In this document: positions 1 through 64,000 of the stretch, in pieces
Layout: each line of letters begins with the position of its first letter
Position numbering within the stretch: the stretch's first letter is position 1
Source of the DNA: Candidatus Latescibacterota bacterium
Lineage (GTDB): Bacteria; Latescibacterota; UBA2968
NCBI GenBank assembly: GCA_965222605.1
Contig: OZ244960.1
Span: forward strand, 2,112,001 to 2,176,000
DNA length: 64,000 nucleotides
Reading direction: 5' to 3'
Made by a program: the position numbers and the translations under genes
The notes under the pieces: model-generated
The model's input: only the letters and a program-made list of their open reading frames with translations
Databases searched by the model: none
What the model was told of the DNA's origin: nothing

Positions 1-110
1 TTATCAAACTCAGGGTGCAGACCTAAGTTTAAAATAAAACATCTGGCCTCATCTAACTTGTTGATTTCAAAGAACCTTCTACAGCCAAAAACTGTCCGAA
101 GTATTGTTTT

Positions 111-194
111 TGGAAACGGTCATGTTGCCTCTTAAAAAACTCCGGTCTGGCTCTAAAATAGCTTAATAGGTTATCGCCGGGTATCCAAGCCGGA
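111..194. repeat. 84-bp degenerate direct repeat, copy 1 (copy 2 at 6551-6634)
   Basis: Ungapped manual alignment gives 69/84 identities. On the minus strand it includes an RBS-like AAGAGG and ATG ACC GTT TCC (MTVS). Confidence 0.85.
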
Positions 195-251
195 TAGACT
201 TTTTGCTGCATACGCTCTGTCAAAAAATCTCAAGTCTCGATTTTTTTCTCC

Positions 252-1208
252 TCAGACATCCATCACTTCCCTAACACCTGCAATAATATTATCTCGATCT
301 GGAAATACATGATCTTCCAACTGGGGCGTGTACGGGATGGGCACATGGAGGGCGCAGACGCGTTTGACCGGCGCTCTCATCTTTGCAAATGTCTCTGCAT
401 CTTCAGTCGCCACAGCGGCTATCTCGGCTGAGGCACCCGCTGTGGGACCCGCTTCATCGGCAATGACCAGCCGCCCGGTCTTTTGCACAGACGCGCGAAT
501 AGCATCGCAATCGAGCGGAACCAACGTACGCGGATCCAGCACCTCGACCGAAACACCCTCCTTATCCAGCACTTCAGCAGCCGCCAACGCTTCGTGTACC
601 AACCAGGCCAACGCGACAATAGTGACATCTGCACCTTCGCATTTGATATCTGCTTTGCCCAGCGGCAGGGCATAAGGCTCTTCGGGAACCTCGCCTGCAA
701 AATCCATAAGGCGATTGGACTCAAAAGAAATAATCGGATTATCATCCCGAATAACAGTTTTCAGAAGCCCCTTCATATCGTAGGGCGTCGAAGGCAATAT
801 CATCTTTAACCCTGCCAGATTCATAAACATCGAATAAGGACTCTGCGAGTGTTGCGCCGCAACCCTTCTGCCGCCACCGACCGACGTGCGGAAAGTAATC
901 GGGAACTTGACTTGCCCCCCGAACATATAGTGGATTTTAGCTGCCTGATTCACAATCTGGTCCATCGCCACAAAAGAAAACGTAACCATACTCCAGTTAA
1001 TAATGGGGCGTAAGCCAGACCCCGCAGCGCCAACAGCAATCCCGGTAAGCGCACCTTCAGCAATGGGCGTGGCGCGCACGCGCTCAGACCCAAACTCTTC
1101 GACGAGCGCATCGGGCGCATCGGTTGACAGATGAAACGTCGTTGGATCGCGCCTCATTTCTTCTACAAGGGCTTCCATCCCGGCCTGTGCATAAGATATT
1201 TTTCGCAT
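252..1208 (-). CDS. 2-oxoacid/acetoin dehydrogenase E1 beta subunit (transketolase-like)
   Basis: Motifs ERVRATPIAE, AMDQIVNQAAK, AAQHSQS, PSTPYDMKGLL, EVLDPRTLVPLD. Start placed at MRKISY (ATG 1208). Confidence 0.9.
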   Translation of the reverse strand: MRKISYAQAGMEALVEEMRRDPTTFHLSTDAPDALVEEFGSERVRATPIAEGALTGIAVGAAGSGLRPIINWSMVTFSFVAMDQIVNQAAKIHYMFGGQVKFPITFRTSVGGGRRVAAQHSQSPYSMFMNLAGLKMILPSTPYDMKGLLKTVIRDDNPIISFESNRLMDFAGEVPEEPYALPLGKADIKCEGADVTIVALAWLVHEALAAAEVLDKEGVSVEVLDPRTLVPLDCDAIRASVQKTGRLVIADEAGPTAGASAEIAAVATEDAETFAKMRAPVKRVCALHVPIPYTPQLEDHVFPDRDNIIAGVREVMDV

Positions 1209-1224
1209 AGTATTATCCTCGAGA

Positions 1225-2190
1225 TCACTCGGCAAATACATCTTCGACAGCGGCTTCTAAATCTGGAAATGGACTCTCTTTGGCAAATTGCACCGCATCT
1301 TCAATCCCCGCGAGAATTTCTTCATCCATCTCTTGCCACGCCTCCTGGGTAATACAGCCCTGATCCATCAGACCCGCGACAAATCGCTCAATGGGATCTC
1401 TCTCCTGCCATGCGCGGATCTCGCTTTGTGGCCTTGGATCAGCCCCACCAACCCTTTCCGTATGCCCACGCCAACGATAAGTCTTGCATTCAATCAGCGT
1501 TGGACCCTCGCTATTGCGCGCGCGGGCAACAGCCTCCTGCGCCGCGTCATAAACCGCCGTCACATCATTCCCATCCACAACCACGCCCGGGATATCATAC
1601 CCCGCAGCACGCGCGGCAACATCGCTATACGCCAGCGTGCTCGCCGCCGGAGTACTCGCCGCGTAGAGGTTATTTTCGCAAACATAGAGCATGGGCAACT
1701 TCCACGCCGCAGCGATATTGATCGACTCGTGAAAAGGACCTGCATTTGACGCCCCATCGCCAAAAAACGAGACCGCAACGCGGCCCTTGCCCTCGAGTTG
1801 CGCAGCCAGACCAGCACCCGTAACAATGGGTATGCCACCTGCAACAATGCCATTTGCACCCAGCATACCAATACTAAAATCGGCAATATGCATCGACCCC
1901 CCTTTGCCCTTGCAATACCCGGTCTCCCTCCCATAGAGTTCGGCCATCATGCGCTTCAAATCCGCGCCCTTGGCAATACAATGCCCGTGCCCCCGGTGCG
2001 TACTGATAATCTGATCGTCCGGATTGAGCGCGGCACATACACCTGTGGCAACGGCTTCCTCCCCGATATAACAATGGACCACGCCGTAAATATCACCTGC
2101 GCGATAATCATCAGATGCGCGCTCTTCAAAGCGTCGGATAGTTTGCATAATCCGCAGCATCTCTCGTTGCTTCTCTTGTGTAAAAGCCAT
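1225..2190 (-). CDS. TPP-dependent dehydrogenase E1 alpha subunit
   Basis: STHRGHGH, GKGGSMH, TPP motif GDGA...ENN, TYRWRGH. Start MAFTQ at 2190 with GGAG RBS. Confidence 0.92.
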   Translation of the reverse strand: MAFTQEKQREMLRIMQTIRRFEERASDDYRAGDIYGVVHCYIGEEAVATGVCAALNPDDQIISTHRGHGHCIAKGADLKRMMAELYGRETGYCKGKGGSMHIADFSIGMLGANGIVAGGIPIVTGAGLAAQLEGKGRVAVSFFGDGASNAGPFHESINIAAAWKLPMLYVCENNLYAASTPAASTLAYSDVAARAAGYDIPGVVVDGNDVTAVYDAAQEAVARARNSEGPTLIECKTYRWRGHTERVGGADPRPQSEIRAWQERDPIERFVAGLMDQGCITQEAWQEMDEEILAGIEDAVQFAKESPFPDLEAAVEDVFAE

Positions 2191-2203
2191 ACTATATTCT
2201 CCA

Positions 2204-3934
2204 CTATGCGGGTCTATCACCCTTTTTAACCGGCGCTGTTCGACTATCAACGCCCGGCAACATTTTTGATGGATCTCTCGTAACAATAACATCGATAATC
2301 GTAGGGATATTGCGACTGGCAATGCCCTCGGCAAAAGCATCTCGCAACGCCTCGGGATCATCCACGCGAATACCCTGACAGCCGAGCGCGCGGGCTGTAT
2401 TGGCGTAATCGGTCTCGCTCAGATCGCTCGATTGATAGCGCCCTTCATACATATTGTGCTGGAGAGCTTTGACATAGCCCGAAGCCGCATTGTTCACAAT
2501 GGCAAGCGTAAAGCCGAGTTCAAGACGTCGAGCCGTCTCCAATTCGCCCAGCACCATATTGAACCCCGCATCCCCAGTCAAGCCAACAACGGGAGAATCA
2601 CCCGCTGCGAGTTGCGCGCCCATCGTACCCGGCAACCCATAACCGATCGATGCAAATCCGCGGTTGGCAATATACGTGCGCCCAGACCGGGTTGAATTGT
2701 AGAGCAAGCCCGTCCAATGCGCGGCAAATCCACCATCCACAACGAGAATACCGTCTTCGGGCATCGCGTTTTGCAATTCGCGCACTACCCGCGCCATATT
2801 GACGGGTCTTTCGTCAGAAGCATAACGCGGTTCTGCTTCGGCTCGCCAGGCAACCATCCGTTCTGAGATCTCGGTCAGATAAGCCGCGCGCATCTCCTGC
2901 ATCGCCACCCGATCAGAGAATAAACTATCCCGAAGATCGCGCAAGCCCTCAGCCGCATCGCCCCAGAGTGAGACTGTCGTAGGCGTCGTGCGCCCGATTT
3001 CTTCAGCCACGATATCGAGATGAATAAAAGGCACATCGCGCGGAATCAAATCATAGCGTTTCGTGGCGATCTCGCCCATCTTGCATCCAACAGATAGAAT
3101 ACAATCAGAGGACTCGATCAAATCATTGGCAATCCGCGACCACCGACCAAATAACCCAACGCTAAGCGGATGAATACAGGGAATCGCACCTTTGCCACTA
3201 AGTGTTTGCGCGACTGGAATACTAAAAGCCTCGGCAAAACTCTGGAGTTCGCAATACGCCCCAGAAAGATGGACACCACCGCCAGCGAGAATAATCGGCC
3301 GCCGAGCATCGCGCAAGCGCTCCGCCGCGCGCGCAATCGCATCTCGCCCCGGGCGCGGGCGCTGTGCGGGAATACTCAGCGTTTCTGGATCGACAAAAAA
3401 ATCCGCTCTGGGATAATCATACTCCCCATGAGCAATATCTTCGGGAACATCGAGCACAACAGGTCCCGGTCGCCCAGATGTGGCAACAGCGTACGCGCGT
3501 CGCACAAGCTCGGGGATGCGATTGCCGCTCTCGATCCGAATGAGAGCTTTAGCCGCTGGCGCCAGAATCTCCGTCTGACGCGCCTCCTGCGTCATATTCT
3601 TCCATGAATGCTCGCGATTGCTATTGCCCACAACAACAATAAGTGGAACACCCGCATTCAGAGACTCAACCAATCCCGTAACCAGATTCGTCGCCCCAGG
3701 ACCGAGCGTGCCATCGCATATTCCGGGACGACCAGTTACACGCGCCCAGGCATCGGCGGCAAAAATACCACAGCGCTCATCATTGATCAACGTATGTGAA
3801 AGCCCCAACTCGCGCACGGCATCGTAAAAGGGCAAAAGTTGGAACCCCCCCATGCCGAACATAGGCGCCGGATTGTGAAGGTGAAACATCTCAGCAAGCG
3901 CCTGCCCGCCATTCATGTGTACCACTGAAGACAT
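2204..3934 (-). CDS. Thiamine-pyrophosphate enzyme, acetolactate synthase-like superfamily
   Basis: GPGATN, SGRPGPVVLDVPED, GDAGF...NN TPP-binding motif; 576 aa three-domain size. Confidence 0.9.
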   Translation of the reverse strand: MSSVVHMNGGQALAEMFHLHNPAPMFGMGGFQLLPFYDAVRELGLSHTLINDERCGIFAADAWARVTGRPGICDGTLGPGATNLVTGLVESLNAGVPLIVVVGNSNREHSWKNMTQEARQTEILAPAAKALIRIESGNRIPELVRRAYAVATSGRPGPVVLDVPEDIAHGEYDYPRADFFVDPETLSIPAQRPRPGRDAIARAAERLRDARRPIILAGGGVHLSGAYCELQSFAEAFSIPVAQTLSGKGAIPCIHPLSVGLFGRWSRIANDLIESSDCILSVGCKMGEIATKRYDLIPRDVPFIHLDIVAEEIGRTTPTTVSLWGDAAEGLRDLRDSLFSDRVAMQEMRAAYLTEISERMVAWRAEAEPRYASDERPVNMARVVRELQNAMPEDGILVVDGGFAAHWTGLLYNSTRSGRTYIANRGFASIGYGLPGTMGAQLAAGDSPVVGLTGDAGFNMVLGELETARRLELGFTLAIVNNAASGYVKALQHNMYEGRYQSSDLSETDYANTARALGCQGIRVDDPEALRDAFAEGIASRNIPTIIDVIVTRDPSKMLPGVDSRTAPVKKGDRPA

Positions 3935-3948
3935 AGAAACTCCACGAA

Positions 3949-4740
3949 TTACTCACTAAGCCTTTCCCCAAATTCCGGAACCGTCATCTCTACAGTAACA
4001 CCCCGTCTTTCCGCCTGTAAATTGACATACGACAGAACACCGCTCTCCCATGCGGAAACCGCATCGCCGATACAGGCGGTCATCGCATCCACTGTACCTG
4101 CGGGAATACCGGCGCGATCCAGAACCTCAAGACGCCGAACACCTGCCCGATCAATGCCGACCCCTGCATCGTTAAACACCGCGCCCCTTGCCTGCGCCGC
4201 GATACCATAATCGGGCCTACCTGCAATCACTCCACCGTGCGATCCAGTAATGATAAATGCACCTGCATCGTCAGGCGCGACGAGTGATGCAGAGTCACAT
4301 GCAATAGTGAGCACAGGCACCTCTTGCAATACAGAGCGCGCTTCCTCGTAGCCCGGTATATCCCCTTCATAAGGTTTGCCATTACACAAAACTTCAGCCG
4401 CTTCTCGACACATCTGCCCTTCTTCACAGCCGAGTAAATGGGCTATTTTATTGCAAAAACTAATGCGCCCGCGTTTGAGCATATCTGCCCCATCTCCAAT
4501 GCGCGCAGACGTATGTGCAATCGTCGCAGCCGGGAGCCCGAGACCTTGCAGATAATCGAGCGACCCAATCCCCGCATTATTTTTTCCAACGCCCGCATCG
4601 TTAAAAATAACGCCCCGAAGACCAGCCAATGCTGCGAGATACCCGCAATACCGCCCCCCGTGAGAAGCGGCAATTAGCACCGTTCCACGCAACTGCGAGC
4701 CGAGCTTTGTAATACTGTCGGCGACTTGAATCGCGTCCAT
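3949..4740 (-). CDS. Conserved hypothetical protein with internal duplication (SHGG...FNDAGVG...IGD twice)
   Basis: Two homologous halves visible in the translation. First gene of the TPP operon; start MDAIQV at 4740 with GAGG RBS. Confidence 0.8.
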   Translation of the reverse strand: MDAIQVADSITKLGSQLRGTVLIAASHGGRYCGYLAALAGLRGVIFNDAGVGKNNAGIGSLDYLQGLGLPAATIAHTSARIGDGADMLKRGRISFCNKIAHLLGCEEGQMCREAAEVLCNGKPYEGDIPGYEEARSVLQEVPVLTIACDSASLVAPDDAGAFIITGSHGGVIAGRPDYGIAAQARGAVFNDAGVGIDRAGVRRLEVLDRAGIPAGTVDAMTACIGDAVSAWESGVLSYVNLQAERRGVTVEMTVPEFGERLSE

Positions 4741-4780
4741 AATAGCCTCTAATTGTACTATTGTATATATTTTTTTCACT

Positions 4781-4828
4781 TTTTATACCCATTTTATACC
4801 CATTTTATACCCATTTTATACCCATTTT
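4781..4828. repeat. Tandem repeat (TTTTATACCCA)x4 plus partial unit
   Basis: Four perfect 11-bp units read directly; a second 11-bp duplication AACTTATGC(CA) at 4880-4899. Confidence 0.95.
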
Positions 4829-4910
4829 TTCTATTTTCAAATCTATATAAAACAAATACTTAAAAAATTTATTGCGCCTAACTTATGCCAAACTTATGCT
4901 TTTTGGCCTA

Positions 4911-6563
4911 TTATTTATTTTTACGCATAATTCCAGATGTTGATCCCCCTGGATACCAGCGAGCGGCACTGGTGTTCCCTACTTTATGGATCTGTCCCTT
5001 AATCCTCAACTCTTGAAGTAATTTCTGAACCTGGACGTAAGAGAGGGATGGCAATACTTGGACGAGTTCTTTTAACTGACTCCCTGATTTCCGGTTATCT
5101 CGAATATGTTTCAGTAACAACGCCTTGTTCGTCTCGCGGTCCAATCCGCGCTTGCGCGTATAAGTCCCCACCTTACCGATATACCGATAGAACCGACGGG
5201 AGAGCATAAGCCGCACGCCTCGTCCACGTCCCACGCGCTCAATAATTCCCTGTTCCAGCAAATGATTAACCCTTGATTGTAAGTCGTCGGGAACAGACTG
5301 CTCACGGTGGATGAGATCAACCACCAACAAATCGTCAAGGCCAAATGTGGCGACTTGTTCTTGACCGATTTCCTCCAGAAAACGCAGAAACTCCGGATCT
5401 TGAATCTCACCGTGCAACGTGAGCCATACGGAGTAGGCATCTGTATGGGAAAAGTCGGGCAATGGCTTGCTCTGCTGAATGCACTCGCGGAAGATGCGGT
5501 CAAACCCTTGTCCCGCGCGTTCGACCAATCCGCATTTGCCAAGGACTTCGGCGATACGGCGATTGCGCGGATTTTGTTGCCGGAGAATATTGTCGGGTGT
5601 GATACCGGGTGGAAAGCCACCGGGACTGACAATCTCGATGCGCCGAGGGTACTGGCGAATGAACACCGACCCGCCGTGGCGGTAATCGCGGTGACTCACC
5701 GCATTCAAGACAGCCTCGCGCACCACGCGCTCGTTGAAAGTGGGCACATCCCAAATAAAAAATCCTTGCTGAAAGTGTTGCAGGTCATTGCGCTGGTTGA
5801 TAAGTCGCCATATCTCGTCAAGCACAGTAAGAAAACCCTGTCTAAATTCATGCCGTTCCGCCGCTGGCCCCGGCACTTCGTTGAATCGGTACTCGAAGAT
5901 GACCTCCGATTGGGCAAGATATTTGCCCAGGGCTTCCCGTTTGCCAAGAAGAATCAATGCCGCGTACGTCACTTGATTATCAACGAGCAACTCGGCATCT
6001 GCCAGAAGTTGTTCTATGGGACGGGTCGAAATGTCCTGATCCAATAACTTGCGCTGCCAGAGTTGACGCAGAACCTCCACAGCATTTGGATCGAGATCGT
6101 CCAATTGGGCAGAGGTACAAATCTCCGCCGAAAAATCGGGACCGGACTCGGCAAAAATGCGTTGGAGCAAGTCGGGTGTCATGGGAATAAGGGCTTCACC
6201 TCCACGCATCCAATACGCACCTTTATACTGCATCGGCATACCGATTGGGCGAGAGGGAACCTGAAAGACCAGAACCCGGCCATCTGGATGCTGAATCTCC
6301 TCGACATCAATGCGAAGCCGCACTCGGTCAATCAGACCGGCCTTTGTTTTTTCGAGATCGGGAAAAACCTGGCTGCCAACCACTTTACGCGGCAGTTTAT
6401 CCGTTACACCCAGGATCATCCTCCCACCACGTTCATTGGCAAGGGCGACGCAGTAATTCACCAATTCCTCAAAGTGAAAATTTTTCTTTGCCTCTTTGAA
6501 CTCCAGGTGTTCATCTTCTTTGGAGTTCATCCAGGTTTGCAGTATGTCTATGGAAACGGTCAT
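4911..6563 (-). CDS. Schlafen/AlbA_2 domain + HATPase_c_4 (RecG-C-like) + winged-helix protein
   Basis: N-terminal EDEHLEFKEA...ALANERGGRMILGVTD; central REAVLNAVSHRDY, SPGG, RNRRIA, ERAGQG. Start MTVS at 6563. Confidence 0.85.
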   Translation of the reverse strand: MTVSIDILQTWMNSKEDEHLEFKEAKKNFHFEELVNYCVALANERGGRMILGVTDKLPRKVVGSQVFPDLEKTKAGLIDRVRLRIDVEEIQHPDGRVLVFQVPSRPIGMPMQYKGAYWMRGGEALIPMTPDLLQRIFAESGPDFSAEICTSAQLDDLDPNAVEVLRQLWQRKLLDQDISTRPIEQLLADAELLVDNQVTYAALILLGKREALGKYLAQSEVIFEYRFNEVPGPAAERHEFRQGFLTVLDEIWRLINQRNDLQHFQQGFFIWDVPTFNERVVREAVLNAVSHRDYRHGGSVFIRQYPRRIEIVSPGGFPPGITPDNILRQQNPRNRRIAEVLGKCGLVERAGQGFDRIFRECIQQSKPLPDFSHTDAYSVWLTLHGEIQDPEFLRFLEEIGQEQVATFGLDDLLVVDLIHREQSVPDDLQSRVNHLLEQGIIERVGRGRGVRLMLSRRFYRYIGKVGTYTRKRGLDRETNKALLLKHIRDNRKSGSQLKELVQVLPSLSYVQVQKLLQELRIKGQIHKVGNTSAARWYPGGSTSGIMRKNK

Positions 6564-6634
6564 GTGGCCTCTTAAAAAACTTTTGACGGGTTCTAAAATG
6601 GGTTGATAAGTTACCGCCGGATATCCGTGCCGGA
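6551..6634. repeat. 84-bp degenerate direct repeat, copy 2; leader and start of the Schlafen-domain gene
   Basis: Aligns ungapped with 111-194. Confidence 0.85.
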
Positions 6635-6720
6635 ACAACAAATGCTGAACAATTTCTGATGAATGCTGTGCAATTTATGGACAGTTATAGCTATAAACAA
6701 GGAATTTACAAAGCGCGTGT

Positions 6721-7229
6721 CTATTCCGGTGGAGAATACGTCTTTGCCGGTGTCGCCCGATAAACCTCGAGCTTCTCCCGATCCAGTCGGTCTCTGATTG
6801 TGCTCAAGTGCGTCTCGATCAAATCTCGCCGGACAGATTCCAGATCAGGATCCTCAAACACATTGTTCAGTTCGCAGGGATCGTTTTGACAATCGTACAT
6901 TTCAACCGGCTTCTCAGATATAAGTGAGTCTTGCCCACCAGGGCAGTATGATAGCCCGCATCGCGCACATTTCGCACATGACTGGGACCGTGCTGATCGG
7001 CCTCAACGATATTCTGCCAGACACCGTGTTCCCGCACATACTGCCCCGTCATCATCGTCGCCCGTGCAGGCATACAAATCGGCCCGTTGGTATAACACTG
7101 GCTAAATACCACCCCTTCGGTCCCCAGACGATCCAGATGTGGTGTTTTGACCACTGGATGCCCAGCGCACCCCACCGCATCACCGCGATGCTGATCCGAA
7201 TATATGAAAACGATATTGGGTTTTGACAT
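6721..7229 (-). pseudogene. Sulfatase with large internal deletion
   Basis: N-terminus MSKPNIVFIYSDQHR...CMPARATMMTG...GKTHL is joined out of frame at ~6910 to a sulfatase C-terminus EMYDCQNDPCELNN...SPPE* (stop 6721). Confidence 0.85.
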
Positions 7230-7290
7230 ACACACGCCTCCAGTAAAGAACCCGGTCAACTCCGTCTTGCAATACTTCGATCTGTTCCTA

Positions 7291-7319
7291 TTGCACAAAG
7301 GCGGATAATGCGCTATATT
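7291..7319 (+). promoter_or_regulatory. Sigma70-like promoter of the TA operon (probably near-leaderless)
   Basis: TTGCAC-17bp-TATATT; ATG 5 nt downstream. Confidence 0.55.
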
Positions 7320-7324
7320 TTTTC

Positions 7325-7594
7325 ATGAAATTTTTGAATTGGAATTTTGATAAGAACAAGCAACTTCAAAAAGAACGCGGCATATCTTTTGAAGAAATAG
7401 CTCTTCTTATTGAAGCGGGTCACATTTTAGGTATTGAAACAAATCCAGGATATCCAAACCAGAAGATATATATCCTCGAAATTAATCACTATGCAATTAT
7501 TGTCCCATATGTTGAAACAGAAACAGAAATTTTCTTAAAAACAGCTTTTCCAAGTCGAAAATTTACCAAAAAATATGGACTAAAGGGGTCATAA
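7325..7594 (+). CDS. brnT: BrnT-like type II toxin
   Basis: WNFDKNKQLQKERGISFEE N-terminal signature, FLKTAFPSRK C-terminus; 1-bp overlap with the next gene. Confidence 0.75.
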   Translation: MKFLNWNFDKNKQLQKERGISFEEIALLIEAGHILGIETNPGYPNQKIYILEINHYAIIVPYVETETEIFLKTAFPSRKFTKKYGLKGS

Positions 7595-7884
7595 TGGACA
7601 AACAAAACAAATTCCAACCGTTAGATGATGAGGAAAAAGAACTCATGGCTTCAATCGAGTCCGACACCTGGCAACCTGTTCCAAATTTTGACGAAGAAAA
7701 ACAAAAAGCCATTGAAGCAGCACGTCGTACATTAAAGAAAGACAAACACATTAACTTGCGGCTTTCAGAAAAAGATTATCGCCAGATACAGATACGCGCT
7801 ATGCAAGAAGGCGTGTCGTATCAAACACTTATCTCAAGCATCGTTCACAAATATCTCAATGGAACGCTCGTGCCCGAAAAATAA
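7594..7884 (+). CDS. Antitoxin, RHH/CopG (BrnA-like)
   Basis: INLRLSEKD...AMQEGVSYQTLISSIVHKY ribbon-helix-helix pattern; coupled to the toxin. Confidence 0.8.
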   Translation: MDKQNKFQPLDDEEKELMASIESDTWQPVPNFDEEKQKAIEAARRTLKKDKHINLRLSEKDYRQIQIRAMQEGVSYQTLISSIVHKYLNGTLVPEK

Positions 7885-7901
7885 ACGATTAGAGAATCTG
7901 C

Positions 7902-7930
7902 TTGACAACATTTTTATATCCATATAGCTT
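7902..7930 (+). promoter_or_regulatory. Sigma70-like promoter of tRNA-Val
   Basis: TTGACA-17bp-TAGCTT, 37 nt upstream of the tRNA. Confidence 0.65.
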
Positions 7931-7967
7931 TTTGATCGTATCAAGTCGTGTGTTCTTTCAAATTAGT

Positions 7968-8044
7968 GGGCGATTAGCTCAGGTGGTTAGAGTGCTTGCT
8001 TGACATGCAAGAGGTCACTGGTTCAAGTCCAGTATCGCCCACCA
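7968..8044 (+). tRNA. tRNA-Val (GAC)
   Basis: Acceptor stem GGGCGAT/ATCGCCC plus ACCA; D-arm AGCTCAGGTGGTTAGAGT; anticodon arm CTTGC-TTGACAT-GCAAG; T-loop GGTTCAAGTCC. Confidence 0.97.
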
Positions 8045-8063
8045 TTTTATCTTTTGTAATAAC

Positions 8064-8111
8064 AAGGGCTTGCAGCTTTCGTGCTGCAAGCCCTTACCCT
8101 TTGGTAAGGGC
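8064..8111. other. Two overlapping hairpins 3' of the tRNA (terminator or att-associated)
   Basis: AAGGGCTTGCAGC/GCTGCAAGCCCTT (8064-8095) and GCCCTTACC/GGTAAGGGC (8090-8111). Confidence 0.6.
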
Positions 8112-8183
8112 CAGGTGTTGCCAAAGTGTTGCCATTTGCCCCAAATCCAGAAATCATATAGACATAGATGGATGTAAATGGAT

Positions 8184-8690
8184 CTACGTTGCTGCATCAT
8201 CCTCGTCCTCAAATTTGACCAGATTTGCATATTGCCTGAACGACAGGGCTTCAGTATGGTCGTAGGTCTCCCAGGTCATTTTGCTAGATGTGTGACCCAA
8301 AAGCCGCTGGATCACATCAATGGGAACACCCTTTTCTCTGAGATACGTCACGTAGGTGTGCCGGAGGGAATGCAGGCTGTAGTGGTCGGGAAGGCCAGCT
8401 TTGGTCACCATCTTCTTGAACTCATCGGTCACATAGCTCGGATGCCAGGCTTTGCCTTTATCCCGGGCGCCTCTGCTGTTGTTGTCCGTTTTGAAAAGAT
8501 ACTGGCCTCTTTTGATCTCCATCGTCCGCAACACATTGTACAGCGCGTCGTTGATCGGAATTTTTAGCCGGACCGGTCCACCCTTCCGCTTGGTCACCGT
8601 GCTGACCTGATACCGCTTGCCGTCCACGTCCCGGTAGTCTAAAATCCATATGCCGCTTTTGCTGTCGCTCCTCTGTCGTAACCTCGCCAT
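8184..8690 (-). pseudogene. Tyrosine integrase, internally deleted in frame
   Basis: Arm-like N-terminus (WILDYRDVDGKR) joined directly to the C-terminal catalytic half (HSLRH, LLGH, Y). Core-binding domain and first catalytic Arg absent; only 168 aa. Points toward the tRNA 3' end. Confidence 0.8.
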
Positions 8691-8701
8691 CACTCCTCCG
8701 T

Positions 8702-8899
8702 TCAATCTTTCGTAGCAGAACGGAACCCCTGGTGCATCCAGTCGTCGATCTCCTCTTTTCGAAACCGCACGGATTTCGAACCCGGCATCTTGTAGTGCGG
8801 AATCTTCCCCTGGGAGACCCATTTCCTCACCGTGTTCACCTTGATGCCCAGGTATTCTGCCACATCTTCGGCGCAAAAATATCCTGTCTCAGTAGCCAT
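8702..8899 (-). CDS. Excisionase-family HTH protein
   Basis: AEDVAEYLGIKVNTVRKWVSQGKIPHYK...VRFRKEEIDDW; directly upstream of the integrase. Confidence 0.85.
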   Translation of the reverse strand: MATETGYFCAEDVAEYLGIKVNTVRKWVSQGKIPHYKMPGSKSVRFRKEEIDDWMHQGFRSATKD

Positions 8900-9268
8900 C
8901 GTGTGATCCTTGACAGATAACATCTCACTGACATGATCTAACTTGGTCTTGCCATCGCCTTGCGGGTCATAGATGCGATAGTCAATGATCCAAAACCGGT
9001 CTTGTTCGGGATTGACATATACGCAAGTGACCACGCCGATGCCATTGATGACCCCTTTGGCGTTGCCACTATATTGACGGCGCACAAGGGCAATTTTTCG
9101 TGCATGGCGTTTGTCCAAGACCGTATCATCGAAGATCACATAGCCTTGTCGAGTCACTTGTATGTGCGCTTTGACGTGTTCCCAGACCAGGCGCGGGGCA
9201 ATGCGATCACCGGCCAGATACCGATTGATCATATCATGGCTGAAGGCTTCGCTGTGGTCTGCAAAATG

Positions 9269-9293
9269 CCTGTCTGCCATCTGCACAGGCAGG
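9269..9293. repeat. 25-bp palindromic insertion CCTGTCTGC..GCACAGGCAGG
   Basis: Frameshifts the transposase; clean removal restores LT-HFADH. Confidence 0.8.
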
Positions 9294-9349
9294 CGTCAGC
9301 GTATAGTTGATCGGGCTGCTAAGCAAATACTGACAGTAATCCAGTCGGG

Positions 9350-9379
9350 CCTGCCTGTGCGTGTACGCACGCAGACAGG
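9350..9379. repeat. 30-bp palindromic insertion CCTGCCTGTGCGTG-TACGCACGCAGACAGG
   Basis: In-frame insert with the same termini as the 25-bp element; removal gives MNKPTRLD. Confidence 0.8.
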
Positions 9380-9457
9380 TCGGTTTGTTCATCAAAACGC
9401 CTCCTCCTTCAGGTTGTGCGACTATAACTGAAGTTTAAGGAGGGAATACGATTTTGG

Positions 9458-10005
9458 CTATTCCTTTTTGCGTAAGTCCTGATTTATAACCTTATCCCCA
9501 TAGACAATCTCTTCTCTTCCCATTGGATAAGGTGTTCTTCCTTTCCAATCTCTCGCCCACTTTTTTGCAGACTGTCGAAAAGTCTCCTGGATCAGACGAT
9601 TGATTAAACCCACACCATGCGGTTCATTTCGCACGGGCGATAGGATTTGCCAATCCTCTATCTTGCCACACGCGCCAGGTTTTTCATTCTCCCCAGCCCT
9701 GAAATAGATCCTACCATTGTATTCATGTCCGCCGAGAGATTTTTCAAACGTTTCTGCATCCTCAATGCTATCCAGGCCCAGAACATCCACTAAAACATCC
9801 AATAGCTTCTTACGAAGATCTTCAGCGTTTTCCCATTGAACAAAGCGCAAATGTGCTGAATCGCAGTCTTCTTCAATTCGAGACCAGATTTCATCGGCAC
9901 CAGCATCCAGCACACGCCCACTGAACCATTCTGCCAGAAGCGTATCATCGCGCGACTGGCCAGTTTGAGTACGCTGGCGCATACTGGATGTCAGTTCAGC
10001 ATCTC
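9458..10005 (-). pseudogene. Internal fragment of a RecD/RecD2-like SF1B helicase
   Basis: AELTSSMRQ, WQILSPVR...GV..INRLIQ, GDKVIN motifs. Cut at an IS-end-like CAGGACTTACGCA (9481-9469). Confidence 0.65.
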
Positions 10006-10254
10006 AACCTTGCCCACTTTTACCTCACTGACGGAGCTTCGTGTCGACTGGAGAAGGTTGTCCCTATTCTAATTCAACTCGGTTTGCTGCCATCCGAAGA
10101 ACCAGGCCGAACGTCTGAAGAGGGTGTCTTTAGCAGGCTCTTCGAGGTTGAAACACCTGCTAAAGTGGAAGCCTTCCGACAGGCACTTACAGAGGATCCC
10201 GCTTCATAGTGCTGGCCGAAGGCGATGATATAGCCATCGGGATCGGGACCCGCG

Positions 10255-11427
10255 CTAATGTGGCAGGTAGTGCTCCGTGAAACTCTCCTTCACGACTTCC
10301 CTTTTGACCAGGTCGTCGATCTTTTCCTGAGAGTATCCGAGCTCAGACAGAATCTCTCTCGTATGTTGACCGAGCCTTGGATTGGGTGTGCACAGCTTCA
10401 GCTTTGCATGTTTGAATTTGGCATACGCCGGCGGGCCCAAATCCACGGCGCTTCCCGAAGGATGATCTGGCATTCTGACAACCGAAATGGACCGACCGTC
10501 ATCCCAGTCGCCCTTCAAGCCCGAAGTGACTTCATGGAGATACGTATCGCGAACGTCATCGAGGCAATCCACTCGATGGCATCCCAGGCCTGCCGCCAGA
10601 AACGCTTCCACCCAGTGTTTCACAGGCTGCTCGGATATCTTTCCCTCCAGGAAGCTTACCCTCTCCGACTCGTCCTCCTCGCCGACTACGGGGACACCCG
10701 TGAGACCCGGGACGGCCGATAGCAAACCGACTTCGGACTTCTTTCCGGCCAGGAACAGCGATCCGTCACTGGCTTGGTAGATTCTGTGCAGGCTGTGTTC
10801 GCCCACGGCATCCTGTCCCTGCGGTTCGTCGCCAGAGGAGGCCTTTTCAGACGAGTATATGAAAGGTGCTTGAACCAGCTGTCCTCCCTGGGCAAGGGAA
10901 GTCTGGACATACGCGCCTCCATTCGATGCGCCACTTCGCTTCAGCCTGAATAGCGCGAGTGCCGATCCCAACGTACCGGAATAGCCGGTAATGTAGTCGA
11001 TACAGGATGCCCAGCCATGGAGGATAGGCCTGTTTCCTTCTCCTGCGTACCGCATCTGAATACCGACAGAACCCTGAACCATCGGGTCGAATCCTGGATA
11101 GTGCATCCAGGGCCCAGGCTTGGGTCCACCCAGCGCGGTCATGTTTGAATAAACGATGTCCGGTTTATCCTTGCTGACCTCATCATACCCGATTCCCATT
11201 CGGTCAGCGACTCCGGTCCGGAAATTGTGCACGATCACATCTGCGGAATGGACCAGGTCTTTGAAAACCTTCAGGCCGTCATTCTCTTTGAGATTCAGAA
11301 GGAGGTGCCTTTTGCCCGGGCTCGCTTCCATCGGAAACCAGCAGAAGATCCGAGGGCCGAACAGCGGGTCCATCGTGTCAATTTTGATGACTTCCGCCCC
11401 ATACTCGGCCATCGAATGAACCTGCAA
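10255..11427 (-). CDS. CaiB/BaiF family III CoA-transferase, N-terminally truncated
   Basis: GAEVIKID, GKRHLLLNLK, ADVIVHNFRTG, PRLGQHTREIL. Lacks the usual N-terminal VLDL..AGP segment. Confidence 0.8.
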   Translation of the reverse strand: MQVHSMAEYGAEVIKIDTMDPLFGPRIFCWFPMEASPGKRHLLLNLKENDGLKVFKDLVHSADVIVHNFRTGVADRMGIGYDEVSKDKPDIVYSNMTALGGPKPGPWMHYPGFDPMVQGSVGIQMRYAGEGNRPILHGWASCIDYITGYSGTLGSALALFRLKRSGASNGGAYVQTSLAQGGQLVQAPFIYSSEKASSGDEPQGQDAVGEHSLHRIYQASDGSLFLAGKKSEVGLLSAVPGLTGVPVVGEEDESERVSFLEGKISEQPVKHWVEAFLAAGLGCHRVDCLDDVRDTYLHEVTSGLKGDWDDGRSISVVRMPDHPSGSAVDLGPPAYAKFKHAKLKLCTPNPRLGQHTREILSELGYSQEKIDDLVKREVVKESFTEHYLPH

Positions 11428-11491
11428 ATGAAGGCTTCCTAATACTGAAAAAATTTATAAGCATCACTTTCTTTAATTAACAGAGTTTTGC

Positions 11492-11520
11492 TTGACATAT
11501 TGGTTCAGTATATATATATA
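11492..11520 (+). promoter_or_regulatory. Sigma70-like promoter for TonB receptor locus 1
   Basis: TTGACA-17bp-TATATA; palindrome TTATATATAA at 11531-11540 just downstream. Confidence 0.6.
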
Positions 11521-11637
11521 GGGATTATGATTATATATAATTAGGGGTTATATCTGCACTAAAAACTAAAATTGATTGTTTAAGACTTCCAAGAGGTCGG
11601 TGTTTCCCAATTAGGGGCTTCTAGAAGGAGGGTGAGT

Positions 11638-14600
11638 ATGAACAGATTTCTCGCAACATTTTTGTCGCTGCTTATTGCGTGTGGTCTGGCAAGCGAAGCT
11701 TTTTCTGCTTCCACCGGAAAGATCTCCGGTAAGGTCGTCGGCACAAATGGCGACCCACTACCCGGTACGAACGTTGTCATTGTAGGCACCACCCAGGGCG
11801 CGTCCACCGATGGGAACGGGGATTACTTCATCCTGAACGTGACGCCGGGGACCTATACCTTGCAGGTGTCGTTGGTGGGGTACACGACGGTGACGCAGTC
11901 GGGTGTTCGTGTGAACATCGACCTGACGACTCCGGTGAACTTCTCTGGCCAGTTCGCGATGGCGGAAGAGGCGCTGGGTCTCGACGAGATCACCGTTATT
12001 GCGGAGCGTCCTGTGGTTCAGGCCGACATATCAGCGAATGTTCAGAATCTGACCGAACAGGAGATCGAGACGCTTCCTATCACGTCAATCACGGAAGCTG
12101 TCGAGCTGCAGGCGGGGGTTCTGACGAACCTATATGGTGACCTTTCCATTCGCGGTTCGGACCTTTCGGAGATTGCCTATACGGTGGATGGCCTGTCGAT
12201 GCGCGACGGTCGTGACAATACTCCAATGTCCACAGTAAGCGTGACGGCGATTCAGGATGTGAAGGTCCAGACGGGCGGGTTCAACGCGGAATACGGGAAT
12301 GTTCGTTCCGGGCTGGTGAACATCGTGACGAAGGAAGGCAGGAAAGACCGGTATTCATTCGATGCGTTCTTGCGGTATAGTCCTCCGCAAGAGGAGTTTT
12401 TCGGTCCGCATCCGAACGATATGAATGACCCCGGATATCTTCTGAAGCCTTTTCTCGATCCGAAGGTTGCCTTTCCTGGCACGCATACGCCGGAGAGCGG
12501 GTGGGACGTCTATTCTCGCCGCAACTATCCGGAGTCAACGGGCTGGAGCAATTTCGCCCTGGACCTCCTTGCTCAGCCGAGCAATCCGTATTATGGCGTC
12601 GGGATCGTAGACGATCCGAATGTCGATGAATCGACGCTCGATCCATCAGAACTCAGAGTGAACAACGACCTGCTGGACATCATGCTTTTCTACTTCCGTA
12701 AGGATTTCACCGTAAAGCCATCGAAACACGACATCGATATAAGCCTTGGCGGTCCTCTGTTGCCTCCGATGATGGGCGCGGATCTGGGCGGCCTTCGGTT
12801 CTTTGGCTCCGTGAAACGGGAACGTCGTCCTTACCTCTCATATTTCCTGATCAATTCGTATATGAACGACTTCTGGCGGATGAAGGTGACGTCGGATGTA
12901 CGGACGAATATCAAGGCTTCTGTCGAGTTCATGATCAACCGGGAATCCGGCTTGCAGCAGAATGAGCGTGGTTTTCCGCAGATCTTCCGGGGCAATGGGG
13001 CCCTGACGACCGTTGGCGACCCAACGGACAGGATTGGGGGCGGCTATTACGAGCCCCTGTATACGGATTCCTACTTCGGCGTCAGCGATCGAGAACGGAT
13101 CAATGTCGGATTCAGCATAACGCATGTGCTGAGCCCGAAGACGTTCTATGAATTCCGCGTTCAGCGGATGCATTCGGCCTTCGACCTGGATGTGCCCGGG
13201 GACAGGGACTTACAGACGGTTGTGAAGCGTTTTCCGAGGAATCCTGATTTTCCAGCTCCCGAGCCGATTCAGCAGGTTGTCGAAGTGACGCAGAACGAAA
13301 TCGGCCTGGCTGAAACCCCGTTTGGTTTTAGTTTGATTAACGAATCGTATAACCGAATGGAATTCGGTCAAGGATGGGCCGAAGCCCGTGACAGCTCGAA
13401 GGTGACGGTGTGGACGACGAAAATCGATATCACGTCGCAGCAGAATCAGGTGGCGCAGTTCAAGGCGGGCTTCGAGTATATCTTCAGCCAGTATCGAATT
13501 GGCCATGGCCATTTTGAGTTTCGCAGGGCGAATAAAACGCCGGGCTACGACTGGGACCGAGACCCGGCCCAGATCGCGGCGTATGTGCAGACGAAGCTTG
13601 AATTCAATGCGATGATCGCGAACCTGGGCCTTCGGTTGGATCACTGGAACGGCCGTGGAGACTGGTGGGTCTATGATGATTGGGCTTCTGCCTTCGGTGC
13701 GAAATTCGGGGAGGCCGAGTTACCGAATGTGCTGGAGCAGGCGCCCATCAAGAAGCAGACCTTTATCAGTCCGCGCCTGGGTGTCTCGTTCCCGATGACT
13801 GCGGACAGCAAGCTGTTCTTCAACTACGGTCATTTCCGTCAGATGCTGGATGCCCGCAATCTGTTTTCGATTTATTCCTCCGACAGTTTCGCCATCATGG
13901 AAATGGGGAATCCGAATCATCCGATGCCTCGCAGCATCAACTACGAGCTTGGTTTCGAGCAGAATCTGTTCGATCGCTATCTTCTGCGGTTGAGCGGGTA
14001 TTACAAGGCGAACGACGAGCAGCCGAATCTCGTGTCGTATACGAACCTGGATCAATCGGTCAATTACTCGTTTTCGGAGCCGTTGAACTATGACGATATT
14101 CGCGGCTTCGAACTGACGATTCGCAAGCGTCGCGGCAAGTGGGTTGGCGGGTTCGTGAACTACACGTTCATGCAGACGAAGGATGGGAATTTCGGCTTTG
14201 GTTCGCGGTTCGAGAACCGGTTGTCGCAAGCTCAGTTCATTCGAGACACGCGTTTTCATTACCAGAACAAGCCTGTGAGCCGTCCGTTCGGGAGTGCGGC
14301 GCTCGAGTTCTACACGCCACGTGACTACGGGACGAAAGTTGCGGGCTTCCATCCTTTGGGGAACTGGGAAGCTGCTTTTCTGGTGAACTGGCGTGCCGGT
14401 CAACACGAGGACTGGTTCGGTCCAGAAGAAGTATCGCTTTCAGGCGTGTCGAACAACGTGCAGTGGAGAGATTTCTGGAATTGGGATCTACGACTGACGA
14501 AGCGATTTGGGAATCTGGCCACGCTGTACATCGATGTTGAGAATCTGTTCAATCAGAAGCGCCTGAACCCGGGATCCTTCGGTGGTCAAGGCTCGTTTGG

Positions 14601-15030
14601 CGACCGGGGCCTCTATATGGCGTCGCTGCACCTGGATCCGGAAAAGGCGTTCGCGGGTCTGACGGATGCTGAGATTCCGTATGGGTTTCCTCCTGGCGAT
14701 GACCGTCCTGGCGATTTCCGAACGGACGATCGGTTCGTGCCGATCGAAATCGTGGGGAAGGCGGCCGATCTGCCTGCCGACGGACTTCCTGGTACTGCAG
14801 AGATCACTCCGGGCCTGCCTACGGGACTGGAGCCGGACCGTCGCCTGCTGTGGTATGTCGCGGACTCAGATACGTATCAGGAGTACCGGAACGGGAGTTG
14901 GGGCGTTGCGGATCCGGGCTTTCTCAAAGAGGTGCTGGACAAGAAGCTGTATATCGACATGCCGAACCCACGTATGGGGCGTTTCCTGTTCCCGCGGAGA
15001 GTGTTTTTCGGCCTCCGTTTCTCCTTGTAA
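11638..15030 (+). CDS. TonB-dependent receptor with N-terminal carboxypeptidase-regulatory-like domain
   Basis: Signal peptide; GKISGKVV..GDPLPGTNV; plug IRGS..YTVDG..GGFNAEYG..SGLVNIVTK; SPRLGVSFP; C-terminal PRRVFFGLRFSL. Confidence 0.92.
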   Translation: MNRFLATFLSLLIACGLASEAFSASTGKISGKVVGTNGDPLPGTNVVIVGTTQGASTDGNGDYFILNVTPGTYTLQVSLVGYTTVTQSGVRVNIDLTTPVNFSGQFAMAEEALGLDEITVIAERPVVQADISANVQNLTEQEIETLPITSITEAVELQAGVLTNLYGDLSIRGSDLSEIAYTVDGLSMRDGRDNTPMSTVSVTAIQDVKVQTGGFNAEYGNVRSGLVNIVTKEGRKDRYSFDAFLRYSPPQEEFFGPHPNDMNDPGYLLKPFLDPKVAFPGTHTPESGWDVYSRRNYPESTGWSNFALDLLAQPSNPYYGVGIVDDPNVDESTLDPSELRVNNDLLDIMLFYFRKDFTVKPSKHDIDISLGGPLLPPMMGADLGGLRFFGSVKRERRPYLSYFLINSYMNDFWRMKVTSDVRTNIKASVEFMINRESGLQQNERGFPQIFRGNGALTTVGDPTDRIGGGYYEPLYTDSYFGVSDRERINVGFSITHVLSPKTFYEFRVQRMHSAFDLDVPGDRDLQTVVKRFPRNPDFPAPEPIQQVVEVTQNEIGLAETPFGFSLINESYNRMEFGQGWAEARDSSKVTVWTTKIDITSQQNQVAQFKAGFEYIFSQYRIGHGHFEFRRANKTPGYDWDRDPAQIAAYVQTKLEFNAMIANLGLRLDHWNGRGDWWVYDDWASAFGAKFGEAELPNVLEQAPIKKQTFISPRLGVSFPMTADSKLFFNYGHFRQMLDARNLFSIYSSDSFAIMEMGNPNHPMPRSINYELGFEQNLFDRYLLRLSGYYKANDEQPNLVSYTNLDQSVNYSFSEPLNYDDIRGFELTIRKRRGKWVGGFVNYTFMQTKDGNFGFGSRFENRLSQAQFIRDTRFHYQNKPVSRPFGSAALEFYTPRDYGTKVAGFHPLGNWEAAFLVNWRAGQHEDWFGPEEVSLSGVSNNVQWRDFWNWDLRLTKRFGNLATLYIDVENLFNQKRLNPGSFGGQGSFGDRGLYMASLHLDPEKAFAGLTDAEIPYGFPPGDDRPGDFRTDDRFVPIEIVGKAADLPADGLPGTAEITPGLPTGLEPDRRLLWYVADSDTYQEYRNGSWGVADPGFLKEVLDKKLYIDMPNPRMGRFLFPRRVFFGLRFSL

Positions 15031-15037
15031 TCAGATC

Positions 15038-15064
15038 GTAGGGGCGAACCTTGTGTTCGCCCCT
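15038..15064. repeat. GTAG-type REP-like palindrome
   Basis: GTAGGGGCGAAC-CTTGT-GTTCGCCCCT between the receptor and the next gene. Confidence 0.7.
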
Positions 15065-15134
15065 TTTCCGCCAGGACGTTTCGAAATCCAGGAATTCGAA
15101 CCGAATGATCAACCGCAACAGCAGGAGGTTCCAG

Positions 15135-17315
15135 ATGAGTAAACCAGTAAGGCGTTCTGGACTGATTGCCTTTGTATTGGCAGCAACCGGCGCACTGTTC
15201 TTTGGACTGCCGGCAGATGTATCGGCACAGGCAGATTTAGTATGGTTGGATGTTGGCGACTTCCACTACTTGTATTCCTCGACAGGGACGGAACCTTCAG
15301 GTATGTTTCGATCTCAGATCAAGTTTTGGCCCGGCATCTACCATCTTGAAGGGGGCACGCACGTTCGGACTCGGATGTATATCGCGGCACGCGATTGGAC
15401 GGATGATACGGGGCAGCTCTGGCCTTTCAAAGCCTCCCGAGCAAGCCCTCGTAACTTCGATCTGGGAGAGCATTTTGGGTACACGATCGAGCTGGTTGGT
15501 AGGTTTCCCAAGCCGGATGTCTTCGTGGATGGCTTCCAGTCGTTTCTTCGTCCGACGGTGCTGACCCGGGTGGATCCGACGATCAAGGCGGACCGGATCG
15601 CAATCAGATCGGCGAACGCGGATATGGGCATTACCTGGCATACCACGATCTATGCCTTTTCGAACGAACATCATGATGATTATCACATCCGTGAGATCAC
15701 GTTTACCAATACCGGGAATGTGGATGAGGATGAAGAGATCGAGTTGCCGGACCAGACCCTGAATGAAGTCATGTTTCATTTTGGGGGCAAGGAGCACTAC
15801 TGGGGTCCCCGTCGTGTGACGAACCAAGGTGGGTCCTCAACGATGTGGGATTATGTGGGGGACGGGAAAGAAGATTACGGTGAGAAGTGGGCCGGAATCC
15901 GAACGATGCTCGGTTGGCTCAGTAACGGTACTCGCGTGACGTTTCTGAACCGCATCGGCGGTCCTACCTGGCGAAGCGTTTCAGGCCCTTCGCGTGCATC
16001 TGGCAGAACTGTGGAAGCCGATACGCTTGGTCGCCTGGGTGCCGCCAACATGATCTTCCACGGCACCCTCCATGCGGATACGAGTCCGTCGGATGAAACC
16101 AACGATATGAATCAGCCCGCGCATACCGGTTGGCTCCGGGGTGGTGATCCGCTCACCAATCCGGACCTCCACAATGAAAGCCAGTACGAACTCACGTATG
16201 CCTACCTGCATCCGGACATGGACTACGCGGAATACGGGAGGCCGGGCATCGATGGGCATGAGTATCCCCATTCTGCGGATCGGGCTGCTCCGGAAGAACC
16301 CGTAGGGCCGTGGGATTCGGAGCAATGGTTAGAACGGATGGGGAATCAGACCGATCTGTCTCTGATTGGGAGCAGCGGCGGTCGCTGTCCGAGTTGGGCC
16401 ACCGGTCCATATACGCTTGGTCCGGGAGAAGATATCAAATATGTCTGGGCGACGGGAATGGCGGGACTCCAACGGGATGTGGCCGTCAGCGTGGGCATCG
16501 ATTACAAAAACTCCGGATGGGATGACGATGCAATCATCGAATATGAAGGTCAGGCGATGACGAAGAATCGCTGGGTCCTGTCGACGCGGGACTCGGTGCT
16601 GTCGAACCTGCGGAAAGCGGAAGCCAACTGGAAGTCGGGCTTCAACATTCCGCATCCTCCGCTGCCGCCGAGCCGGTTCGAAGTTGTGTCTGGATCGGAT
16701 AAGATCGCCCTGTCCTGGGAGGTCTTCCCGAATGCGGATCACACGGGCTTCGAAATCTATCGTACGCGGAACCTGTATGAAAGCAGCGCCGAAGACCTGT
16801 GGAAGTACAGGTTGATTGCAGAACTTCCGGCCAGTGCTCGAAGCTACGACGATACGGAAGTCGTGCGCGGTAGGGATTATTTCTACTATATCCTGTCGAC
16901 CGGCCCTGTGAAGACCGATCCAACAGGGACGTCGCCCCCGACGGCGTTGAAGAGCAGCCGCTATTATACGCAGACCTATGATCCCGCCAACCTGAAGCGT
17001 TCGCCCGGAAGTACGTTGGCTGAAGTTCGGATTGTTCCGAATCCGTTCGTTTTGGAAGCCGATCAGAATATCCGCTGGCCGGACCAACAGGACAAGCTGG
17101 CGTTCTTTGAGATTCCAGGCAACTGTACGATCAAGATTTACAGCGAAGTTGGAGAATTGATACATCAGATTGAACACTCTGATGGCACTGGCGATGAATT
17201 CTGGAACCTGACCACAGAGTCCAATCAGGTGATTACCAGCGGTATCTACTTCGCCGTGATCAGAGATCTGGATTCCAACGAAAAAATCATTCGGAAATTT
17301 GCGATCATTCGATAA
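15135..17315 (+). CDS. Secreted protein with FN3-like domain and T9SS-CTD-like C-terminus
   Basis: Signal peptide; LSW..GFEIYR..YDDTEV..DYFYY FN3 pattern; VPNPF...IKIYS..GELI...WNL...SGIYF...RKFAIIR CTD-like tail. Confidence 0.8.
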   Translation: MSKPVRRSGLIAFVLAATGALFFGLPADVSAQADLVWLDVGDFHYLYSSTGTEPSGMFRSQIKFWPGIYHLEGGTHVRTRMYIAARDWTDDTGQLWPFKASRASPRNFDLGEHFGYTIELVGRFPKPDVFVDGFQSFLRPTVLTRVDPTIKADRIAIRSANADMGITWHTTIYAFSNEHHDDYHIREITFTNTGNVDEDEEIELPDQTLNEVMFHFGGKEHYWGPRRVTNQGGSSTMWDYVGDGKEDYGEKWAGIRTMLGWLSNGTRVTFLNRIGGPTWRSVSGPSRASGRTVEADTLGRLGAANMIFHGTLHADTSPSDETNDMNQPAHTGWLRGGDPLTNPDLHNESQYELTYAYLHPDMDYAEYGRPGIDGHEYPHSADRAAPEEPVGPWDSEQWLERMGNQTDLSLIGSSGGRCPSWATGPYTLGPGEDIKYVWATGMAGLQRDVAVSVGIDYKNSGWDDDAIIEYEGQAMTKNRWVLSTRDSVLSNLRKAEANWKSGFNIPHPPLPPSRFEVVSGSDKIALSWEVFPNADHTGFEIYRTRNLYESSAEDLWKYRLIAELPASARSYDDTEVVRGRDYFYYILSTGPVKTDPTGTSPPTALKSSRYYTQTYDPANLKRSPGSTLAEVRIVPNPFVLEADQNIRWPDQQDKLAFFEIPGNCTIKIYSEVGELIHQIEHSDGTGDEFWNLTTESNQVITSGIYFAVIRDLDSNEKIIRKFAIIR

Positions 17316-17335
17316 CAGGCCAGGAGAAGATTCCA

Positions 17336-18385
17336 ATGAAAAAGATCACTGTATTGATGATGTGTATGCTGGGACTGCTCTTCTATCTGCCTGCCAGCGC
17401 GCAGAACGATGCGGATGATGCTGAGCCTGTTGTCATTGAGCCAGGTCAGGACATCCCCAGGGAGCGAAGGGCGCAAACCGGATTCAAATTTCTGGGCGTA
17501 TCGCCAGATGCGAGAGCAGCTGCCATGGGGAATGCTTTTTCCTCCATTCGAAGCGGCTCTACGGCCATGTTCTACAATGCAGCTGCGATGGCCTATTACG
17601 ATCGCAAGTTTGATGTGGCCGGCGGCCAGGTCCAGTGGATCGCTGACGTCAATTACATCACCGGTAGCGCAGCATTTGTGACCAACTTCGGCGTATTCGG
17701 CCTTTCTCTAGTCGCGGTGGACTACGGTGATTTTTTGGGAACAGTACGCTTTGACAATGCGAAAGGGTTCATAGATACCGGTACCTACAGCCCTTCCGCG
17801 TTTGCACTCGGCTTTGGCTACGCCAGAGCCATTACGGACAGGTTTTCCGTTGGTGGCGACCTCAAGATCGCCAGACAGGATATGGGTGCAGTACCTATAT
17901 CAATTACGGGGACGAACCCTTCTCTCAAGGACTTCAAAGAAACAGCAGTTATTGTGGATTTCGGGGTTCTTTACTGGACGGGATTCAAGAGCCTGAATTT
18001 CGCCCTTTCTACGCGCAATTTTGCGACCGAGAGAAAATTCAGTGAAGAGAGCTTTGAACTGCCGCTCACGTTCCGTATGGGATTATCGATGGACCTGGTT
18101 GATCTGACGGGGGTTGACAAGGAGATACATTCGTTCCTGTTTGCAATCGATACCGAACGACCTCGCGACTTCAACGAGAACGTCAAGATGGGGGCGGAGT
18201 ATACAATTATGAAGACCCTTTCACTGCGGATGGGTTATACATTCCCATCTGACGAGGAAGGCATTTCCCTGGGTGTTGGGATGCGTCGCGATCTCGGTGC
18301 AAGGGACGTTGGATTTGACTACGCTTACACCGATTTCGGCGAATTTGATGCCGTTCATCGACTGGGAGTCCACGTAGGTTTCTAG
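17336..18385 (+). CDS. porV: PorV/PorQ-family outer-membrane beta-barrel
   Basis: FLGVSPDARAAAMGNA, FYNAAAMA, LPLTFRMG, GAEY, DYAY, C-terminal F. Confidence 0.85.
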   Translation: MKKITVLMMCMLGLLFYLPASAQNDADDAEPVVIEPGQDIPRERRAQTGFKFLGVSPDARAAAMGNAFSSIRSGSTAMFYNAAAMAYYDRKFDVAGGQVQWIADVNYITGSAAFVTNFGVFGLSLVAVDYGDFLGTVRFDNAKGFIDTGTYSPSAFALGFGYARAITDRFSVGGDLKIARQDMGAVPISITGTNPSLKDFKETAVIVDFGVLYWTGFKSLNFALSTRNFATERKFSEESFELPLTFRMGLSMDLVDLTGVDKEIHSFLFAIDTERPRDFNENVKMGAEYTIMKTLSLRMGYTFPSDEEGISLGVGMRRDLGARDVGFDYAYTDFGEFDAVHRLGVHVGF

Positions 18386-18511
18386 GTGAGAAAGGACCTC
18401 ACTGTGGGTTGAGCTCTGTACCGATGTGGAGTAGAGCGTGGATAGGGGAATTCTAACTCAGGTCCGGTTATCGTAACCTTGGCAAATCAACCGTGTGAAT
18501 AGGAGGCAAAA

Positions 18512-19300
18512 GTGGCCAAGAAATTGGAAGGCAAGGTCGCCGTCGTTACCGGCGGTAACAGCGGCATCGGGGAGGCCACCGGCAAGGTGCTTGCCCGGGA
18601 GGGTGCAAAGGTGGCACTGCTGGCTAGACGTCAGGACAAGGGTCAAGCCGTGCAAGACGAGATTCGCGAGGCAGGTGGCGACGCCACCTTCATTACCTGT
18701 GACGTCAGAGACCATGAGGCCGTCGAGGCGGCAATAGCGCAAACCGTCGAAACCTACCGAGCGATACACATCCTCGTTAACAATGCTGGCGGCGGGGCGT
18801 TTGGGGGAAAAGCCGGGGAACCGATGCGGTTGGAGGACAACGAGACATGGGACCGCGTAATCGCCGTCAACCTGACAGGCCCGTTCTACGTAACCCGGGC
18901 CGTGTGGCCGCATATGGCCGCCGCCGGCGGCGGCGTAATCACCAATATCTCATCCGGCGCCGCCGGGTCGGGCTTCACCGAGAAGATGCTGGAGATTCGC
19001 GGCGGTTTCGATGTCTCGAGCTACGCCGCGGCCAAGGCCGGGCTCGAGGGCTTTACCCGCGTCACCGCCAGCATGGGTGGGCCGGAGAACATCAGGGTCA
19101 ACACCATCCGGCCGCGCCTCATAGTGGACAAGGAAGGGCACCACTGGCTCGAACACGTACGCGAGTACGTCCAGATTCTGGAGGGAAAGGTGCAGGCCGA
19201 AGATATCGCCAATACCGTGCTCTTTCTCAGTTCCGCGGACGCTCGCTATGTCAATGCCGCGACTTTGGAGGTCGGCGGCGGATGTGTTTCCAACATATAG
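18512..19300 (+). CDS. SDR-family oxidoreductase
   Basis: TGGNSGIG, LVNNAG, NISS, YAAAK. Confidence 0.93.
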   Translation: MAKKLEGKVAVVTGGNSGIGEATGKVLAREGAKVALLARRQDKGQAVQDEIREAGGDATFITCDVRDHEAVEAAIAQTVETYRAIHILVNNAGGGAFGGKAGEPMRLEDNETWDRVIAVNLTGPFYVTRAVWPHMAAAGGGVITNISSGAAGSGFTEKMLEIRGGFDVSSYAAAKAGLEGFTRVTASMGGPENIRVNTIRPRLIVDKEGHHWLEHVREYVQILEGKVQAEDIANTVLFLSSADARYVNAATLEVGGGCVSNI

Positions 19301-19345
19301 CGCGCCGCAGCCCCACCTGGCCACCTGCCCTCGCCCAAGATACGC

Positions 19346-19616
19346 GAGCTGCCGCTCACGTTCCGGATGGGTTTGTCGATGGATCTGATTGATTTGACGG
19401 GGATTGACCAGGAGATCCATTCATATCCATTATGTTGCCACACCTCACCAGTTGTTCAATCTGGAAGACGATCCCGAAGAACTTACTAATTGCATCAACG
19501 CCCATCCAGAAGTCGCGTCCGATCTTGAAAAAGAGCTTCGGAAAATTTGCGACCCCGAGTCGGAAAGCGACCGCGCTGAAGCCTTCATCGAGGCGCAACT
19601 GGCAGATATGACCTGA
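19346..19616 (+). pseudogene. Fused remnants: porV-paralog fragment (19346-19422) + sulfatase C-terminus
   Basis: 67/77 nt identical to 18056-18132 (ELPLTFRMGLSMDLIDLTGIDQEIHS), followed by QLFNLEDDPEELTN...LRKICDPE. Confidence 0.8.
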
Positions 19617-19801
19617 TTTTTTGGGGCGTAAGAACAAAGTGCTGTGCCCACTGTGGCGCGAACCTAAAGAGATGCAGCATCTCAGGCCCAACGTTGGGAC
19701 CGGGGGTGAACGGGTCGTGACTTCAGAAAATTTCTGGATTGTTTAACCGACATTGTCACGAGCTGAAAATTCTCAACGCATGAGTTTCTCAAAGAGGCGA
19801 A

Positions 19802-20752
19802 ATGGTAGAACTTGGTTCGGGAGGCTACATCTACGAGACGACAGGTGAGAATTGGGGGAAACTGGAGGAAGATGCGACCTACAAGGAGGCGACAGCGGTA
19901 GCGGTTGACTCAGATGACAAGGTGTATGTGTTCAACCGCGGCACACATCCGATGATCGTTTTCAATACAGAAGGTGAAATTCTGGATACGTGGGGGCACG
20001 GGGAATTCACGAATCCACACGGTGTGTCGGTCGGGCCGGATGGGTCGATCTACTGCGTTGACAATGGTGACAGCACTGTGAAGAGGTTCACCCCCAAAGG
20101 AGAAAAAATCACGGAGCTCCAGGCTGAACATCCTGCGAAAGATATGAGCGGCGATCCATTCTGCAGACCTTGTCACCTGGCGGTCGACGAGAACACGGGT
20201 AACATGTTCGTGGCGGACGGATACACCAACGCACGGGTGCACAAATACGATCCGGACGGTCGCCTCCTGATGTCGTGGGGTGAGTCAGGTACCGGGCCTG
20301 GACAGTTCAACATTGTCGACAATGTCATTGTCGACAATGAAGGGCTTGTTTACATCGCAGATCGCGAAAACCAGCGCGTGCAGGTGTTTGACACAGACGG
20401 GAATTTTGTAACCCAATGGAATGACATGTCACGAGTCGCAGCGATCTGTTTTGGTGTTGGGGACGATTCGAACCTTTATCTGGGTGAATATTACTGCGGT
20501 ATCGGAAGCAACTCGATGGGGACGAATCTTGGCCCACGCGTGTCAGTGATGGACCGGAAGGGGAATGTCCTTGCGCGTGTGGGGACGAATTCCTACGGCG
20601 ATGAGCCCGGCCGATTTTACTCTCCTCACGGGATCGCAGTCGATTCGAAGGGAGACATCTACGTTGCTGAGGTGTCGTGGAGTGACTACGGGAGCAGATT
20701 GGATCCGCCGCGTGAACTCCGGTCGATGCAGAAGCTGAACCGGAAGAGATAA
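19802..20752 (+). CDS. NHL-repeat beta-propeller (PAL-like family)
   Basis: Repeated PHG(V/I)AVD / YVAD / SWGESGTGPGQF motifs. Confidence 0.9.
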   Translation: MVELGSGGYIYETTGENWGKLEEDATYKEATAVAVDSDDKVYVFNRGTHPMIVFNTEGEILDTWGHGEFTNPHGVSVGPDGSIYCVDNGDSTVKRFTPKGEKITELQAEHPAKDMSGDPFCRPCHLAVDENTGNMFVADGYTNARVHKYDPDGRLLMSWGESGTGPGQFNIVDNVIVDNEGLVYIADRENQRVQVFDTDGNFVTQWNDMSRVAAICFGVGDDSNLYLGEYYCGIGSNSMGTNLGPRVSVMDRKGNVLARVGTNSYGDEPGRFYSPHGIAVDSKGDIYVAEVSWSDYGSRLDPPRELRSMQKLNRKR

Positions 20753-20959
20753 AATCTCAACCACGAGTGACCTGCACAGGAAAGTACAGAGGGCACTGTG
20801 CCAGAGTTAATGGGGTTACCTGAAAGCTGCAACTGACCGAAAGCATTGTTAAAGGTAACCACGTATGTCTGCGGTTGATGGCTACTTGAGAGTAGCGGGC
20901 CAGTGGTGAGATACCTTACGGCTAGAGAGTTGCTTAAAGATGCTGGGCTGGCTGGATCG

Positions 20960-21521
20960 CTAAACAATCTGTATGTCGGTGTTGACTGCCTGTCCAATGA
21001 TCCCGATCGCCTAATTGCCAACAACATGCGTCGAGATGCATCCTTGTTCGGGGACGATAACTTCACGGTTCTTCTCGACACTTACAACGATCGACAGAAC
21101 GGGTTTTTCTTCTCAATCAATCCATTGGGGGCCCGGCGGGACGTGGGACTTCGGGAACGACCCCGGGAACGGCTATTGGGGACGCGTCGACTACAGGGGT
21201 GCGCTGGTCGAATGGAGGGCAATCTTTCTCGACTATGAACGAGCTGCCCCTTACGTTACCCAGCCTGAAGTTGAAGCCGGCGACGCGCTGATATTTACTG
21301 AGGCTCTGATCCATGGAACGCTAGCCTGGACGGCTGACCACGAGCGGAAGGCGCTGCTTTATAAATACAGCCCAGGTCACTCTTCCTGGGCAAAGGAATA
21401 TTATGAATCAGGCGAATACGTGAATCCTACCGAACAATTAAAAAGAATCATGGCCGCTCCCTCTGTAGGAGGTAGACCGACTCCGTTGAAGTTCCTGCTT
21501 GATAAGGAGAACAGACAATGA
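20960..21521 (+). pseudogene. Chimeric remnants: CBM9-like/DUF5916-type fragment + PhyH C-terminal fragment
   Basis: NLYVG...RRD...DDNFTVLLDTYNDRQNGFFFSINPLGARRD, then in another frame AGDALIFTEALIHGTLAW...YKYSPGH, which is near-identical to the C-terminus of 21518-22279. Confidence 0.7.
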
Positions 21522-22279
21522 CACCTGAAGAAAAGTTTATTTTTGACCTCCAGGGCTACATCGTAATCAAGAATATCTTGTCGCACGAGGAAGTAGACAC
21601 GCTCAACACGATTGCTGATGAGCAATTGAAAGTTCAGGAAGAAATTAATGATGGGTTGAAGATTCCCAAGCGAGTATCGCTTTGGGGACGCCCCTATCAG
21701 AACCTGTTCGATCACCCCAACATCATCCCTTATTTGGACGAGCTACTCGGACCAAAATTTCGAGCGGATCACGATTATGGAATTTTCATGCGGCGCGGCT
21801 CCCACAAAGGAGGCCTTCACGGCGGAGACTCCGGAGCTTTTGACGGTCGAGCTAGCCATTGGTACAAATACCGCGATGGTGTCATGCGTAATGGCCTCAC
21901 CGTTGTCGTGTATTTTCTCGCCCCCGTCCGAAAGGGAGACGGTGGATTCTGTTGCGTGCCTGGATCGCACAAGTCCAACTTTGGTGCGGATCTGCCAAAA
22001 GACGTCCGCTCCTTCGATCGCGTTCCACACTACATCGCTCAGCCAGAGGCGGAGGCCGGAGATGCCCTGATTTTTACGGAAGCGACGATGCACGGGACAC
22101 TCCCCTGGACCTCCGATGAGGAGCGTCGTACGCTACTTTACAAGTTCAGCCCGGGTCATTCAATCTGGTCACAACGCTTTTACGATTTCGACGAATACGA
22201 TGGCCTGACCGAACAACAGATGCGTGTCATGTCACCCCCATTTGGTGTTCGACGTCCGGACAGCATTCAGGCCGTTTAA
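21518..22279 (+). CDS. PhyH-family Fe(II)/2-oxoglutarate oxygenase (HGG variant)
   Basis: FDLQGY, LHGG, VPGSHK, AGDALIFTEATMHG, ERR. Confidence 0.9.
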   Translation: MTPEEKFIFDLQGYIVIKNILSHEEVDTLNTIADEQLKVQEEINDGLKIPKRVSLWGRPYQNLFDHPNIIPYLDELLGPKFRADHDYGIFMRRGSHKGGLHGGDSGAFDGRASHWYKYRDGVMRNGLTVVVYFLAPVRKGDGGFCCVPGSHKSNFGADLPKDVRSFDRVPHYIAQPEAEAGDALIFTEATMHGTLPWTSDEERRTLLYKFSPGHSIWSQRFYDFDEYDGLTEQQMRVMSPPFGVRRPDSIQAV

Positions 22280-22296
22280 GCAATAGGGGAACTGCC

Positions 22297-22626
22297 ATGA
22301 CCCCCGAAGAGAAATTTATGTTCGACCTCCAGGGATTTCTCGTTGTGAAAAATGTACTCTCGGGTGACGAAGTTGCCGAACTGAATGAGATATCTGATCG
22401 ATCAAAACCGGATGAGTACGAAACGTATCAGGAAGACGGTTTGAAAATCGCCCGAAGGGTTTCCCAATGGAGTCCGGCTTGCCAGAATCTCTTCGACCAT
22501 CCGAAGTTGGCGCCCTACTTGGTTGGACTCGTCGGCCCAAAAGTGAGGGTGGACGCGCTAACACCTGCTCGAAAGGGCGACGGTGACTTTTGCTGCGTAC
22601 CGGGTTCACACAAATTGAGGGGGTGA
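22297..22626 (+). pseudogene. PhyH paralog, internally deleted and truncated
   Basis: Paralog of the previous gene; jumps PKVRVD|ALTPARKGDG and stops after VPGSHK. Confidence 0.85.
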
Positions 22627-22760
22627 CGCTCATACCGTCCGGCAAAGCTTCAAACCATTGAGCTTCAAACCTCAGAGCAAACAAAGTCTTACAGCCAGAA
22701 AGCCTTCAGGCTCCGCGTCTCTTTTCGGATTTATCCCTAAACCTTCAAAATACTATCGCG

Positions 22761-22793
22761 AAGCCCCAGAGATAATTCACTCCGGGGCTTTTT
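22761..22793 (+). terminator. Rho-independent terminator between convergent genes
   Basis: AAGCCCC..GAG/CTC..GGGGCTT followed by TTT. Confidence 0.6.
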
Positions 22794-22800
22794 ATAAACC

Positions 22801-23577
22801 CTATAGGACATCTTCGATAATGCCCAAGCGATCTTCACGCAAATAATTTCTCAATTTGCGATAATATTGTTCGCGGACTTCTATGCTTTTCATATTGGCA
22901 TCAATGGTATAACCCACGGGCTTAAACACAATAAACATCACTTTCCGGGGAAGTGTGTCAATATTGATAGATGCGCCGTGGACCATCGCCGTGGTACAAA
23001 CCGTCATCTGCCCCGCCTTTGCAAGCAAAGGAACCGGATCTGCAAAGGGCAACTCGGAAAGTTCTCGAAATGGGACTGGATTCTGAATATAAGTCCCATA
23101 CTTTTCCACATCCTCTGCAATCAAACGGTGGCTGCCTGGCCGGTACATGAGAGGTGCCCGCTTTTCCGTCACATCGCTCAACCAGAGCAGACAACTGCAA
23201 AGCATCTGTTTGGGTGTGGCATCCAGATCTGAAAGGCTATATTTAATATCCACATGTTCGGAAAAACTGAATGTTGCGCCGGGCTGTGGATAGGAAGTAA
23301 CAACAAACGCATTAAAAAAGTGTACGGCATCGGCCCTCAATGTCTTTTTGGCCACAGCTTCCAAAAACGGATCCTGGATCAGATCCAGTAATTTGGGCTC
23401 GAGAAAATACCGTTGTCCCACGCGATACTGGGCCGGTTTCCCATCTTTCGAGCCTTCAAACGGCAGCATCCGATCAAAAACCCCCGAAACGCGATCCAGC
23501 CGCGCTTTACTAAAAGGCGTGTCGATAGTTACCGCCCCAATCTCTTCAAATTGTGCGATTTCAGACTCGCCAATCAT
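22801..23577 (-). CDS. PhyH-family Fe(II)/2OG dioxygenase (canonical HxD)
   Basis: EHVD, PGSHR, AGQ...MVHG, PRK. Start MIGES after AGGAGG. Confidence 0.88.
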   Translation of the reverse strand: MIGESEIAQFEEIGAVTIDTPFSKARLDRVSGVFDRMLPFEGSKDGKPAQYRVGQRYFLEPKLLDLIQDPFLEAVAKKTLRADAVHFFNAFVVTSYPQPGATFSFSEHVDIKYSLSDLDATPKQMLCSCLLWLSDVTEKRAPLMYRPGSHRLIAEDVEKYGTYIQNPVPFRELSELPFADPVPLLAKAGQMTVCTTAMVHGASINIDTLPRKVMFIVFKPVGYTIDANMKSIEVREQYYRKLRNYLREDRLGIIEDVL

Positions 23578-23597
23578 AACATACCTCCTATATCCTT

Positions 23598-24866
23598 CTA
23601 CGCATCCAGCCATGCGTCCTCAAACACCCGACATCCGACCCCTTCCTGCCCCATAGAACTGCAGGCGTAGAGGGTGATGTACTGGGATTCATTAAGGGGA
23701 CCAACGGTACTGTACGAAAAGGTCTCTGGCTCGATGACCTTGTGGCGCCAGGTTTGGCCTTCATCATCGCTAAAATAGATAGCACCGCGTTGGCGCTCGG
23801 AGGCGTGCTGCCGCTTGGATTCGGGCAGACCAGAACCATTGGGAATAGAAAACAGCAAACGCCTCCCGCCCCGCGCAAGTGTGCCGTGACAGAGCACGCC
23901 GCTAATATCGACGAGAAACGGCCGGGACCACGTCTTGCCACAATCCGCCGAGGTATGGGCAATGCGCTGCACAGGACCGGGACGCACCTCCGAGAGCGGG
24001 ACATGGGCTTTAAGCATACCCTGTGAATTCAGCCTGCGGACGAGCAACAGTTCCTCACCGCGGTTGACCGACACAGCGGAAGCTTCATTGGCAAGATAGT
24101 CCGTGATAAAACCATCCACGCGCCAGGTCTCACCCTGATCATCGCTGTAGATAACGGCAGAACCGGACTGAGGATGGTTGCGAAAATGATTGGTGACGGC
24201 TTCCCCCTCGGGCACGACAGTGACGGGTCCCCCCAGAACGTATCGCCCCCGATACGGACCCTGAGTAATCGCGTGGACCTGACCCACAGCGTTGAACATA
24301 ATCAGCGTACCATCGGAATAGCGATGGTTCAGAGGCGACCGGTCCCCGAGCAACGTCTCCATAGTCCAGGTGTCGCCGTCGTCATCCGAGTCGAACCGGC
24401 AAAGAACCATAGGCGTATCGCGCCCCACGGCATCGATATCGATACCGGACTGCTCCCGCATCTCGCCGTAATCCTTGTCGTAAATATCCTCCGTACCTCG
24501 CAAATCAACCATAGACAGAACAGACACATGCTCACGTCCATCTCGTTCGGAGAGATACGCAGACACCGCGTAGTGAGTGATCCGACCCGAAACAGCCCTC
24601 GCTGGCGACCATGTCGCGCCCCAATCCCTGCTTTTGCTCGTCAGGATCACCTTTGGATCGTCGTCGCGGCCTCCGCGCAACCTGCCCTGACAAAAGGCGA
24701 TCAACACACCGTCGCGCGTGACGACATACGACGGCTGAAACGTGCGACACACCACCTCACCGTGTACCTCAAACCCAGGCACAAAAGCCAGCGTCCGTTC
24801 ACTCAATCCGTTTTTAAGCTTCCTCATACGGTCTTCTCCTGAATACATCTTATCCAGATCCTCCAT
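23598..24866 (-). CDS. Sialidase-like (BNR/Asp-box) beta-propeller
   Basis: Five Asp-boxes (SRDWGATW, SDDDGDTW, SDDQGETW, SADCGKTW, SDDEGQTW), ANEAS, FSYS. Confidence 0.85.
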   Translation of the reverse strand: MEDLDKMYSGEDRMRKLKNGLSERTLAFVPGFEVHGEVVCRTFQPSYVVTRDGVLIAFCQGRLRGGRDDDPKVILTSKSRDWGATWSPARAVSGRITHYAVSAYLSERDGREHVSVLSMVDLRGTEDIYDKDYGEMREQSGIDIDAVGRDTPMVLCRFDSDDDGDTWTMETLLGDRSPLNHRYSDGTLIMFNAVGQVHAITQGPYRGRYVLGGPVTVVPEGEAVTNHFRNHPQSGSAVIYSDDQGETWRVDGFITDYLANEASAVSVNRGEELLLVRRLNSQGMLKAHVPLSEVRPGPVQRIAHTSADCGKTWSRPFLVDISGVLCHGTLARGGRRLLFSIPNGSGLPESKRQHASERQRGAIYFSDDEGQTWRHKVIEPETFSYSTVGPLNESQYITLYACSSMGQEGVGCRVFEDAWLDA

Positions 24867-26349
24867 CGCGAAACCGCAGCGAATAGAGGCCCACGTTCTT
24901 GAGGTAGAAGCGGAGGAACACAGGCATGCCCACGAGTTCGGCCATATCCTGCTTACTTTTCCACGTCACTTTGTGCTCGACAAGGTCAACAGCCTGTGTG
25001 GTGCAGTCGGCAAGGGTGAAGCCGGGCACGGGACTCGGGGCACCGCTCTCACCGAAACGCAGCACTTCGACAGCGAATTCGGGCGGAACAATCGCCGTGG
25101 CCGGATCGCTGTTATAACCGTCGGCCACGGTCGTATTGACGATCAGTTCCGGTGCGGCAACAACCATTTCGCGGGTAAGCAGGAAGCCACCCGTGTGCGC
25201 ACCCATCTGCGCGACGAATCGATCCCGGAGGAATTGCGCCCGGCCGATGCCCGAGACATTGTTCCTGTTGCCCTGTGCCTGGCCGTGGCGGGATCCGCGA
25301 TAGTAGATAAAATCCGTATTTCCCATGCTCACAATGCCTCCGGCCCCCGAGGTGGAACCCGAGTCGAAGGCGTCGGAGCCGCCATGGGGAAGATATACAG
25401 ACCGGTCGGGCAGCATATTCCAGTGCAGACCATCGCTGCTAAACGCCAGATGCAGATGGAATGCCATGTGCGGCGGCGGCCCCATACTTCCGATAAAACC
25501 GATGAAATGGCTACCTACCCGAGAAACCACCATGTGGTCGATATCCGGATCATCTACTTCTTCCGGCCACATCACCACCCGGGGCTGGCCAAAATCATAC
25601 GGCGTCTCCCCGACCATCACCGCCGTCCGGCGCTTGTAGTTGTGCTCCGTCGGTCCACCCGGCACATCCCCAACGCCAGCGGTACACACGGGCCGCGTGA
25701 ACATCAGCCAGCGCTCCCGAACAGGGTCGAACACCATGTTTTGCCATGTGTCCCGCAGACCGATGAAAGCCGGGTTCGACGGGTCCTCCCGCCAGTGAAT
25801 CCCATCATCCGAATAAGCCAGACACAGACACCCATAGCCCTCGGCCAGATTGTCCTTGTAAGTCATCAGAAAACGGCTCTGCTGCACGCCACCGAGGGGG
25901 TTCCACATCACGCGCACCCCCTGGGCCTTTTGCTGTCCCGTGACCACCACATTGGTCCTCTCATATTGTCCGTACGGCTTGCCTTCCAGCATCGGCTTGT
26001 CCCAGTGTACCCCGTCCGGGCTTTCGGCATAGCAGACAAAATAGGGATACCCGTGCCGCTCCGCCTGCCAGTCTTTGAAGCGAAACTGGTGCATCCACGC
26101 GTTCCAATCGGTCCCGGTATACCACATGCGGAACACGCCAGCTTCGTCGTCGTAAATCACATTTTGCTGACCCACCCCATCTTCCCACGGCCTGTCGGGC
26201 ATGAGCACGGGGTTGTGCGGATCCTTAATCGGCACATTCAGCACGCGTCTTACCTCCCAGCGGTCTTCCACAGTGGCATTGTCGATCAGCAATACGGTTT
26301 CCGTACCAACCTCAAGTGGCTCCCCTGCGCAGTAGGATTCCAGATTCAT
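24850..26349 (-). CDS. Putative glycoside-hydrolase-like beta-propeller protein
   Basis: PHNPVL..DRPWE, FRMWY, YAESPDGVHWDKP, SDDGIHW, LRDRF, C-terminal LRF..LYSLRF. Paralog of 53653-55146. Confidence 0.7.
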   Translation of the reverse strand: MNLESYCAGEPLEVGTETVLLIDNATVEDRWEVRRVLNVPIKDPHNPVLMPDRPWEDGVGQQNVIYDDEAGVFRMWYTGTDWNAWMHQFRFKDWQAERHGYPYFVCYAESPDGVHWDKPMLEGKPYGQYERTNVVVTGQQKAQGVRVMWNPLGGVQQSRFLMTYKDNLAEGYGCLCLAYSDDGIHWREDPSNPAFIGLRDTWQNMVFDPVRERWLMFTRPVCTAGVGDVPGGPTEHNYKRRTAVMVGETPYDFGQPRVVMWPEEVDDPDIDHMVVSRVGSHFIGFIGSMGPPPHMAFHLHLAFSSDGLHWNMLPDRSVYLPHGGSDAFDSGSTSGAGGIVSMGNTDFIYYRGSRHGQAQGNRNNVSGIGRAQFLRDRFVAQMGAHTGGFLLTREMVVAAPELIVNTTVADGYNSDPATAIVPPEFAVEVLRFGESGAPSPVPGFTLADCTTQAVDLVEHKVTWKSKQDMAELVGMPVFLRFYLKNVGLYSLRFRDGGSG

Positions 26350-26475
26350 GTCACAACTCCTTATCCTCAAATTCTTCCCGTTTAGAACGCGACCTCAGCC
26401 ATACATCACGCAATTAATGCGATCTTTTCAGGGGGTCAAGCAAATCGTGGACTTCCCAGCTATAATTCTTTTCCC

Positions 26476-27816
26476 CTAATCAAAAGGCTGCTCCGTGTGA
26501 TAAATCTCCTGATCTGCCTCCAACAGAAACGTACCGTCTGACTGTTTAATCCACTGCGGAACATCGGAGTGACCTTCTTTATTCGGCACAAACCCCATCA
26601 AAATGGGATCTTCTGTCTCCTTGAGAAACGCGGTTAATTGCCGCTCCATATCATCGCGAACCTTTGAAAAACGCGGATCATCTGCAACATTGTTCAACTC
26701 ATACGGATCGTCTGCCAAACTGTAAAGCTCCCGGTCCGGTGCCGGTTTTGAAAAAAGCTCCTGAACAACCTCTCGTCTGTTCTGAAAACGATTCACCCAC
26801 CCATTATCGACATAATTTGGCACCCGCGCAAAGTTGCGAATCAGCTTAAATTGATCCGACCGAACACACCTCATCGGCGTGTAATACCAGTTCCCAGAAC
26901 GCCGCCCCCAGGTTTGCTCGCCAAACACCACAGACCGGCCAGCCCACCCTTCACCGGAAAACAATCCCCGAAAACTCCGACCCAGAATACCATCCGGTTT
27001 CTCCATGCCGCACAAATCCATCAACGTCGGCAGCAGATCCAGGTTGCTAATCAAATCGCCATACACAGTTCCAGCGGCAATCTCAGACGGGTATCTCATA
27101 AGCAAAGCCGTACGGATACCCGCATCATAAAGTGTGTGTTTTGCCCGCGCAGTCGCCACACCGTGTTCGGTAGTAAACACCACAACTGTTTCATCGGCCA
27201 TCCCACTTTCATCAAGTGCATTCAGAATCCGTCCCACTTTTTTATCCAACTCCCCAATCTGCTGACACAACGCGGCGAGATCTTTACGCACTTCCGAACA
27301 ATCGGGCAGATACGGAGGCACAACCATTCTTTCCGCAAGATCTGGATCGTAATCCAGACCAAAAGGTCTATGTACCTCCGTGAAAGAGACCTGCAAAAAA
27401 AAGGGACGCTTGATAGACGGTGCTTCTTCTCGTAAAAAACGCTCGGCCAAAACTTCCACACCTGCCTTCCCTTCCAGCACACGCGCAAATCCCGCCCAGG
27501 ATGGATCATTCAAAATCATCAACCGGTTGCTCAACACCGTCTCATAGCCCGCATCCTGGAAATAACGCGCCATGCACACAGCACCATCATCATAGGGAAA
27601 TTGTCCCAACACACCGATCATGTGCGGCATCTGACTGCAATACAAGCCAACGCGACTGGGAATACAAATGGGTGCCGTCGCGATAAATTGCGAAAACCGG
27701 GCACCCTGAGAAGCCAACCGATCCAGATTTGGCGTTGATACATCAGGCCGGTCATAACAACCGAGCCAATCGCCCAGATCGTGACAGTCGATGAACACTA
27801 CATTGAGTTGTTTCAT
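26476..27816 (-). CDS. Sulfatase (Cys-type, FGly-dependent)
   Basis: TPNLDRLA, CIPSR signature, HRPF, ELYSLADDPYELNN. Confidence 0.92.
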   Translation of the reverse strand: MKQLNVVFIDCHDLGDWLGCYDRPDVSTPNLDRLASQGARFSQFIATAPICIPSRVGLYCSQMPHMIGVLGQFPYDDGAVCMARYFQDAGYETVLSNRLMILNDPSWAGFARVLEGKAGVEVLAERFLREEAPSIKRPFFLQVSFTEVHRPFGLDYDPDLAERMVVPPYLPDCSEVRKDLAALCQQIGELDKKVGRILNALDESGMADETVVVFTTEHGVATARAKHTLYDAGIRTALLMRYPSEIAAGTVYGDLISNLDLLPTLMDLCGMEKPDGILGRSFRGLFSGEGWAGRSVVFGEQTWGRRSGNWYYTPMRCVRSDQFKLIRNFARVPNYVDNGWVNRFQNRREVVQELFSKPAPDRELYSLADDPYELNNVADDPRFSKVRDDMERQLTAFLKETEDPILMGFVPNKEGHSDVPQWIKQSDGTFLLEADQEIYHTEQPFD

Positions 27817-28056
27817 ATTCTGGTTCCTCTATATCATTAAAGAGCGGTGACATATCTCTTTCGGCATATTCATCTGCTCCAAAGCTAACATTTAGAAATT
27901 ATGCACATTTATGCTGCCGTCAATACAAGTCGCTCGGTTGCTAAATAGGCCGTTGTAAACTATTGCTCCATAAGCACAGAGGAAAAAAATAAAATCTCCG
28001 CAAGAATGGGGATTGAAGGTTTTGGCCTCTATATAAAAAAACCTGATTGATCTTCC

Positions 28057-29415
28057 TTAACTCTTTGTGGTCGGAGGAATATGTTTTTCCTCTATTTGGG
28101 TTTGCTGCAGGATTTCATGCAGCAATTTTACCAGTGCAAGACGAGCCTCCAAAGAGTACTGCAAATCTATAAAATAGTCCTTGATTTCAGGCCATTTATT
28201 CTGAAGCATATCGATAGGTCTTGAAGCTTCAATAAGATCCTGAATTTTACCACTTAATCTCTTTTCACGCTCAATAAATCTATTCCAAAAATTCTGTAAA
28301 TTTCCTCCTGAAGGTTGAACAAGCCTAACATCACGGTCAGGGATTCTAATTTTATTGATAATTAAGTCTCGGGTTTGGGGCTTAAGATCAAGCTGTTGTA
28401 GGATATCTTTCATTCTATTTTTGTCCTCAAACAGCCACTGCCAGAGAGACGGTTCTTTAGAATTCTCCAACTCAGCAGTCAGTCGATGCACTTCATAATT
28501 TAATTTTTTATTTTTATTTGTTTTATTTGCCAATTTTCTCTCGATATCTGATTTCATCACGTTTAGGCGCGCTTGGTCTTCCTTTAATCTGGTAACTTCC
28601 TCCTCCAATACAGATAATTCGCCGGATATCGCGTGTTTTTCAGAATCCCATTTGGCTTCACCATCTTTATACTTTTTCTCCCAACCAGCTTCTTTCTCTC
28701 TGAATTCCGTTGTAATATTCTGGATAGTCTGATCTTTCAATGAAATAATCCCACTTAGCTGATCTATTTCTTTTTCTTTCACTTTTATTTCTTTATTCGC
28801 AGTTTTCAACGATTCAGTCTGTTCACCAATTTGCTGTTTTAGCTGCGATATATCTTTCTTGAATTTCACCACTGAACTGGACTGTTCGCTTCGCACAGAT
28901 TTTGAATCGGCTATTTCCATTTCTAAGGGAGTTTCTACTCCCATCAAAACTTCAGCTTGCTCGCCTGTAAAGTTGATTGGACTGAATAATAGAAGAAAGA
29001 TTCTTTCTTTGAGGCCCCATCTTGATGAAAATTCAGTGAATTTTTCATCTGGCAGGGCATATTCATCTGATGCTATATCCCTCGATCCAATCCAATTGTC
29101 ATACTCCTCAGATTGAAAATAATCATCAAGTTTCTCTTTTATCTCTTTCCTACAATAATTCTGATACCAAACCATGAAAAATCTGACCTCAATTGACTCG
29201 GCGAGATCAGCGCGCCTCCTCAAGGCCATTTTCACACTCCGGATACCATGATCCCATAAAACCTTATTCCAATTGAATCCTCCACGTTCAAATTCTTGTC
29301 TCAAAGTTTTGAATTCACGGATAATCCTGACAAAATCGCTCCATTTGACAGAGCGAAAAAGAACTCCCAGTAAACGTTCTCTATCCGGTGAAACTTTAAC
29401 TGCCCCCTCAAACAT
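28057..29415 (-). CDS. Hypothetical coiled-coil protein, last gene of the defence operon
   Basis: 452 aa with a long heptad-rich central region; 8-bp overlap with the upstream gene; AT-rich. Confidence 0.75.
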   Translation of the reverse strand: MFEGAVKVSPDRERLLGVLFRSVKWSDFVRIIREFKTLRQEFERGGFNWNKVLWDHGIRSVKMALRRRADLAESIEVRFFMVWYQNYCRKEIKEKLDDYFQSEEYDNWIGSRDIASDEYALPDEKFTEFSSRWGLKERIFLLLFSPINFTGEQAEVLMGVETPLEMEIADSKSVRSEQSSSVVKFKKDISQLKQQIGEQTESLKTANKEIKVKEKEIDQLSGIISLKDQTIQNITTEFREKEAGWEKKYKDGEAKWDSEKHAISGELSVLEEEVTRLKEDQARLNVMKSDIERKLANKTNKNKKLNYEVHRLTAELENSKEPSLWQWLFEDKNRMKDILQQLDLKPQTRDLIINKIRIPDRDVRLVQPSGGNLQNFWNRFIEREKRLSGKIQDLIEASRPIDMLQNKWPEIKDYFIDLQYSLEARLALVKLLHEILQQTQIEEKHIPPTTKS

Positions 29416-32400
29416 CGATCTGCAACTCCTTCTGGATGTATTCCCTCAATTGCTGTGAGACAGATTCAATTTTTATTTTAAAAATTGCACCTTGTATTTC
29501 AGAATATTCTTCCATGTAATAATCTTTACCAAGCCTGTGTGGAGCTACTTTTTGTAACAGTTCCAAGGCCTCGAAATAACACTTTCGGCTTCTTAACATT
29601 CCAAGTCGATGTTTTACCCATTGGATGTCCTGCTCCAAGAAAATTTCTCGATTCTCAATAGGCCACTCATACTTTCCATTGAAATCAAGAAGTCGGTATT
29701 CTCTGTTTCTTATAGCAAATGCTTTAGCAATCAAGTATGTCTGTCCCTCAAGACTGTGACTATCAATATCAATTCGAAATTCCTTCTGTGATTTCATTTC
29801 GGGCCTACACCGAAATCGCTTGGCTCCAATGCATTTGCCATCAGCAAGAATGACAAACTCTACGAAGTCAGTAAAAGGGCCCGTAACTCTATTATATCCA
29901 ACAACCTGTCCGAGGGTTAGATGCTTGCGGAAACCTAATTCTTGGAACTCTGTATCAAAATTAATCTGGAAGCCATATGTATCCCATCCATCTTTGAGAC
30001 TGGCCTGTATAATTGGTTTGAATTGTTGCTTTGGTGATGAAATGCTGAACGTTCTAACACCAGGAGAAATTTCTTCAAGTTGTTCTATCTTGCCCTCTGA
30101 ATAAGTTATTTGTCCACTATATTTCGGATTGCTGATGGCAAGAAAGCGAACGGCATCCAGTCTTCTTTGATCAATCACTAATAACTCTGAGATTGTTTGA
30201 TTTATCGTATCCCACACTTTAATTTCCCGGACCATTGGGCAAAGCTCAAACAGCAGTTTTTCTTCAAGATATGGCACATCATAGTTTCTAATAAAACAAG
30301 GATGGTCAATCTGAATTTTACCATTATTTAAAAAAACATTCTGCCGGGCACTGCTGCTTTCAGATTCTTCTGTATCATACAAAAAGATCTGTTTCTCCTC
30401 GGAACCTTGTGCCCATTTTAACTGCAACGAAACAGCCTCTCCCTGCGTCAGGTCAGGAATTCTTGTTGATATTCCCGGGAACAGTACCATACGAACACTA
30501 TCAAATTTTTCCGACTCAACCCCCAGTGAAAGAGTAAGAGCAAAAGGAAACCGGGTTGGATACATGTCAAATCCCGCGAGAGATAAGATATGTTCTAACT
30601 CATCTCCTGACAGCACCAAATTACCATCCTCAACTCTGCCTGATGCACACTTCTTAAAGGGGATATGCACAGCATCTTGATCGTCAATTTCGACAGCCCA
30701 TTGAAGATAACTCTTTTCTGCATCCTCAGGGTTTGGAATAACTAATAGCTCAAAGTCTGTAAGCGTCTTGGCCTGATATGGAGCAAGTTTTACTCCTGCT
30801 GGTGCAGTAGTACGCAACCTTCTCAATTCTAATTCAAGGTCTATAAATCCGTCAAATTTCCAGATGTATTTATCTTCTTTAGAAATACATTTGATATGAT
30901 CTGACAGGGATGTTCCCCGATGCTGGAGTGTTAACATTCGATATTGACCATATACTTCCTCTTTCTCGATCTCAAAATTATGCAGTACCGGTTCAACATT
31001 TAAGGTCTTGGATATAAACAATAAAAGTCGGCCCTGACCACTGGCTATCAATGGATGACCCAGATCACCCTCTGGAATAAGTTTGCCGGGTTTCGACGAG
31101 AAAAGCATTATAGGCTTGAGTTCCAAAGTGCCAAGCTGTCGAACTTCCAATTCTGTTTTTGCAGAGAAATTGTACTTTCCCGGACAAGGATTGGCAAAAA
31201 TTAGATCTCTTAAGTTTACTTTACCATTTCCGTATTTATCAAGACGAACTCTACCAATAGAACGTGTTCTAGAATCAACCGCTATTTCTATTTTTTCCTC
31301 GGAAATTTCTGCATTCTTGAAAGCTACTTTTAGATTTGTGGCATAGAGCCTGAATATCTCGCTCCTCCAATTCCACAGACACCTCAAATGAGGAGAAAAG
31401 TTTACTGTATATTCCCCCTCGTATTTCCCAACTTGCTTACTAGAGGTAAATATCTGAATTGTCGAATAACGGTTTCGTCTTACAAAACCTATATTTCCCG
31501 CAAATTCGCTGTTCAGATACAAAGGTTTTACAAGATCTCTGCGAACTATACCATCAATTTCAGGAGTTATCTCATCTTTCGATTTTAAGAGTAAATAACC
31601 ACCGACACGAATAATTTTGTCGAAAGGCAAGTTTCTAAGCCGTTCCAATCCAAGGGAAAGATCAGGGACACACGTTAAGGTTCCACTTGAATACTTATAA
31701 GAACCATAATAAAACGGATGGCAAGCTTCGCGGGTTCTGCTTGTTCCATCTGGAAGGATTATCTTTTCTTTTTTATCAAGCTCAGCTAACACCGACACGA
31801 AGCGTTTGGGAGTGATAAGAGAAAAAACCTGAATCCATATTTTATGTAGGCGACTTTCATTTCGAATAATTTCTCTCGGATCAATTCCACATTCCTCCTG
31901 GATCAATCGATAATTAGCCTCCACATCGCCTATTTTGAGATCAGGGCTTTTCTCAATAAATGAGACGATACGAACCAGACGTACAATTCTCCTTGAAAAT
32001 GCGGATTTGAATTCTCGGACACGCGGCACTATTGTTCTAAGCTTTGCCAAGTCAGAATCAGGAACATCTCCATCGAATATCTCCCCTTCGCCCACCAGGT
32101 CAATCAACTTCTCCACATCCTCATTTCGGAAATGGCGCCAGTATATAAGAAAAAAATCAATCAGGAACCCTTGGAGTCCACGAGGTATACCAGCTTCGTG
32201 AATAAACGAATCGACAAATTCTCGTCGATTGGTGCGGTTCAGTTTAATCCCTTCATTTTTGAATCCTTCTTCCCAGAGATCATATGTATAATTGTCCTGC
32301 CGCCATCCTATTCTATTTCCATATATATCCCAGAAAGTTTGCACATAATGATCTTTGATAAGCTGACACACACCGGACAATGCAACTGTGAGAGCTTTTC

Positions 32401-32650
32401 GTTTGACAAAAGATGTAAAAATTAGCCGTCGGCGATAGACTCGGGATTGGAGAGTTTTTTGGATAGACATCAAGTCATCAAGGTGGGCAGACATATCTAT
32501 TTCTTCGAATGTAATCCTTTCGGGCATTTTTCGACCAGTTGCGTGAATTTCTTTTTTTACTATCTCCCGTTTCTTCTCAATTATCGCATGCAGTTCATTT
32601 ACCTTATTCAAAAAGGTGTCAAAATTATTGATTATATTGATATTAGACAT
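29408..32650 (-). CDS. Large (~1080 aa) hypothetical protein; N-terminus reminiscent of Druantia DruH/STY4851-like proteins
   Basis: Helical N-domain with FW...W..GF...EFV..FIHEAGIP, followed by a beta-rich remainder. Start MSNINI at 32650. Family link is tentative. Confidence 0.7.
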   Translation of the reverse strand: MSNINIINNFDTFLNKVNELHAIIEKKREIVKKEIHATGRKMPERITFEEIDMSAHLDDLMSIQKTLQSRVYRRRLIFTSFVKRKALTVALSGVCQLIKDHYVQTFWDIYGNRIGWRQDNYTYDLWEEGFKNEGIKLNRTNRREFVDSFIHEAGIPRGLQGFLIDFFLIYWRHFRNEDVEKLIDLVGEGEIFDGDVPDSDLAKLRTIVPRVREFKSAFSRRIVRLVRIVSFIEKSPDLKIGDVEANYRLIQEECGIDPREIIRNESRLHKIWIQVFSLITPKRFVSVLAELDKKEKIILPDGTSRTREACHPFYYGSYKYSSGTLTCVPDLSLGLERLRNLPFDKIIRVGGYLLLKSKDEITPEIDGIVRRDLVKPLYLNSEFAGNIGFVRRNRYSTIQIFTSSKQVGKYEGEYTVNFSPHLRCLWNWRSEIFRLYATNLKVAFKNAEISEEKIEIAVDSRTRSIGRVRLDKYGNGKVNLRDLIFANPCPGKYNFSAKTELEVRQLGTLELKPIMLFSSKPGKLIPEGDLGHPLIASGQGRLLLFISKTLNVEPVLHNFEIEKEEVYGQYRMLTLQHRGTSLSDHIKCISKEDKYIWKFDGFIDLELELRRLRTTAPAGVKLAPYQAKTLTDFELLVIPNPEDAEKSYLQWAVEIDDQDAVHIPFKKCASGRVEDGNLVLSGDELEHILSLAGFDMYPTRFPFALTLSLGVESEKFDSVRMVLFPGISTRIPDLTQGEAVSLQLKWAQGSEEKQIFLYDTEESESSSARQNVFLNNGKIQIDHPCFIRNYDVPYLEEKLLFELCPMVREIKVWDTINQTISELLVIDQRRLDAVRFLAISNPKYSGQITYSEGKIEQLEEISPGVRTFSISSPKQQFKPIIQASLKDGWDTYGFQINFDTEFQELGFRKHLTLGQVVGYNRVTGPFTDFVEFVILADGKCIGAKRFRCRPEMKSQKEFRIDIDSHSLEGQTYLIAKAFAIRNREYRLLDFNGKYEWPIENREIFLEQDIQWVKHRLGMLRSRKCYFEALELLQKVAPHRLGKDYYMEEYSEIQGAIFKIKIESVSQQLREYIQKELQIDV

Positions 32651-32672
32651 GACGCTGGACCTGTCTCTTAAA

Positions 32673-34430
32673 TCACATTTGACTCTGTAAAACAAAAAGC
32701 ATAGCATATTCTCTTGCTAGCTGATTGAACTCCTCTTTACAAGCTTTGTGAATGCATACTCCAAGATAGGCATTGGCCCTGGAAAAACTCACGTAGTTGA
32801 GCTTCCTGGCTTCAATGGAAACCAGCTCTTCAATATCTGTCACAATTATTACTTTGCTTTCCAGACCCTTAAACTTCCACACCGAAGTATAACGAATGGA
32901 ATGAGATGGGTTAAGCCATTCCCGATCAACTTGAATAAGCCTATTGCCAGCAATGCGATCATGATCTGCCAGCACAGATTTCTCTGTATTTTTTGCAGTA
33001 AGAAGGATAATTTCATCAGGTTGGATACCATCCGAAAGAAGACGAGAGACCATATTCTCAACTTTCTTGAATTGGTGTTTGACGCCTCTGTAGTATATTT
33101 TTTCTACCAAGGGACCACTCGTATTCAGACACTCCTGTGGCTCTGTCCCTGATACAAGATCGGTAAAAGTAGCAATCGGCCTTGTATTTCGACAATTTTC
33201 TCTCAATCTAATGTTGCCAGTGCCATATTGTGTTAGATCAAACACTTCATCACCTGTTTCGACGTTAAAGATCGCCTGCTTATCATCCTCAAACCAGGCC
33301 CATCGTCCATCTTTCAATCCTCCCTGAACAAGCCAATCTACTAACTCCACATAGGGCTTGTAATATTTGAAATCCTGCCCTTCATCAATAATCATAACTT
33401 CAAAGGGAGAGTCATCATATAAATGACAGAACGCTTCGGGAAAATACTCTGGTAGCGTCTTCTGAAAAAAATGATGGGTTCCCAAATCTTCTTCAATATC
33501 AGAAACCAATCCGGCTTTTTTGATTATGTTAAGGCAAAATGCATGAAGAGTAGTAACCAGAATCTGATCCTGTAGATCTTCATCCTGTACACTTTTTTTT
33601 AGAGATGACGCCAGAAGAGCATTGAAACAGATAAAAATTACTCGTTCTCCCTTTCGCGCATGGTTCCGCGCTTTCTGCATTGCAAGGAGTGTTTTTCCTG
33701 TTCCTGCACCACCTCGCACAACCACCCGGTCATTTTCCAACGTATCAAGCACTTTGAACTGCCTATCGGTCAGTTTTATCATATTCTGATAGGATTGATT
33801 TACCTGGGTACTCAGGGTGGGCACCAAGTCAAAATCCCGTCTCAGATGATCGCGTAACTCACGAAGGCGAGTGTTTGAAAGTTTGACGGGAAGATGTCCA
33901 ACAACTCGTTCATGTTCTTTTATTCCATAACTATACATCTCCTCCACCAAGGAACTTATACTGTCTTGAAGACTGGCTCCATCATAGACCTTTTTCAGAT
34001 TCCATTCTGGGGATACCTCTTGAAAAAGAATATCCGTAAATAAGACACAATCGCTGAAAACAGTTCTGCCCTGATCAGAATCTTTGCCGAAGTGATCCCA
34101 TATATTCGCTCGCAAAGCATACATGGCTTCTCTCGCCTGTTGCATGGGAGACCTTCGTCGAGAATCCGTCTCATCATAACGATTGGTGAAATACCACACA
34201 CCCATCTCATGGCGGACCCGACCACCCTTCACTTCTAATACAAGGAGACCCCGTTGGGAAACAATGAGAAAATCAATTTCTGAGCTAAAATTTCTTCCAT
34301 GCTTGGCGAGACCAAGCGAATGCATCACAATATAGTTTCCGTCCAGTTCTTCCTTTAATCTATCAAAGAGATATCTTTCCGCATTACTTTTACAATCAGG
34401 ATGGACAAATTCTGGTATCATTACTGCCAT
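32673..34430 (-). CDS. NERD nuclease + SF1 (UvrD-like) helicase fusion
   Basis: EIDFLIV..GLLVLEVKGG (NERD, PD-(D/E)xK type); GGAGTGKT, IIDEGQD, NCRNT, KFKGLE, YVSFSRA. Confidence 0.88.
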   Translation of the reverse strand: MAVMIPEFVHPDCKSNAERYLFDRLKEELDGNYIVMHSLGLAKHGRNFSSEIDFLIVSQRGLLVLEVKGGRVRHEMGVWYFTNRYDETDSRRRSPMQQAREAMYALRANIWDHFGKDSDQGRTVFSDCVLFTDILFQEVSPEWNLKKVYDGASLQDSISSLVEEMYSYGIKEHERVVGHLPVKLSNTRLRELRDHLRRDFDLVPTLSTQVNQSYQNMIKLTDRQFKVLDTLENDRVVVRGGAGTGKTLLAMQKARNHARKGERVIFICFNALLASSLKKSVQDEDLQDQILVTTLHAFCLNIIKKAGLVSDIEEDLGTHHFFQKTLPEYFPEAFCHLYDDSPFEVMIIDEGQDFKYYKPYVELVDWLVQGGLKDGRWAWFEDDKQAIFNVETGDEVFDLTQYGTGNIRLRENCRNTRPIATFTDLVSGTEPQECLNTSGPLVEKIYYRGVKHQFKKVENMVSRLLSDGIQPDEIILLTAKNTEKSVLADHDRIAGNRLIQVDREWLNPSHSIRYTSVWKFKGLESKVIIVTDIEELVSIEARKLNYVSFSRANAYLGVCIHKACKEEFNQLAREYAMLFVLQSQM

Positions 34431-36166
34431 GATCTATCCTCTGAGAAATATCCCATTTTTGGGTGTTCGGGAGTACCTGTTACGAGCCCCCGATCCAGAA
34501 AACTATTCATGGTCTCACAGGCTGTCTCTGGAAGTAGCGCACAAGAATGACAAGCACCAAGATTAAGAGAGTCCATTCCCTGGCCCGTCGATTCAATACA
34601 AAGAGGATCGCTAGAACACCATCTGCCCTGTTCGAGTGCTTCCATCAATGTAGATTCAAATCGAGTTTGTTTACCCTGCTGTACCAATCCTCCTAAGCTA
34701 CCTTCAGAATCAGACGCAGCGGTAAAAATTAAGAGCCCCAGCATGGCCTTCTGACCATCATCGGGGTTGGCTGCATAGATACGCTCCTGGAGCGCTGAGG
34801 TGGAATATCCACAGTTAATAGTCAGAGTTCTGATAAGAAGATGAGAAAGACTATGGAGTAGAATAAATTCCGGCGTTACTATCTCATTATGGATCAATCT
34901 GTTTCTTGCAGCAAGTAGCTTTCTTTGGGATTCAATTATCTTTACACGATCCTGTAGCACCACGCTGTTCTGGCGAAACCAATTTTCTACTGCCTCCCGA
35001 CTTAATGCCAAGAAAATTCCTTCACCCAGCACTTCTGTAGCAGGTAGCCAGCCAATTGAGGACTTTTTTATACGTGCAGATAGTTCTCTATTAGGCTCTA
35101 TCCGATTGAAGCCTGTCAATGCCGTAACTACTCGAAGCTTTTTTACCAGAACGACGGTCTCTATCAGACTGCTGAAGTCAGGTGGCACAGGCTCTGGTTG
35201 TGCAACAAAATGGTCTTCTTCAGCAAAGTCAATCGGATCTTTTAGAACCCTGTATTCTGCTTCTTTGAGATCCACACTGTCTTCCCTCTCTTCCTCTCCT
35301 TTATGGTGAAGATAGGCTTGCCATAGATCATTGGACGAAAGATTTTCCTCTTTTGCAATTTGTTCAAGAAACGGCTTAACAATATCTTCTATTTGGACGC
35401 CAAGGTGGGCTCTTACCCACAACTCCTCGACTCTTCTGTAGGCACTGTTTGAATATGGAGGTATGGAAATGGCAGATACTGTATTGGAAAAATGTACGCT
35501 TGTTGCACTTCTCTGCAATACTACAACCGGTTGGTCACACGGTTGCTCATCTTTAAGCCAGGGGCGGGCACCGGAGCATGTAAATCCTCTAAAAGATTCC
35601 GGATTGAAGACATCTGCCATAGTTTTTTGTGCCTCGCACCGACCACAGGAAATTAGAATACTGGAAAGTGACGTAGACATTCCTTCATTCTTGATACTCA
35701 GTTTAGGTCTTTCACAGGGACAACCAATCCACCATTGCCAGGGAAAATCATCGATATGACCTCTGCGACAACACAGAACAAAACGAGTCGGAACCAACCG
35801 GGCACCATCTGGGTCTTCCTCTCTGCAACGTTCACAATGAGTCCCTTTAATACCTCCACCAAATGTGTCAAATGGAGCAAGACGCCTGCAAATCGGACAG
35901 AATACATATTGAGGAAACCGCACACACGGAATCCCATCATCTTTAGCAATTCTACCAAATACGTTTTCTGAAGGCCGAGGCTGTCTGAAACCGGATACAT
36001 CAAGAAATCGTCGCAGCCGACTCTCCGTAACTTCTTCAAGATTTGAAGGAGGCCAGAAATCAAGACCAGATACCATTACAGAATAATCAGCCAGATCAAC
36101 AATGGCACCAGTACTGAATGTAGTAATAAGCTGACTCCTTCTCAGTTCACCAATAATATCAGGCAT
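34421..36166 (-). CDS. drmB: DrmB-like DUF1998 protein
   Basis: RRSQLITTF, RFP..CPIC, GHIDDFPW, HSLSHLLI, ALQERIY, DSEGSLGGL, CSSDPLC, ACHSC..PETACE..N..LDR. Confidence 0.9.
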   Translation of the reverse strand: MPDIIGELRRSQLITTFSTGAIVDLADYSVMVSGLDFWPPSNLEEVTESRLRRFLDVSGFRQPRPSENVFGRIAKDDGIPCVRFPQYVFCPICRRLAPFDTFGGGIKGTHCERCREEDPDGARLVPTRFVLCCRRGHIDDFPWQWWIGCPCERPKLSIKNEGMSTSLSSILISCGRCEAQKTMADVFNPESFRGFTCSGARPWLKDEQPCDQPVVVLQRSATSVHFSNTVSAISIPPYSNSAYRRVEELWVRAHLGVQIEDIVKPFLEQIAKEENLSSNDLWQAYLHHKGEEEREDSVDLKEAEYRVLKDPIDFAEEDHFVAQPEPVPPDFSSLIETVVLVKKLRVVTALTGFNRIEPNRELSARIKKSSIGWLPATEVLGEGIFLALSREAVENWFRQNSVVLQDRVKIIESQRKLLAARNRLIHNEIVTPEFILLHSLSHLLIRTLTINCGYSTSALQERIYAANPDDGQKAMLGLLIFTAASDSEGSLGGLVQQGKQTRFESTLMEALEQGRWCSSDPLCIESTGQGMDSLNLGACHSCALLPETACETMNSFLDRGLVTGTPEHPKMGYFSEDRSWQ

Positions 36167-36169
36167 ATT

Positions 36170-39100
36170 TCAATCCAGGTAGAGGTTAACTGTGGCATCC
36201 ACATTGCGCAGGTTGTTTAAGGTTCTAAATCCTCTATAATATCCGGTCTCCTCAAATCGGAGCAGTAGGGATTGGTGCTTTTCTTTTTCTAAGTAGTAAT
36301 AAACAGTCCCTTCTCTATTTTTTATTTCTTCCCAAGTATTAACAATGCTATCAAGCATCTGCTCTACAGCATTAACCTCAATATAGTCGATATTGTTAGC
36401 CCTACTAAGAATTTCTTTTTTAATATCGACGACTTTACTACGGTCAAATTTATTTGCATCACTATTTTCTTTCATATTATCCAGAAGGTGCCGTACAAGC
36501 GTTACAAGAATCGCGTGTAGTCCGCGTTTTCTGGCACCAATTGAAAATGGCGTTACGCTGGTTGCTTCGACTTCAGCATAAAGTCTGGAATGATAAAATT
36601 GAAAACGCTCGTAATGGGATCGGTCTCTTGATCTCATATGATTGTATAAGGTGACTACAAGGCCAGGATATTGTCTTCCAACCCGGCTGGTTGCTTGAAT
36701 GTATTCGGCGGTGGTTTTAGGCTGACCGATGACGGACATGAGCCCCAGTCTCGGTACGTCAAGACCAACAGATATCATATTTGTCGCAAGAACTACCTCC
36801 AGAGCATCACAGTCAGGATACTGGTACCAGAGACGTTCCCGAATTTCCTTAAGTTCCTGTTCATTTCGCCGACTGGTTAATTCAAACACTTCCTCGATCT
36901 CCCTCATGCTCTCGTTATCTCTTTCGGCACAAAAACGCAGGTAATCTTTTACGTCATCCATAACCTGGACCCGTGCACTGCCCAGTTCTCGAAGGCTATT
37001 GAAATATCCCATAAATGTCCAGTATGGATCTCTAATTTCATCATTAGCCTTCAGCTTTTTAGCGGAATGAAGCAAGGAAGCAGTAGATCGAATGAAGGTG
37101 GTGGTTCCGGTTTTCCCCGGTGTGAAAATTCCTACATACTTCCTTGCAGGTTTTTCTCGATCTTCACGGGCAAAAAATGAGTCTCTGGCATCAAGAAACG
37201 GAGGAGGAAACTGTGCAAATTGACGGTCAAAAAGGGCCTGTACCTGACTCGCTGCATTTTTTATAGTAGCAGTGGATGCAATAATCTTAGGACGATGAGA
37301 ATTTCTGGTTGATAGCAGATCTACGGCGGTTTCATAAAGACCAGCCAATGTGCCTAAGGGACCAGAAATCAAGTGTAACTCATCCTGGATAATCAGATCG
37401 GGTGGAGGTGTCTCGCCATCTGTTCCAAAAAAGTTACCTGCGTTCTCTACCCAAGGAAGGCGTGCAAACTTATCGATTGTTCCGATAATTAGAGATGGCC
37501 GAACTTCGTAAATATCTTCATCGACAAAATGAACCGGCAATCCGTCGTGAAAGCAGCAGGATTCGTCAGGACATCTTACTTGAGGGAGGTCGTTATCATA
37601 ATCTGCAGCAGAAATCTCTGTGCCACAATAAGGACATTTGGTCAATACCATCGGATTGGGCATTCCGGGTTCAGGTGAACCCTGTTGACACTGACGCATG
37701 AGCTGTCGATATCCCTTCTCGTAGTTATTATTAATGTTGATTTTGTTCGGAGTTCCTCCCCCTCCAACCCACAATCCAATCGATATAGGAGCAGTCTTCT
37801 GAACGTCCAGTTCTTCTCTACGGACTTTTTCACAGGCACAGATCATAGCTGCCGAGCGTTCAAACTGATCCGCTGTCAGCAACCGCAAAGTATATCTGGT
37901 TATCACTGATGTACCGCCGCCATCATGGTGTTTCTCTTTTCCCCTGAGCCGGCGCAAAAAAAGTGCAAAGGCGGTAAGTCCAAGATACGCTTCAGTTTTG
38001 CCGCCTCCGGTAGGAAACCAAAGAAGATCTGCGATCGATCTATCATCCGACGAATTGTTTCCGACCGACTCAAGGCAAAGTAAAATAAAAGCAATCTGGA
38101 AGGGATACCATTCATGGCCTGAGTTATAGTCAGGCTTGCCACTATATTGTCTTTTTTTCCAATCCGACAATGCGAAGACGATCAGCATAGCTTTGTGTGC
38201 AAGCTGAAATGCTCGGAGGATTAGAGGATCACCGAGAACATTAATCCCTTTCTTCATTCTTTGTAGAGCCTGTAAACAGGACTTCTGCTGTTCTTGAGCA
38301 ACGGCGATAAAATCATCGTTTATCTTTTTATTTTTACTGACAGAGATGTTCTCGATTTCTTTTGAATTTTCTTTAATCCAATTCTCATAGATGTTGGTAA
38401 TATTGCCAAAGAGGTCTTTAAGATCATCTGGACTGGCATTGGCAATTTCGCTTAGAAAGAATGGGGGAAGATTTAGATCCTTCGGAGGAGTCAGAGGATA
38501 TATATCATATTCAGGGATAAAGCAGCATTCAATTCGTAAACATCTATTTTTCACTGGATCATCCCATTTTGCTGAACACCCATGTCCGGTTGCAAAATTT
38601 TTCTGGTGGCGATAAAGTAGATAAAAGGCTTTATTTTCGTCTCCTCCTTCTTGGCGTCCATCAAATGGCCTCTCGGTGAATATCCGCTGACCATCTTTCC
38701 CTGAAACTGAGAAATGAACCTGATAGAAACTGTTTTCGGCAATGTCCTTAAAAGGGACGAAACTGCTTCGGGACCGTCGAGAGTTATCATCTTCATCTCT
38801 CAAAGGTTTCACTACATTCCTGTTAATTAAGGATATAGTAATAGAAACCTGGCCTTCCTGTGACGGCTCTCTATATTTTATGTAGGCATCCAAACCGTCA
38901 CATACTTTCACACTCTTTTTAGTATTTTTACGAATAATAGGAAGTTCAAGTTTTGATGCTCCTGTACTTTCCACCCAGTCTGGTGTGATACTTTTTCGTT
39001 TCCACTGTAGATCGACATCCTTATCCTCAGACGGAGTAAGTTCGTAACGTCCTGCATCCACTTCCAGCATGATAGACCTGGTGTCCTCTGAGCAAGTAAA

Positions 39101-39382
39101 GGTGATCCCATAGCAGGATGGTCTGCGGACATTACTCTGAGCAAGTTTTCCTTCACTTTCTCCCGATTCACCGAACTCGTTTTCTATATCCTCGTCATCT
39201 TCTATTGAAGTTAGTACTTCAGGAGGAAAAAGAATCCCTGTAGAGTATCGATGCATGGGTGTGTCATCTTCATCTCTGTAGGCAATAGTCTCGTTCATTC
39301 CATTGTAAGGTCCAAAAAAATCTCTTTTCAGGAGTTCCAGCATGCCCCCCCTAAAATCTTCATGAGTTTTGATATCTTCCAT
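36170..39382 (-). CDS. drmA: DrmA-like SF2 helicase
   Basis: WYPFQIAFIL, LLWFPTGGGKTEAYLG, RYTLRLLT, GTIDKFA, IIQDELHLISGPLGT, YFNSLRELG, ATNMISVGLD, EYIQATSRVGR, RDRSHYE. Confidence 0.92.
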   Translation of the reverse strand: MEDIKTHEDFRGGMLELLKRDFFGPYNGMNETIAYRDEDDTPMHRYSTGILFPPEVLTSIEDDEDIENEFGESGESEGKLAQSNVRRPSCYGITFTCSEDTRSIMLEVDAGRYELTPSEDKDVDLQWKRKSITPDWVESTGASKLELPIIRKNTKKSVKVCDGLDAYIKYREPSQEGQVSITISLINRNVVKPLRDEDDNSRRSRSSFVPFKDIAENSFYQVHFSVSGKDGQRIFTERPFDGRQEGGDENKAFYLLYRHQKNFATGHGCSAKWDDPVKNRCLRIECCFIPEYDIYPLTPPKDLNLPPFFLSEIANASPDDLKDLFGNITNIYENWIKENSKEIENISVSKNKKINDDFIAVAQEQQKSCLQALQRMKKGINVLGDPLILRAFQLAHKAMLIVFALSDWKKRQYSGKPDYNSGHEWYPFQIAFILLCLESVGNNSSDDRSIADLLWFPTGGGKTEAYLGLTAFALFLRRLRGKEKHHDGGGTSVITRYTLRLLTADQFERSAAMICACEKVRREELDVQKTAPISIGLWVGGGGTPNKININNNYEKGYRQLMRQCQQGSPEPGMPNPMVLTKCPYCGTEISAADYDNDLPQVRCPDESCCFHDGLPVHFVDEDIYEVRPSLIIGTIDKFARLPWVENAGNFFGTDGETPPPDLIIQDELHLISGPLGTLAGLYETAVDLLSTRNSHRPKIIASTATIKNAASQVQALFDRQFAQFPPPFLDARDSFFAREDREKPARKYVGIFTPGKTGTTTFIRSTASLLHSAKKLKANDEIRDPYWTFMGYFNSLRELGSARVQVMDDVKDYLRFCAERDNESMREIEEVFELTSRRNEQELKEIRERLWYQYPDCDALEVVLATNMISVGLDVPRLGLMSVIGQPKTTAEYIQATSRVGRQYPGLVVTLYNHMRSRDRSHYERFQFYHSRLYAEVEATSVTPFSIGARKRGLHAILVTLVRHLLDNMKENSDANKFDRSKVVDIKKEILSRANNIDYIEVNAVEQMLDSIVNTWEEIKNREGTVYYYLEKEKHQSLLLRFEETGYYRGFRTLNNLRNVDATVNLYLD

Positions 39383-39384
39383 TG

Positions 39385-41286
39385 CTAAATCTCCTTCCAG
39401 TCCTTGCAAAATCCTAAGCCCATAATTCTGACTCCTGACCACAAACAGGATGTCAGAAATTTTCGAGGTACTACTTCCTTCATACCGGCATCTCCAATCT
39501 CAGTAACAATATCTCTAATCCAGAGCCCTGTGATCTGGTGGGGTACTTTCTTAACCACATTTCCAAATCTTGTTTCGGAGATTGACTGTCTAAGTGCATA
39601 GCCAAAATATCGATCAGTTGTACCAATGGATCTCTGTTGATCAATTTCACCTACACAGATGTCATATATGGGAATCCGATTTTCACTGATCAAAAATCTC
39701 AGGGTTACGGAATCTCCGTAATTGAAATTTCGTATTCTTTCTTGGTTTTCATAGATTTTTTTGACAGAGCCATATTTTTTTTCAGAAACAAAGGAGTGAA
39801 TATCAATATCTCTTTCCAGCCCGACTTCAAGGCTTTTTAGAGGTTGCCAAGGTCCGTATCTTCCATATACGAACGGTGTTTCAACCCATCGATTCACTTT
39901 GTTACGACGCAATCCATCCCGTCGTCCTGCATCCAACCTGTAAAGTTTATTCCTTGCGCGTGTCAAACCTACAAATAAAACTCGCGTTTCATCCTCAGCA
40001 TTTTCATCAACAAGAGGTTCGTCAGAGTCAATTGCCTCCTCAATACCCTGATCATCTCCGACCACAACTGCCACTTGATCAAATTCCCTCCCTTTGGATC
40101 GATGGATGGTTGAAAGGATGAGGTCATGATCTGTCGATACCTCTGTCTCAGGAAAAACAGCATCTGTTCTCAATGCCTGGCGTAAAAGATTGAGATCAAG
40201 TAATATACTATTTTTTCTTTGTCGTACGATTCGCAGAAGCGCGTCCCACATTTCTTGCGAATCCATACTTCCATCTCCCAAGCGTTCCTCAAAAAGTGGG
40301 ATGAAATCACGCTTACGAATTTCCGAAGACGACCAGCCCAAGAATAACCAGCCCACCCAATAAGGCACAGTTTTTTCATCTCTCCTTTTCTGGATTCTAA
40401 AAGACCTATCCATACTTTTCAGACAGGAAGCCAGCCGATAGACTTGGCCGTTGTCTCTACAGAGAAAGCAGGATCTATTATTTCTAAAATTATTCGGAAC
40501 TGAGGGATTGGATAGCTCTCCAAGAGATTCGAGAAACTGATATTCTTCGAATAGGTAGGCGGCTGCCATCGGTTTATTGTTCAAGATCAGTTTTCGCCCT
40601 TTTTCAGATATTTCTTCAAGCACCGGATTGTCTCTAATGCGATAATTCCTCTGGAATTCTATGTTAGTATCCAGTTCAGGGAAAAACTTCCTTACCTGAT
40701 TAAGGAATTCTGTAGATGTCATTGCATCTGGCTGTTTACTGATCTGAAAATCATAGATACCCTGTGCTGAATCACCCAGAAGAGTAAAGCCACAATCTAC
40801 CTGCCGGAGTATCTGTAGGGTCATCTCTGCTCGTGAGCCTACCAAGTCCTGAATTTCATCCACCAGTACGTGGCGATACCTCTGGAGCTCTTCCATTGCT
40901 TTTTCATTAGACACTATGAGTTCGGTAGCTTTTTCGATTCTGGATTCGTAATCCCAATCCCCTGCGAGGGATTCCCGGCCAGTGACATCAATTATGAATC
41001 GACTGGCAAAAGAGTCGAAAGTCCGTATTTGTGTTCGAAGCAAGTCTTCTGTAATAGATTCCTTTTCAACTGCATCCTTAAGTCGAGATTTAACTTCAGC
41101 TACTGCAGCAACAGAAAAACTCAGCACCAAAATTTCAGAACCTGGCTCTAACTCTTCTTCCTTAGCCAAAAATTCAAGACGTTTCAATAGACAGTGTGTC
41201 TTACCTGTACCGGGACCTGCTTGAACAAGGAGTTGTGCCGATGCCCTTGCAAATACCACCTTTTTTTGTTCACCGGTGAGATCCAT
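39385..41286 (-). CDS. UvrD/Rep-like SF1 helicase
   Basis: AGPGTGKT, VDEIQD, GDSAQGIY, NYR, STIHRSKGREFD, FVGLTRA. Confidence 0.9.
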   Translation of the reverse strand: MDLTGEQKKVVFARASAQLLVQAGPGTGKTHCLLKRLEFLAKEEELEPGSEILVLSFSVAAVAEVKSRLKDAVEKESITEDLLRTQIRTFDSFASRFIIDVTGRESLAGDWDYESRIEKATELIVSNEKAMEELQRYRHVLVDEIQDLVGSRAEMTLQILRQVDCGFTLLGDSAQGIYDFQISKQPDAMTSTEFLNQVRKFFPELDTNIEFQRNYRIRDNPVLEEISEKGRKLILNNKPMAAAYLFEEYQFLESLGELSNPSVPNNFRNNRSCFLCRDNGQVYRLASCLKSMDRSFRIQKRRDEKTVPYWVGWLFLGWSSSEIRKRDFIPLFEERLGDGSMDSQEMWDALLRIVRQRKNSILLDLNLLRQALRTDAVFPETEVSTDHDLILSTIHRSKGREFDQVAVVVGDDQGIEEAIDSDEPLVDENAEDETRVLFVGLTRARNKLYRLDAGRRDGLRRNKVNRWVETPFVYGRYGPWQPLKSLEVGLERDIDIHSFVSEKKYGSVKKIYENQERIRNFNYGDSVTLRFLISENRIPIYDICVGEIDQQRSIGTTDRYFGYALRQSISETRFGNVVKKVPHQITGLWIRDIVTEIGDAGMKEVVPRKFLTSCLWSGVRIMGLGFCKDWKEI

Positions 41287-41356
41287 GATCTATCCTGACT
41301 TCAGGTTGTGTTTGTAATATTCACAGTTTGAAATGAATTTATCAGACAAGTTCATC

Positions 41357-42955
41357 TCACGGACTCACTCTTGCTTGCTCCAGTACCTGGTGGACAATAG
41401 CTGCAATCTGTCTGGCCAAAAGAGGCGGCACTGCATTACCAACCTGAATGTATTGTGATGTACGTGGACCGCAAAAAAAATAATTATCCGGGAAGGTCTG
41501 AAGCCTCGCAGCCTCCCGGACAGTGAGACTACGGCACTGTGTCGGGTCGGGATGGATATAGTAATGCCCGTCTTTCGATATATGTGAAGTAACTGTAGTC
41601 GCGGGCCTGTTGCCAATCTGTACTCGAAATCGATCACTAAAAAGAGGTTTTCCGTTTGCAGCGCGTTTTGCATTCTTATGGGCAGGCAAAAGATCGGTGG
41701 GAAAATCTTCTAATTTTGGAGATTGACCCTCAACCTCTGCGAAGCAAGCAGCATAGAAATAGCGATATAGATCACTCACCATATGTCCTCGAGTGGTGTG
41801 GTTGCACACTCCTCCTATACGGGAATCGAGAAACCAATTGGGTTCATGGCTGATATCCGTATCACAAGAGATGAACTCACCACCGCGACCAGCACTATGT
41901 CGAATTTCTTTCAGTTTAGCAATCAGTTTTTCATGAATTTTTCCATTCTCTTCTGTTTGCAGCGCAGCAAACCAAGGACACTCAGCCATTTTATACAGCC
42001 AATTACGCCAGGCATCAGCACTATCTTTTTCTCGGGATAATCCGCTTCTTACTTTGGGTAAATCGTCCAAAACTCTCCTCGCATTAACAACAGGACTCTG
42101 TTTTTTGAGAGTTTTTGGCGGGATCTCAATATCTTTATGGATTCCGAGGATAATGACGCGATGGCGTGCCTGCGGAATGCCGAATTTTTCCATATGAACC
42201 ACAAAATCAGAGAGGTTTGCATTACTGATTTCATCAGGTTTTACCAATGAATATAATTTGTATCGACACGGCTTGCGGGCCTGTACAGGTGCCCGAACAG
42301 AACGGTCCTCACGTTCGAGGGCTTTCTCTGGTTCCTGAAGGTCCTCATACATACGTTCAAAGATGTACTGATCCTTTAAGGTAGCAGACAATAATCCTTT
42401 GACGTTTTCCATCACAAAGATGGCTGGTTGGTGTTCCGCAATAATTTGTAAGTATTCTAAATATAAATATTGCCGGTGATCTTTCTCTGCCTGATAGTCG
42501 GAGTTCCCACGATTACGAGACCTGCCGACAACAGAGTATGCCTGACAGGGAGGACCACCGACCAACACCCACTCGCCACAATCCTCTAAAGCATCCTGAA
42601 TCCATTTATGAATTGTATGAGGATCATCTTTTCCTAACTCGGCAAGACGTGCTTCTTGTTTAACTTGTTTGTATTCTTCGGGGTACCGACTGAACAGCTT
42701 ATTTCGCCGCTCATCTTCCGGAATATCAACTTGGCGCAGATAGTCATAGTAGGCATCCGGGACCTTGTCATGGGGAAACTGGCGAAAGAAGCTACGCAAT
42801 TCAAGTGTCTGGTGAGCCGCAGGATCTTTTTCTATAGAGAGTTTGATTTGAAAAGGCTGCTCACCAGAATCTGCATAAGCAGAAAACCCCTCGCCCAGTC
42901 CGCCCGGCCCAGCGAACAGGTCTATAACAGGGATCTCTCTCGGATATTCTGACAA
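41357..42955 (-). CDS. dcm: DNA (cytosine-5)-methyltransferase
   Basis: DLFAGPGG, GGPPCQ, ENV, PQARHR, RSLTVREAARLQTFP, QVGNAVPP. Confidence 0.95.
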   Translation of the reverse strand: MSEYPREIPVIDLFAGPGGLGEGFSAYADSGEQPFQIKLSIEKDPAAHQTLELRSFFRQFPHDKVPDAYYDYLRQVDIPEDERRNKLFSRYPEEYKQVKQEARLAELGKDDPHTIHKWIQDALEDCGEWVLVGGPPCQAYSVVGRSRNRGNSDYQAEKDHRQYLYLEYLQIIAEHQPAIFVMENVKGLLSATLKDQYIFERMYEDLQEPEKALEREDRSVRAPVQARKPCRYKLYSLVKPDEISNANLSDFVVHMEKFGIPQARHRVIILGIHKDIEIPPKTLKKQSPVVNARRVLDDLPKVRSGLSREKDSADAWRNWLYKMAECPWFAALQTEENGKIHEKLIAKLKEIRHSAGRGGEFISCDTDISHEPNWFLDSRIGGVCNHTTRGHMVSDLYRYFYAACFAEVEGQSPKLEDFPTDLLPAHKNAKRAANGKPLFSDRFRVQIGNRPATTVTSHISKDGHYYIHPDPTQCRSLTVREAARLQTFPDNYFFCGPRTSQYIQVGNAVPPLLARQIAAIVHQVLEQARVSP

Positions 42956-43197
42956 GGTTCTTCTCGCTTATCTGAGAATGATTGAATGGGATTAGACACA
43001 GAGCGAAGTGATTATCAAATATGCATCTGATAATATTTAATGAGCTTTCATTTTATAGCTAATCTAAAAAGGCGTCAACACCAATCTGTATCTAATGCTG
43101 ACTATTGCTATTACCATCGAATTTATCTTTAAATCTTTGGAATCCCATCATGGAAGCCTCGGAGTAAATTATCTTCGGAGTTTTTTGTGTAATAATA

Positions 43198-43225
43198 TTG
43201 ACAAAAAATTATAAATAGATATACT
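43198..43225 (+). promoter_or_regulatory. Promoter of the abiE operon (leaderless-type)
   Basis: TTGACA-16bp-TATACT; ATG 7 nt downstream; no RBS. Confidence 0.55.
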
Positions 43226-43232
43226 TTAACAC

Positions 43233-43838
43233 ATGTCTAAAAATTCACCTGAAAATCAAGTTCTGGAACTGGCACAGCAAGGTCTCTTGAGAGTTTGCGA
43301 TCTGACATCCCGGGGCCTTCACCCCGAATATCTGCGCCGGCTGTATCAGAAGGGACTGGTGCGACGAGAGGGAAGAGGCCTGTACATTGCAGCCGACGCC
43401 GAGATTTCGGTACACTATGGGCTGGCGCAAGTAGCAAAGCGCGTTTCCCACGGGGTGATTTGTCTGCTCTCAGCTTTGAGCTTTCACGAAATCGGCACAC
43501 AGCTACCGCATCAGGTCTGGATGGCCATTGACCGCAGAGCAGCCAAACCAAAGATGCAATTTCCTCCTCTGAGGGTGATGCGGTTCTCCGGTGCTGCACT
43601 GACTGAAGGGATCAAGACATATCAGATTGAGGGCGTTCCCGTTCAGATTTTTAACCCCGCCAAAACAGTTGCAGACTGCTTCAAATACCGCAACAAAATC
43701 GGCCTGGATGTCGCTCTTGAAGCGTTGAAAGAATGCATTCGCGACCGTCGCACCACAATGGACGACCTCTGGCACTTCGCACAAGTCTGCCGAATGACCA
43801 ATGTGATGCGGCCCTATATGGAAGCTATCGTAGCATGA
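43233..43838 (+). CDS. abiEi: AbiEi-family type IV TA antitoxin / transcriptional regulator
   Basis: wHTH N-terminus (RGLY), ICLLSALSFHE, AKTVADCFKYRNKIGLDVALEAL. Confidence 0.88.
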   Translation: MSKNSPENQVLELAQQGLLRVCDLTSRGLHPEYLRRLYQKGLVRREGRGLYIAADAEISVHYGLAQVAKRVSHGVICLLSALSFHEIGTQLPHQVWMAIDRRAAKPKMQFPPLRVMRFSGAALTEGIKTYQIEGVPVQIFNPAKTVADCFKYRNKIGLDVALEALKECIRDRRTTMDDLWHFAQVCRMTNVMRPYMEAIVA

Positions 43839-43945
43839 AAAGAGCGCGTCCCAAAAACCTGCCCGTATCCGTCCATCAACGACTTCTAAACCTGAGCAAG
43901 GAAAAGGGCGAAGAACCCAACCAGGTTTTCTTGCGCTATGTTAAG
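43835..43945 (+). pseudogene. 5' stub of the AbiEii nucleotidyltransferase toxin
   Basis: ATGA overlap with the antitoxin; KNLPVSVHQRLLNLSKEKGE...LRYV, after which similarity is lost. Confidence 0.7.
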
Positions 43946-44002
43946 GAGAGAAATACAATCAAGTATGGCAAGACGGTGGTCCTTGGGAAAAATAACCTCA
44001 GA

Positions 44003-44713
44003 TTAATCTCCTTCAGAAAGTATTTCGGCAATTTTATCCAGATATGCTTTCAGAGACAATCCGTGACTTCTTGCCAGAATCCCCAGCGTATCCACCTTTG
44101 TCCGTTCTCCCTTTTCGATCCTGCGCACATGGCGTTCCGAAAGGCCCTGAATATCGGCTTGCTTAAGCCCGCACTGTTTTCGAAATGCGGCAACAACCTC
44201 TCCGAACCGAATGTCAGACATCAATCTTTCCCGATCCTTTTTCTCCCGCCACATATCATCTTTCAGGTAGCGAACAGCATCCAGATCGATATGTACATCA
44301 GCCTCAGGCCAATGGATATAACTGCCTTCGCTTGAGAGAGTAAATGAAGAACGCTGTTCTTCTGGAATACGCTTGAGTGCGGGCATTTCTTCAAAGCCAA
44401 CTCTGAACAGGGTATGGTCACAGGCCACGACAAAAAGCTCATCATCAATAACCTGTGCAGTGGCAATTAGCTGATCTGGACACCCAAGACTCCAGGCCGT
44501 GAGCACGCGCTTTGGCACATCCTTATCCGAAAATATTGCGGGTCATTCTCAGTTTTGCCTCATAAAGTGGTAAAACCTGAGCACCTTAGTCTTCTCGGAC
44601 AAAAAGGGTTCGAAGATAGTTTCGGTGATTGGCAGCACGCACAAATTCAGTGACAACAGGCAGATCGGGAACAGAAGTGAGCACAAAAATATCCCGAGAA
44701 TTTACCCTTCGCA
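44003..44713 (-). pseudogene. DUF2442-like + XRE-HTH protein, degraded and cut by the IS
   Basis: GSYIHWPEADVHIDL plus HTH (GLKQADI..LSERHVRRIEKG). Upstream reading frame (DLPVVTEFVRAANHRNYLRTLFVRED*) carries a stop and a frameshift and reaches the IS end. Confidence 0.65.
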
Positions 44714-46111
44714 GTGATTACTCCCAACGCTAAAGCAGTTGGGCTTCTTGGCGGTCAAGCCGCCTGACTTTGTAATCCCAAAGTCAGAATGTTTATCGCA
44801 GCATTGTGGTCTCTGTCTGTGGTATAGCCACACTTTTTGCAACAATGCACACGCTGAGAGAGTGATTTCTTCTCACGGTATCCGCAAGCAGAGCACACCT
44901 GAGACGTGTATGCAGGGTTTACGGCTTTAAATCCAATACCAGCTTCTTCCGCTTTGTATTCGAGACAATGCCGAAACAGGGACCATGCTGCATCACTAAT
45001 TGATTTCGCCAATCGCCTGTTCTTTTGCATACTCTGTGGTTCAAGTTTTTCGACTGCTACGAACCCATGACGATTGACTACTTTTCTTGCTTGTTGATGG
45101 GCAAAGTTGTGTCGTCTGTTTCTGATGCGCTCGTGAACTCTCGCAACAACTTTGCGCGCCTTCTCACGTTTCTTTGGCAACGCTTTCTTAACCTTGTCCC
45201 ACTTGCGTTGCGCTCTCTTGAGTGCCTTTTCTTCCTGCCTGAGAAACCGTGGGTTAGGCACACGCTCACCAGCACTGGTAACAGCAAATGCGTTCAGCCC
45301 CACATCAATCCCAACAGCGGTGTCAGGATGATCGGGAGACCGCACAGGGTCGCCAATATCACAACTGATAGACGCATACCACTTGCCTGTTGCTGTCCGC
45401 GTGATGGTGCAGGTCTTAGGGACACCTTCAAGACAACGATGCTGAACAATGCGTATGCAACCGATTTTGCCCAACCGCAAGCCCTTGTCGTCCAATCGGC
45501 ATCCGTTGGAGAATTGCGGATAGGTGAGCGAATCGTAGCGGTTCATGCCCTTATAGCGTGGAAAACCCGCTTTCTCGCCTGTCTTTGCCCTCTCTTTGAG
45601 ACGGCGAAAGAAGCCATCAAATGCCCTATCAACACGCACAGCCACTTGTTGCAAGACCTGACTATATACTTGCTTAAGCGCAGGACGTTGTTGTTTCATC
45701 AAGGGGAGTATTTTAATCTGATCGTAGCAAGACAAAGATTTTTGCTCGCTCTCCCACGCCTGAACACGGGCACATACTAACTGGTTGTAGAGCAGTCGGC
45801 ATTCTTCAATATGCCCTTGCAGTATCGCAGCTTGCTTCTTGGTTAGACGCAAGCGATATTTGAAATTTTTGACCATTGCAATCACCAAAGAGAAAGCCCG
45901 TCAGGGTGTCACCTCAAAAGCACAGCGCTTGTGGTGAAGTGACAGTTACAAGATACATTTTTTGGGGCGCGAAGGGCAAGTGGAATGAGCGGATGAATCT
46001 TGTTGATGCACCGCCCACATTGCCTTGTGCGATGTGCCCCAACGCTAAAGCACCACCCCATAAGCATGTCCCTGCGAAAGCAGGGAGCCGATGGGTTTTA
46101 CGGGCTATCTG
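44714..46111 (-). mobile_element. IS200/IS605-family TnpB-only (IS1341-type) element
   Basis: Minus strand: TTTAT|CAGATAGCCCGTAAAACCC left end; right end hairpin CCCAAC-TGCTTTAGC-GTTGGG then AGTAATCAC|. Both ends share TGCTTTAGCGTTGGG. No tnpA seen. Confidence 0.85.
44755..45888 (-). CDS. tnpB: TnpB RNA-guided endonuclease
   Basis: FKYRL HTH, GFPRYK, RuvC GIDVG / VAVEKL / DRDHNAAINI, Zn finger CSACG-CKKCG. Confidence 0.95.
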   Translation of the reverse strand: MVIAMVKNFKYRLRLTKKQAAILQGHIEECRLLYNQLVCARVQAWESEQKSLSCYDQIKILPLMKQQRPALKQVYSQVLQQVAVRVDRAFDGFFRRLKERAKTGEKAGFPRYKGMNRYDSLTYPQFSNGCRLDDKGLRLGKIGCIRIVQHRCLEGVPKTCTITRTATGKWYASISCDIGDPVRSPDHPDTAVGIDVGLNAFAVTSAGERVPNPRFLRQEEKALKRAQRKWDKVKKALPKKREKARKVVARVHERIRNRRHNFAHQQARKVVNRHGFVAVEKLEPQSMQKNRRLAKSISDAAWSLFRHCLEYKAEEAGIGFKAVNPAYTSQVCSACGYREKKSLSQRVHCCKKCGYTTDRDHNAAINILTLGLQSQAA

Positions 46112-46160
46112 ATAAAAATCTAACTTTTTAAGTATAATATCAAGCCTGTAGTTGTAGAAA

Positions 46161-46195
46161 TTCGTCTTGCAGCCATTGGTTCACAAAACTATATT
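46161..46195 (+). promoter_or_regulatory. Promoter-like 35-bp repeat, copy 1 (copy 2 at 46575-46609)
   Basis: TTCGTC-TTGCAG-17bp-TATATT versus TTCGTC-TTGCAG-17bp-TACATT; 32/35 identical. Confidence 0.7.
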
Positions 46196-46253
46196 CATTT
46201 TGAGTGCGCGTGACATGGATGATAAGGAAAGAAGACAACATGCACGACGATAA
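46194..46253 (+). pseudogene. 3' stub of a BrnT-like toxin
   Basis: FILSARDMDDKERRQHARR*, the typical BrnT C-terminal ISAR..ER motif, overlapping the antitoxin start. Confidence 0.6.
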
Positions 46254-46518
46254 AGAAATTCCAAAATTCGACAGCTACGAAGAAATGGCAGCGTTTTGGG
46301 ATACACATAGTCTTGCCGACTATTGGGAACAGACGGAGCCTGTTGATTTCGATTTCGCGCCAGAAGCACGGCGGCAATACCTAATAGGGGTTGACCGTGA
46401 GGTATTAGCGCGTGTGCAACGTCTTGCTCGAACACGGGGTGTAAGTATTGAGAGCCTGGTTAATTTGCTCCTTGAACAACGACTCCTGGAGATTGAGAAT
46501 CCACCCTCAAATGTGTAA
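46240..46518 (+). CDS. CopG/BrnA-like antitoxin (orphan)
   Basis: IPKFDSYEEMAAFWDTHSLADY...ARTRGVSIESLVNLLL. Confidence 0.8.
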   Translation: MHDDKEIPKFDSYEEMAAFWDTHSLADYWEQTEPVDFDFAPEARRQYLIGVDREVLARVQRLARTRGVSIESLVNLLLEQRLLEIENPPSNV

Positions 46519-46542
46519 CATGTACTAAACACCATCCACCTT

Positions 46543-46576
46543 AAAAAGCCACTCCGAATTTCAGGAGTGGTTTTTT
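46543..46576 (+). terminator. Rho-independent (bidirectional-type) terminator
   Basis: AAAAAGCCACTCC-loop-GGAGTGGTTTTTT. Confidence 0.8.
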
Positions 46577-46683
46577 CGTCTTGCAGCTATTGGTTCACAA
46601 AGCTACATTTATTCGGATTTCTCAACCGTTCTATACGTTCGCTTGTTGTTCGGCTTGAATTGAAGATGACAGGAGCATCAAAT

Positions 46684-47496
46684 ATGGCAGATAATATACC
46701 AATCGAACACCGGTTCCATTTTGACCTGAGCGGCTTTCTGGTCCTGCGCAATGTATTGACACCCGAAGAATGTGAAACCACTCTAAATGTCCTGTCTGAT
46801 TTGGAAAGTCAGACATATAAAGATGAATGGATGGCTTCTGCACCCACTTTTGGGAGACCAAAACCACTACCAACTTGTGATAAGAGTCGAGAATTTCAGA
46901 TCCGTTTGAATGGTCTTTTACGGCTTGATCCCGTTTTTGACCAGATGATCGCACATCCGAAAGTCGCGCCTTATCTGAAGGCATTTATGGGCGAACCTCA
47001 ACTCATCAACACCTGGTCGATTTCTAAATTCAAGGGTGCGCAACAGGGAGGGTGGCATCGCGGCGTGCCAACAACGGATTATAGTTATCGAAACGGCGAT
47101 ATTCGCTCTCGGATGCTCAATACCGTGTATTTTTTAACAGATAATGGACCCGATGACGGGTGTGTGGTGGCTGTACCGGGTTCACATAAGAGCAATTTTG
47201 ATTTGAGCTGGCAGGAGTATCGGGGATTGGATCTTCCAGGTGCCGTCGCAGTAACGGGCAAGGCAGGTGATGTCTTACTCTTTTCCGAGACCGTCATCCA
47301 CAATGGACTGCCCAAGACCACAGAGCCAGTGCGATCCAATCTGTATTTCAACTACACACACGCACATTATAATGTGATGATGCGTGAGCCGCCAAATGGA
47401 TACCACAGATGTCTTCCGCCAGAGATCCGCGAGCGATTTAATGAAGCGCAAAAAGCGATGACGCGGTGGATGGAATTGGCAAGATGGGATGTGTAG
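46684..47496 (+). CDS. PhyH-family Fe(II)/2OG oxygenase (HRG variant)
   Basis: FDLSGF, WHRG, VPGSHK, AGDVLLFSETVIHNG, R. Start MADNIP after AGGAG. Confidence 0.88.
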   Translation: MADNIPIEHRFHFDLSGFLVLRNVLTPEECETTLNVLSDLESQTYKDEWMASAPTFGRPKPLPTCDKSREFQIRLNGLLRLDPVFDQMIAHPKVAPYLKAFMGEPQLINTWSISKFKGAQQGGWHRGVPTTDYSYRNGDIRSRMLNTVYFLTDNGPDDGCVVAVPGSHKSNFDLSWQEYRGLDLPGAVAVTGKAGDVLLFSETVIHNGLPKTTEPVRSNLYFNYTHAHYNVMMREPPNGYHRCLPPEIRERFNEAQKAMTRWMELARWDV

Positions 47497-47552
47497 CACT
47501 GCGTTGGATTCCGTTTTCAAGCCTCCTCATACGGACCTCCCCTGAATACATC

Positions 47553-48767
47553 TTAAACCAAATCAATGCGGTACACGCCCGCGCATTCACCGTGAGCACT
47601 GGCAATATACAGACTGCGGCCATCCGGTGTCCAGGCCGGGTGGAAGTGGGTGCCGCTATCGTTGGAATAGTCGGTATAGTCGGCCACCAGCACATCTTCG
47701 TAAGACTCCTCCTGCAAATCGTAGAGCCGCAAAAACACATGCCCCCGGTCTCGCACCGGGATATCCACCGCCAAATACCGGCCCTCTCCCGGCTGAAAAC
47801 TGGGATGCCCGGCACCTAGCCAATCCAGGCCCAGAGCGCGGGGTGGCGTGCCGTCAAGCGGGTAGAGCATAAAGCGCGTGATCCCCTCGTAATCCGGGAC
47901 AAGCGCAAAATAGTGTTCGCTGTCCGGGTGCCAGCACGGGTGCCCGGCACCGTCTCCCAGGTACTGGATTTCGGTGCCGTCGCGCAGAGCCACGAATTTT
48001 TCGTGACGCCTCGGTTCTTCGGGGTGGTGGCCGGTGTAGAAGGCATTGGAGAAATTGAACGCAATGCGTTGGCCATTCGGGCTGAACAGGGTCTGTTTGA
48101 AACACATGTGCTGATGTTGCGCCCGGCTGGCATCCGGGTGTATGGCCAGTACGTCGGCCACGCTAATGCGGACTTTCTCTTTGCCAGTAGTGTAGTCAAT
48201 GATGGAGGCTGCTACCTCTTCCGGGGCCAGGGCCCGACCTTCTTTCTCCGCCCAGAGGTGGACCTGTTCCGGGGTCTGGATAAACAGATCCCGGCCTTCG
48301 GGCGCAAATTCGCGGGCCTGGCCTTCGCCTTCCCAGCATTCGTCCGTGTCCAGATCGATGACGGTCCACCCCTGGCCGGTGTTCTTCTCACGGCTGCCGT
48401 AGTGAACAAATCCCACCCGGTGCCCGGGACCGACCCATTGTTGCATCACACCCTGAGCGACCGAGGCGTTGTCCAGGTCTGCGATAGGACGCGCGTCTGA
48501 GCCATCGGCACTGGCGACGATAACGCGCCCGGTGAGAGGACGCCCGGAATTGCGATTGGGGTGTGGATCGTCGAACGCGTAGTAAGTGATCAACGCGCCA
48601 TCGGCCGACAGTGGAGACATGGTATAATATCCGTGTACACAGCGCCGGTCCGCCGGTGTCAGACGTACCACAGGACGCGAGGCACGCAACCCCGGCTCAA
48701 TCTCCTGAAAACCGGTTTCATCCACCGTGTGGAATGCCTGTTTGCGATCGGTTGTCCAGGTCTGCAT
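47553..48767 (-). CDS. TolB/oligogalacturonate-lyase-like beta-propeller
   Basis: HGYY..SPLSADG, FSPNGQRI, HPCWHPD, HPSF, HPAWTPDGR. Confidence 0.7.
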   Translation of the reverse strand: MQTWTTDRKQAFHTVDETGFQEIEPGLRASRPVVRLTPADRRCVHGYYTMSPLSADGALITYYAFDDPHPNRNSGRPLTGRVIVASADGSDARPIADLDNASVAQGVMQQWVGPGHRVGFVHYGSREKNTGQGWTVIDLDTDECWEGEGQAREFAPEGRDLFIQTPEQVHLWAEKEGRALAPEEVAASIIDYTTGKEKVRISVADVLAIHPDASRAQHQHMCFKQTLFSPNGQRIAFNFSNAFYTGHHPEEPRRHEKFVALRDGTEIQYLGDGAGHPCWHPDSEHYFALVPDYEGITRFMLYPLDGTPPRALGLDWLGAGHPSFQPGEGRYLAVDIPVRDRGHVFLRLYDLQEESYEDVLVADYTDYSNDSGTHFHPAWTPDGRSLYIASAHGECAGVYRIDLV

Positions 48768-48832
48768 TGCAATCCTCCCTTCCGCTATTCAATCGGAGCA
48801 ACACGCTCCAGCCACTCTCAAATTCGGCCTCA

Positions 48833-49861
48833 TCAAACCGTGAAGAGGTACAGATCGTCGGTCGCTTGAGCACCGGCGAAAAAGACGGGCAGACCGTCAC
48901 AGATCAAATCGGTCTTGCACACGTCGTGGATCGTCGGGGTCTTGGGATATCCGTCGCCGAAATCTCCGTAGGGAAACGCAAGCCTGTCGGTTTCGTGCAG
49001 AAGGTCGCCATCGATATCAAAGCGACGCACAATATTCCCGGATCCGACGATCAAGCACTCGCGGTCCCGGTCGAGATAAAGCCCCGTGCAGGTCGTGGAA
49101 CCGGTACAGGGGTAATTGCCCAGGAACTCCGGGGCATTCGGATGCTCCACATTGAGAACTGTGACCGATGGATCCAACAACCATTCCCTCTTGGGATCCT
49201 GGATCCTTGAAATACCAGTTGCCACATAGGCGCGCTTCCGGTACAGGATGATGCGGTTCGAAATGTTCATATACCACCTCGAAGGCTCACCTCCGTTGGC
49301 AAGCGTCCAGCCGCCTGGATCGGTAAATCGTCCATCGTCATCCACAGCGTCTGGAAAAAGGCCGAGAGGGGTCTCTACCTTGCCATCTCCTCTGAATCCC
49401 GTCACGCCAATTAGGGATCCTTCATGGCTTGCCCCATGGCAGCGGGCGAGCACGTCTTCGCGCACTCCGATTTCAGTCAGCCGGCCATCGTCCTCGACGC
49501 GTACAACTTTGATGACATTTCGCTTGCTGATGGCGAGCACCGTGTCGGCAGCCACTTCGAAATCGTTGACTTCCGGGGCAAACGCGCTACAATCGACGGG
49601 GACGAGATCCGCCTTCGAGAAGCGCATGCTTTCGATCCCGCGATCACTTCCCACCATCAGATATCCGTTGCAGAAGGCGACTGACTGGCAATCGGGGCGG
49701 TCGGGCAAATCCGCAACCAGTTCAGGGCGTTCGATGTCACTCACATTCCAGAACGTAATGCGATTACCGTATTTTGACGGTGCGGCCACCAAACCGTCTC
49801 CGAGATACGCCGCCGCGTGCGGCCCACACCCTGGGTACCGCCAGTAGTTTTGTATGCGCAT
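48833..49861 (-). CDS. LVIVD-like beta-propeller hypothetical protein
   Basis: WNVSDIERPELV, AYVA...VLNVEHPNAPEFLG repeats. Start MRIQNY after GGAGG. Confidence 0.6.
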   Translation of the reverse strand: MRIQNYWRYPGCGPHAAAYLGDGLVAAPSKYGNRITFWNVSDIERPELVADLPDRPDCQSVAFCNGYLMVGSDRGIESMRFSKADLVPVDCSAFAPEVNDFEVAADTVLAISKRNVIKVVRVEDDGRLTEIGVREDVLARCHGASHEGSLIGVTGFRGDGKVETPLGLFPDAVDDDGRFTDPGGWTLANGGEPSRWYMNISNRIILYRKRAYVATGISRIQDPKREWLLDPSVTVLNVEHPNAPEFLGNYPCTGSTTCTGLYLDRDRECLIVGSGNIVRRFDIDGDLLHETDRLAFPYGDFGDGYPKTPTIHDVCKTDLICDGLPVFFAGAQATDDLYLFTV

Positions 49862-49969
49862 ATAAAACCTCCAGTAAAGTGCGATCGTCTCAGCCAGACC
49901 TGCCACAGAAAATTCGAATTCACTTCCCGATACGCGAAAAGACCGCGCAAAAAGCCCAGAGCCACCGGA

Positions 49970-52138
49970 TCACGCGATCCCGGCAAGCCATTTCACAATA
50001 GAAGCGATCTCGTCCGCTTCGGTCTCCTGTGTTTCGATCAAAAAACTCTTCTCCGCTTTCAGATTGGCATAGGTCTCAGAGGCCAGTGCGTAGTCGGCCT
50101 CAATTTTTGCTTTTTCGCAAACGTCAAGCCGTTCATCTACCGCATTGACAAGAGCCACGGGATGTGGTGCCAGAGCAGCGGCCAGATGGGGCAAATCGTA
50201 AGCCGTCGTCACATTCGGGACCATATCGTAGAACCGAACGTGATAAACAGGACCACGAACCACATCCATATAAGAGGAAAGCGTACGCCAGGCGCAGACG
50301 GCTGTAACAGCGTCGCTCAAAACGGATGCGTGCAATGCCTGAATGCCACAGCCCCCCCGGCCGATGAGGACAACTTCCCGGCCGAGTCCAAGATCGGGCA
50401 GGGCGCGAATAGTCTGTAGCAAATCGAAAATGCGCATCCCAATAAGAGTATGCCCCGTATGTCTGGCTCCGTACCCATAGCCCATGCTCTCCACGCCCAG
50501 AAGCTGCGCGACAAAACCGCCCTGTCGGTCCCGGTTGCTCCAATTCGTCGTCTGCGTCTCGCCATAACCCCGCAGATCTACCGCAACAGTCGGATGGCCC
50601 GCCTCGACCAGCAAGCGAAACAGTTCGTTGCAATTTGCAACCTTACCCCGGTCGTCGGTCAGGATCACCGGCAACCTTTCCGGCGCTGAGGCTGGACCCT
50701 GTCCAATGAGCATCGGCAGAAAGATCTCGGGTTCACTTTCGAGAATGGCCTGGCGGATCTGCATATTGCCGTACATCTCAGATGCGACAACCTCGATAGA
50801 AATCTCCTCCTGGGGTCGTTTTATTCCCGTGCGATTCAGGACACACTCGGCAAGCTTATCGCGAAGCGCGCTCGCCTCGGCTACACTTTGCACCGCCCGT
50901 CGCTTTGGCAGGGTCTCCTCTGTGCGACGAACACAGAGGTCAGTGACCCGATCCGAGTGATAACTGGTGAGGACCTGGCCAGTGGGCGACACCTGGAGGT
51001 CTGCATCGGAGAAAATTTCCAATTCGAGTTCACGCCAGTCCGCTTGAGGATCTCCCAGCCAGCGATTCATCCATTCCATCATCGGTTCCCGCATCTCCCG
51101 GAAATAGCCATGTTCCCGGATCGTTTCCACAAAATCCATCTTCTCGCCCTGGCCGAGGGTCTCGTAGAGCCACCTAACTTTGTGAAAAGACATGCGCGTA
51201 TTCACAAAGACGCCATCGCGCGTCTCTTTGATCAACCGGTACGGCCGGGGATACGCCAAACACATCATCGCCGCATGAGACAGGCCGGTGAGCATATCAT
51301 CCGGCATGTTCTGCTCGGAATCGCCCCCGCCCCAGGTGCCCACAGTCCCGACCGGAACCGCGACCTTGATGCGGGGTTCCAAAGGCGTGTACCACAGCGT
51401 CACCGTGCCACCCCCCGAATTTCCGGTGATCCCGAGCCGTTCTGCATCGACTTCGGTACGGCTTTCCAGATAATCAAGCATCCGGATCGCATCCCAGATA
51501 CGGATAGCCATCAAATGGAGTCCGGTCAGAAGACAGATATTGCCGCATTTCATATGTTCGGATGTGGGAGCCAAAGAAAGGGATTCCCCGGTTTTGGGAT
51601 CTTCGAGATATTGAAGACGCTCGCCTTGCCCGACCGGGTCAAAACACAGAGCCACATAGCCCCTCAGTGCCAGAAACTGCGCGGCACTCTGGTAAGTCTC
51701 CACAGCCTTGCCATTGGCCGTATGGCCGCAGGGAATCAGCACGCCGGGCATTGGCGTCGGGCGATTCTTGGGTACAAACAGATTCGCAGTCACATAAAAA
51801 TTGGGACGGCTCTGACAGACGATTTTCTCAATCCTGAACTTCTCGCGTTCGATTGTGCCGGTAATCTCCGGATTCAGTGGCGTTTTCTCTTCGGGCATAG
51901 GCCCCAGCGTCTCGCGATAAGCTTTGAGCAGACGAGCGCGGAAAACTTCAAAATCTTCCACAGTCTTGATCCCGGCCAGATCTACATCGTGCTGCCAACC
52001 GTATTTGCTCTGAATGCGATCCAGATACTTATCGATCATAATGCCGGCATCGCGGTATTCCGACATGCCGCACAGGACACTGGCGGCGAGATGGTCCAGC
52101 GTCGGTTTCTCTGAAGCAGAATAGTCTTTTGAGGCCAT
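49970..52138 (-). CDS. Acetylxylan-esterase-like tandem alpha/beta hydrolase
   Basis: IEKIV..SRP..YVTANL, PCGH, DPVGQGER, nucleophile GNSGGG; second domain DLRGYGE. Confidence 0.82.
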   Translation of the reverse strand: MASKDYSASEKPTLDHLAASVLCGMSEYRDAGIMIDKYLDRIQSKYGWQHDVDLAGIKTVEDFEVFRARLLKAYRETLGPMPEEKTPLNPEITGTIEREKFRIEKIVCQSRPNFYVTANLFVPKNRPTPMPGVLIPCGHTANGKAVETYQSAAQFLALRGYVALCFDPVGQGERLQYLEDPKTGESLSLAPTSEHMKCGNICLLTGLHLMAIRIWDAIRMLDYLESRTEVDAERLGITGNSGGGTVTLWYTPLEPRIKVAVPVGTVGTWGGGDSEQNMPDDMLTGLSHAAMMCLAYPRPYRLIKETRDGVFVNTRMSFHKVRWLYETLGQGEKMDFVETIREHGYFREMREPMMEWMNRWLGDPQADWRELELEIFSDADLQVSPTGQVLTSYHSDRVTDLCVRRTEETLPKRRAVQSVAEASALRDKLAECVLNRTGIKRPQEEISIEVVASEMYGNMQIRQAILESEPEIFLPMLIGQGPASAPERLPVILTDDRGKVANCNELFRLLVEAGHPTVAVDLRGYGETQTTNWSNRDRQGGFVAQLLGVESMGYGYGARHTGHTLIGMRIFDLLQTIRALPDLGLGREVVLIGRGGCGIQALHASVLSDAVTAVCAWRTLSSYMDVVRGPVYHVRFYDMVPNVTTAYDLPHLAAALAPHPVALVNAVDERLDVCEKAKIEADYALASETYANLKAEKSFLIETQETEADEIASIVKWLAGIA

Positions 52139-52182
52139 TTCCATTCTCCGATTATTGATCCGAATGCCAAACCGCACAAATT

Positions 52183-53619
52183 CTATTTAAGAGGATGAAC
52201 GATCTCCAGCGGGTCATTGGTCTCCTCCTGCCATGCCCGCAGCTTGTCGTAAAGGTCGTCGATGATGGGTCGATATCCGGAGTCCCGAAGCACGCTTCGG
52301 CGTTCGAGAGGATCGGCGACCAGATCATACAGTTCCGCCGTATCTCCGGGACTCAGCACCAGCTTCCAATTCTCAGTGATGATACATCGAATATGCTGAT
52401 GCAGAACATCCTCGAATATCGGGTTTCGCGCATGCATGGCTTGCAGAAAGCCATTCCATTCAGAAATAGTGAAGTCGCGAATACCGCTCTTCCCGCCATC
52501 CAGGACCGGAACCCTGCTGCAACCCTGAAGGTGTTGTGGTATCGGTAGGCCCGCCATATCCAGAAAGGTTGGAAGAATATCTACGAGATTGACAACTTCT
52601 GACTGCCGGCTTTCTGCCCTTCTTTGGGGATCTCGAAGAATGAACGGGACCTTCACGGATTCCTCGAACATCATCCCCTTATCCACGATCTGGTGCGAGC
52701 CAAACATGTCCCCGTGGTCGCTGGTGAATACCACGACCGTGTTCTCCGCGAATCCGTATGCTTCCAGCAAATCGAGGATCTTGCCCACGCAGGTATCCAC
52801 CTGGGTGATTAATCCATAGTACCGGCACAAATTGGTGCGCACATCCTCCGGATCGCTCGTGATAATATTGTGACCGCAGTCGTAATAAAAACTGCGAAAC
52901 CGTTCGGTTCTACGGGACCATCCCGCCATTTCTTCCTCGGATACATCGTAATTGTCCGGCAATTTGACCTGATCGAGATCGTACATGTCATCGTTCGGTC
53001 CGAAGTAGGGCGGATGAGGCTCCACAATGCTCACGGTCAAAAAAAATGGTTTATCCGAATTTTGCGAACGAAAGAACTCATCGGCTTGCGCCACGAGGAA
53101 AGCGGGCTTCGAGAGTTCCTCCGGCAGGTCGCACGTCTCCCGGGGGTTAAATGTCGGACCGCCGCTCTCGGACTTCACGCCGCGGTCTCTCAGAAACCGG
53201 TCGTAGGTGCTGCACATGCCCATCTCCCTCATTGACCGACTCACATACTTTCCCTCCATCGACCGGAAAAAGCCTTCGAAACCTCTTTGCGGCACATTCT
53301 CGTTTCCACAGTGCCACTTGCCCACATACCCGCAGCGATAGCCGTGTGGTCCAAAAATTTCACCGTAAGTGGGGATATCAGGCGTCAGGACCTGATTGTT
53401 CCGAACACATCCGTGGGTGTGTCCAAAGGTCCCGGTGAGTAGGGAAGCCCTCGAAGCAGTGCATACGGGTTGGGCACACACCGCATTCTCAAAAACGACC
53501 CCCTCCTGAGCAAACGCGTCGATCCGAGATGTTCTCACGACCGGATGCCCGTAGCACCCCATCAATTTTTGCTGTTGCTGATCGGTGAAGATCAACAGAA
53601 AGTTCAGTGGTGAAGCCAT
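52183..53619 (-). CDS. Sulfatase (Cys-type)
   Basis: IFTDQQ, CTASRASLLTG, GKWH, PHPPY, FTSDHGD, ELYDLVADPLE. Confidence 0.93.
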   Translation of the reverse strand: MASPLNFLLIFTDQQQQKLMGCYGHPVVRTSRIDAFAQEGVVFENAVCAQPVCTASRASLLTGTFGHTHGCVRNNQVLTPDIPTYGEIFGPHGYRCGYVGKWHCGNENVPQRGFEGFFRSMEGKYVSRSMREMGMCSTYDRFLRDRGVKSESGGPTFNPRETCDLPEELSKPAFLVAQADEFFRSQNSDKPFFLTVSIVEPHPPYFGPNDDMYDLDQVKLPDNYDVSEEEMAGWSRRTERFRSFYYDCGHNIITSDPEDVRTNLCRYYGLITQVDTCVGKILDLLEAYGFAENTVVVFTSDHGDMFGSHQIVDKGMMFEESVKVPFILRDPQRRAESRQSEVVNLVDILPTFLDMAGLPIPQHLQGCSRVPVLDGGKSGIRDFTISEWNGFLQAMHARNPIFEDVLHQHIRCIITENWKLVLSPGDTAELYDLVADPLERRSVLRDSGYRPIIDDLYDKLRAWQEETNDPLEIVHPLK

Positions 53620-53652
53620 TTTTCCTCCTGAGCAAATCGAATCCACCCTTCC

Positions 53653-55146
53653 CTACTTGAAACGCAAAGAGAACAGATCTGCATCGGTCAGACGGAAGCG
53701 CAGTCGCACGGGCGATCCTGCCAACTGCCCGAGATCGGCACCATCTCTCCAGCGTACGGAACGTTCCAGATCGTCTCCAAGCACCTCGACGCAATCGGCC
53801 AGGGCAAATCCGGGGATGGCCACACCCTGCATATCCTGCAATTCCACACAAATGCTACCTGCGGCGGAAGCCGAGAAATTGAGCACGAGCTCCGATCCGC
53901 TGAAGATCAATGGATGGGTGAAAACTTCACCGCCATGACGGGAGGCACGCACAGAAGCAAACCCATCCACTCGAAGAGTATATCGCCGGTACACCTTGCT
54001 GTAATGATCTCTCCTGCTTCCTTCCGACAGGTAGAAGGTGAGTTCCTCTGGAGCACCCTCAATGTGAGAAGCCGTTGTAACCATTCCCCAGTTCGCGTAG
54101 TTATCGCCGTAGATCCAGTTGTCTCGCGGGCGCAAGCCCGGTGGAATAAACGCTTCATCCCAGAGGTTGAATCGGACGCCATCCCGGCTGGACATGAAAA
54201 CGGTATCGGTCAGTGCCGAACCAAAGCGCTCATGCCCGGTGCGTTCAACGATCAAGCGGCGGCGGTCTGGCTCTGGCAGGTCCTCGACGGCTTCAGACCA
54301 TGCGCGGGCAACATATCGCGAAGGCAAGCCCACGAGTATATGAGGGGCGCGGTAGTAGGGAATGACCTGGTTGGTATAGAGTTCCTCGGTTTCAGCCCCC
54401 GGATAGTACAGCCATTGGGGATTGCTCCAGTTCAAAAGGTCGCCGGAACCTGCGGTTTTGATCCCCCTGAACCGCCTCCCTCCCGGACCATCGAAAAAGT
54501 CGCGCCAGTAGGCGCGATATTCACCCCGTGCAGCGTCCCAGAATCCGAGGTTCTGAGTGTCGAAGGCTCCGTCGGTAATCACCGGATTCGGAGTGAACAC
54601 AGACCAGTGAATGCCATCGGATGAGCTGAGGACCGAAAGCCCTTTCTCGCCTTTTCCCATGAAGCGGACGACAGCTTTGTAACGATGCTCCAGATCGCAG
54701 TCGGGATTCTCATCTTTGAATGGAGAAAAACTCACAGCGGCTTGACGGCCGGTGTCATCCTTCCACCAGACAATATTATTGTCCCGCGATCCTTCGAACT
54801 CGAAGAGCCCCAGGTTCGGGGTCTCCCATTCGATTCCGTCCCTGCTCTCGGCATAATAGAAGACCCTGGTGTGCCTGTCCTTCTCGAAGAAGAATCTCGA
54901 GACTCCGTAGTACATCCGGTAAACACCTTCGTCATGGAATACAGTCATATATGCGTGGCCAGCCCGCAAGCCGTTGCCATCTTCTTGAACGACCGGATCG
55001 GACTCGTTCGGGAAAACGATCTCGCGAGCAACTGGCCGGTGCAGATGCAGCGCCGCGCTGCCCGAGAATCGCTCAATCAGGTGATCGTCCACCATCAACT
55101 CCAGCCGTGAGTCTATATCGATCGGTCCAGGAGTGCCTGCTGCCAT
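53653..55146 (-). CDS. Putative glycoside-hydrolase-like beta-propeller protein
   Basis: YRMYY, YAESRDGIEW..P.LG, SSDGIHW, FDTQN, SRDG, LRVDGFAS, LRF...DLFSLRF. Paralog of 24850-26349. Confidence 0.72.
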   Translation of the reverse strand: MAAGTPGPIDIDSRLELMVDDHLIERFSGSAALHLHRPVAREIVFPNESDPVVQEDGNGLRAGHAYMTVFHDEGVYRMYYGVSRFFFEKDRHTRVFYYAESRDGIEWETPNLGLFEFEGSRDNNIVWWKDDTGRQAAVSFSPFKDENPDCDLEHRYKAVVRFMGKGEKGLSVLSSSDGIHWSVFTPNPVITDGAFDTQNLGFWDAARGEYRAYWRDFFDGPGGRRFRGIKTAGSGDLLNWSNPQWLYYPGAETEELYTNQVIPYYRAPHILVGLPSRYVARAWSEAVEDLPEPDRRRLIVERTGHERFGSALTDTVFMSSRDGVRFNLWDEAFIPPGLRPRDNWIYGDNYANWGMVTTASHIEGAPEELTFYLSEGSRRDHYSKVYRRYTLRVDGFASVRASRHGGEVFTHPLIFSGSELVLNFSASAAGSICVELQDMQGVAIPGFALADCVEVLGDDLERSVRWRDGADLGQLAGSPVRLRFRLTDADLFSLRFK

Positions 55147-55220
55147 TGTGATTGTCCTTTCAGCAATTGAATAGGGGTGTTGCATTCGATATAACATAAG
55201 GCCTTTTCCGCCGAGTAGCA

Positions 55221-56594
55221 CTAACCGGCACGCCAGCCGAGCCTGACCTCTGTGATGACCTGGGTTGCGAGCGATTCGAGACGGGGCAGGATGGTCCTGA
55301 TCCGGGCGACGCTGGGCTTGAACTCATTATGAATCCGAAGGGCTGCATCCAGCAGATCGTCCGCCTCCGCTTCATCGATGTCGATCAGCCAGTCGCCGAG
55401 ACCAATGTCATCAATCATCCACGCCTTGCGACCCGCCTCTGCAAACTGGATGTGCAGCACCGGCGTTTCCACGCTCAGGGCCAGGATCATCGTGTGCATA
55501 TGTCCGACCACCAGTCTTGCCCGCCGGTAGAGGGAACAGGCCTGTTCCGGCGTCCAGAAAGCATCCCTGCACACGCACTTCTCCCGTGCGGACATAGAAA
55601 GCGATTCGTAGAAGGCCCGGTCTTCAGCAATCTCCGGTCTGCTTTCGGGACAGATCACCACTGGAAGTCCCGTCTCTTCGATCCATCCCTCCACAAACGC
55701 TTTCCACCTTGCTGCGTGGACGGCTTCTCGGGCTGATTCGTCCGATCTGCCCGGGATTTTCGCCCGGTTCACCATCACCAGGAACCCGCGATCTTCGAGA
55801 CCGTGTTCAGCCATAAAGGCCTCACCCCACGATTCATCGAATTCTCGAAAGAAGAAGGTGCTATCGGGCCGAAATCCCGAGCGGGCATTCAGCAGCCCTT
55901 TCTGTTTCAGATAGGCCAGCGAGTCGGTATCCCGACAATAGACAAAGCAGGCGTCGTCGAAGAGCTTCCGGAAGATGAGCTCGACGGGCCAGTCAATAGC
56001 CTCAAAGGAATGGTTGTTGATCCCATATGGAATGCCCAGAGCTTTCGCCATCACCAGCGGCATGGCAAACGGCAACGTCCCATCCCAGAAGTTCCGCGCA
56101 CCGCCTCGACCAAAATTCAGCACCGTACCGGAATTGTAGATCACAAATCCCGCATTTGAGAACGCATGTGCGGTTGTGGGCATCTCGCGCTCAATTTGAG
56201 CGAACAAATCAAGGGCAAAACGGCCCAGCAAATCATCGGTGATTTCCGCTGCGGTCCGTGCCGATACCGAACCCGTTTCGAATGCGCGGAGACGATGTTG
56301 GCCCCAGCGTTCGTGAAAGGCGTACCAGGCCGTATCCGGCGTTCCCGGTTCACCCGGCCTTCCCAAACGGGCCTTAAACGGATTGACCGTTGCGTCACAC
56401 CCGGCGAGAAAACAGGGGAAATAGTTTCTCAGCCACTCAAACCGTTGCCCTTCATCGAAAGGCAACGTCAGAACCGTAACCCTCATTCCGGGATCGACAT
56501 CTCGGATCAGTTTCAGCAGTCCAGGAGCGATGGCGATCCCCCCCAGATCTGCCGTACCCCAGCTATAAGCAACCAGCAAATGACGTGTGTCCAA
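55221..56594 (-). CDS. Polysaccharide pyruvyl-transferase-family protein
   Basis: DLGGIAI.PG, FVYCRDTDS, FRPDSTF, HMHTMILAL, K..M..DIGL. TTG start. Confidence 0.75.
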   Translation of the reverse strand: MDTRHLLVAYSWGTADLGGIAIAPGLLKLIRDVDPGMRVTVLTLPFDEGQRFEWLRNYFPCFLAGCDATVNPFKARLGRPGEPGTPDTAWYAFHERWGQHRLRAFETGSVSARTAAEITDDLLGRFALDLFAQIEREMPTTAHAFSNAGFVIYNSGTVLNFGRGGARNFWDGTLPFAMPLVMAKALGIPYGINNHSFEAIDWPVELIFRKLFDDACFVYCRDTDSLAYLKQKGLLNARSGFRPDSTFFFREFDESWGEAFMAEHGLEDRGFLVMVNRAKIPGRSDESAREAVHAARWKAFVEGWIEETGLPVVICPESRPEIAEDRAFYESLSMSAREKCVCRDAFWTPEQACSLYRRARLVVGHMHTMILALSVETPVLHIQFAEAGRKAWMIDDIGLGDWLIDIDEAEADDLLDAALRIHNEFKPSVARIRTILPRLESLATQVITEVRLGWRAG

Positions 56595-56617
56595 ATCGTC
56601 CTCTCCAAAGTTAGTGT

Positions 56618-58603
56618 TTAGAAATTATGCACATTATGTCCCTTCAAAGGGAACCAGATAAGATCCGCGATAAAAACGATCGCCGTACTCAATGCCTGTC
56701 CTGCCAGAATCCCCACAAAAACCGGTTTTCCCCGTTCGTAAAGCTTCGCGCCCCCCAGATTCACAATCAGCGACTTGACCATCCAGATCAGAAAAATCGA
56801 AAACGCCGGTCGCGTCACACCTATATGCCCCTGAATCGCCAGACCAATGGGATGCACGGGCCACCAGGGCACCTGGTAGCGCACCTGAGTCAGAAGCGCC
56901 ATCGCGGCCGCGCCGACCACCAGCCACATCACGCGTCCGTCTCCCCCCATTGACGTGGGATTTCGAATCGAGGACACGGCGCCGTTGAACGTGCGCTGGT
57001 TCACGCTACCTCTCACTTCCATATTGTAGAGACCCAGCTCGTACCCGATGAACAGATTGTTGCTCAGAGACACGACAAATGCAAAGCCGAGCGCGAACCA
57101 GAGCATTCTGGTGATGCGTCTGGGCGCGATGACGCCTCTGGCAACCCTGACGGCCTGCGCGAAGGCCGGCATAACAAATCCCTTTCCCGTCGTCTTGATC
57201 ACTTCCATAAACGCCAGAGAGGTAATGCTCGACGGGGACAGCATGCGGCTTCCGAATGCATGCAAGACCACTTCGTGGGGCTGCACCTGATAATAGACAA
57301 ATGCCAGGCCCAGCTCGGCCACCACGCGAGACAGACCGAGGAACGTGAGAAGGGCCGTCAAAAGAAATAATGGCGTCAGCCAGAGAGCCATTCCGGCCGC
57401 GTAAAGCCAGCCCCCGGCGAACAGAATGGCCACACCGAACCCGAGCACGACCGTACGGTAGGCCAGCAATTCATCGCTGTCGTCGATCTCGCACCTGGGA
57501 TCGATGGCTTTGCGGCAGACTTCGCCCAGATGCCGCCGCGCCATCCACATACTCCATCCGGCCAGAAATAGCAATGCGCCCAGGCTCTGCCAGCCCAGAG
57601 CACGGCTGCTCCACTGTGCGTGTGCAGCACCGAGTGGGTACCCAAACCGGTTGAACGCGAAGACTTCGAAGGCCGTGGCCAGGACAAAGATCCACACGCT
57701 TGAGAGCACGTCCAGACGCGCGAAATACCCGAACCCGATCGCATAAAAGTTGATATCCCGAAACATCAGTGGAAAATCCGGTACAACCTGAATAGAACCG
57801 ATCTTCAAAGGAATTGGGGGCATTCTCGGAGAAAAATAGGAAAACAAATTCCACATCTTGATGCCCATCACCAGCCCAAACCCGATCCAAAAGACCGGAT
57901 CCTTCAGAAATTGGGGCAAACGCCCTTCGCGCTCCGTCTCCGTCAACATCTGCCCCACCTCGAGCAGCGGATACGTGAGCCGTTCGTATTCCACCCAGGG
58001 TTTGCGTAGCGCCACGACCATGCAGAAAGAAGCAAAGGCCAGGGCTGCGAGAAACCACGCCCACCAGAATAGAGGAGTTACCCAGACGCCAATGGACGGA
58101 AAGCTCCCTTTGGCTCTCCCCTCCACGAAGGGAACCATTGCACCGTGGGTATTTTGAGGCACAAGCCAGGTGGGAATGTGATCATGCAGGTATAGCTCCC
58201 AGCCGTTTTCAGGGGACGCGAAATAGTAGGGCACGGCCAGCGTCTGAATCAGATACTTCATAATGCCATCATAGGGAATGGTCATCCCCACAAGACCCAT
58301 TCCCAGAACCACCAGAAGTTCCCCGCGAGACAGCCCGGCCCCGGGCCGCCACCGATTGGCCAGGACCGAAAGTATGGCCACGGTCAGAAATGGAAAAAAG
58401 AGGGCCATCGGGAAGTAACTGCGGGTGACCTGTGAGCCATCGAAATAGTAAGACGACCATTCGGTCCACAGGATGCCAAAGGTCACCACAGTCAGGGCCG
58501 TGATCACCGCCTTCAGCGTGACGGCTTTGCCGGGATGGCCCCCTGCTTCTGAAACCTCGATCACTTCCCGCTCGAGCTGCGAGGCTGTATCTGATTCACC
58601 CAT
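56618..58603 (-). CDS. DUF6785/DUF6784-type polytopic membrane protein (possible transporter)
   Basis: Many TM segments; LRKPWVEYERLTYPL, SRVVAELG, WWPVHPIG, K..I...GG..LY.RGKP.F.G. Confidence 0.75.
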   Translation of the reverse strand: MGESDTASQLEREVIEVSEAGGHPGKAVTLKAVITALTVVTFGILWTEWSSYYFDGSQVTRSYFPMALFFPFLTVAILSVLANRWRPGAGLSRGELLVVLGMGLVGMTIPYDGIMKYLIQTLAVPYYFASPENGWELYLHDHIPTWLVPQNTHGAMVPFVEGRAKGSFPSIGVWVTPLFWWAWFLAALAFASFCMVVALRKPWVEYERLTYPLLEVGQMLTETEREGRLPQFLKDPVFWIGFGLVMGIKMWNLFSYFSPRMPPIPLKIGSIQVVPDFPLMFRDINFYAIGFGYFARLDVLSSVWIFVLATAFEVFAFNRFGYPLGAAHAQWSSRALGWQSLGALLFLAGWSMWMARRHLGEVCRKAIDPRCEIDDSDELLAYRTVVLGFGVAILFAGGWLYAAGMALWLTPLFLLTALLTFLGLSRVVAELGLAFVYYQVQPHEVVLHAFGSRMLSPSSITSLAFMEVIKTTGKGFVMPAFAQAVRVARGVIAPRRITRMLWFALGFAFVVSLSNNLFIGYELGLYNMEVRGSVNQRTFNGAVSSIRNPTSMGGDGRVMWLVVGAAAMALLTQVRYQVPWWPVHPIGLAIQGHIGVTRPAFSIFLIWMVKSLIVNLGGAKLYERGKPVFVGILAGQALSTAIVFIADLIWFPLKGHNVHNF

Positions 58604-58709
58604 AGAGTAAGTCCCGGGCTACATGGTTTATAACATTAGATTAGATATATTAACTTTATATATAAAAATACTTGATTTAGGTTTTTAATATCTTTAAATT
58701 ATTATTGTC

Positions 58710-58880
58710 ATGTCAACAATTAATTTCGCCAAAATACTCGAGCCGGTTTCCAGAAGAACCCTTTCACAAGAGGTCGTGGCAATTCTCAAGAGATTTATCC
58801 TTGTCGAGAAGGGGACAAACTTCCCCTCGAACGTGAACTGGCCGCATCTATGGGCGTCAGTCACCGCGTGCGGCTCCTGA
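58710..58880 (+). pseudogene. GntR/FadR-family regulator remnant
   Basis: MSTINFAKILEPVSRRTLSQEVVAILKRFI, then frameshifted GDKLPLERELAASMGVSHRV; no effector domain. Confidence 0.75.
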
Positions 58881-58906
58881 AGTTGTACGAATAGAATCAA
58901 TCCGCT

Positions 58907-58981
58907 AAAAAAAAGGCCGTTAGCCTATCACTCTGGCAAAGGAAGGCTAACGGCGGAAACGCGCAATATCATATCTTGCGC
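58907..58981. other. Two hairpins (terminator-like on the minus strand)
   Basis: A8 then GCCGTTAGCCT/AGGCTAACGGC (58916-58954), and GCGCAA..TTGCGC (58961-58981). Confidence 0.55.
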
Positions 58982-59169
58982 AGGTATGAAATGTAAGAGA
59001 GATCTGTGAAAACATCAAGAAAAATTGGTGAAGAGAAAGGAGGTGAAAGAATTATAAAATTTTAATAATTAGTTAGTTACACACAGAAAACGGTACATTT
59101 GAGTGTGTTCTTACGGGATTCTCCACGGTGTATAATCTGCGTCTGAACACAAAATAAGGAGGTGGAATT

Positions 59170-59883
59170 GTGCGACATAGATTGATGAAAGTGATTTTAA
59201 CCATTTTGGGCTGCCTGTTCCTGGGTATGCCATCCATGGCCCAGTCGAAGCAGCTTTGGGGCTTCGGAGCGTTTGGGGGATACAGCTTACCCGTATTCGG
59301 GATGGGCAAGCAATTCTCGGGATCAAACCAGTTTGGAGCGACCTGGCAATATCAGTACAGCCCCAAGCTACTCCTGGAAGTGGAGTACCAATATTCCCAA
59401 TTTGAAGATAATGAGGCATCCACGCGGACCTTTTTCTGGCCAGTTGACAAAAAAGACTACGCAAGTCCACAGGCGGTCTCGGAGATCAAATTCAACAGCG
59501 TACTTTTGAATCTCATGATCAGCCCGAAACTTCCTCAATACCCCTCTGAGAAGCTGATCCAGTATCTCATTGTCGGGACAGGGATATATGACTACAGGTT
59601 TGAACGCCGAAATTTCATCTACCCCGGCCAGACTATCGAACCTCTCAATACGTCTCTGCACCTGGACCCTCAAATTGACGAACGAGCTGCACTGGGCATT
59701 CACGTAGGATATGGTGGACAATTCTTCTTCCGCGAGGGTTTTGCCCTGGATTTGCGGGTTCGCTACCACCTCATCATGGGGGATCTGCGCCCAATGGCGA
59801 CCTGGGGTTTCGAAACAACTACGATGCCCCTCCAGATGTTCGAAATCCGTGCTGGCCTGAAGCTCTACTTTTCGAAGTCATAA
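59170..59883 (+). CDS. Outer-membrane beta-barrel protein (small, 8-strand type)
   Basis: Signal peptide, alternating beta strands, C-terminal AGLKLYF; AAGGAGG RBS. Confidence 0.75.
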   Translation: MRHRLMKVILTILGCLFLGMPSMAQSKQLWGFGAFGGYSLPVFGMGKQFSGSNQFGATWQYQYSPKLLLEVEYQYSQFEDNEASTRTFFWPVDKKDYASPQAVSEIKFNSVLLNLMISPKLPQYPSEKLIQYLIVGTGIYDYRFERRNFIYPGQTIEPLNTSLHLDPQIDERAALGIHVGYGGQFFFREGFALDLRVRYHLIMGDLRPMATWGFETTTMPLQMFEIRAGLKLYFSKS

Positions 59884-59901
59884 TTTGAGGAGACCGACAT
59901 C

Positions 59902-62900
59902 ATGAACGTAAATCGAATCTTTATAATCTGTATCGCACTCCTGTTCTGCGCGCTTCAAGGGGTGCGATCTGCCCACGCCGGTACGCTTGGAAAAATCAAC
60001 GGGGTCGTCCTTGACAATGCGGGGAATCTCCTGCCCGGCGCCAATGTGATCATAGAAGGTACCAGGAGGGGGGCAACAACTGATGCAGAGGGTTATTTTG
60101 TGATCCTCTCGGTCGATCCCGGCGAATATTCGCTGACGGCGTCTATGGTGGGCTACAGAAAGGTCACACAATCGAACGTGCAAATCGGAATCGACAAAAC
60201 GACCACTGTCAACTTCGAACTTCACGAACAGACTCTTGAGGCCAGTGAAATTCTGGTCATTGCGGAACGGCCTTCCGTCGAACCCGACAAGACCACATCC
60301 AAGTACACGATAACGGCGGAAGATATCGAGCAACTCTCCATTGTCCGATCCACGGCAGAACTCGTCTCCTTGCAGCCAGGTGTTTCCCAGGATGGGCTGT
60401 TTCGTCTGCGGGGTGGAGATGTGGGTACCGGGGGATGGTCGTATCAATACCGGCCGACCGATGTCGCATTTGTCGTGGATGGCGTGCGCGTGGAGGCCAA
60501 CGATGGGCAAAACAACCCGATGTTTTCCGGGGTGAATCGAAGTGCCATACAGGAAATCTCTGTGATCACGGGTGTGACGGCTGCGGAATATGGAAACGTG
60601 CAGGCGGGAATCATCAATATCGTGACAAAAGACGGAGGCCAGAGCTACCACGGATGGGCAGAGTATCGGAACACCCCTGCACACAAAAAGCACTGGGGAG
60701 AGAATGTTTACGATGCTCCGATCCATCGCGCCAACATCAAATGGAACGACCCGACGTGGGTTAACGAAACAGACCCAGAGACGGGACGGGTGGTGCATCA
60801 GCGCACCGATTATACGGGCGTAACAGGGCATGAGGTGCAGGCAAGTACCTCTGGACCATTGGTGAAGAACATCTCATTCCTCCTCTCTGGAAAACACACC
60901 CGGGATGCCAGTCCCCTTCCCGGACCGGAAAAGTACGGTTTCACCCAGAGCGCCCGCTTTGTACCTGCACCCAATAATTTACAGGGATCCGCCGCCTTGA
61001 CGTGGTTTGCGACCCCGAACATCAAACTCAAGACGGGCTTTCTATACCAGGGCTACAAATCGTGGTTTAGCGGGGCCGGACAGGGCGGCGATGTATTCGG
61101 ATTCTCCGCAATTGCCAACGCCGGCGGCGTGCGGGGCATTGGAGACAATTTCAGGAACCTGTTCTTGCCGGATAAATACTCCTCATCCGGACAGCTCAAG
61201 TTCCGGGAGGATCTGGAATACGTCGTCCTGACACATACGCTGACGCCGAAGACGTTTTACCAGGTGCGCCTGTCTCGCAGTCGAAGCTTTCAGGATACGC
61301 TGAATATATCCACGGTAAACTCGACGGTCCGCAAGGATGCAGATAAGCGCTTTAACCTGGGTGCAGAGACAATCGCCTGGGAGATTTTCGATCGGAAACG
61401 GCAAACGCTAAAGGTTGACCTTTCCAGCCAGATCACCAAAGGGCACTTCGTTAAAACAGGCGGAGAACTCACCTTTTTTGACGCCTGGTGGACGGCGCGC
61501 CTGGATCCGGCGCCCAGAAACAATATGATTGAGTATTTCGGGGGTGACCGCAAAATCGGGGAACCGGTCAATCCGATCGAAGGAGCGCTCTATGCCCAGG
61601 ACAAGATGGAGTTCGAGGGGATGGTGGTGAACGCGGGGATTCGGATGGACTACTTCAATCCCCGAACGGAATGGCCCGTGGAAACCACACTCTTTGATCG
61701 GGCGGATACGCGCTACTTCACCCTCCAGGAGAATATCCCGATGGAACCGGTGGATGCACAGTTCCATTTCAGCCCGAGACTCGGAATCTCTCACCCGATC
61801 ACCGACAAGGCCGCGATGCACTTCTCCAGCGGGGTGTTCCTCCAGCGCGCAGGTTTCTACGAGTATTACGGTCAGACCTACGAGTCGAACAGAAAGCCGC
61901 ACTCCCTGGACCTGAACAAGGATGGTGTAATCGGCCCGGAAGAGGTGTGGAACAATATGCAGTCGCGGCGCCGGTACTGGGGAGATCCTCGAATCAGGCC
62001 GGAACGGTCTCTGGCATTCGAGGTGGGAGGGGATTGGAATTTCGTAACGGACTACACCCTATCTCTGACGACCTTCTACCGGGCCGAGTGGGACCAGATG
62101 GGCGCGCCGCTGACATCGTGGCGAGATCCCTTTAGAAGGGGAAGAGGCGCAAATGTTCGTTCGAATATGCGGGCCGAAGATGTCCGCGGAATCGAGCTTT
62201 CGCTGCGGAAGGATTTCAGCCACAATTTCGCGTTTCAACTGGCCTACAATATGCAGTGGAGCGACATCACGCACGTCGTTGGACGGGGTGGTGTCTCCCG
62301 CAGAGTAGCACCGGATTCCAAATATATTGTAGAAAACTGGACGTATAAATGGGATATCGATCCGAATACCGGGGCCCGCATTCGGGTACCGCTCACCGAT
62401 GCTGACATCCAGAGGTATGGGACCCGGGCGGATAACCATATCAAATCTCTCCAGAGATTGCTGGACATCCGCTCTGGGGGCGGTGGGGTACTGGCCGGAT
62501 ACTGGGATATCGGATTCCAGATGGAAGGACCTGAAGGCGAAAAGGGCCTCTATTTCTTCGGCCTCAGCCAGATGCGCGGCATCCACACCTGGGGAGGCAA
62601 GCCAGGGGACCGCCGCAACTCCGGGAAGATCCAGTTCCTGTTTTCCACGCCGCCATCGTCGGAAGGTAGCCCGGCCGGCAGAATATTCAGCGATATGAAT
62701 ATCAATATCCTCTACCGGGTGCAAAACGGTGTAACTTTCGAGTACTCGCCGCCAATCGGGGGTGCCAAACAGTGGCGATCCGGCCCCCTTCAGAGCCGTT
62801 TCGACATAGAGGCTCAGAAAACATTTCGATTGGGCAACACCATCCAGACTTCGCTATTTGCGTCCGTATTCAATCTGTTCAACGACGGCAGTGTTTCTCG

Positions 62901-63051
62901 AGTTGACTCCTCTGTGGACTGGGTTCAGTGGGGGCTCGATCAGGCGCGCCCTGACAATCCAGACCTGAGAACCTACGGGGATTTGAATGATTATCGGCGC
63001 TTGGTAAACAAACCCCGAAACATCGAACTCGGCGTAAGACTGCGCTTTTAA
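59902..63051 (+). CDS. TonB-dependent receptor, paralog of 11638-15030
   Basis: GKINGVV..LPGANV, RGG..FVVDG..AEYGN..GIINIVTK, SPRLGISHPI, C-terminal PRNIELGVRLRF. Confidence 0.92.
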   Translation: MNVNRIFIICIALLFCALQGVRSAHAGTLGKINGVVLDNAGNLLPGANVIIEGTRRGATTDAEGYFVILSVDPGEYSLTASMVGYRKVTQSNVQIGIDKTTTVNFELHEQTLEASEILVIAERPSVEPDKTTSKYTITAEDIEQLSIVRSTAELVSLQPGVSQDGLFRLRGGDVGTGGWSYQYRPTDVAFVVDGVRVEANDGQNNPMFSGVNRSAIQEISVITGVTAAEYGNVQAGIINIVTKDGGQSYHGWAEYRNTPAHKKHWGENVYDAPIHRANIKWNDPTWVNETDPETGRVVHQRTDYTGVTGHEVQASTSGPLVKNISFLLSGKHTRDASPLPGPEKYGFTQSARFVPAPNNLQGSAALTWFATPNIKLKTGFLYQGYKSWFSGAGQGGDVFGFSAIANAGGVRGIGDNFRNLFLPDKYSSSGQLKFREDLEYVVLTHTLTPKTFYQVRLSRSRSFQDTLNISTVNSTVRKDADKRFNLGAETIAWEIFDRKRQTLKVDLSSQITKGHFVKTGGELTFFDAWWTARLDPAPRNNMIEYFGGDRKIGEPVNPIEGALYAQDKMEFEGMVVNAGIRMDYFNPRTEWPVETTLFDRADTRYFTLQENIPMEPVDAQFHFSPRLGISHPITDKAAMHFSSGVFLQRAGFYEYYGQTYESNRKPHSLDLNKDGVIGPEEVWNNMQSRRRYWGDPRIRPERSLAFEVGGDWNFVTDYTLSLTTFYRAEWDQMGAPLTSWRDPFRRGRGANVRSNMRAEDVRGIELSLRKDFSHNFAFQLAYNMQWSDITHVVGRGGVSRRVAPDSKYIVENWTYKWDIDPNTGARIRVPLTDADIQRYGTRADNHIKSLQRLLDIRSGGGGVLAGYWDIGFQMEGPEGEKGLYFFGLSQMRGIHTWGGKPGDRRNSGKIQFLFSTPPSSEGSPAGRIFSDMNINILYRVQNGVTFEYSPPIGGAKQWRSGPLQSRFDIEAQKTFRLGNTIQTSLFASVFNLFNDGSVSRVDSSVDWVQWGLDQARPDNPDLRTYGDLNDYRRLVNKPRNIELGVRLRF

Positions 63052-63080
63052 GCAGAAATCGGTATAAGGAGGATACAGGA

Positions 63081-64000
63081 ATGAAAATACGAGGAATTCA
63101 CAAAATCGCGGTGCCTGCCATTGCAGTCGCATTGCTTTTTGGAATCGCGGCACTTGCCAACGCACAGACCATTTCTCGCTCGCTACTGGCTACTCGGCTC
63201 TCAAACGAGGGCCGCGACGGCGGCACGGCATTGAACAACGCGCAGACGCGGCTGGCCTACCCACGACACTGGAACAATTCGGGGGATACCGGTAGAGCCA
63301 AAGCAGGGCCGTCCAGCCGGGGCTATTTTGACAATTCCACAGGTCACGGATTCTTCATCATGACACAGATGGGCGGTGAGGCCCAGACAACCTGGACGGG
63401 GCCTCGTAACATGACGGGCAGTTTCGGGGAAATAAACGGAATGCAGTACAATCCCGTAACCGACGGACCGGAAGCCCACCTGGGCACTGAGGTATTTGAG
63501 GTGAGAGGTTCGACCTACCGCATCGGCAACTGGTGGCAGGGCCACGAGCCAGTAGATCCGAACAATCCAGTGGGATTGACGATCGAGAATCACCGGTTTT
63601 ACGAATATATCACCGACGATACCTTCCCGGAGCAAATCGCGATCAACAAGTGGACGACCTCCCAGGGGATCACATTTGTGCGAAAGGCCTACGCCTGGAG
63701 CTATCCCAACTTCGACGACTTTATCATCCAGCGCGTAGAATTTACCAATACCGGAGACAGCGACGGGGACGGGGAGCGCGATTTGCCCGAAGAAATCTTG
63801 AGCCCGGTCTATATCGCATTGGCCAACTTCTTCGGCGCCTCTGGAGGCGAGGCTCATAATTACAATGAGTCCTGGTGGCGGCATGGACCGCGCGTCAACG
63901 ACGACTGGCTGGCCTATTCGGACGCGCCCAATTATCCGGTAGATCTCTATAGTCAGACGGGCAAGACAGTTCCGCCCGGCCTGAAACTAACCTACGCCTA
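63081..64000 (+). CDS. Secreted protein, paralog of 15135-17315 (runs off the window end)
   Basis: Not in the ORF track. AGGAGG RBS, MKIRGIHKIAVPAIAVALL signal peptide; GITFVRKAYAWSYPNFDDFIIQRVEFTNTGDSDGD aligns with GITWHTTIYAFSNEHHDDYHIREITFTNTGNVDED. Confidence 0.8.
   Translation, partial: MKIRGIHKIAVPAIAVALLFGIAALANAQTISRSLLATRLSNEGRDGGTALNNAQTRLAYPRHWNNSGDTGRAKAGPSSRGYFDNSTGHGFFIMTQMGGEAQTTWTGPRNMTGSFGEINGMQYNPVTDGPEAHLGTEVFEVRGSTYRIGNWWQGHEPVDPNNPVGLTIENHRFYEYITDDTFPEQIAINKWTTSQGITFVRKAYAWSYPNFDDFIIQRVEFTNTGDSDGDGERDLPEEILSPVYIALANFFGASGGEAHNYNESWWRHGPRVNDDWLAYSDAPNYPVDLYSQTGKTVPPGLKLTYA

What the first reader, a model, noticed from the sequence alone, without database searches (positions are those of the whole stretch)
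28057..42955. Non-canonical DISARM-like defence system: dcm - SF1 helicase - drmA - drmB - NERD-helicase - 1080-aa unknown - coiled-coil unknown
Seen: seven co-oriented genes, AT-richer than the flanks. Gaps are 70, 2, 3 and 22 bp and there are two overlaps. All ORFs are intact in a window full of pseudogenes. Known: DISARM has a drmA-drmB-drmC (PLD nuclease) core, plus drmD/drmMI (class 1) or drmE/drmMII (class 2). Here DrmA, DrmB and a C5 MTase are clear, but I see no HKD PLD protein, no SNF2 DrmD and no recognisable DrmE. The drmC position holds a NERD nuclease-SF1 helicase, a second SF1 helicase precedes drmA, and two unknown proteins follow. Inference: a three-helicase, methylation-based anti-phage/anti-plasmid system with a different nuclease effector and extra sensor or scaffold subunits.
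Basis: partly seen in the sequence, partly recalled or inferred. Interest (0 to 1): 0.9.

Follow-up and report, generated by a model that had tools for sequence, protein, structure and literature searches.

The report
DISARM variant with DruH-like partner
This is an intact, horizontally acquired seven-gene relative of the DISARM anti-phage system that has a nuclease-helicase in place of the usual nuclease, plus two conserved extra genes, one of which looks like the DNA-end sensor of a different defence system, Druantia III.

Summary
The seven co-oriented genes are real, intact and lie in a low-GC island. They encode a DrmMII-type C5 methylase, a UvrD-like SF1 helicase, DrmA, DrmB, a NERD nuclease-SF1 helicase, a 1080/1099-aa protein (g6) and a 452-aa coiled-coil protein (g7). 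No DrmC, DrmD, DrmE or DrmMI was found, so it fits neither defined DISARM class.

The order UvrD-DrmA-DrmB-NERD-helicase-g6-g7 recurs in 16 of 16 loci fetched through g6 from distant taxa, as far as each contig reaches. In two loci g6-g7 forms a separate, convergent unit, so it is a distinct module.

[quoted passage not shown] This is the published architecture of DruH (YjiT family) of Druantia III. Its N-terminal domain aligns weakly with YjiT_N: above all controls, but below conventional significance.

g6 and g7 diverge about twice as fast as the enzymes beside them.

I read it as an unnamed DISARM variant with a NERD-helicase effector and a DruH-like sensor or DNA-end-processing module. Function is inferred, not shown. 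The claim of a window full of pseudogenes is not supported.

The parts
41357..42955 (-). g1: DrmMII-type C5 cytosine DNA methyltransferase (532 aa from a TTG start)
   Evidence: PF00145 1.9e-45. PADLOC DrmMII PDLC02649 2.1e-96. Motifs FAGPGG, PPCQ and ENV are present. Full-length homologues with 44-48% identity lie beside the system in L003, L005 and L010.
39385..41286 (-). g2: UvrD/GajB-like SF1 helicase (633 aa) with no nuclease domain, in the position upstream of drmA
   Evidence: UvrD-helicase 8e-26 and UvrD_C. Best PADLOC hits are GajB models, about 1e-27. Walker A GPGTGKT and Walker B DEIQD are present. It is conserved upstream of DrmA in all 11 loci that reach that far.
36170..39442 (-). 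g3: DrmA, a YprA-family SF2 helicase (1090 aa from GTG; likely start at M21 = 39382)
   Evidence: PADLOC DrmA 1.2e-224. NCBIfam DISARM_DrmAS scores 929.4 bits against a cut-off of 950. GGGKT and DELH motifs are present. In the DrmA tree it groups with the DrmAs of the other g6-bearing loci.
34421..36166 (-). g4: DrmB (DUF1998/MZB zinc-binding partner of DrmA, 581 aa)
   Evidence: NF038324 DrmB_fam 491.6 bits against a cut-off of 240. PF09369 MZB. Four CxxC pairs.
32673..34430 (-). g5: NERD (PD-(D/E)xK) nuclease fused to an SF1 helicase (585 aa), in the place of DrmC
   Evidence: NERD 3.3e-13 plus UvrD-helicase. PADLOC RTasNERD-Hel 5e-51. In 10 aligned homologues E18, E51/D53, E66/K68, Walker A (242-247) and DEGQD (349-353) are invariant.
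29408..32707 (-). g6: 1099-aa frame (1080 aa from M20 = 32650). DruH-like architecture: N-terminal helical domain, about 6-7 Ig-like beta-sandwiches, C-terminal helical domain
   Evidence: No Pfam, PADLOC or NCBIfam hit. AF2 model has pLDDT 81. Fold searches return only multi-Ig matches. The family has 67 representatives. The N-terminal domain gives weak similarity to YjiT_N.
28057..29415 (-). g7: 452-aa helical protein with a central coiled coil of about 135 residues; always follows g6
   Evidence: AF2 model has pLDDT 74, with a single helix spanning 184-318. No fold match. Homologues follow g6 in all 11 loci that extend far enough. Two of them carry a C-terminal RNA_pol_A_CTD domain.
27900..46500 (.). 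Low-GC island that carries the system plus AbiEi-like, DUF2442-HTH and TnpB genes
   Evidence: GC profile. Pfam hits for the flanking ORFs. g6 was found in 1 of 168 genomes of the host's phylum, the host itself.

Best explanation
The locus is one horizontally acquired, methylation-linked defence system derived from DISARM. It is built from three modules. Module 1 is a DrmMII-type C5 methylase that marks host DNA. Module 2 is a four-gene motor/nuclease core: a UvrD-like SF1 helicase, the split YprA-family helicase DrmA+DrmB, and a NERD nuclease-SF1 helicase that sits where DrmC normally lies and is the likely DNA-degrading effector. Module 3 is a fast-evolving two-gene unit, g6-g7. g6 has the architecture of Druantia III DruH (N-terminal helical domain, Ig-like array, C-terminal helical domain). 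Proposed mechanism, all of it inferred: g6, with g7, recognises a phage component or a phage DNA end and exposes or processes single-stranded DNA, as has been reported for DruH. DrmAB then loads on unmethylated DNA with a single-stranded overhang, as shown for Serratia DrmAB. The two SF1 helicases and the NERD nuclease then unwind and degrade the invader. What is shown here: gene content, intact catalytic motifs, co-conservation and gene order across distant taxa, horizontal acquisition, and the predicted fold of g6. What is inferred: defence activity, self-marking by methylation, the order of events, and any physical contacts.
For: Family assignments come, and intact motifs. No DrmC, DrmD, DrmE or DrmMI model hit any of the seven proteins. 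PADLOC finds those models readily in canonical loci. A genome-wide search found no DrmC, and its control matched in 8 of 14 control genomes. On synteny, all 16 loci fetched through g6 (4 genomes and 12 metagenome contigs, roughly 8-9 independent lineages) have the NERD-helicase next to g6-g7. All 11 loci long enough carry UvrD-DrmA-DrmB-NERDhel-g6-g7. A C5 methylase lies beside the system in the window, L003, L005 and L010 (DrmMII-like), and in L007 and L013 (as part of an EcoRII-Vsr-Dcm cassette). The eight variant DrmAs fall on one side of a branch against six canonical ones, with support 90/90. For the window against L007, L009 and L010, identity is 39-47% for the four core enzymes, 25-26% for g6 and 21-27% for g7. 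Within g6, the N-terminal domain keeps a median of 36% identity and the Ig-like region 19%. The g6 model has helices at 29-310, beta structure at 315-1020 and helices at 1025-1095. [quoted passage not shown] For the g6 N-terminal domain against YjiT_N, hhalign gives score 33.5 and P 0.0012 over 121 columns. None of 146 column shuffles reach that score (maximum 25.3), and reversed or unrelated profiles score 13.8-20.5. The Atlas embedding pointed to YjiT_N twice, at 0.83-0.89. DrmAB activation by 5' overhang DNA comes from passages of PMC9142583.
Against: No experiment bears on this locus. In L002 and L005, g6-g7 lies on the opposite strand, convergent with the core, so it can be transcribed separately and could act alone. 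All loci were retrieved through g6, so the survey cannot say how many cores lack g6-g7; unchecked earlier notes of this scan report such cores. The DruH link is below conventional significance: hhalign probability is 20% at best, full-length profile against profile gives E 0.2, and the Atlas scores are under 0.9. The three DruH papers disagree on what DruH does: sensor with dimer nuclease, ssDNA binder without nuclease activity, or 3'-5' exonuclease. The borrowed mechanism is therefore itself unsettled. L004 shows no methylase in the fetched part and has a transposon inside DrmA. DrmA falls just under the NCBIfam equivalog cut-off.
Confidence: 0.6

Rival explanations
1. These are two adjacent but functionally independent systems. 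One is a DISARM variant (methylase, UvrD-like helicase, DrmA, DrmB, NERD-helicase). The other is a separate two-gene system (g6-g7) that merely rides in the same defence-island cassette.
For: g6-g7 forms its own convergent unit in L002 and L005; in L005 the methylase is in that unit. Unchecked earlier scan notes describe the four-gene core without g6-g7 or with other partners. Defence genes cluster for reasons other than shared function.
Against: In 16 of 16 loci g6-g7 touches the NERD-helicase/DrmAB core, and in 14 of 16 it is co-directional directly behind the NERD-helicase. In the window the genes are 22 bp apart or overlapping. No g6 relative was found apart from the core in the genomes searched. 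Only the query's own genome matched in 168, 401 and 401 genomes, plus one weak hit at E 1e-4.
Confidence: 0.25
2. It is an ordinary class 2 DISARM whose DrmE and DrmC are simply too diverged to be recognised: g2 or g6 would be DrmE, and g5 would be a functional replacement of no consequence.
For: A DrmMII-type methylase is present, and a gene of unknown family about 1100 aa long sits in the operon. DrmC is reported as dispensable and often missing (passages of PMC9142583).
Against: g6 hits no PADLOC model at all, even at E up to 10. None of 20 g6 relatives hits any model. g2 is a clear UvrD/GajB-type SF1 helicase. The variant DrmAs separate from canonical ones in the tree. The NERD-helicase is strictly conserved with invariant catalytic residues.
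Confidence: 0.07
3. g6 is a non-defence Ig-repeat protein, such as an adhesin or surface protein, and g7 is a structural coiled-coil protein; both were captured on the island by chance.
For: Fold searches return only generic Ig-like or adhesin-type matches.
Against: The printed N-terminus has no hydrophobic leader (my reading). The pair shows strict synteny with helicase and nuclease genes in distant phyla. The most conserved part of g6 is the helical N-terminal domain, not the Ig array.
Confidence: 0.03

Closest known systems
Class 2 DISARM (drmE-drmA-drmB-drmC-drmMII; Ofir et al. 2018, composition as given in PMC9252829 and PMC9142583; the original paper was not held)
   Same: It shares the DrmA+DrmB split YprA helicase core and a DrmMII-type C5 methylase in one operon on a mobile island.
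   Different: There is no DrmC PLD nuclease and no DrmE. Instead there is a UvrD-like SF1 helicase upstream of DrmA, a NERD nuclease-SF1 helicase after DrmB, and the g6-g7 pair.
Druantia type III (DruH-DruE)
   Same: A YprA-family helicase is paired with a protein of about 1100 aa that has an N-terminal helical domain, an Ig-like array and a C-terminal helical domain, and that evolves faster than the helicase (passages of PMC13192584). There is weak sequence similarity in the N-terminal domain.
   Different: The helicase here is the split DrmA/DrmB type without a fused nuclease, not the roughly 2000-aa DruE. A methylase, two SF1 helicases and g7 are present, which Druantia III lacks. g6 matches no PADLOC model at all, DruH included, and full-length profiles do not match.
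ARMADA type II (ArmA-D; Bell et al. 2025, PMC12458937, sections read)
   Same: It is a multi-helicase, methylase-containing system built on a YprA helicase. It includes a GajB/UvrD-like SF1 helicase with an N-terminal nuclease-type domain (RelE in ArmD, NERD here).
   Different: ARMADA has an unsplit YprA helicase with a fused Vsr nuclease, a BrxHII/SNF2 helicase and a PglX N6 methylase. None of these is present here.
Unnamed 'NERD-helicase DISARM variant' noted by earlier agents of this scan (e.g. e1-4062985, e1-2057559)
   Same: It has the same four-gene idea: a UvrD-like helicase, DrmA, DrmB and a NERD-helicase in place of DrmC, usually with a C5 methylase nearby.
   Different: None of those notes mentions the g6-g7 pair, and a sequence look-up with g6 found no earlier window. 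Here the pair is conserved and g6 is DruH-like.

Membership tests
DISARM (core) | DrmA: YprA-family SF2 helicase | tested here: met
   PADLOC DrmA 1.2e-224. NCBIfam DISARM_DrmAS scores 929 bits, 21 bits under its equivalog cut-off. DELH and GGGKT motifs are present.
DISARM (core) | DrmB: DUF1998/MZB protein encoded separately, directly after DrmA | tested here: met
   NF038324 scores 491.6 bits against a cut-off of 240. There is a 3-bp gap after DrmA.
DISARM (core) | DrmC: PLD (HKD) nuclease | tested here: not met
   No DrmC or PLD hit among the seven proteins. No match to PDLC02585 in the whole genome, with the control matching in 8 of 14 control genomes. DrmC was found at 1e-51 to 1e-103 in 5 canonical loci.
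DISARM (core) | DNA methyltransferase in the operon | tested here: met
   DrmMII PDLC02649 2.1e-96, with intact motifs I, IV and VI. The methylated motif is unknown.
DISARM class 1 | DrmD (SNF2 helicase) and DrmMI (N6 adenine methylase) | tested here: not met
   No DrmD or DrmMI hit among the seven proteins. Both were found with E = 0 in canonical loci L032-L035. The rest of the genome was not searched for them.
DISARM class 2 | DrmE | tested here: inconclusive
   g6 and g7 hit no DrmE model. For g2 and g5 only the best 25 of 54 and 37 PADLOC hits were shown, and none of those was DrmE. The genome-wide search with PDLC02635 found nothing, but its control matched in none of the control genomes.
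DISARM | Protection against phages that depends on DrmA and DrmB | not testable with these tools
   Needs cloning and phage challenge.
DruH / YjiT family (Druantia III) | Architecture: N-terminal helical domain, six Ig-like domains, C-terminal helical domain, about 1100 aa | tested here: met
   The AF2 model of g6 (pLDDT 81) has helices at 29-310, beta structure at 315-1020 and helices at 1025-1095. Only multi-Ig fold matches were found. The published description was read. This rests on a prediction. My domain count of about 6-7 comes from the strand pattern; boundaries were not determined.
DruH / YjiT family (Druantia III) | Sequence membership (Pfam YjiT_N PF27201 / YjiT_2nd PF27205) | tested here: inconclusive
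   These Pfam models are not in the library at hand. Full-length hhalign profiles give E 0.2. N-terminal-domain profiles give P 0.0012 and probability 20%, with 0 of 146 shuffles reaching the score and controls at 13.8-20.5. Atlas scores are 0.83-0.89.
Druantia III | DruE: unsplit YprA helicase of about 2000 aa with C-terminal PLD-like nuclease domains | tested here: not met
   The helicase here is DrmA (1090 aa) plus a separate DrmB, and both best match DISARM models.

The most novel reading that the evidence does not exclude
g6 is a true, very distant homologue of DruH. On this reading the system is a DISARM-Druantia hybrid. A DruH-type protein, with its coiled-coil partner g7, senses phage or trims DNA ends to create the single-stranded overhang that licenses the split YprA helicase DrmAB. 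The NERD-helicase supplies the nuclease that DISARM has been missing. That would make 'YprA helicase plus DruH-type licensing factor' an ancient module shared across otherwise separate defence families. It would also give DISARM a concrete trigger and a concrete effector.
Probability: 0.35. Interest if true: 0.8.

Novelty: new variant of a known kind. Interest (0 to 1): 0.7.

Why it matters
How DISARM destroys DNA is an open question. DrmC is dispensable and does not co-purify with DrmAB, and the authors of the DrmAB structure suggest that an unknown nuclease is recruited (passages of PMC9142583). This variant hard-wires a nuclease-helicase with intact catalytic residues into the operon, so that question becomes directly testable.

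It also adds a DruH-like protein beside a DrmAB helicase. If the homology is real, it links the DISARM and Druantia III mechanisms: DNA-end processing or sensing that licenses a YprA helicase. It would also extend the YjiT/DruH family well beyond Proteobacteria.

The g6 superfamily has 67 clusters at 50% identity and currently carries no annotation in Pfam, PADLOC or NCBIfam. I found no paper that names this architecture. The supplementary tables of Bell et al. 2025 were not opened. They may list such 'uncharacterized DISARM-like classes', which the paper mentions without describing them.

Tried and rejected
- **Complex prediction.** I submitted the g6 N-terminal domain, the g6 C-terminal domain and g7 to complex prediction. 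It gave no verdict (score 0.29 against a mark of 0.32), so it says nothing either way.
- **DruH homology at full length.** Profile against profile gave E 0.2. The distant g6 subfamily A4 against YjiT gave E 0.23. The DruH link is therefore not accepted as shown.
- **Collections with no g6 relative.** tblastn of g6 on 72,556 plasmids found nothing. A scan of viral contigs with A4 found nothing.
- **Context of the distant g6 relatives.** These are about 1000 aa long and homologous to g6 over nearly the full length (E 2.6e-81).
- **NERD-helicase homologues elsewhere.** Seven Desulfobacterota genomes hold NERD-helicase homologues at 27.5-29.4% identity. None lies next to a DrmAB detectable with the window's proteins. 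The NERD-helicase family is therefore wider than this system.
- **Island boundaries.** Promoter and terminator scans gave counts no higher than shuffled sequence. No flanking direct repeat spans the island; only a local 39-nt repeat lies at its right edge.
- **Papers.** Ofir et al. 2018 was not held.
Full report
**1. What is in the sequence**

Seven open frames lie head to tail on the minus strand between 28057 and 42955. The junctions are +70, +2, +3, -10, +22 and -8 bp. This assumes DrmA starts at its M21 and g6 at its M20; the M20 start is the 1080-aa form held in public collections. GC is 38-45% from about 27.9 to 46.5 kb, against 50-58% on both sides.

The flanks encode sulfatase, BNR, NHL and PhyH-type proteins. 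The right part of the island holds an AbiEi-like gene, a DUF2442-HTH gene and a TnpB gene.

Non-overlapping ORFs of at least 100 aa cover 85% and 90% of the flanks, with median lengths of 266 and 377 aa. This is a crude measure.

**2. The five recognisable genes**

- **g1** is a C5 methylase that best matches PADLOC DrmMII (2.1e-96). Motifs I, IV and VI are intact.
- **g2** is a UvrD/GajB-like SF1 helicase with Walker A and B motifs and no nuclease domain.
- **g3** is DrmA (PADLOC 1.2e-224). It scores 929 bits on NCBIfam DISARM_DrmAS, just under the 950 cut-off, which fits a divergent subfamily.
- **g4** is DrmB (NF038324, 492 bits against a cut-off of 240).
- **g5** is a NERD nuclease fused to an SF1 helicase. 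In ten aligned homologues the PD-(D/E)xK residues (D53, E66, K68), Walker A and the DEGQD box never vary.

None of the seven proteins hits a DrmC, DrmD, DrmE or DrmMI model. The whole genome has no DrmC match. As a positive control, the same library found DrmC in five canonical DISARM loci from Desulfobacterota, DrmD in one and DrmMI in four. PADLOC requires DrmA, B, C, D and MI for type I, and DrmA, B, C, E and MII for type II (passage of PMC9252829). The locus therefore fits neither definition.

**3. The two unknown genes are conserved with the system**

g6 has only nine word-index relatives; eight are 81-92% identical and one is 55% identical. An exhaustive search found 67 cluster representatives, 27 of them below 1e-30, mostly 1000-1100 aa long.

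I fetched 4 genome loci (Smithella, Desulfobacter, a Spirochaetota MAG and an unclassified MAG) and 12 metagenome loci through g6. I then laid the window's seven proteins on them. The results:

- All 16 loci have the NERD-helicase next to g6.
- In 14 loci g6 follows the NERD-helicase directly on the same strand.
- All 11 loci that reach far enough upstream carry UvrD-DrmA-DrmB-NERDhel. The 14 that reach DrmB have it, and the other two end inside the NERD-helicase.
- All 11 loci that extend past g6 have a g7 homologue. Ten were found by tblastn; L004 was found by ORF position and alignment.

Several metagenome contigs are near-identical (L012, L013, L014, L016 and L017, with L007 close to them). 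Independent lineages therefore number about eight or nine, not sixteen.

In L002 and L005 the g6-g7 pair lies on the opposite strand, convergent with the four-gene core; in L005 a DrmMII-like methylase precedes it. g6-g7 is thus a separable module.

A DrmMII-like methylase sits upstream in the window and L003, before g6 in L005, and after g7 in L010. L007 and L013 instead have an EcoRII-Vsr-Dcm cassette within 1-2 kb. In L004, DrmA is interrupted by a DDE transposase and no methylase was seen in the part fetched.

**4. Distribution**

g6 relatives were found in the following samples:

| Sample | Genomes with a match | Note |
|---|---|---|
| Host's own phylum | 1 of 168 | the host itself |
| Desulfobacterota | 2 of 401 | the genome L004 came from, plus one weak hit at E 1e-4 |
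| Spirochaetota | 1 of 401 | the genome L005 came from |
| Plasmids | none | |
| Viral contigs | none | |

Together with the low GC, this points to rare, horizontally moving cargo.

In the same Desulfobacterota sample, 10 of 401 genomes carry DrmB. I fetched eight of the other nine. Five have DrmC after DrmB, one has DrmD and DrmMI, and two are truncated or unclear. Only the locus L004 came from is of the NERD-helicase type.

In a tree of 14 DrmAs, the eight from g6-bearing loci fall on one side of a branch against the six canonical ones, with support 90/90 (not starred). They form two strongly supported subclades. I left out L004 (interrupted DrmA), the near-copies L014, L016 and L017, and the truncated L031 and L036.

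**5. What g6 and g7 look like**

The g6 model (22-sequence alignment, pLDDT 81, pTM 0.43) has three parts: a helical domain at 29-310, an uninterrupted run of beta-sandwich units at 315-1020, and helices at 1025-1095. I read about six or seven beta-sandwich units from the strand pattern.

Foldseek and VIA-align return only multi-Ig proteins and generic sandwiches. The helical N-terminal domain is the conserved part. The window's protein keeps a median of 36% identity to distant members there, against 19% in the Ig region and 18% in the C-terminal domain.

Across loci, g6 and g7 keep 21-27% identity where the four enzymes keep 39-47%.

g7 is all-helical, with one helix of about 135 residues between two helical domains, and has no fold match. 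In L002 and L005 it carries a C-terminal RNA-polymerase-alpha-CTD-type helix-hairpin-helix domain (5.9e-15 and 1.6e-12). This hints at DNA contact or RNA polymerase contact.

**6. The DruH lead**

The protein-language-model Atlas put YjiT-family clusters among the nearest named neighbours of g6 (0.88-0.89). For the N-terminal domain alone they were at the top (0.83-0.85). Such scores are leads only.

YjiT is DruH of Druantia III (passages of PMC13192584). In E. coli the full-length protein is 1096 aa and is followed by the large DruE-type helicase.

[quoted passage not shown] They report only Ig-type structural hits and no InterPro match. That is exactly what I obtained for g6.

At the sequence level the picture is as follows:

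- The g6 profile against K-12 YjiT gave E 0.0027.
- The g6 profile against a 17-member YjiT alignment gave only E 0.2.
- A 52-member profile of the g6 N-terminal domain against the YjiT N-terminal domain gave score 33.5, P 0.0012 and probability 20%. The alignment spans 121 columns at matching positions and aligns the most conserved segment of each family.
- None of 146 column shuffles reached that score (mean 15.3, maximum 25.3).
- Reversed profiles and three unrelated families scored 13.8-20.5 over 25-64 columns.

I rate homology as more likely than not, but not shown. Column shuffles do not preserve helical periodicity, and the number of shuffles is small.

**7. Mechanism**

Shown elsewhere: Serratia DrmAB is autoinhibited by a trigger loop and is activated by DNA with a 5' single-stranded overhang. 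DrmC is dispensable, and the authors propose that an unidentified nuclease is recruited (PMC9142583, passages).

DruH has been reported in three ways: as a phage-responsive sensor with dimer-dependent nuclease activity (PMC13192584); as an ATP-inhibited ssDNA binder without nuclease activity (10.64898/2026.05.12.722862); and as a 3'-5' exonuclease that creates 5' overhangs which recruit DruE (10.64898/2026.05.13.724313). These accounts disagree.

Inferred here: the methylase marks self DNA. g6-g7 detects infection or processes DNA ends. DrmAB loads on the exposed strand of unmethylated DNA. The NERD-helicase, helped by the UvrD-like helicase, degrades it. The fast divergence of g6-g7 fits a component that faces phage proteins. 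None of this was tested. A complex prediction for g6 with g7 gave no verdict.

**8. Comparison and novelty**

The locus works like DISARM and shares its core, but fails the DrmC test and fits neither class. It shares with Druantia III the pairing of a YprA helicase with a DruH-shaped protein. It shares with ARMADA II the nuclease-tagged GajB-like helicase.

Bell et al. 2025 mention 'many uncharacterized DISARM-like classes' without describing them, and the paper never mentions DruH. Its supplements were not opened.

Literature searches for this gene combination, for a third DISARM class and for DruH-like or YjiT-like proteins found nothing that describes it.

Earlier agents of this scan have repeatedly noted the NERD-helicase DISARM variant in other genomes. 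Those notes are unchecked. None mentions g6-g7, and g6 matched no earlier window.

**Verdict**

This is a real, intact and rare variant of a known kind. Its new content is the conserved g6-g7 module and its likely kinship with DruH.

Noticed in passing
window 43233-44335: An ORF with an AbiEi_4 antitoxin HTH (43233-43838) overlaps a second 200-aa ORF in another frame (43733-44335) that has no family. This could be a frameshifted AbiEi-type gene or a small toxin-antitoxin pair.
   Followed up: no
window 44003-44518 and 44755-45888: A DUF2442+HTH_3 fusion ORF and an intact TnpB (OrfB_IS605 + Cas12f1-like TNB, 377 aa) lie in the same low-GC island next to the defence operon.
   Followed up: no
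window 46161-46199 and 46575-46613: A 39-nt direct repeat (90% identical) sits at the right edge of the island. The second copy lies at the start of the PhyH gene (46567-47496), and a 104-aa ORF (46204-46518) lies between the copies. This may be a duplicated gene start left by the insertion.
   Followed up: partly
window 6001-9000, tRNA-Val 7968-8044: A second GC dip (45%) lies beside the only tRNA gene of the window. It may be another integration hotspot.
   Followed up: no
L004 3845-5020 and 15581-17783: In the Desulfobacter genome the DrmA gene of the same system is split by a DDE_Tnp_1 transposase, and an IS21 pair (transposase + IstB) lies downstream. That copy is probably inactivated.
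   Followed up: partly
L007 14711-23093; L013 14570-20289: The metagenome copies sit in defence islands. An EcoRII-Vsr-Dcm cassette lies directly after g7. L007 also has a SIR2_2 + HerA(DUF87) pair. L013 has a GIY-YIG protein and a DndB-like protein.
   Followed up: no
L002 (G168:C38:1321-4611): The Smithella g6 homologue is read through one in-frame TAA in the genome search, although my ORF scan gave a 1099-aa frame at 1312-4611. The discrepancy is not resolved.
   Followed up: no
L037 / L027 (G377:C3, about 5.087-5.105 Mb): One Desulfobacterota genome has DrmA-DrmB with no ORF of at least 250 aa after DrmB on the same strand, and a NERD-helicase homologue about 11 kb away on the other strand. 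This may be another arrangement of the same parts.
   Followed up: no
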